Positions 1 to 25,171 of a DNA stretch of 25,171 nt are shown piece after piece. Each line of letters opens with the position of its first letter. Positions within the stretch are counted from its first letter, which is position 1. The position numbers and the translations under genes were made by a program. The stretch lies in contig NZ_AQOR01000041.1 in NCBI RefSeq assembly GCF_009846755.1, positions 1 to 25,171 of the forward strand, given 5' to 3'. The notes under the pieces are model-generated. The model searched no databases and was not told the DNA's origin. It saw only the letters and a list, made by a program, of their open reading frames with translations. This stretch comes from Alcanivorax sp. S71-1-4. Lineage in GTDB: Bacteria > Pseudomonadota > Gammaproteobacteria > Pseudomonadales > Alcanivoracaceae.

Positions 1-2
1 AC

Positions 3-134
3 TTCATTCAGCCGACGCGCTTCGACACCTCCGTGACGCAACATTTCATGGCCGCCTCCGGTATCGTCAGCGCGCCCATCGAACAGGTGCTGCGCGCCAA
101 TGCACAGCAGTACCTGCGCACGCGGGCGGCCTGA
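3..134 (+). CDS. 3' end of an upstream gene (partial, unknown product); translation ...FIQPTRFDTSVTQHFMAASGIVSAPIEQVLRANAQQYLRTRAA*
   Basis: Open frame from window edge to TGA at 132-134 with GC3-rich codon usage like the neighbours. It is absent from the ORF track only because it has no start codon within the window. Confidence 0.35.
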   Translation, partial: FIQPTRFDTSVTQHFMAASGIVSAPIEQVLRANAQQYLRTRAA

Positions 135-258
135 GCGCGCGAACAGGCCCCGGGTTAGTCCTGCCCCGGGGCCTGTGGCATAATGCGCGCCCCATCGCGG
201 CACGCCGGTTTTGATACGGCGGCCTGCCGCGCCCGCCCCGCTGATCCGGTAGAAGACA

Positions 259-1851
259 TTGCTGACCACCGCCAACATCACCATGCAGTTCGGCCCCAAG
301 CCGCTGTTCGAAAATGTGTCCGTCAAATTCGGTGACGGCAACCGCTACGGCCTGATCGGCGCCAACGGCTCCGGCAAGTCCACCTTCATGAAAATCCTCG
401 GCGGTGATCTGGAGCCGAGCGCCGGCAATGTGTCGAAAGCACCGGACGAACGCATCGGCAAGCTGCGCCAGGACCAGTTCGCCTATGAGCAGTACAGCGT
501 GATCGACACCGTGATCATGGGGCATGACGCGCTGTGGAAAGTCAAAGCGGAACGCGACGCCATCTATGCCAAGCCGGACATGACCGAAGAAGACGGTATC
601 CGCGCCGGCGAGCTGGAAGGCGAGTTCGCGGAACTGGACGGCTACACGGCGGAATCCCGCGCCGGCGATCTGCTGATCGGTGTCGGCATTCCGGTGGAAC
701 AGCATTTCGGCCTGATGAGCGAAGTGGCGCCGGGCTGGAAACTGCGCGTGCTGCTAGCGCAGGTGCTGTTTTCCGATCCGGACATCATGTTGCTGGACGA
801 ACCGACCAACAACCTGGATATCAACACCATCCGCTGGCTGGAAGACATCCTCAACCAGCGCCAGTGCACCATGATCATCATTTCCCACGATCGCCACTTC
901 CTGAACAGCGTCTGCACCCACATGGCAGACCTGGACTACGGTGAACTGCGCGTCTACCCCGGCAACTATGACGAGTACATGACCGCCGCCACCCAGGCGC
1001 GCGAGCGGGTGCAGTCGGACAACGCAAAGAAAAAAGCACAGATCGCGGAGCTGCGCACATTTGTCAGCCGTTTCTCCGCCAACGCGTCGAAATCACGCCA
1101 GGCGACCTCACGCGCCAAGCAGATCGACAAGATCAAGTTGGAAGAAATCAAGCCGTCCAGCCGCCAGAACCCGTACATCATTTTCGAGCAGGACAAGAAA
1201 CTGTTCCGCAACGCGCTGGAAGTGAAAGGGCTGGCCAAACAGTTTGAAGGGGAAGCCCTGTTCAGCGGGCTGGACCTGACCGTGGAAGTAGGCGAGCGCA
1301 TCGCCATCATCGGCGCCAACGGCGCCGGCAAATCAACACTGATGCGCTGCCTGGTCGGTGACCTGACCCCGGACGCCGGCGAGATCAAATGGTCGGAAAA
1401 CAGTGCGCTGGGCTATTACGCCCAGGATCACGCTGCCGATTTTGTCGAACCGCTGCACCTGATCGACTGGATGAACCAGTGGGGCAAGCCCAGCGACGAT
1501 GAACAGATCATTCGCGGCACGCTGGGCCGGCTGCTGTTCACCCAGGATGACATTGCCAAGACCGTGAACGTACTCTCCGGCGGCGAGCAGGGCCGCATGC
1601 TGTTCGGCAAGATCATGCTGCAACGGCCGAACATCATGCTGCTGGACGAGCCGACCAACCACCTGGACATGGAATCCATCGAGTCACTCAACCTGGCGCT
1701 GGAAAACTATCCCGGCACGCTGCTGTTCGTCAGCCATGACCGCGAGTTCGTGTCTTCGCTGGCGACGCGCATCATCGAACTGACGCCTACCGGCATCGTC
1801 GATTTCCACGGCGCCTACGAAGACTACCTGCGCAGCCAGGGCGTGGCCTGA
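259..1851 (+). CDS. ybiT: ABC-F family ATPase (tandem ABC domains, no TM), YbiT-like
   Basis: 530 aa. Two Walker A motifs ([18 protein letters not shown]), two LSGG signatures and an inter-domain linker. Near-colinear with E. coli YbiT from its N-terminus ([12 protein letters not shown]...). TTG start at 259. Confidence 0.9.
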
Positions 1852-1878
1852 GCACGCTGCCGGCGGCACGTACGTCGC

Positions 1879-2952
1879 TCAGTCCGCCAGGCCAAGGAAG
1901 CGGAACGGCTCGGCCTGACGGAATGCGCCGGTGGCATTGCCGGAATAGGTATGGTCCTGTTCCGGCCCCAGGTCCAGCTTCATGACCTTGCCGGTATCCG
2001 CAGAAAAATCGATCGCCTTGAGATCGACCCAGAAGGTATTGGGTGTCAGCGCCGATTCGAAAAAGTAGAGCAGGCGCTGATGGTCTGCCACCGTGCGCCA
2101 GCGCGTGGAGGAAATGTTCGGCTGGTCCGGCGTGGCAATGCCGTACGGCACCGACACATTGCGGATCACGCTGAACACACTGGCCAGCGCACGGTCAGGG
2201 TCGTCGTCCTTCGGAATCGCGTTCACATAAAATGCCGCGCGCGCAAAACGGTCGGCGGCACGGTTGGTGCCCGGCAGCATCACGGTGCCACCGATCTGTT
2301 GCCAGTAGGTATTGAGCGCCAGTTGCTCCTCGAAAATCGGCGAGTTGGTCATTACCTGGTAATCGCGGCTGTGGTGGATCACCTGCTTGCCGCCAATGTA
2401 TTCGATAATGGCACTGTCACCGCTGGCGTCAGACATCGACAGATGCAGGGTCGCCAGCCGGTTTTCGCCCGGCACCTTGTCGGTGACAAGGGTGAACGGC
2501 TCACGGCGTAACGCGTTCACGGCCTCGTCCACGGTGGCGAAATTGTCCAGCACATATTGCGCCCAGGCGGCGAGCGTCAGGCCCGGCTTGCTGCGCCGGT
2601 TGAACTCGGGGTATTCGGACTCCACCAGCCACAGGACGTTGACCATCAGCCCCGCCTCGTTCAGGCCGTCGGTGGTGGAAATGTCGTAGCCGGTGGCGAT
2701 CACGCTGCCGTAGCGGGAGGTCCAGCGCAGCGAGTTGGGCCCGCTTTCACCGGTGCGGGCCATACCGCGCGGGAATGCCCACAGGTGCGTGGCAACGTCG
2801 GTTTTCCAGTCCATGGAACGGGCGGTGATGATATGGCCGTCCACGCCGTGGTAGACCAGCCGGGTGCAGGCTTGCGCCACCGGCCAGGCCAGCGCGCAGA
2901 ACAGGGCAAACAGCAGGATCAGCAGTCGGTCAGAAACGGGACGGTGCAGCAT
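1879..2952 (-). CDS. secreted Ntn hydrolase of the choloylglycine hydrolase / penicillin V acylase (linear amide C-N hydrolase) family
   Basis: 357 aa. Signal peptide ending AQA immediately followed by Cys (CTRLVY), the N-terminal nucleophile of this family. GAAGGAG RBS 8 nt upstream of ATG at 2952. Confidence 0.75.
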   Translation of the reverse strand: MLHRPVSDRLLILLFALFCALAWPVAQACTRLVYHGVDGHIITARSMDWKTDVATHLWAFPRGMARTGESGPNSLRWTSRYGSVIATGYDISTTDGLNEAGLMVNVLWLVESEYPEFNRRSKPGLTLAAWAQYVLDNFATVDEAVNALRREPFTLVTDKVPGENRLATLHLSMSDASGDSAIIEYIGGKQVIHHSRDYQVMTNSPIFEEQLALNTYWQQIGGTVMLPGTNRAADRFARAAFYVNAIPKDDDPDRALASVFSVIRNVSVPYGIATPDQPNISSTRWRTVADHQRLLYFFESALTPNTFWVDLKAIDFSADTGKVMKLDLGPEQDHTYSGNATGAFRQAEPFRFLGLAD

Positions 2953-3046
2953 GCGGGAAGCTCCTTCTCCGGGGGTCTGCGGTAGCGTACCCCGATTCCG
3001 GGAAGGGCGAAATCACGCCGCCGCGCGGGCACGCGGCGGCGGAGGA

Positions 3047-3376
3047 TCAGTCCAGATCGTCGAGCGTCACGTCCAGGTCCTGCTTCGCGACGTTCACACC
3101 CCAGAAGGTGTAGGTATCTTCATCCTCATCGATCAGACGCACATCAAACAGCGGTGAATCGTAACCCCGCAGGGTAATCCGCACGCTGGCGCCATCCTCG
3201 AGAATATCCTTACCCAGCACGTCCTCTTCCCATTCATCGGAATGTTCCGGGCTGACATAGGCATACAGGATATCAAAGCCGGTGCTGTTGGTGATGGTCA
3301 GAAAATAATTGTCTGCCTGGGCGTGCGCCGCCAGCAACAGTGACAGACACAGCCCGAAGAACCATTTCAGGCGCAT
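3047..3376 (-). CDS. small secreted acidic protein of unknown function
   Basis: 109 aa. Clear signal peptide (MRLKWFFGLCLSLLLAAHAQA), very acidic mature part. GGAGGG RBS 5 nt upstream of the ATG. Divergent from the MCP gene. Confidence 0.6.
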   Translation of the reverse strand: MRLKWFFGLCLSLLLAAHAQADNYFLTITNSTGFDILYAYVSPEHSDEWEEDVLGKDILEDGASVRITLRGYDSPLFDVRLIDEDEDTYTFWGVNVAKQDLDVTLDDLD

Positions 3377-3601
3377 ACATAACCCTCCATTGTTTCCTTT
3401 TAAATGTTTCCTGATAAATCAAGAACCCCGATCAAACCCTGCCAAGGATACCCAAAGTCCCCGGCGAGAGCATCAGGTTCGCCCGAATCCGGCGTCCGTA
3501 CCAGTGTCGCTGTGTAAACCGGCCGGGCCACCGGTCGGACCAGCTCAATCTCACCGGCGGCCAGCCGATAACCCGCTCAACAACCACCGCAAGGAACGGG
3601 C

Positions 3602-5152
3602 ATGCAATCACTGACCATGGCCAGAAAGCTCTGGGCCGCCCTTGGCATCACCTGGCTGGCAATACTGCTCCTGATGGGCTGGATGAACTGGCAGAACCGT
3701 CAGACCATCCAGCAGGAACGGCAGGACACCCTGCGGCATATGGTCAGTGCGGCGCAGCACCAGCTCGCCGCGCTGTCTGAGCAGGCACAGCGCGGCGAGC
3801 TGTCGATCGACGCGGCCCAGGCGCGCGGCCGGGAGGCCATCGCCAGCATCCGTTTCGGTGACGGCGACTACCTGTTCGCCTTCGACCCGGCCATGCGCAT
3901 CCTCGTGCATCCGGTATTCGAGCGTGGCACAGACATGAGCGACTACCAGGACGCCGGCGGCAACAGAGTCTTTCACCTACTGATGGACGTGGTGCGCAAA
4001 CAGGGCAATGGTTTCGTGTCCTATCTCACCACCCGCGCCGGCGGCGAGGATGAACTCTCGAAGCTCACCTATATGGACGTCTACGCCCCCTGGGACTGGT
4101 ACATCGGCACCGGCGTCTACCTGGACGATATCGACGCGGCATTTCGCACGTCGCTGCTGCGCTCGCTGATGATCCTGCTGGTGATTGGCGTACCGATGAC
4201 ACTGCTGATGGGCTGGATCATCCGCGACACCACCCGTCGCCTCGGCGGCGACCCCACCTATGCCGCCAGGATAGTGCGCTACATCGCCGACGGCGACCTC
4301 ACCCGTAGCACGCAGCTTTCTGCAAGCGACCGCGACAGCCTGCTGTTCCATATCAACCGCATGCGCGAAAGCCTGCTCGACATCCTTCGCGCCATCCTGC
4401 ACAGCGCCGATGACGTCAACAGCGCCGTGCTGGATATCCGCAGCGGCAACGACGAACTCGCCACGCGCACCGAGCAGCAGGCCGCTTCGCTGGCGGAAAC
4501 CGCCAGCAGCATGGAGCAGATCACCGCCACGGTGAAACAGAACGCCGACCATGCCGACCACGCCCGGCGCCTCGCTGGCGCCACCGAAGATCGTGCGCGT
4601 GCCGGACGCAGCGCAATGGAACAGGTGATCGAACTGATGCAGGCCATCACCCAGAGCGCCCGCCAGATGAGCAGCATCGTCGACACTATCGACGGCATCG
4701 CCTTCCAGACCAACATCCTGGCACTGAATGCCTCGGTGGAAGCCGCCCGAGCCGGCGAACAGGGGCGGGGATTTGCCGTGGTCGCCAGCGAAGTGCGCAA
4801 TTTGGCCAGCCGTTCCGCCGAGGCGGCGCGGGAAATCAAGACACTGATCGAAGGCGCCCACGCGCAGGTGACGCAGGGCAGCCGGCAGGTACAGGACACC
4901 GGCGACATCATTGCCGGCATGAGCCAGGACATGACCCAACTGAACACGCTGATCAGCGAAATTTCCACTGCCTCGACGGAACAGAGCCACGGTATCGGGC
5001 AGGTCAATCAGGCCGTGACACAGATGGATCAGATGACGCAGCAGAATGCATCGCTGGTGCAGGCCAGCAGCCAGGCGTCGGAAAAACTGGCCGCACTGAG
5101 CAACGCCATGCGCGAACGCGCCAGCCACTTTACCGGGGCCGACGGACCCTGA
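3602..5152 (+). CDS. methyl-accepting chemotaxis protein with periplasmic single-Cache (sCache_2-like) sensor, HAMP and MA signalling domain
   Basis: 516 aa. TM1 (WAALGITWLAILLLMGW), periplasmic region with Cache-like motif (YMDVYAPWDWYIGTGVYLDDID), TM2, HAMP, then the highly conserved MCP signalling region (FAVVASEVRNLASRSAEAAREIK). AGGAA RBS. Confidence 0.9.
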   Translation: MQSLTMARKLWAALGITWLAILLLMGWMNWQNRQTIQQERQDTLRHMVSAAQHQLAALSEQAQRGELSIDAAQARGREAIASIRFGDGDYLFAFDPAMRILVHPVFERGTDMSDYQDAGGNRVFHLLMDVVRKQGNGFVSYLTTRAGGEDELSKLTYMDVYAPWDWYIGTGVYLDDIDAAFRTSLLRSLMILLVIGVPMTLLMGWIIRDTTRRLGGDPTYAARIVRYIADGDLTRSTQLSASDRDSLLFHINRMRESLLDILRAILHSADDVNSAVLDIRSGNDELATRTEQQAASLAETASSMEQITATVKQNADHADHARRLAGATEDRARAGRSAMEQVIELMQAITQSARQMSSIVDTIDGIAFQTNILALNASVEAARAGEQGRGFAVVASEVRNLASRSAEAAREIKTLIEGAHAQVTQGSRQVQDTGDIIAGMSQDMTQLNTLISEISTASTEQSHGIGQVNQAVTQMDQMTQQNASLVQASSQASEKLAALSNAMRERASHFTGADGP

Positions 5153-5160
5153 CCAGGAAA

Positions 5161-5200
5161 GCGAAAAAAAACGCGCCACCGGCATGCCGATGGCGCGTTG
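5161..5200. terminator. rho-independent terminator hairpin (A-tract / 11-bp stem / T-tract on minus strand) shared by convergent MCP and SPFH genes
   Basis: aaaaaaaACGCGCCACCGgcatgcCGATGGCGCGT. On the minus strand the stem is followed by TTTTTTT directly after the SPFH stop (5201). Confidence 0.65.
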
Positions 5201-6352
5201 TCAGCCGGCCACACTACGCAGCTTGACCAGTTCGTTCATCAGACCGTCCAGACCGCCGTACACGGAGATCCGGTCGATCCGGCCAGTGACACGTTCCAGC
5301 GCTTCCAGCTCTTTCAGCCGCATCAGCACCGGGCTGTTCTCCATCATCTTTGCCGTGTTGTGCAGCGAGCGCATCGCCTGGGTTTCTTCGCGGCGGCGAA
5401 TCAGGTTGGCTTCCGCCTCTTTCTGCGCCTGCACCACCTGGTTCAGGATCTCTTTCATTTCACCCGGCAGGATGATGTCTTTCACGCCGACACTCAGCAG
5501 GCCGATGCCGACGTCGGCCAGCGCGTCACTGGCCGACGCCAGCAATGCGCCGTTGAGCGCATCCTTCTGCTCAAGCAGCTCATCCAGCGAGCGCGTGCCC
5601 ACCGCTTCGCGCAACGCGAGTTGCAGTACGCGATACGTGTAGGCGGCCGCATCTTTCAGCATTGAAGCCAGCTTGCGCACATCGGTCACCTGATAGCTGG
5701 CCGACAGGTTCAGGCGCAGGGATACCCGATCACGCGTCAGGATTTCCTGGCCGCTCACCTCGGCTTCGGTCACACGCAGGTCCACCAGCGTCACATCCAC
5801 TGAGCGGCCCACTTGCCAGTAACCGTAGCTGCCGGCGTCCAGCACTGCCTGCAAGCCACCGTTGACCCGCAACAGGCCCACATGCCGCTCCGGCACATCA
5901 ATGCTGTACACCAGCGCACGGGCTTTCTGCAGCAACGGCACATTCAGGCTCTTGCACAGCGGGCCGAGCAGCGCGGCCGGCAGCGCCAGATCCTGCGCAA
6001 CATCGATCACGTCAACACGCAACGCATCGACATGCCGCCACAGCACGATTTCGCTGGCCGGCGGCAGCAGGTCCATCAGTTTGCCGTCGCGATAGATCAG
6101 GGCCACCTGCGTATCGCCAGTCGCATAACGCACCAGATGCTCCTGCAGTGAGGCGTGCTCGCGCATCAGGTACTTGGTGTCCGGGCGCGCCATCACCAGG
6201 TCACTGATGCAGTAACGTTCCAGCGTGACCTTGCCGCGCAGCAGGCTGACGCGATGGCGGCCCGGCAACAACAATTTTTCATAACGGCCGCGATGCCACA
6301 GCAACACACGTTGCTGGTCGGCGACATCCACCGTCCTCCAGAGTTTCATCAT
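5201..6352 (-). CDS. SPFH / band-7 (stomatin-prohibitin-like) domain protein with ~190-aa N-terminal extension
   Basis: ORF 5201..6553. I place the start at the ATG at 6352 (MMKLWRTV...) because a GGGAG RBS lies 7 nt upstream. C-terminal half has a typical band-7 core (LVDLRVTEAEVSGQEILTRDRVSLRLNLSASYQV...) and a coiled-coil tail. Confidence 0.75.
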   Translation of the reverse strand: MMKLWRTVDVADQQRVLLWHRGRYEKLLLPGRHRVSLLRGKVTLERYCISDLVMARPDTKYLMREHASLQEHLVRYATGDTQVALIYRDGKLMDLLPPASEIVLWRHVDALRVDVIDVAQDLALPAALLGPLCKSLNVPLLQKARALVYSIDVPERHVGLLRVNGGLQAVLDAGSYGYWQVGRSVDVTLVDLRVTEAEVSGQEILTRDRVSLRLNLSASYQVTDVRKLASMLKDAAAYTYRVLQLALREAVGTRSLDELLEQKDALNGALLASASDALADVGIGLLSVGVKDIILPGEMKEILNQVVQAQKEAEANLIRRREETQAMRSLHNTAKMMENSPVLMRLKELEALERVTGRIDRISVYGGLDGLMNELVKLRSVAG

Positions 6353-6612
6353 CACACTACTCCCTGTTTCGTTATCACTTTCGTCAGGTGGAACCTGCCC
6401 GCCGCGCGGCGGCGGACGGTCTGGGTCACCGGGGTGAACGCCAGCTTGCCGGCTCACAGGCAGTGGCCGGTGTTGAACGGATCGGCAATCACGGCCAGGC
6501 CAGTTCATTGCACACACCGCTCTCCACCGGCGTACCTGTGTCACGCCAGTCACCAGCCACCGTCAGCGGCCAGCGCGGCGGACAGGCTCCGGGTTTGAGA
6601 TTTTTTGCATGG

Positions 6613-6660
6613 GTAACCGCCATGTGGGGAGTCGAACCCCGGCCCTCCGGCCTTCCCTGT
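6613..6660 (-). other. tRNA 3'-half-like fragment (T-arm GGGGTTCGACTCCCC plus pseudo-acceptor) with no matching 5' half
   Basis: Minus-strand read: GAAGGCCGGAGGGCCGGGGTTCGACTCCCCACATGGCGG. Canonical T-loop TTCGACT flanked by GGGG/CCCC. No complementary acceptor 5' strand upstream. Confidence 0.4.
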
Positions 6661-6678
6661 CGCTACGTGCTGTAGCAG

Positions 6679-6750
6679 GTGCTATCACGGGACTCGAACC
6701 CGTGGCCCGCAGGCATGGCCTGCTGCTCTACCCGGCTGAGCTAGATAGCC
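6679..6750 (-). tRNA. tRNA-like gene, anticodon region CAT, but irregular: G1·A72 mismatch, 5-nt anticodon loop, no encoded CCA. Possible pseudo-tRNA or integration-site remnant.
   Basis: Minus strand: GGCTATC-TA-GCTC-AGCCGGGTA-GAGC-A-GCAGG-CCATG-CCTGC-GGGCC-ACGGG-TTCGAGT-CCCGT-GATAGCA-C. D-arm, variable loop and T-arm are canonical. Anticodon stem is perfect but the loop is only 5 nt. Confidence 0.45.
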
Positions 6751-6910
6751 TGTTCGCGCCGCAATGACGACCGGTACACGGCCAGCCAGGGGCCGCCGCG
6801 CCAGGCTGGTACAGAACCAGCGCCGCTGTTCGCCATCGACAACGTCGAACCTGTTTGCGGAACAGGGCGCGCGCCCTGCTCCGGCATCTGTGTGCGCATG
6901 ACGCGCAGGC

Positions 6911-6948
6911 AAAAAAAAGCCCGGAAGGTTTTGCCTTCCGGGCTTTTT
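6911..6948. terminator. bidirectional rho-independent terminator (A8 - 10-bp stem GCCCGGAAGG/CCTTCCGGGC - T5); not adjacent to any CDS
   Basis: aaaaaaaaGCCCGGAAGGttttgCCTTCCGGGCttttt. A sequence-related second hairpin follows at 6958-6979. Confidence 0.6.
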
Positions 6949-6957
6949 CAGATGCAA

Positions 6958-6979
6958 CCGGGAAGGCAGCGCCTTCCCG
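6958..6979. repeat. second REP-like hairpin (CCGGGAAGGC agc GCCTTCCCG), related in sequence to the preceding terminator stem
   Basis: Shares the CCGGGAAGG / CCTTCCCGG core with the 6919-6943 stem. Tandem related palindromes. Confidence 0.45.
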
Positions 6980-7285
6980 ACTGAAAGACGCACGTTTAAC
7001 GCTGTACTGCCACCTCATTCATGGCGCACGGCCGCACACCGCTGTCGATGCAGCGTGGCTGGCTGTGCTGGATTACCGTGTGTCTTTGCATAATGTGTTG
7101 ATCACTGTGCTGGTAAAAATCAGGGCGGCAAGAATACGCCTGGCGTGTAAGTTGTCAACCATAAAACGCTGATCAATTTCAAACAGCAGTTTGATTTTTC
7201 CGTCCGGACCGCCACCGCGACGCTTGATGCGCCTCGGCAAAACAGGCAACCTCGCCAGGTCTTCCGTCAGCCAGGACCCGGTCCC

Positions 7286-8434
7286 ATGCTCCGCAGCAAA
7301 CTGCCCGACCTGGGCATCACTATCTTTACCCGCATGACGCAACTGGCGCAGGAAACCGGCGCCATCAATCTGTCGCAGGGCTTCCCCGACTTTGCGCCGC
7401 CGGCCGCGTTGCTGGAGGCTGCCGCCCGGCATCTGCGCGACGGACAGAACCAGTACGCGCCGATGATCGGCATCGCTCCGTTGCGCGAACAAGTGGCACG
7501 CCAGATTGCCCGGCGTCATGGACGGCAGCTCGACAGCCAGCACGAAGTCACCATCGTGCCCGGCGCCACCGAGGCGCTGTTCTGCGCCATCCAGGCGCTG
7601 GTGCAACCGGGTGACGAGGTGATCCTGCTCGACCCCAGCTACGACAGTTACGCCCCCGCCGTCCACCTGGCCGGTGGGCGGTGCGTACACGTGCCCCTGC
7701 AACAACCGGATTTCTCGATCGACTGGCAGCGGTTGCAGGAGGCGTTCTCGCCACGTACCCGGCTGCTGGTCATCAACTCGCCGCACAACCCCAGCGGCGC
7801 ACTCATCACCCGCGCCGATCTGGACCGGCTCGCGGCGCTGCTGCGTGACACCCATGCCCTGCTGCTCTCCGACGAGGTCTACGAGCATCTGATCTACGAT
7901 GGCGCACAGCATGCCAGCGTGCTCGCGCACGACGAGCTGTACCCGCGTGCCCTGGTGGTCAGTTCGTTCGGCAAGACGTACCACGTCACGGGCTGGAAAA
8001 CCGGCTACGTGGCCGCGCCACCGACGCTCACCGCCGAGCTGCGCAAGGTGCACCAGTTCGTCAGTTTCTGTGGCGTGACACCGTTACAGCATGCCCTGGC
8101 GGACTTCATGGCCGCGCACCCGGAACATCTCGACGAGCTGCCACATTTTTATCAGGCCAAGCGCGACCTGTTCTGCCAGCTGATCGGGCCCTCGCCCCTG
8201 CGCCATGTGCCGACACCCGGCACCTATTTCCAGCTTGCCGATTACCGCGCCATCCGCGACGATCTGGACGACGTGGCGATGGCCGAGTGGCTCACCCGTG
8301 AAGCCGGCGTGGCGGCCATCCCGATTTCCGTGTTCTACCGCGAACCGCCGAAGGGCCTGCGCCTGGTCCGCTTCTGCTTCGCCAAACAGGACCAGACCCT
8401 GCAACAGGCTGCCGAGAGGTTGTGTGCGCTATGA
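7286..8434 (+). CDS. ybdL: PLP-dependent aminotransferase, methionine aminotransferase YbdL-like
   Basis: 382 aa, colinear with E. coli YbdL from the N-terminus (SKLPDLGITIFTRMTQLAQETGAINLSQGFPDF...). PLP lysine context SSFGKTYHVTGWKTGY. Confidence 0.9.
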   Translation: MLRSKLPDLGITIFTRMTQLAQETGAINLSQGFPDFAPPAALLEAAARHLRDGQNQYAPMIGIAPLREQVARQIARRHGRQLDSQHEVTIVPGATEALFCAIQALVQPGDEVILLDPSYDSYAPAVHLAGGRCVHVPLQQPDFSIDWQRLQEAFSPRTRLLVINSPHNPSGALITRADLDRLAALLRDTHALLLSDEVYEHLIYDGAQHASVLAHDELYPRALVVSSFGKTYHVTGWKTGYVAAPPTLTAELRKVHQFVSFCGVTPLQHALADFMAAHPEHLDELPHFYQAKRDLFCQLIGPSPLRHVPTPGTYFQLADYRAIRDDLDDVAMAEWLTREAGVAAIPISVFYREPPKGLRLVRFCFAKQDQTLQQAAERLCAL

Positions 8435-9204
8435 ATGATCTGACGCTGGCGCTGGTGCAGACCACCCTGCACTGGGAAGACCACACCGCCAACCTGAGCG
8501 ATTTCGATGCGCTGCTGCCGGCTGCACAAGGCGCCGATGTGGTGATCCTGCCGGAAATGTTCACCACCGGTTTTTCCATGGCGCCGGAGCGGCTGGCCGA
8601 AGCCGCTGACGGCCCGACCCGCGACTGGCTGCTCGGCCACGCCCGCGCACTGGATGCCGCCATCACCGGCAGCGTGATCGTGCGCACCGACAGCGGCCAG
8701 TACGTCAACCGCCTGTACTGGGCGCAGCCGGACGGCACCCTGCTGCATTACGACAAACGCCACCTGTTCCGCATGGCCGGCGAACACGAACACTATGCCG
8801 CCGGCACGCAGCAGCTTGCGCTCACCTGGCGCGGCTGGCGCATTCGTCCACTGATCTGCTACGACCTGCGGTTCCCGGTGTGGAGCCGCGCCAGCGACAC
8901 CGACCTGCTGTTGTACGTCGCCAACTGGCCGGCGCCACGCCGACTGCACTGGCTGCGCCTGCTGGCCGCCCGCGGCATCGAGAACCTGTGCTACAGCGTC
9001 GGCGTCAACCGCATCGGCGACGACGGCAAGGGCGTGCCACACAGCGGCGATTCGGTGGTGTGTGATTTCCAGGGCGAGACCCTGCTCGACGCTGAAAGCG
9101 AAGACGGTGTATTCCACACCACACTGTCTGCCAGCGCGCTGCAACAGTATCGCGAACGCTTCCCGGCGTGGCGCGACGCCGACCGCTTTACCCTCACGCC
9201 GTGA
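8431..9204 (+). CDS. yafV: carbon-nitrogen hydrolase (nitrilase superfamily), omega-amidase YafV-like
   Basis: ATG at 8431 overlaps the ybdL stop (ATGA). Nit-family motifs ([11 protein letters not shown], ...[17 protein letters not shown]..., [13 protein letters not shown]) matching E. coli YafV. Confidence 0.85.
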
Positions 9205-9731
9205 TTCATCCGATCCTGCGCATGGGGGATGCGCGCCTGCACCGCGTGGCCGAACCGGTCACCGCCTTTGACACTCCGGCGCTGCACGCCCTGGTGGCCG
9301 ATCTGTTCGACACCATGGCCGCCGCCAACGGCGCCGGCCTGGCCGCGCCGCAGATCGGCGTTAATCTGCGCGTGGTGATTTTCGGCATCGACCACAACCC
9401 GCGTTATCCGGCGGCGCCACCCGTGCCACGCACCGTGCTCGTCAATCCGGTGCTGACACCGCTGACCGACGAGCAGGAAGAAGACTGGGAAGGCTGCCTG
9501 TCGGTACCCGGCCTGCGCGGGCGGGTGCCGCGCATCACGCGGCTGCGCTACACCGGACATGATCAGCACGGCCGGTCCATCGACCGCACTGTCGAGGGGT
9601 TTCATGCGCGGGTGGTGCAACACGAATGCGATCACCTCGACGGCATTCTGTATCCGCAACGCCTCCGGGATCTGCGGCAGTTCGGCTTCACGGACGTGCT
9701 GTTCCCTGGCCAGGACCTGCCGGACGATTGA
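9201..9731 (+). CDS. def: peptide deformylase (likely a paralogous copy outside the def-fmt locus)
   Basis: GTG at 9201 overlaps the yafV stop (GTGA). PDF motifs [10 protein letters not shown] (motif 1), EGCLSVPG (motif 2), QHECDHLDG (motif 3, HEXXH). Confidence 0.8.
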
Positions 9732-9740
9732 CCCGGCGGC

Positions 9741-10610
9741 TCAAACAGCCTGCACAGGAAACTGCTCAGAGGGCGATACGATCTGCTGTTGTGCCGCCAC
9801 CAGCGGCAGGTCACGGGAACCGTCAGGGGTGGCCTGCACCAGCGCATACAGTGTGGCCGTGGCCAATGCCAGGGCCTGCGGTAACGTCTGCCTGGAGAGC
9901 AGATGCCCCAGCAGTACCGCCGAGAATACATCGCCCATGCCATTGGGCAGCGGGTGCCGCGCCAGGCGTGGCGTCATCACCAGCCAGGCACCCGTGCCGT
10001 CCACCGCCAGCGTGCCGAGCCTGTCCGCCGGGATATCCGGCGTGACCAGGCTGGTGATCACCACCACGTCCGGACCACGCCCGCGCATGTGCCGGGCCGC
10101 CTGCACCGCCTGGGGGATACTGGTCAGCGGGGCGTCCGTCAGCAACTCGAATTCGAACTGGTTCGGCGTGATGATCTGCGCAAACGGCATCGCCTGGTTG
10201 CGCAGAAAATCCGGGATCGCCGGGTTGACGAACACACCGCGCCCCACATCGCCCATCACCGGGTCACACAGATAACGCACCGCAGGATTGTCATGCCGGA
10301 TGGCTTCCACGGCCTCAAGGATCACCTCGCCGGTGCCGGCATCGCCCAGATACCCTGACAGCACCGCTGCCACCCGCGCCAGCACGCCGCGTTCACGCAG
10401 CCCCTGCAAGACCTCGCGGACATGCGCGGCACCGAACACCGTGCCGCGAAACTGGCCATAGCCGGTGTGATTGGAGAACTGCACCGTATTCACCGGCAAC
10501 ACCTCAAACCCCAGACGCTGCAACGGAAACACGGCGGCCGCATTGCCGACGTGGCCCAGCGCCACATGTGACTGGACAGAGAGAACAAAGGGCGGCACAG
10601 CATCACGCAT
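9741..10610 (-). CDS. pdxY: pyridoxal kinase PdxY
   Basis: 289 aa, ribokinase-like fold, colinear with E. coli PdxY (LSVQSHVALGHVGNAAAVFPLQRLGFEVLPVNTVQFSNHTGYG...). Confidence 0.9.
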   Translation of the reverse strand: MRDAVPPFVLSVQSHVALGHVGNAAAVFPLQRLGFEVLPVNTVQFSNHTGYGQFRGTVFGAAHVREVLQGLRERGVLARVAAVLSGYLGDAGTGEVILEAVEAIRHDNPAVRYLCDPVMGDVGRGVFVNPAIPDFLRNQAMPFAQIITPNQFEFELLTDAPLTSIPQAVQAARHMRGRGPDVVVITSLVTPDIPADRLGTLAVDGTGAWLVMTPRLARHPLPNGMGDVFSAVLLGHLLSRQTLPQALALATATLYALVQATPDGSRDLPLVAAQQQIVSPSEQFPVQAV

Positions 10611-10799
10611 CAGTCGGGCAACTCCGCATACAGATCATCGGCGCTCAGCATAGCCGATTCGCCGGACACGGCGCATTCATCGGTCCGTCGCCTATCCCCC
10701 TCGCCGAACGCCTATACTGCGAAGCAGTGCGCACCCGCGTACCATTGTTGTTTCATTATCATCGTTGAGCCCTGGGGGGCTCTTTCAAAAGGGGGTTTC

Positions 10800-11666
10800 A
10801 TGCACCACGTTTCCCGGACCGGGCCGAGTGCCCGGCGGCATCGCCATGTTCTGTGTTTTCTGATCCCGGCCCTGACACTGGCCGCCTGCGGCGGCGACAG
10901 CAGCCGCCGTCACAGTGAGCGCCAGCTCAACGAGACCAGCGCACCGCTGGCGCTGCGGGCCGTCACACACAGCTTATTCGCCAGCCCGAAAATCATTACC
11001 TACATGCCGGCGCTGATACAGCAGGTCAGTGAAGAGCAGTGCAGTACCGGCAGCGTGACCATCACACCGGAAGACAGCAGCCCGGTCACCGACATTGCCT
11101 ACGCCGAATGCCTGGAAGACTTTGGCGGCATCAGCACACTGACCGATGGCACCCTGCACTTTGGCTACTCGGACGACGACACGCTGATCCAGGTCGTGGC
11201 GGAAAATTTCCTGGAGCATTCGCTTTTTCTGGATATCGAAGACCGCCTTGTCACCTTCGATGGCCAACTGGACTTTCCGGCCGGGCCGGCGTCACCGGTC
11301 AGCTATACGGCGAACGGCACCTATCATCTGGTCCACACCGCCCCGGATACGGATGACGACGTACTGATCCGGTTTCAGGACTTCCAGATGACGAGCACTC
11401 TTAGCGGCACCGACCTGATTCAGTATCCGGGCGGCAGCCTGCTGCTGGACAATGGCGCGGTCATCACGCTGACCACCGGCGACAACGGCCTGACCCGTCC
11501 CGAAGACGCCATCTGCCCGAGCAGCGGCACCCTGACCGTGACCGCCAGCGACGGCAGCCACCTGGATGTGCTGTTCAGCGGCGAGGACCACATCGTCGTG
11601 ACCGTGAACGGCGTGGCCCAGCCCGAACAAAGCTGTGATGAGTACCTGGCGTTGATCGCTTACTGA
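10800..11666 (+). CDS. acidic lipoprotein of unknown function
   Basis: 288 aa. Signal peptide with lipobox L-A-A-C. Asp/Thr/Ser-rich mature protein with 4 Cys. AAGGGGG RBS 5 nt upstream. Bidirectional terminator downstream. Confidence 0.6.
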   Translation: MHHVSRTGPSARRHRHVLCFLIPALTLAACGGDSSRRHSERQLNETSAPLALRAVTHSLFASPKIITYMPALIQQVSEEQCSTGSVTITPEDSSPVTDIAYAECLEDFGGISTLTDGTLHFGYSDDDTLIQVVAENFLEHSLFLDIEDRLVTFDGQLDFPAGPASPVSYTANGTYHLVHTAPDTDDDVLIRFQDFQMTSTLSGTDLIQYPGGSLLLDNGAVITLTTGDNGLTRPEDAICPSSGTLTVTASDGSHLDVLFSGEDHIVVTVNGVAQPEQSCDEYLALIAY

Positions 11667-11697
11667 GCCCGCGCGCGGCTAACGCACGCGCGCACAC

Positions 11698-11736
11698 AAA
11701 AAAGGGAGGCACGTTTGCACGTGCCTCCCTTTTTTT
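11698..11736. terminator. bidirectional rho-independent terminator (A6 - perfect 10-bp stem GGGAGGCACG/CGTGCCTCCC, 6-nt loop - T7) between convergent lipoprotein gene and cspA
   Basis: Directly visible palindrome flanked by A- and T-tracts. A second GC hairpin (GCGCGCG...CGCGCGC) lies just upstream at 11671-11693. Confidence 0.8.
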
Positions 11737-11775
11737 CAGCCGCCCGTCAGTTCAGGGCAGCCGCGGCCCGTCTTC

Positions 11776-11985
11776 TCAGAGCGGGACGATGTTCTCGGCT
11801 TGCGGGCCTTTTTGGCCTTGCGTGATGGTGAAGCTCACGCTCTGACCTTCAGTCAGGGTTTTGAAGCCGGTGCCGGTGATCGCACTGAAATGCGCGAACA
11901 CATCCGGGCCACCTTGTTGCTCGATGAAGCCGAAGCCTTTGGATTCATTGAACCATTTGACGGTGCCGGTGACTGTGCCAGACAT
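11776..11985 (-). CDS. cspA: cold-shock protein, CspA family
   Basis: ORF 11776..12006. Start placed at ATG 11985 ([21 protein letters not shown]...) preceded by AGGAAC RBS. RNP1 motif KGFGFI and RNP2 VFAHF present. Locally lower GC and a long AT-richer 5' leader. Confidence 0.9.
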
Positions 11986-12254
11986 AATATCGTTCCTGTA
12001 ATACATGGAGTAACGTGCCCCGAAATCGGGACGTTCAACGCTGGAGCGGGGCTATTACTTATGAATTACGAGACTAAGAACTACCGAGAGGACATCGACG
12101 CGGGCTTCATAAGATGGCATACGTTCAAGCTGGCAGACAGTCTCTGCCGTTGTGGCGCAAGAGTCAACGTATTTCCTCCCGGCGCGCCATTGAGGCTGCG
12201 GCCGTGCCCGGTTTTTCCCGCCTGAACCGCCCCCGCGGCCACGCCGCATCACGT

Positions 12255-13142
12255 TCAGAGGCCGCACGGGGCGGCCAGCCGCGCCAGCTTGTCGGGGTTG
12301 CGCATGATGAAGATGCCGGTCGCACGCCCGGCCGCGTCACAGGCGAAGCTCACTGACGCCACGATATGCCCGGCATCGACCAGCAGCGCACCATAGCCCC
12401 CGTTGATCCATGTGAGGTGCCAGGTATAGGCGCGCCAGTAAAGGTTCAGCCTGCCGGCGATGAAATCCAGCACCGGCGCCTTGCCTGACAGCGGCGCAAG
12501 CAACGCCTGCACCTTGCCGCCGCCATCTGTTCTCAGCTCGATGTCGTCCGACATCAGCAGCGCCAGCGACGCTGTATCCCCCGACGCCACGGCCTCCTGG
12601 AACGCCGCCAGCAGCGCGCGCTGGCGCACCGGCGGCACGGCACTGCGAACATTGCCGTCACCCACGTGCTGCCGCGCCCGTGATACCAGCTTGCGACAGG
12701 CCGCCTCCTGCACGCCCAGCGCAAGCGCCACCTCTTCATAGGGCTGGTCGAAGACGTCGTGCAGCAGGTACGCCGCCCGCTCTCTGGGCGTCAGCCGCTC
12801 AAGCAACAGCAGGAACGCCACTGACAGGGAAGATGACAGCTCCAGCGCAGCGTCCGGTGCGTCCCCGGCCTCGGCCTGGAGCGGTTCCGGCAGCCAGGCG
12901 CCGACGTAATCGACCCGCACCTGGTGTGCGGCGCGCAGCAGGTCGATGCTGCGGCGCGTGCAGGCGGTGGTGAGCCAGGCCTCGGGATGTGCGATCACCG
13001 CGCGATCCGCCTGGCTCCATTTGAGAAAGGTATCCTGCACCGCGTCCTCGGCTTCAGCGACCGAACCGAGGATGCGGTAAGCCAGCCCGGTCAGGAACCC
13101 CCGCCGGGCCTCGAACAGCCGGATGTCCTGCGGCTCAATCAT
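12255..13142 (-). CDS. ECF sigma factor of group ECF41 (SigJ-like) with fused C-terminal SnoaL-like regulatory extension
   Basis: 295 aa. Sigma-2/sigma-4 regions plus all three ECF41 signature motifs: YVGAWLPEP (YVGPWLPEP), DGGGK, and C-terminal NPDKL (NPDKV). Confidence 0.85.
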   Translation of the reverse strand: MIEPQDIRLFEARRGFLTGLAYRILGSVAEAEDAVQDTFLKWSQADRAVIAHPEAWLTTACTRRSIDLLRAAHQVRVDYVGAWLPEPLQAEAGDAPDAALELSSSLSVAFLLLLERLTPRERAAYLLHDVFDQPYEEVALALGVQEAACRKLVSRARQHVGDGNVRSAVPPVRQRALLAAFQEAVASGDTASLALLMSDDIELRTDGGGKVQALLAPLSGKAPVLDFIAGRLNLYWRAYTWHLTWINGGYGALLVDAGHIVASVSFACDAAGRATGIFIMRNPDKLARLAAPCGL

Positions 13143-13143
13143 C

Positions 13144-13572
13144 TCAATGTCCTGACACCTGAATACGGTTCCACAGATTGATCATGGCCACGGTCGCGGT
13201 CAACGCGCTGATCTGCTCGTCACTGAAATGGGCCCGCAAGGCGGCCCGCAAAGCGCCGTAGTCAGTCTTGCGATCGAGCAGGGTCAGCGCCTCGACCCAG
13301 GCCAGCGCCGCGCGCTCGGCCGGTGAAAAATCACTGACATGCTCCCAGACCACGAGACGGTCCAGCCGCTCACTGGTTTCGCCGTCTTCACGGGCTTCCC
13401 GGACATGCATCTTCACGCAAAAGGCACAGGCATTGAGCTGTGAGGCGCGCAATTGCACGAGGTGATGAAGCGTGCGGTCCAGACCGTGCGCATCAATCGC
13501 CTCGTGAACGCCGGTCAGCGCGCTGATGACATCGGGAAGGGCCTGGAAAAGGTTTACTGGCCTGGTCGTCAT
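13144..13572 (-). CDS. carboxymuconolactone decarboxylase (CMD) / AhpD-like family protein, the conserved partner gene of ECF41 sigma factors
   Basis: 142 aa. AhpD-like Cys/His motif region (NACAFCVKMH). Stop 1 nt before the sigma factor start (operon). GAGGAT RBS. Confidence 0.8.
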   Translation of the reverse strand: MTTRPVNLFQALPDVISALTGVHEAIDAHGLDRTLHHLVQLRASQLNACAFCVKMHVREAREDGETSERLDRLVVWEHVSDFSPAERAALAWVEALTLLDRKTDYGALRAALRAHFSDEQISALTATVAMINLWNRIQVSGH

Positions 13573-13612
13573 GAAAAATCCTCGCTACAGAAACAGGGGG
13601 GTACCACCCTGT

Positions 13613-13639
13613 GACGATCCAGCGCCCCGGCGTGTGACA
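13613..13639 (-). promoter_or_regulatory. ECF41-type promoter TGTCACA-N16-CGTC upstream of the CMD-sigma operon (autoregulated)
   Basis: Minus strand reads TGTCACA (13639..13633), 16-nt spacer, CGTC (13616..13613), ~40 nt upstream of the CMD start at 13572. Matches the published ECF41 target promoter consensus. Confidence 0.6.
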
Positions 13640-13705
13640 TGGCGGCCACACACCGCCCCTCGGCGCCCTCCCATGACACCGCTACCCGAAACACGATCCA
13701 CAATG

Positions 13706-13730
13706 AAAACCATTATCATTATTGATATAG
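13706..13730 (+). promoter_or_regulatory. Fur-box-like element overlapping a TATAGT -10 hexamer upstream of the TonB-dependent receptor gene
   Basis: CCATTATCATTATTGATATAG resembles the GATAATGATAATCATTATC consensus (three NATWAT-type hexamers). Located 45-70 nt upstream of ATG 13776 in an otherwise GC-rich region. Confidence 0.45.
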
Positions 13731-13775
13731 TGCCCTCCTCGCTATCCGGTCATCACAACCGTCACGGGGTTCCTC

Positions 13776-15941
13776 ATGATATCGACCCACCTCCGGCTTT
13801 CTGCGCTTTCTCTGGCCATGCTTGCGGCCACCCCCTTTGCCCACGCCCAGACGCAGACGCCGCGACAGTCCGGCGACGGCGCCTACCTGCTCGAAACCGT
13901 CGAGGTGCAATCCAGTGCAGACGCTTCCCGGGACGGCCTGAGCCAGCCCTTTGCCGGCGGACAGGTGGCCGAAGGCGGACAGGTCGGCATTCTCGGCACC
14001 CAGGCAGTGATGGACACCCCGTACAGCTTCACCAGCTATACCGAACTGTTGATTGAGGACCAGCAAGCCGCCAGCGTCGGCGAGATTCTGCTGAATGATC
14101 CGGCGGTGCGTGTGGCCCGCGGTTTTGGCAATTACCAGCAGGTATACATCGTGCGCGGCCTGCCGGTATTTTCCGACGACATGACCTACAACGGCCTGTA
14201 CGGCCTGTTGCCACGCCAGTACCTGTCATCGTCCTTCATTGAGCGTGTGCAGGTCTTCCGTGGCGCCAACACCTTCCTGAAAGGCGCCGCGCCCGGCGGC
14301 AGCGGCCTGGGCGGCGCGGTGAACGTGGTGCCCAAGCGGGCGCCGAACGACCCGATGACACAACTCACCGTCGGTGGCCAGACCGGCGGCCACGGGCATG
14401 CTGCCGCAGATATCGCCCGGCGCACCGACGATGGCCGCTTCGGCATTCGCCTGAACGCCGCGCGGCGCAGTGGCGACATGGCCATTGAGGGCGAATCCTC
14501 AGCACTGTCGATGGCGCATATCGGGGTGGATTACCGGGGCGACGCGCTGCGCGTGTCGGCCGACCTCGGTTATCAGGATCACCGTGTGGACGGCGGGCAG
14601 CCGAATATCACCATCGATGGCGGCGTGCCGATTCCGGACGCGCCGGATGCAACGAAGTCCATCGGGCAGTCGTGGACCTATTCTGATTCGGAAGATCTTT
14701 TCGGCACGTTGCGTGCGGAATATGACTTCGCCAGCAATGTGACGGGTTGGGCGGCGTTTGGGGCGCGGACCAGTGATGAAAGCTCGATTTTTGCGAATCC
14801 GACCGTCACTAACGTCAACGGCGACTATACGGCAAGCCGTTTCGATACCGCACGGGAAGATACCGTTGTGACGGGTGAAACAGGCGTTCGTGTACGATTT
14901 GATACCGGCGGCATTGACCATACCGTGAGCCTTTCCGGCTCCGTTTATGATCTCGAATCCAAGAATGCCTATGCATTTGGTGCGCCAGCCTTCAGCGGCA
15001 ATATTTATTCACCCGCGCCTGTCGCACTTGCCCCAAATACGGTGCCTGGCGGAAACCTGTCAGACCCCGGACGCACCATTCACACTTATTTCCAGAGCGT
15101 TGCCCTGGCTGATCAACTGAAGATGTTGGACGAGCGTCTTCTGGTAACGTTAGGCGTGAGATATCAGCGCCTTAAAGATTACAACTACGATTACAACACC
15201 GGGAACCGCGACACGAACTTCAGCTACGACGAAGACGCGCTGACCCCCACTGTCGGCATCCTCTATAAATTGACGCCTACCGTCTCAATGTATGCCAACT
15301 ACATCGAAGGTTTGCAGAAAGGCGCCCGCGCCGGAAATACCGCCGCCAATGTTGGCCAAACACTTGATCCTTATGAAACCAAGCAAAGCGAACTCGGCGT
15401 GAAATACGATGGTGGCCGCCTGGGCGGCAGCGTAGCCGTCTATCGCAGTCGTAAGCCCGTTGCGGGCCAGGACGCGAACAACATCTTCAAAATTGTCGAC
15501 CACCAGAAAAACACCGGCCTGGAACTGATGGCCTACGGCCAGATCACCCCGACCATGACCGTCCTCGGCGGCATCAGCTTCCTCGACGCCGATGTCGACG
15601 GCGACAAGGCCATCGGCGCCCCGGAAACCCAGGCCAACGTCAATCTGGAATATCGCGTGCCCCAGTGGCAGGACGTCACGTTCGACGGCCGTGTCATCTA
15701 CACCAGCTCGCAATACGCCGATGCCGGCAATCAACAAAAAGTGGATGCCTGGACACGCCTGGATCTCGGCGCGCGCTATCTGGTCCCGCTGGCCAACGGC
15801 ACCTTGCTGACACTGCGCGGCCGCGTGGAAAATGTCACTGGTGAGGACTACTGGGCATCGTCAGGCGGCTATCCGAACGCCGGCTACCTCACCGTCGGCG
15901 CACCGCGCACGCTGCTGCTCTCCGCCACTTTCGACTTTTAA
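13776..15941 (+). CDS. TonB-dependent outer-membrane receptor (siderophore-type)
   Basis: 721 aa. Signal peptide ...PFAHA-QT. Plug-domain motifs (e.g. VQVFRGANTFLKGAAPGGSGLGGAVNVVPKRA). 22-strand barrel-length C-terminus ending with terminal Phe (SATFDF). Confidence 0.9.
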   Translation: MISTHLRLSALSLAMLAATPFAHAQTQTPRQSGDGAYLLETVEVQSSADASRDGLSQPFAGGQVAEGGQVGILGTQAVMDTPYSFTSYTELLIEDQQAASVGEILLNDPAVRVARGFGNYQQVYIVRGLPVFSDDMTYNGLYGLLPRQYLSSSFIERVQVFRGANTFLKGAAPGGSGLGGAVNVVPKRAPNDPMTQLTVGGQTGGHGHAAADIARRTDDGRFGIRLNAARRSGDMAIEGESSALSMAHIGVDYRGDALRVSADLGYQDHRVDGGQPNITIDGGVPIPDAPDATKSIGQSWTYSDSEDLFGTLRAEYDFASNVTGWAAFGARTSDESSIFANPTVTNVNGDYTASRFDTAREDTVVTGETGVRVRFDTGGIDHTVSLSGSVYDLESKNAYAFGAPAFSGNIYSPAPVALAPNTVPGGNLSDPGRTIHTYFQSVALADQLKMLDERLLVTLGVRYQRLKDYNYDYNTGNRDTNFSYDEDALTPTVGILYKLTPTVSMYANYIEGLQKGARAGNTAANVGQTLDPYETKQSELGVKYDGGRLGGSVAVYRSRKPVAGQDANNIFKIVDHQKNTGLELMAYGQITPTMTVLGGISFLDADVDGDKAIGAPETQANVNLEYRVPQWQDVTFDGRVIYTSSQYADAGNQQKVDAWTRLDLGARYLVPLANGTLLTLRGRVENVTGEDYWASSGGYPNAGYLTVGAPRTLLLSATFDF

Positions 15942-15954
15942 CCTGACAACCCAA

Positions 15955-15989
15955 GCGCCCCGGTCAACGGGGCGCCCAGGCAGTCTTTT
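15955..15989 (+). terminator. intra-operon hairpin (8-bp GC stem GCGCCCCG/CGGGGCGC) followed by a weak U-stretch; candidate attenuator / processing site between receptor and PepSY genes
   Basis: GCGCCCCGgtcaaCGGGGCGCccaggcagtctttt directly precedes ATG 15990. The U-tract is displaced 8 nt from the stem, so partial termination at most. Confidence 0.4.
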
Positions 15990-17129
15990 ATGAAACAGAA
16001 CACACTGCGCGTCTGGTCCGCCGTCCACACCTGGACCAGTCTCATCTGCACGGCCTTTATGCTGATGCTGTGCCTCACCGGCCTGCCGCTGATATTTCAC
16101 GACGAGATCGAAGCGCTGCTGGATGACCACGCCTGGCAACCGGCCAACCCGGACGGGCCACTGCTGTCGCTTGATGCGATGCTGGCCGCCGCCTACGCCA
16201 ACCGGCCCGGCGAAGTGCCGCTGTTCATGAGTTTCGACACCGACCGCCCGGTGGTGAATGTCACCAGCGGGCCGACACCGGACGCGGCGTCAGGCGACAT
16301 GCACTTTGCTTCCTTCGACCGCACCAGCGGCGCGCTGGTACCGGCCCACGACGACGGCGGCGTGATGCATTTTCTGCTGCAACTGCATACCGACATGTTC
16401 CTCGGCCTGCCGGGCATGCTGTTCCTCGGCGCCATGGGGCTGTTGCTGGTGGCCGCCATTGTCTCCGGCGTGGTGCTGTATGCCCCCTTCATGCGCAAGC
16501 TGGATTTCGGCACGCTGCGCACGCACCGCTCCCGGCGCCTGAAGTGGCTCGATTATCACAACCTGCTCGGTATCGTGACCGTGGCCTGGCTGGTCGTGGT
16601 GGGCCTTACTGGCGTGGTGAATACCCTGGCCAATCCGATTGTCGATGCCTGGCGCAACCAATCGCTGGCCGATCTCACCGCCGGCTACCAGGGCGCTACG
16701 GTGCCGACGCCGGCGGAGATGGCCTCGCTGGATGCAGCCGTGGCACAAGCCATCAAGGCCGCCCCCGACATGACACTGCAATTTGTCGCCTTCCCCGGCG
16801 GCAGCTGGTCCACCGACTACCACTATGCGATCTTCCTGCACGGCAACACGCCGCTGACCTCGCACATCATTACCCCGGCACTGGTGGATGCCCGCACCGG
16901 CGCGTTCGCCGACATGCGCGAAATGCCCTGGTACAACAAGGCGCTGGCGCTCTCCGGCCCGCTGCATTTCGGGGATTACGGCGGCCTGCCGCTGAAAATT
17001 CTCTGGGCGGTGCTCGATGTGCTGACCATCATCGTGCTGGTCACCGGCCTGTACCTGTGGGCCGTGCGCCGCCGTACCGCACCCCGCGACGACCGCACCC
17101 CACTGGCTGCCACCGGAGAACGCGCATGA
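15990..17129 (+). CDS. PepSY-associated TM helix protein (PiuB-like, iron-uptake associated)
   Basis: 379 aa, multi-TM with periplasmic loops, the usual partner of siderophore-type TonB receptors. Stop overlaps the next start. Confidence 0.85.
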   Translation: MKQNTLRVWSAVHTWTSLICTAFMLMLCLTGLPLIFHDEIEALLDDHAWQPANPDGPLLSLDAMLAAAYANRPGEVPLFMSFDTDRPVVNVTSGPTPDAASGDMHFASFDRTSGALVPAHDDGGVMHFLLQLHTDMFLGLPGMLFLGAMGLLLVAAIVSGVVLYAPFMRKLDFGTLRTHRSRRLKWLDYHNLLGIVTVAWLVVVGLTGVVNTLANPIVDAWRNQSLADLTAGYQGATVPTPAEMASLDAAVAQAIKAAPDMTLQFVAFPGGSWSTDYHYAIFLHGNTPLTSHIITPALVDARTGAFADMREMPWYNKALALSGPLHFGDYGGLPLKILWAVLDVLTIIVLVTGLYLWAVRRRTAPRDDRTPLAATGERA

Positions 17130-17320
17130 ACCGCCCGTCACGCCGCGACAAGACACTCTGGCAGATTTTTGCTTTGCCTCTGCTCGCCGCCATCGCCAGC
17201 CTGGTCGGCCTGGTCGCAGCACTGCTCGGCGACGGCTGGCTCAATCTGCTGGCGTGGATCGGCCTGGCGGTGCCGGTATGGCTGGTGGGCCGGGCCATGA
17301 TGTGCGACCCGGAACGATAA
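17126..17320 (+). CDS. small two-TM membrane protein (64 aa) translationally coupled to the PepSY gene
   Basis: In the ORF track it is hidden inside stop-free ORF 16544..17320. ATG at 17126 overlaps the PepSY stop (ATGA). Two hydrophobic helices (IFALPLLAAIASLVGLVAALL; LLAWIGLAVPVWLVG). Confidence 0.55.
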   Translation: MNRPSRRDKTLWQIFALPLLAAIASLVGLVAALLGDGWLNLLAWIGLAVPVWLVGRAMMCDPER

Positions 17321-17410
17321 ACACTGCCTGACAACTCGCATCACCCGAGCGAGACTCTCTCGACAAACGGCAGTCGCCGGTCCGGTCAATGGCAGGATAA
17401 TACAGCGGTC

Positions 17411-19207
17411 ATGTGCCATCCGGGGCCGCCTTGTTGGCACACATCCAGTATGCTGTCCGGCATGGCAGCACACTCCGGGGAGCAGATTGTGTCCGGCAAG
17501 AATCACCACGATGCACTGATCGGCAAGATTTATGACACCTCGTTGATGCCCGGTGACTGGGTTGATCTGCTGGATACCATTGCCGGCTGGGCGGGCGAAC
17601 AGCCGGACGCGTCCGGCGACGCCAGTGTGGAGCCGTTGATCAGCCACCTCGAACGCGCCGTGCGCAGCAGCAGTTATATTCACGCGCTGGAGGACCGCAA
17701 CCGCATTCTCAACAGCATGTATCACCAGATGCCCTGGCCCATGCTGATGCTCGACGACCAGATGCAGGTGCTGGAATGCAACCCCGCAGCACACCGGGCG
17801 CTGGCCGACGGCCCCGTCCAGCTGCTGGCCGATGGCCGGTTGCGCTTCAGAGATGGCGAGCTACGCCGTGCACTCAAACGCGTCAACACGATGGCTGCAG
17901 GCCGGCAGGTGCAACTGCTGAATTCTGCCCGCGACACCCTCACCCTGCTCTGCTTGCCCGTGGAAAAGTCGGACGCCCCTGGCCCGGTGGCACACATCCG
18001 TACCATTGTGTGGATGCTCTCCGGTCACCACGTGGTGATGCCGTCGCCGGAGATGTTGCAGTCGGTTTTCAATATCACCCAGGCGGAATCCCGGTTACTG
18101 CACTTATTGTGCAAGCTAGGCAACCTGCAACAGAGCGCTGCCCTGCTGTCCATCAGCGTGCACACCGCGCGCACGCAACTGAAGTCCACCATGGCGAAGC
18201 TGAATGCGTCCAGCCAGGTACAACTGGTCAGTCAGGCCATGGGGCACGCGTTGGTGCAGACCGCCCAACCGGAGCAGGCACCGCCGGACACCGAGTACAC
18301 TATGAACCTGCCGGATGGCCGGGTGCTGAGCTGGTATGAATACGGCGATCCGAAAGGCCGTCCACTGCTGACGCTGGACAATCTGGGTGGCGCAGTGCCA
18401 GACCACACGCTGTTTGACGACTGGTACCGGCAACAGGGACTGCGGGTGATCCTTGTCATCCGGCCGGGCTATGGACTGTCCACCGCGCGGCGCGGGATGC
18501 AGTTTCGTGACCTGGGGCCGGACCTGCGCGCACTGTGCGGCCACCTCAATCTGTGCCGGCCATCAATGGCCGCCTATTGCGGCGGCGGGCCGTACGCATT
18601 GTGCGCTGCGGCGCTGGAACCCGACCTGTTCGACCGCCTTGGGCTGCTCGCCACCACCGTGCCCATCGAACATTTTGAACTCGACAAGCTGGACCGTATT
18701 CACGCCATGTTCCTGCGTTTGTTCCGCAGGGACCCGCGCCTGTTCGTGCTGGTGGGCCGGCTGGCACTGCGTGGCGTGCAGCGTGCGCCGGAAAAATATT
18801 TCAGCCGGCTGGCGCAGTCTCTGTGCCCGGGCGATCAGCAGGTACTGAACGACCCTGACCTGCTGGCCCGGCTGATTCGCCGCATGCGCCAGAGCCATTT
18901 CCAGGGGGCGCGCATCATCATTGATGAATACCTGCGCCTGCAACAGCCGTGGGGCGTGGACCTGAGCCAGATCAGCATCCCCGTGCTCATGTGGCACGGC
19001 GACGACGACCGGGTCATCTCCGTTGGTGGCGCCCATGCGCTGGCCCGCGATATTCCCGGGGCACAGTTCCGCGCCCTGCCGGGGCTGGGCCGTTTTCTGA
19101 TTTACCGGGTATGGCAGGATTTTCTGACGGCGTTGCTGGCGCTGCCACAGGCAGCGCCCGACCCACACGGAACCTCCGCTCTCCACGCCCCCTCTCCCAG
19201 ATCATAA
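17411..19207 (+). CDS. LuxR-family HTH regulator (N-terminal sensory region + HTH at ~aa 222-275) fused in frame to a C-terminal alpha/beta-hydrolase-fold domain with non-canonical triad
   Basis: 598 aa. HTH segment ITQAESRLLHLLCKLGNLQQSAALLSISVHTARTQLKSTMAKLNASSQVQLV. Hydrolase part starts at internal Met298 (MNLPDGRVLSWYEYGDPKGRPLL...) and has nucleophile elbow AYCGG (Cys not Ser), acid region MWHGDDDRVIS, and LGRF where GHF is expected. Start uncertain (alternative GTG 17489 after GGGGAG). Confidence 0.7.
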   Translation: MCHPGPPCWHTSSMLSGMAAHSGEQIVSGKNHHDALIGKIYDTSLMPGDWVDLLDTIAGWAGEQPDASGDASVEPLISHLERAVRSSSYIHALEDRNRILNSMYHQMPWPMLMLDDQMQVLECNPAAHRALADGPVQLLADGRLRFRDGELRRALKRVNTMAAGRQVQLLNSARDTLTLLCLPVEKSDAPGPVAHIRTIVWMLSGHHVVMPSPEMLQSVFNITQAESRLLHLLCKLGNLQQSAALLSISVHTARTQLKSTMAKLNASSQVQLVSQAMGHALVQTAQPEQAPPDTEYTMNLPDGRVLSWYEYGDPKGRPLLTLDNLGGAVPDHTLFDDWYRQQGLRVILVIRPGYGLSTARRGMQFRDLGPDLRALCGHLNLCRPSMAAYCGGGPYALCAAALEPDLFDRLGLLATTVPIEHFELDKLDRIHAMFLRLFRRDPRLFVLVGRLALRGVQRAPEKYFSRLAQSLCPGDQQVLNDPDLLARLIRRMRQSHFQGARIIIDEYLRLQQPWGVDLSQISIPVLMWHGDDDRVISVGGAHALARDIPGAQFRALPGLGRFLIYRVWQDFLTALLALPQAAPDPHGTSALHAPSPRS

Positions 19208-20275
19208 TCCCGGCGTCTGCCAGGAAAAGCTGAGCGAAACTGCCCTGGCCTGGTGAGGCGTATCGTCCATCTGCAACGCCGTGCTCAACCTGCCTGCACG
19301 GTACCCCAGCCCCACACTGCCGTGACGGGTGGCGGAAACATACAGCCCCGGCCAACGCGCCGGGTAGTAATACAACCGCACGTCCTGATAACGATCTATC
19401 CAGACCAGTTCGGCGCCCAGCGTGTAGCGCTGTGCCAACGTAGCCTGCCAGTGCAGAAAGGCTTTCACCGGCAGCCGCTGCCAGTGGTGCCGATTACCTT
19501 CGTAGCCGGTCATGGCAGCGCGCACATTGAGCTGCCCGTCGTCATCGTAGGCCACCCGGTCGCTGGTCAGGTCAGCCGTCGTGTAGTACATGTCGCGCCA
19601 GTAAATTCCGTTGAGCCCGTCCAGCAGGTGCAGGCGCAAACGATGCCGTGGATTGATCTGCCATACGGCATGCAGATCCAGCGCAGCACCCTGGCCACGA
19701 CGACGTCCTGTCGGCCGGTCCCAGAGTGAATCGCGGGTGTAGAAATAGGTCAGGTGCGCCTGCCCCTGATAATCGTCGTCGTAGGTCTCAATATCACCGC
19801 TGACCTGCCCGTCGATCATCTCCGTGGCATTGAGGAGTTGCAAACGGGTGGTCAGCGTCAGGTTCGGCGCCGGGAAAAATGTGTAACCGAGCGCCACCCC
19901 GCGCATCAATACCTGATTGACATCCAGCCGCAACGGCCAGCGGCGCCCGGCAGGAATGGCGCGGCCGGTCTCGCTCCGCCAGATCAGTTCGCTGGCGCTG
20001 CGCGAGCTCCGGGCAGATACCTCATAGCGGTACAGCGCACCGACACTCAGATTACCGTAGCGCACGCCAACTTCGGCCCGACCGAAACCGAGATGCTGCT
20101 CACCGGTCCTGAAATCCCGCCCCATGCCCCAGACCAGATCATGGACCGGGAAAGCGTCGCTATGGGATTCCACCCACAGCAAGGCATAGGGCTTTATTTC
20201 TGCGCTGGCAATCCGTCCATGGCAGAGCAACAACAGGCACAGTGCGCTGCGTAAAACGACACTCCACAGATACAT
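19202..20275 (-). CDS. outer-membrane beta-barrel protein of unassigned family
   Basis: ORF 19202..20392. Start placed at ATG 20275 (MYLWSVVLRSALCLLLLCHGRIASA-EIK...), a clean signal peptide. Mature ~330 aa with alternating amphipathic beta-strand pattern and many aromatic girdle residues. The upstream part of the ORF overlaps the lipoprotein terminator. Confidence 0.7.
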   Translation of the reverse strand: MYLWSVVLRSALCLLLLCHGRIASAEIKPYALLWVESHSDAFPVHDLVWGMGRDFRTGEQHLGFGRAEVGVRYGNLSVGALYRYEVSARSSRSASELIWRSETGRAIPAGRRWPLRLDVNQVLMRGVALGYTFFPAPNLTLTTRLQLLNATEMIDGQVSGDIETYDDDYQGQAHLTYFYTRDSLWDRPTGRRRGQGAALDLHAVWQINPRHRLRLHLLDGLNGIYWRDMYYTTADLTSDRVAYDDDGQLNVRAAMTGYEGNRHHWQRLPVKAFLHWQATLAQRYTLGAELVWIDRYQDVRLYYYPARWPGLYVSATRHGSVGLGYRAGRLSTALQMDDTPHQARAVSLSFSWQTPGL

Positions 20276-20312
20276 TGAGCGGGCCTGTCTCTCGTCACGT
20301 GTCATCACAATC

Positions 20313-20341
20313 AGAAAAATGGCGGCCGGAGCCGCCATTTT
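20313..20341 (-). terminator. rho-independent terminator of the lipoprotein gene (8-bp stem ATGGCGGC/GCCGCCAT, loop CGGA, then TTTTTC on minus strand), located between lipoprotein stop and OMP start
   Basis: Plus strand: agaaaaATGGCGGCcggaGCCGCCATttt. On the minus strand the stem is followed by a U-tract. Confidence 0.6.
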
Positions 20342-20360
20342 CATAACGCCAGAAGGTGTG

Positions 20361-22634
20361 TTACTGGATGCTTTCGAACGTACCGTCCACATAAGTGACC
20401 TTGATCAGGTTCGGCTCGGTGATGGTCGCGTACACCACACCACCGACCTGGATATTGCCGAACAGATCACCGCTTTCGTTGACTTGCAGCACCGCCACCA
20501 CACCATCCTGGTTGGTGAGAGTCACGCCCGAAGTCGTTACTTCATCTTCACCGTCTTCTGCTGACGGGTTTAGGGTCAACGGCGCGCTGATCTGCAGCGT
20601 CTTGCCGGGGTAGCTGATGTTGACCGCCACGTTACCGGCGGTCAGTGCCGAGCGGGAACCTGTGATTTCAATACGGCTTTCCTCCGCAATGCCCGCCAGC
20701 GCCACCGTGATCCGCAGCGAGAAATTGCCTTCGATGAACTCGCCGGCAGTTTCCTCGCTGGTCTGCTCCCAGCCGGAGTCACTGCCATCGCACATATGGA
20801 GCTCACTGCACCGGGTTCCGGGCACGCTGCTGGTTTCTTCCAGCACGTAACCGTTCGCGTCGGCCTCAAAAGCGAAGTTGAGCGCCAGTGCATTGTTTGC
20901 CGTGTCCACCGTACCCGAGAACGTCAGCGCGGCAATGCCGAAGGTGAATGTTTCGTCTTCCACCGCCTGCCAGGTGCAGGAGACTTCATCACAAACGTTC
21001 TCATACTCTTCATAACTGGTAGTGTGCAGCCCGCTGACATCAAGCCCCAGCGCCCCCTGCAGCGCCACCCCGCCGGCCAGATCTTCACCAGTCTGCGTAT
21101 CCCGTTGCGCCAGGCGCACGGTCAGATCGAATTCCGCACCGCCGGTAAAATCCTCTTCCGAGACGCCTTCGAACTCGTAATTGCCGGTGTCCGTTTCCTG
21201 GTCGGTCAGCGACGAGACCGTGCTGCCGGAGACCACCCCTTCAATAATTTCCAGCTTCAGCGCCGGCAGGCTGACCGCACCGGAGATCTGCAAGTCCACG
21301 GCAGTGGTTTCGGTTTCCGAGTAGACCACACCCGAGGCTTCCTCCGGATCCGCGCAGGCGTTGCCGGTGCAGTTATAATCCAGCACCAACGTGGCGCTGA
21401 GATCGGTTTCCAGCGCCTCGGCAACACCGCTCACACTGGTGACCGTGTAGCTGTCGTTAACGAACGTGACTTCCACTTCGGCCATGTCAAAGGTAACGAT
21501 CTGTGGGCTGGTCAGCGCTCCATTTTCTGTACGCTGCGCGTGGACTTCCGCAATGGCATTGACCGCATATCCCAGTGCCTGCGCAAGCAGCTCCGTATCG
21601 GCAGACAACAGTGTTCCCGCCGCCTCCAGCTCATTGGCGAATGCCTCTGCGCTCGCTTCCGTTATGAATGAGGTGCCCAGCGTGCGGACCTGGCTCACGA
21701 ACGCCTTCGCCTTGGCCAGGTTGGCCAGTGCCGCGGTGTCCGAGGGCGCGGCCTGAGTGAGTTCTTCGCCTAGCTGCTGCGCTGCCGCCAACGCCGTACC
21801 CAACGTCGTGGAGACGCCTGACAGATTCGCGCCGGACGTGGTCAACGCAGCCTGCGCCGCAGTGTAGATCTCTGCCAGGTCAACGCCGGTGCTGACGCTT
21901 TGCTGGCCATAGAATTGGCCGCCACTGGTGTTGATGAACGCCGTCGCCAGCTGGTCCAACGTTTGCCCTTCCTCCAGCGCGGCGCCATACAGGGCCGCCG
22001 CCAGCAAGGCACCTTTCTGAGCGTTGGCATCGGCCCCTTCCAGCGCGGTGGTATCCGTGATGTCCACCGCTGGCAGCGCCGTCAGTTCGCCGGTCACTCC
22101 GAACAGGTTGGCCACATGACTGTTGGCCAGACGGATCGCAACGTCGTTCAACACAGCCGCGCGGGCCTTCGCCGCCGCCAGGTGAGTCAGCGGCGTGACG
22201 TTGATGGACACGGCGCCGCCATCCAGCACCGCCATCGCTTCGAGCGCCATATTCGCACCAAAGGGAACGTCCGCGCCGAACGCCGCCGTCCCGCCTTCGC
22301 CATCGTCACACCCGGCCGGCACGTCGCACACCATGCTGGCGTCCGCGTTCCCCGTGATCGTGATGAGGGCCGGGCCGGTGTAGCTGAGATTCAGACTATA
22401 GCGGCCAGCATCATCCGTGGTGGTCATCTGCAGGGCTTCGCCGTCCACCACGCCGTCCACCACCGGATACACCGCCACATCGGCGTTTTTCAGAATGCCC
22501 TTGACGGCAGCCCCCTCGATGTCCGACGACGGCGCCGAACCGCCCGACCTGCTGCCACCCCCGCCACCACCGCAGCCGGACAGCACGACAGACAGAGCAA
22601 CAAATGAACTGACAAGCAAAGACTGTGCTTTCAC
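20361..22634 (-). CDS. large acidic surface-lipoprotein candidate (757 aa) with Gly-rich tether, N-terminal carboxypeptidase-regulatory-like beta-sandwich, Ala-rich helical region and paired-Cys beta-rich C-terminal half
   Basis: GTG start with AAGGAG RBS. Signal peptide with lipobox LSGC followed by GGGGGGSRSGGSAPSS tether. TTDDAGRYSL motif of CarbopepD_reg-like domains. Four Cys pairs (CDVPAGC, CTGNAC, CDEVSC, CSELHMC). Strongly acidic overall, few aromatics. Confidence 0.75.
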   Translation of the reverse strand: MKAQSLLVSSFVALSVVLSGCGGGGGGSRSGGSAPSSDIEGAAVKGILKNADVAVYPVVDGVVDGEALQMTTTDDAGRYSLNLSYTGPALITITGNADASMVCDVPAGCDDGEGGTAAFGADVPFGANMALEAMAVLDGGAVSINVTPLTHLAAAKARAAVLNDVAIRLANSHVANLFGVTGELTALPAVDITDTTALEGADANAQKGALLAAALYGAALEEGQTLDQLATAFINTSGGQFYGQQSVSTGVDLAEIYTAAQAALTTSGANLSGVSTTLGTALAAAQQLGEELTQAAPSDTAALANLAKAKAFVSQVRTLGTSFITEASAEAFANELEAAGTLLSADTELLAQALGYAVNAIAEVHAQRTENGALTSPQIVTFDMAEVEVTFVNDSYTVTSVSGVAEALETDLSATLVLDYNCTGNACADPEEASGVVYSETETTAVDLQISGAVSLPALKLEIIEGVVSGSTVSSLTDQETDTGNYEFEGVSEEDFTGGAEFDLTVRLAQRDTQTGEDLAGGVALQGALGLDVSGLHTTSYEEYENVCDEVSCTWQAVEDETFTFGIAALTFSGTVDTANNALALNFAFEADANGYVLEETSSVPGTRCSELHMCDGSDSGWEQTSEETAGEFIEGNFSLRITVALAGIAEESRIEITGSRSALTAGNVAVNISYPGKTLQISAPLTLNPSAEDGEDEVTTSGVTLTNQDGVVAVLQVNESGDLFGNIQVGGVVYATITEPNLIKVTYVDGTFESIQ

Positions 22635-22929
22635 AGTGAACTCCTTGTAGTGGTATCCCCAATTAAAGCCAGGGCGTGATCGTTACAGGGCGGGCACCTA
22701 CCCGCATCCCCCATATGGGGTATGCCGTGGCATCATTCGGGCGTGCGCCCTCCGCATGCCGTGGCAAACGCGAGGCGGGCGCCCTATTTCCGGCGGCACG
22801 TATGGTACCCTCGCCACCCTCCGGCGCCCGGCGGCCCGAGTGGGCCCGAGCGAGGCAGACCGCGCTCAGCAGGCGCCCAACCGCCCGTCAGGCCCGCCAG
22901 CCAGGCTCTACGGCTGCCAGCGCGCCTGA

Positions 22930-22939
22930 AATCAGGTAC
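22930..22939. repeat. direct repeat copy 1 (GAAATCAGGTACA) in the lipoprotein/purE intergenic region
   Basis: AATCAGGTAC also occurs at 23058-23067 (copy 2), with 11/12 identity over GRAATCAGGTAC. Confidence 0.5.
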
Positions 22940-23057
22940 ATTTAGCCCCCCGCTCAAGCAGGGGAACGGCCCGTCTCCCCGATCCATGCAGGGAATGGCC
23001 GGCCAGCCCCCACGTTTTCTGCACGTGGCCGCGCTCCCGTGCCGGGGATAAGCCCGG

Positions 23058-23067
23058 AATCAGGTAC
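23058..23067. repeat. direct repeat copy 2 (GGAATCAGGTACC)
   Basis: See copy 1. Spacing 128 bp. Confidence 0.5.
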
Positions 23068-23140
23068 CAGGCTGGTGATGTCCGCATCGCCCGGCGTCAC
23101 GTTTCCTGTCAGGCCGCTGATCGGAAAGGTTGTTTGCAAT

Positions 23141-23155
23141 GCCATGTCACATGGC
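23141..23155. promoter_or_regulatory. perfect inverted repeat GCCATGT-c-ACATGGC 19-33 nt upstream of purE ATG (candidate operator)
   Basis: 7-bp arms with 1-nt spacer, immediately upstream of the purE RBS (ACGGAG). Confidence 0.35.
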
Positions 23156-23173
23156 TTTAACGGAGTACAGAAC

Positions 23174-23668
23174 ATGACCAAAGACGTTGCCGTGATCATG
23201 GGGTCCCGCTCGGACTGGACCATCATGCAAGAGGCCTGTGAGGCACTGGACCTGTTCGGTGTCAGTTGGCACGCCGAAGTGGTGTCCGCCCACCGCACGC
23301 CGAAACGTCTGGTCGAGTTCTCCGAAGCCGCTGCCGACCAGGGCTACAAAGTGATCATCGCCGGCGCCGGTGGCGCAGCCCACCTGCCGGGCATGGTCGC
23401 CTCCCTGACACCGCTGCCGGTGCTGGGCGTGCCGGTGACCAGCCAGGCCCTGAGCGGCGTCGACAGCCTCTATTCCATTGTGCAGATGCCGCGCGGCGTG
23501 GCCGTGGGCACCCTGGCCATCGGCGCCCCCGGTGCCTGGAATGCCGGCCTGCTGGCCGCGCAGATTCTGGCCACGCAGCAACCGGACGTGATGGAACGCA
23601 TCAAGCGCTTCAAGCAGGAACGCGCCGACGCCGTGCTCGCCGATGCCCAGCTGGGGGCGAGCCAGTGA
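23174..23668 (+). CDS. purE: N5-carboxyaminoimidazole ribonucleotide mutase PurE
   Basis: ORF 23039..23668. Start at ATG 23174 ([15 protein letters not shown]...) with GGAG RBS. Near-identical motif order to E. coli PurE ([31 protein letters not shown]). Confidence 0.95.
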
Positions 23669-24714
23669 CACCACGCGTTCTCGTACTCGGCACCGGACAA
23701 TTATCAATGATGCTGGCGGAAGCCGGCGTACGCCTGGGCGTGATCGTGGACCGCCTGTCGCCGGAAACCGGCGAGCTGTTTCCCGGCACTTCGGACCTGG
23801 CCCTGCACCTGGACACCGACGCGCTGCTGGCGCGCTACGACGCCATCACCGTCGAGCGCGACACCATGCCGGACAACGCCCTGGTCAATACGCTGATGGC
23901 GTCACCGAAGGCCGCCATCCGCCGCACCATGGCCGTGCTGCCCGACCGGCTGACACAAAAGCAGCTGCTGGATGACCTCGGCATTGCCACCTCACCCTGG
24001 TTGCCGGGCACCGAACTGGCCCGGGCCCGCGAACAATGGGGTAATGTCGTCATCAAGGCACGCCGTGGCGGCTACGACGGTCGTGGCACGCAGTTCCTGC
24101 GCACCGGCGACGCCCTGCCCGACGCCGACGAAAACACCATCGTCGAAGCCACCATCGGCTTCCGGCGTGAACTGTCCCTGCTCGCCGCTCGCAGCAGCAC
24201 CGGCGAAATGGCGTTTTACCCGCTGGTGGAAAATATTCACCGCGACGGCATCCTGAATGTCACCCGTGCCCCGGCAAAACAGCTCACTGCCACGCATCAG
24301 GCCAACGCTGAAACCATGGCACGCGCCCTGCTCGAAAAACTCGATTACCACGGCATCATGGCCATCGAATTGTTCGACTGTGGTGACGCGTTGCTGGTCA
24401 ACGAGATTTCGCCGCGCGTACACAACTCCGGGCACTGGTCACAGGAAGGCGCCAACATCAGCCAGTTCGAGATGCACCTGCGTGCGTTGACCGGGCTGCC
24501 ATTGACGCCCCCCGATGTGAAAGGCGTCGCCGCCATGCTCAACCTGCTCGGCGTCGCATATGACATTGAGTGGCTGCACCGCCCCGGATATCTCCACTGG
24601 TATGCCAAGGAAGTGCGCCCGGGCCGCAAGATGGGGCATGTGAATTTCATGACGCAGGATGCCGACACGCTGGAAGAACAGATGCTGGCGTGGCGGGATG
24701 TGGCCAGAAGCTGA
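23665..24714 (+). CDS. purK: N5-carboxyaminoimidazole ribonucleotide synthase PurK (ATP-grasp)
   Basis: Stop-free ORF 23266..24714. GTG at 23665 overlaps the purE stop (GTGA) and gives [17 protein letters not shown]..., colinear with E. coli PurK (MKQVCVLGNGQLGRML). ATP-grasp motifs and C-terminal [13 protein letters not shown]. Confidence 0.9.
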
Positions 24715-24812
24715 ACAACCCGGTCCTGACGCACGATGAATCCTGACCGCCTTGTCGCAGGCGGCCAGGATTCACACAAAAAACGAGATAACTGCCGCGT
24801 TCCCCGGCTTCA

Positions 24813-25160
24813 TTACGGAACAGGCACAATCACCCATTGATAGCGATCCGAGCCGTTATAGCTTGGCTGCGCAAAAACCTCGTGATCACCATCACCGTCC
24901 TTCTTGTTCCCGGCCTTCACCAGTTCGCCGGCACGGGTGTACATCCTGTAAATCTCTCCGCCACCGTCAATCAGTTCCAGTCTGAACAGGTAGCGGTCTC
25001 CCTTTGAACCATCGATCGTGCCCGTGTTGTGCCCCCAGATACGGTAATCATCACCGCTGTCCTGCTGATCACCCCGAAATAGAAAACCACCCGAGCTCGA
25101 ATAGTTCTGAAAAGAGAACTGGTTGTCTCCCAGCGCGCTGATGCGCCATGTAGTGGTCAA
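24813..25160 (-). CDS. small hypothetical protein (115 aa, Gly/Asp-rich, no signal peptide) in a low-GC (~50%) segment; TTG start, weak RBS. Possibly a lectin/beta-trefoil-like or toxin-associated domain, or a gene remnant.
   Basis: ORF bounded by an in-frame stop right upstream of TTG 25160. Composition is very different from the rest of the window. Aromatic-x-W motifs (TTWRI, YRIWGH, YQWVIV). Confidence 0.35.
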   Translation of the reverse strand: MTTTWRISALGDNQFSFQNYSSSGGFLFRGDQQDSGDDYRIWGHNTGTIDGSKGDRYLFRLELIDGGGEIYRMYTRAGELVKAGNKKDGDGDHEVFAQPSYNGSDRYQWVIVPVP

Positions 25161-25171
25161 CTAATCCCGGA

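Follow-up and report, generated by a model that had tools for sequence, protein, structure and literature searches.

The window analysed here, a 25,171-nt stretch of DNA from Alcanivorax sp. S71-1-4, contains a 598-aa open reading frame confirmed at 17411..19207 on the forward strand, which encodes in order a set of helices, a PAS-like domain, a LuxR-type helix–turn–helix (HTH), a Pro/Gln linker and a complete α/β-hydrolase fold. It is a genuine conserved Alcanivorax gene, in which a DNA-binding-type regulator and an enzyme-like domain are carried in one chain. The AlphaFold2 (AF2) model of the fusion protein (pLDDT 84.9, pTM 0.73) shows the same arrangement: helices lead to a PAS-like sheet and a four-helix HTH, and a disordered linker then connects these to a hydrolase with a helical lid. 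The frame given in the original prediction starts at 17411 and the NCBI gene model (P0001, 581 aa) at 17462. Alignment with the 89%-identical orthologue (L007) shows that none of the three ATGs (17411, 17450 and 17462) is kept and that a GGAG-N6-GTG at 17479–17491 is, which points to the GTG at 17489 as the likely true start. The most likely coding sequence is thus 17489..19207 (+), with GGAG ahead of the start, and the protein probably has 572 aa.

The regulator half begins with a helical region (17477..17728, +; AF2 helices 6–28, 30–45 and 56–89, and alignment with unfused regulators), in which a conserved LIGxIYxxxxxPxxW helix pair is followed by a short disordered loop and a long helix running into the PAS domain. 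In the alignment with unfused relatives, the loop sits where these have an extra domain of ∼115 aa. The PAS-like α/β sensor domain (17741..18022, +) is delineated by AF2 strands 94–187, by Foldseek matches to VqmA, EL222, LOV and PAS domains, and by weak Pfam PAS matches (aa 100–138, sub-threshold). It is followed by a LuxR/FixJ-type (GerE-like) HTH DNA-binding domain (18047..18262, +), modelled as a four-helix bundle at residues 196–267. Pfam GerE (PF00196) matches aa 240–274 of this HTH with 14.9–16.1 bits, below the gathering score of 23.5, and reaches E ≤ 0.01 in 20 of 44 family members, the best at 7.4e-5. Among solved structures, the HTH matches of the family profile are confined to this class, namely to the domains of VraR, RcsB and DesR (E 7e-4 to 0.05). 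As a unit, the regulator part (residues 1–272) finds its best Foldseek matches in 7dwm, 6kju, 6ide, 6ugl, 3p7n and 8a5r (∼200–213 aligned columns, probability 1.0), and the direct succession of PAS and LuxR-type HTH in one chain is the layout of VqmA and EL222. Since both the HTH and the PAS domain fall below Pfam thresholds, standard annotation reports only an ‘alpha/beta fold hydrolase’.

The hydrolase domain (18296..19141, +) has a helical lid and belongs to a subfamily with the signature ‘LPDGR...RPGYGxS’, as seen by Pfam, by comparison with 9wlv and in the AF2 model. Abhydrolase_1 (PF00561) matches aa 341–563 at E 3.6e-12 (46.9 bits versus a cutoff of 25.8) and is found in all 44 family members, and the predicted fold is canonical (central β-sheet, nucleophile elbow and lid), with pLDDT mostly >90 over residues 279–560. 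More than 1600 hydrolases match the C-terminal domain in Foldseek, and the closest solved one, 9wlv, is retrieved at E 5e-16 by sequence and 3e-33 by profile, with a Foldseek TM of 0.83. In NCBIfam, the protein has only far-sub-threshold matches, e.g. PcaD, PHA depolymerase and macrolide esterases. A mid-protein LuxR HTH, a linker and a complete hydrolase fold, all claimed in the original prediction, are thus borne out by Pfam, profile, AF2 and Foldseek evidence. The claim that the hydrolase begins at an internal Met, as a stand-alone enzyme would, holds in part: Met298 lies within a few residues of the hydrolase starts of unfused relatives, but the family has no conserved Met there (consensus ExTxxLPDGRVLSWYEYG).

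Alignment with 9wlv pairs AAYCGGGPYAL with AGWSGGGPHAL and GLGRFL with GEGHLS, so that the catalytic positions are occupied by Cys390, Asp533 and Arg561 (598-aa numbering) instead of a Ser-Asp/Glu-His triad. The nucleophile-elbow Cys (TGC at 18578..18580, +; residue 373 in the 581-aa numbering) stands in A-Y-C-G-G, the catalytic-acid Asp (19007..19009, +) is retained in a conserved WHGxxD motif, and the Arg at the catalytic His position (CGT at 19091..19093, +) is one transition away from His (CAT); all three were placed by 9wlv and family alignments. The predicted Ser-to-Cys and His-to-Arg substitutions therefore stand, with the Asp retained. A canonical Ser/His pair at shifted positions was sought and not found, and the 9wlv and family-wide alignments, which leave no ambiguity here, exclude it. 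The invariant His of WHGxxD is not a compensating catalytic His, because it is present whatever the state of the triad across the superfamily. In addition, the oxyanion-hole His-Gly motif (H-[GSA]) that follows strand β3 is absent: the family alignment shows Asp-Asn in the window protein (18377..18382, +) and [DE][NG] in 43 of 44 members of the Alcanivorax family, while nearly all other fused representatives retain the oxyanion-hole His.

The two halves are joined by a Pro/Gln/Ala-rich linker (18263..18295, +) that has low confidence in AF2 (pLDDT <50 at residues 268–273), varies in length and evolves fast, with dN/dS 0.13–0.52 in the four of eight comparisons where dS is computable, versus 0.07–0.16 in the domains. 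To account for the continuous frame, an artefact of sequencing or frameshift had been put forward, as had the loss of a stop codon in this strain that joined two genes, and overlapping unfused gene pairs in distant taxa do show that one indel could make such a fusion. However, about 80 full-length homologues in the Alcanivoracaceae (45–89% identity), from independent assemblies, are all fused rather than split in two by a stop at the linker. The fusion is likewise conserved at 46 Alcanivoracaceae-type genomic loci, with one to three paralogues per genome; carriers include Alcanivorax jadensis T9, Alloalcanivorax venustensis ISO4 and A. xenomutans. Beyond this family, in the best 150 representatives of 50%-identity clusters from an exhaustive profile search, at least 145 have the same colinear fused architecture, and 148 are 552–650 aa long with a single colinear match over profile positions ∼5–557. 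About 2,500 matches reach E ≤ 1e-30. The linker is in frame between domains with dN/dS near 0.1, and purifying selection is strong on both halves (0.067–0.150 for the hydrolase, 0.090–0.159 for the regulator). Conservation across genomes makes an artefact untenable, and together with dN/dS refutes a recent loss of a stop codon, leaving this explanation a negligible probability.

Upstream of the gene, blocks shared with the 89%-identical orthologue, TCGACAAACGGCAGTCGC and GGATAAT, may represent a promoter or operator (17366..17402, +), and a CGAC-N8-GTCG block is found only in the window and in L007. A consensus scan upstream of the window gene found no strong promoter; other orthologue clades have a sigma70-like TTGC(G/C)-N17-TATGAT about 35–45 nt upstream of their own start. 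The sole upstream inverted repeat, TGTGCCA-N16-TGGCACA (17412–17441), was rejected as an operator, as the 89%-identical orthologue does not share it. On the downstream side lie a convergent OMP-like gene (19202–20392) and a gene for a 757-aa lipoprotein (20361–22634), for which the protein had been proposed as candidate regulator. That proposal is compatible with every mechanism considered below and has in its favour the adjacency of the genes in the window and in L007. It finds no support beyond them: homologues at 71%, 69%, 59% and 48% identity and the outgroup of the Cys clade lie in unrelated contexts (with neighbours such as HI0933-like flavoprotein, SDR, 4HBT thioesterase, RlaP and ADP-ribosylglycohydrolase), no other homologue clade has the OMP/lipoprotein pair, the pair is convergent instead of divergently promoted, and orthologues from three different contexts have their own conserved promoter. 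A dedicated local regulator of these two genes is thus highly improbable. Context look-ups and all-against-all clustering of neighbouring ORFs gave only clade-limited synteny, and with such a variable neighbourhood no regulon is indicated.

The history of the fusion can be read from relatives in which the two genes are separate. Regulator-then-hydrolase pairs that overlap, and are translationally coupled, occur in Marinobacter (Marinobacter sp. DUT-3, L057), in Oleiphilaceae (L062) and in an uncultured proteobacterium, the stop/start overlap being ATGCTTGA in the Marinobacter locus and ATGA in locus L050. The existence of these pairs supports an origin by gene fusion. Elsewhere, regulator genes are convergent to hydrolases (Gallionellaceae and Betaproteobacteria) or divergent from Pfam-confirmed hydrolases (Alcanivorax), so that the coupling of an α/β hydrolase with a PAS signalling protein is recurrent in independent lineages, as fusions or as co-directional overlapping, convergent or divergent genes. 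All six unfused partner hydrolases, and five free relatives, have canonical Ser/Asp/His. The extra domain of ∼115 aa found in unfused regulators is missing from the fused proteins, which is consistent with the hydrolase having taken over signal input.

Within the fused superfamily, the catalytic residues are diverse. Of 151 aligned sequences (the window protein and the best 150 representatives), 74 have Ser as nucleophile, 22 have Cys, 21 Ala, 12 Gly and 5 Val, and a complete Ser/Asp/His triad is present in only 67 (about 44%). In a simple neighbour-joining tree without support values, 19 of the 22 Cys representatives form one clade; Cys marks a stable clade to which the window gene belongs. 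In the Alcanivorax family itself, the Cys is found in 79 of 80 members and the Asp is invariant; Arg at the catalytic His position is the rule (the window protein and 56/80 members), with His in one nested Alcanivorax paralogue clade of another simple neighbour-joining tree, also without support values, and in the sister CDH clade. Residues at the active site and in the lid are invariant or nearly so (Cys373, Asp516, Arg437-Gly438, Gln481-Gly482 and WHG, 581-aa numbering). The triad had been described as degenerate; the Cys, Asp and Arg sites are real but, judged by its conservation in 79/80 members and by its clade-defining distribution, the Cys is a selected residue and no product of decay.

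These data are best accounted for, with a probability of roughly 0.6, by a one-component transcription factor in which the hydrolase-derived domain serves as signal input. The N-terminal part would be a VqmA/EL222-like module composed of a helical dimerization region, the PAS-like domain and the LuxR-type HTH. The C-terminal half would descend from an enzyme gene that once directly followed the regulator gene and was coupled to it in translation, and the regulator would have dropped its own first sensory domain after fusion. In the Alcanivorax lineage, the classical serine-hydrolysis apparatus would have disappeared (Ser to Cys, His to Arg, HG to DN) under continued strong purifying selection on the domain with its lid and pocket. 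A small hydrophobic molecule would bind in the lidded pocket, probably with a covalent or redox reaction at the invariant Cys beside Arg and Asp, and the resulting conformational change would pass through the linker to the PAS domain and on to the HTH, altering DNA binding. The likeness of the regulator fold to VqmA and EL222, PAS-LuxR factors that are gated by a ligand or by light, argues in the same direction, as does the repeated loss of the nucleophile with retention of the domain, from which it can be argued that catalysis is dispensable and that binding is the conserved function. The pseudo-enzyme sensor of the original prediction, analogous to RsbQ, KAI2 and D14, is in this way supported as the best reading.

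Two other explanations of the hydrolase half deserve discussion. The protein may be a trigger enzyme or bifunctional protein comparable to PutA or BirA, i.e. an active Cys-nucleophile hydrolase or acyltransferase, with a thioester intermediate and a thiolate stabilized by Arg/Asp, in which substrate turnover sets transcription or which is fused merely for co-expression. The nearly invariant Cys and invariant Asp would fit this, as would the Cys-Asp-His of sister-clade proteins, which dienelactone hydrolases use as a competent triad, the His found in place of Arg in the nested Alcanivorax paralogue clade, and the canonical enzymes seen as unfused ancestors. D14, KAI2 and RsbQ themselves signal via hydrolysis (bioRxiv 10.1101/2023.12.05.570042). 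The window protein, however, has neither the general-base His nor the oxyanion-hole His-Gly, and large fused clades keep the domain even where the nucleophile is replaced by Ala, Gly or Val, so that, on this argument, its conserved role cannot be catalysis. An active enzyme is for these reasons unlikely in the window protein, but ∼44% of the superfamily have an intact triad, and the Cys-His-Asp triad of the sister CDH clade is potentially competent, so that catalysis may play a part in many fused members, and conceivably in the window protein through Cys chemistry. At the other extreme, the hydrolase fold may be a scaffold for structure, oligomerization or partner binding, devoid of small-molecule input, the PAS domain being the sole sensor. 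Non-catalytic α/β-hydrolase folds are indeed used as interaction modules, PAS domains themselves sense in VqmA and EL222, and the catalytic residues of the window protein are degenerate. A pure scaffold would nevertheless have no need for the (near-)invariant lid and active-site residues listed above, its hydrolase half would not be expected to be constrained at least as much as the DNA-binding half, and the other sensory domain of the regulator is the one lost in fused proteins; this explanation is more improbable still than that of an active enzyme.

Returning to the hydrolase domain as signal input, a wider and more tentative proposal, possible but less probable than not, is that PAS-LuxR-hydrolase proteins are widespread and unrecognized ‘receptor-enzyme’ transcription factors, in which perception in the hydrolase pocket would translate directly into DNA binding. 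The family would then record a trajectory from a separate active enzyme (Ser/Asp/His) to a fused receptor and finally to a pseudo-enzyme. For the Alcanivorax branch, the proposal is that the invariant Cys, with Arg and Asp beside it, would act as a low-pKa thiolate sensor, covalently modified by a hydrophobic electrophile or oxidant; aldehydes, lipid or alkyl hydroperoxides and acyl-thioesters arising in hydrocarbon metabolism would be examples. A literature search found no paper on the PAS-LuxR HTH-hydrolase architecture, and with the HTH and PAS domains missed by annotation, a whole transcription-factor family of Proteobacteria, marine hydrocarbon degraders among them, is filed as enzymes. 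The family would be a clean natural case of enzyme-to-pseudo-enzyme evolution after gene fusion. With a fused form that has a transcriptional output, natural Ser/Cys/Ala/Gly variants and unfused precursors, it also offers a simple, reporter-ready system in which binding, hydrolysis and covalent modification could be told apart as the signal.

Several known systems resemble parts of this protein. For the hydrolase half, the nearest solved relative, 9wlv, is an α/β-fold hydrolase of Microlunatus sagamiharensis known from its entry, where it is deposited as ‘pimeloyl-ACP methyl ester carboxylesterase’; it has the RPGYGxS and xxGGGPxAL motifs in common with the window hydrolase, but stands alone and has canonical Ser/Asp/His and the HG motif. 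Dienelactone hydrolase and PHA synthase combine an elbow Cys nucleophile with an Asp acid as the window protein does, but keep the catalytic His that is Arg here; this replacement excludes membership in the Cys-nucleophile hydrolases of dienelactone hydrolase type (Cys-His-Asp), and a weak DLH match is seen in only 2 of 44 family members. For the regulator half, VqmA (the Vibrio and phage DPO receptor) and EL222 (LOV-HTH) match residues 1–272 best in structure (Foldseek E 4e-6 to 2e-4, probability 1.0), at only 12–16% identity and a low global TM of 0.23–0.32; they have no C-terminal hydrolase domain, and their PAS domain is a ligand or chromophore site.

For the whole protein, the comparison is with hydrolases that act in signalling. 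GID1 is a pseudo-enzyme receptor that lacks the catalytic His, like the window protein. D14, KAI2 and GID1 all use a lidded α/β-hydrolase fold as a small-molecule receptor, but they belong to other subfamilies, have Ser as nucleophile where the window protein has Cys, and signal by recruiting partners (F-box, DELLA) instead of being joined covalently to a DNA-binding domain. D14, KAI2 and RsbQ are covalently modified by their own ligand (bioRxiv 10.1101/2023.12.05.570042). Membership of the RsbQ/D14/KAI2 subfamily is excluded, since in profile searches RsbQ (1wom) ranks at about 60 with E 1e-7 over 74 residues, versus 3e-33 for 9wlv, and it is absent from single-sequence matches at E ≤ 1. The organization is nonetheless reminiscent of the ‘bipartite sensing module’ of RsbQ and RsbP-PAS described in Bacillus subtilis and 45 homologous pairs, in which the outputs are a PPM phosphatase, a histidine kinase or GGDEF, with no HTH among those described (Nadezhdin, Brody & Price 2011, PMC3183031). 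There too, the input comes from an α/β hydrolase in genetic coupling with a PAS domain that a helical connector joins to an output domain, and the adjacent genes form one module combined with differing outputs. In contrast with the window protein, where the hydrolase is downstream, C-terminal and fused, the RsbQ-type gene is upstream and separate (PMC3183031), and RsbQ has an intact Ser-His-Asp triad in place of Cys/Asp/Arg. How a signal passes from hydrolase to PAS has been a standing question for RsbQ-RsbP since the pairing was described. The best reading is that the window protein would be analogous to RsbQ-RsbP-PAS, D14/KAI2 and GID1 rather than a member of their families and, if the wider proposal is true, proteins of its kind would correspond, in a single polypeptide, to RsbQ-RsbP and to D14/KAI2 signalling in plants.

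The open reading frame at 17411..19207 on the forward strand, present as originally described, encodes a putative one-component regulator whose receptor domain derives from an alpha/beta-hydrolase enzyme, and which belongs to a large uncharacterised family. The NCBI protein identical to its product (P0001, 100%) is named 'alpha/beta fold hydrolase'. In Pfam, Abhydrolase_1 is detected above threshold (aa 341-563), with GerE (LuxR HTH, aa 240-274) and PAS (aa 100-138) reaching sub-threshold scores only, and NCBIfam gave no match near any curated cutoff for this protein. The fused proteins bear the public label of a plain hydrolase because only 20 of 44 members reach E<=0.01 on Pfam GerE; the sole annotation hinting at fusion is an automatic JGI name, 'pimeloyl-ACP methyl ester carboxylesterase/DNA-binding CsgD family transcriptional regulator'. 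An AlphaFold2 model from 44 homologues (pLDDT 84.9, pTM 0.73; 581-aa numbering) comprises helices (6-89), a PAS-like sheet (94-187), a four-helix HTH (196-267), a disordered linker (268-278) and an alpha/beta-hydrolase with a helical lid (279-560). Residues 1-272, modelled separately (pLDDT 81.3), have as best Foldseek matches the PAS-LuxR one-component factors VqmA (7dwm, 6kju, 6ide and 6ugl; E 4e-6 to 8e-4) and EL222 (3p7n and 8a5r), LOV and PAS sensors ranking next. When the family profile is compared with the PDB, the HTH matches solely LuxR/FixJ-type proteins (VraR, RcsB and DesR; E 7e-4 to 0.05).

The original prediction considered a lost stop codon or a sequencing or frameshift artefact. 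However, a word-indexed search returned ~80 full-length homologues (516-614 aa, 45-89% identity), nearly all from Alcanivorax, Alloalcanivorax and related MAGs, and 46 fused loci emerged when one genome was scanned per species, each genome carrying 1-3 paralogues, some of them arranged in tandem. When 1.84 billion cluster representatives were searched exhaustively with an HMM, 2,495 hits scored E<=1e-30; 148 of the best 150 measure 552-650 aa, and all but 2 of those 148 align colinearly in one stretch, over profile positions ~5-557. The PAS-LuxR-hydrolase architecture is therefore that of a large family, the Alcanivorax proteins being one small branch. Against 8 orthologues, the hydrolase half has a Nei-Gojobori dN/dS of 0.067-0.150 and the regulator half one of 0.090-0.159; constraint is far weaker in the linker (0.13-0.52 in the 4 comparisons with computable dS). 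Homologue-wide fusion and low dN/dS in both halves thus rule out an artefact, a pseudogene and a recently lost stop codon. Alcanivorax-type fused genes also occur in bins of unrelated taxa, namely a contig labelled Pedobacter sp. MAG (L031, 60% identity) and a Cellvibrio sp. MAG (L035, 49%), probably through binning contamination rather than horizontal transfer.

Two genes instead of one are found in Marinobacter sp. DUT-3 (L057), an Oleiphilaceae MAG (L062) and an uncultured proteobacterium (L050), where a separate hydrolase gene directly follows a homologous regulator gene. These partner hydrolases are of the same 'LPDGR...RPGYGxS' subfamily as the window domain. The stop/start overlaps of the pairs (ATGCTTGA, about 20 nt, and ATGA) are the classic translational-coupling signature, and a single indel would suffice to fuse such a pair. 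The separate hydrolases start within a few aligned residues of the internal Met298, which accounts for the original impression of a stand-alone hydrolase N-terminus, but Met298 is not conserved across the fused family. The unfused regulators possess an extra ~115-aa domain, which separates their N-terminal helix from the long helix and is missing from all fused proteins examined. In Gallionellaceae and Betaproteobacteria (L049, L051 and L064), the regulator family is convergent to 'LPDGR...RPGYGxS'-type hydrolases, and regulator-only paralogues of Alcanivorax are divergent from Pfam-confirmed Abhydrolase_6 genes. At loci L065-L068, L074, L076, L079 and L080, unfused Alcanivorax paralogues of the regulator, ~400 aa long, each face an Abhydrolase_6/thioesterase-like gene head-to-head; this second regulator-hydrolase pairing within the genus is independent of the first and involves a different hydrolase subfamily. 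Tandem duplicates of the regulator family are found in L050 (4268-6684), L072 (3402-5846) and L040 (3398-6434), the last having a regulator-only gene immediately upstream of a fused one.

Among solved proteins, the closest is the actinobacterial alpha/beta hydrolase 9wlv (E 5e-16 by sequence and 3e-33 by family profile; Foldseek TM 0.83 with the window hydrolase domain). Sequence and profile alignments place AYCGG opposite GWSGG at the elbow, GDDD opposite GADD at the acid site and GLGRF opposite GEGHL at the base site, so that the predicted Ser-to-Cys and His-to-Arg replacements, with Asp kept, are correct. The corresponding forward-strand codons are TGC for Cys at the nucleophile site (18578-18580), GAC for Asp at the acid site (19007-19009) and CGT for Arg at the catalytic His site (19091-19093). 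By alignment, a third departure, absent from the original prediction, replaces the oxyanion-hole His-Gly after strand beta3 by Asp-Asn (18377-18382, forward strand).

Catalytic state tracks architecture. Each of the 6 hydrolases paired with an unfused regulator, and each of 5 free relatives, has Ser/Asp/His and an H-G type motif, whereas only 67 of 151 fused sequences (the best 150 representatives and the window protein) have the full triad. In this census the nucleophile is Ser in 74, Cys in 22, Ala in 21, Gly in 12, Val in 5 and another residue in 17, with Asp as acid in 132 and His as base in 118. Nucleophile states are stable by clade: 19 of the 22 Cys proteins, window included, fall in one contiguous NJ clade, and a separate Ala clade is seen. 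One sizeable Ala-nucleophile clade retains Asp, His and an H-S oxyanion motif, corresponding to pseudo-enzymes with the rest of the site intact (its representatives are P0104, P0114, P0122, P0124, P0126, P0143, P0159, P0178, P0191 and P0227). Among 80 Alcanivorax-family sequences, the nucleophile is Cys in 79 and Ser in one (the distant P0083), the acid is always Asp, and the base position holds Arg (56), His (23) or Lys (1). Arg is present in every basal and most derived clades of the Alcanivorax-family NJ tree, and His, one G<->A transition apart, is confined to one nested paralogue clade. The oxyanion His, kept near-universally elsewhere in the fused family, is lost in 43/44 Alcanivorax-family members, a loss specific to that family. 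From this clade distribution, in distance-based trees without support values, a provisional order of events has fusion first, Ser->Cys second, and both HG->[DE][NG] and His->Arg after that. In Alcanivorax sp. NORP25 (L014), DG881 (L020) and Alloalcanivorax CI.40 (L027), at about 5900-11400 in each, a short-chain dehydrogenase gene and a small ORF lie between tandem fused paralogues, of which one is Cys/Asp/Arg and the other Cys/Asp/His; this suggests that the two sensors work as a pair or heterodimer.

An apparent operon (13776-17320, +) lies upstream of the fused gene, on its strand, and encodes a TonB-dependent receptor, a PepSY_TM protein and a small (64-aa) membrane protein; the start of the last gene, at 17126, shares an ATGA with the PepSY stop. 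This operon is itself preceded by a divergent ECF-type sigma factor gene (12255-13142, -; 295 aa, long for an ECF sigma). Downstream and convergent are an OMP-like ORF and a 757-aa lipoprotein, in which no Pfam domain was found (19202-22634, - for the pair), then purE and purK. The OMP-like ORF has a faint DUF5723 match only, and its stop overlaps the regulator stop by 6 nt; since its counterpart in L007, the locus of an 89%-identical relative, is of 358 aa, the true protein is probably shorter than the 396 aa of the window ORF. L007, with the same sigma/TonB/PepSY block and a CMD-family gene, alone shares the window arrangement, OMP-like/lipoprotein pair included. Neighbours are unrelated at homologues of 71, 69, 59 and 48% identity and at one Cys-clade outgroup, and clustering of all flanking ORFs revealed clade-limited synteny only, which argues against the proposed regulation of the OMP/lipoprotein pair. 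A sigma70-like TTGC(G/C)-N17-TATGAT element lies about 35-45 nt 5' of the coding start at 24 orthologous loci in 3 contexts, and the fused gene is therefore predicted to be an independent transcription unit. At 17366-17402, an 18-nt block TCGACAAACGGCAGTCGC (holding CGAC-N8-GTCG), present in the window and L007 loci only, and GGATAAT are kept in L007 within an otherwise diverged intergenic region and could be a promoter or operator. Because GGAG-N6-GTG is conserved between the window and L007 and the ATGs at 17411 (original frame), 17450 and 17462 (NCBI model) are not, the real start is probably GTG 17489 (572 aa), the NCBI model probably being 9 codons too long.

A predicted PAS-LuxR DNA-binding module is joined, in a conserved fusion, to a lidded hydrolase fold under constraint. 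The catalytic residues of that fold are repeatedly dispensable across the fused family, and in the window branch an invariant Cys, together with Asp and mostly Arg, stands in their place. The hydrolase-derived domain would be the input domain, perceiving a small, probably hydrophobic, molecule, and the resulting change would pass to the PAS-HTH module. On general chemical grounds, a Cys beside a guanidinium should have a lower pKa, and perception by the invariant Cys through covalent or redox chemistry is thus plausible. The main alternative, in which the domain is still an enzyme operating by Cys chemistry, that is, a trigger enzyme, is unlikely given that His and the oxyanion motif are both lost in the window protein and that Ala, Gly and Val clades exist elsewhere in the fused family. 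The original observation is thus confirmed, and its interpretation in part only.

No description of the PAS-LuxR-hydrolase architecture was found in the literature searched, whose coverage is incomplete, so that absence is not proof. The functionally nearest concept is the bipartite RsbQ-RsbP-PAS module, which combines a hydrolase, a PAS domain and a variable output (PMC3183031). D14, KAI2 and RsbQ are receptor hydrolases (bioRxiv 10.1101/2023.12.05.570042) and, like GID1, are also close in concept to the window protein. However, it departs from RsbQ-RsbP in its hydrolase subfamily, in a reversed gene order, in being a single fused chain and in lacking an intact triad, and no HTH output is described for that module (PMC3183031). 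The window protein would thus work like RsbQ-RsbP and the receptor hydrolases but is not a member of those systems.
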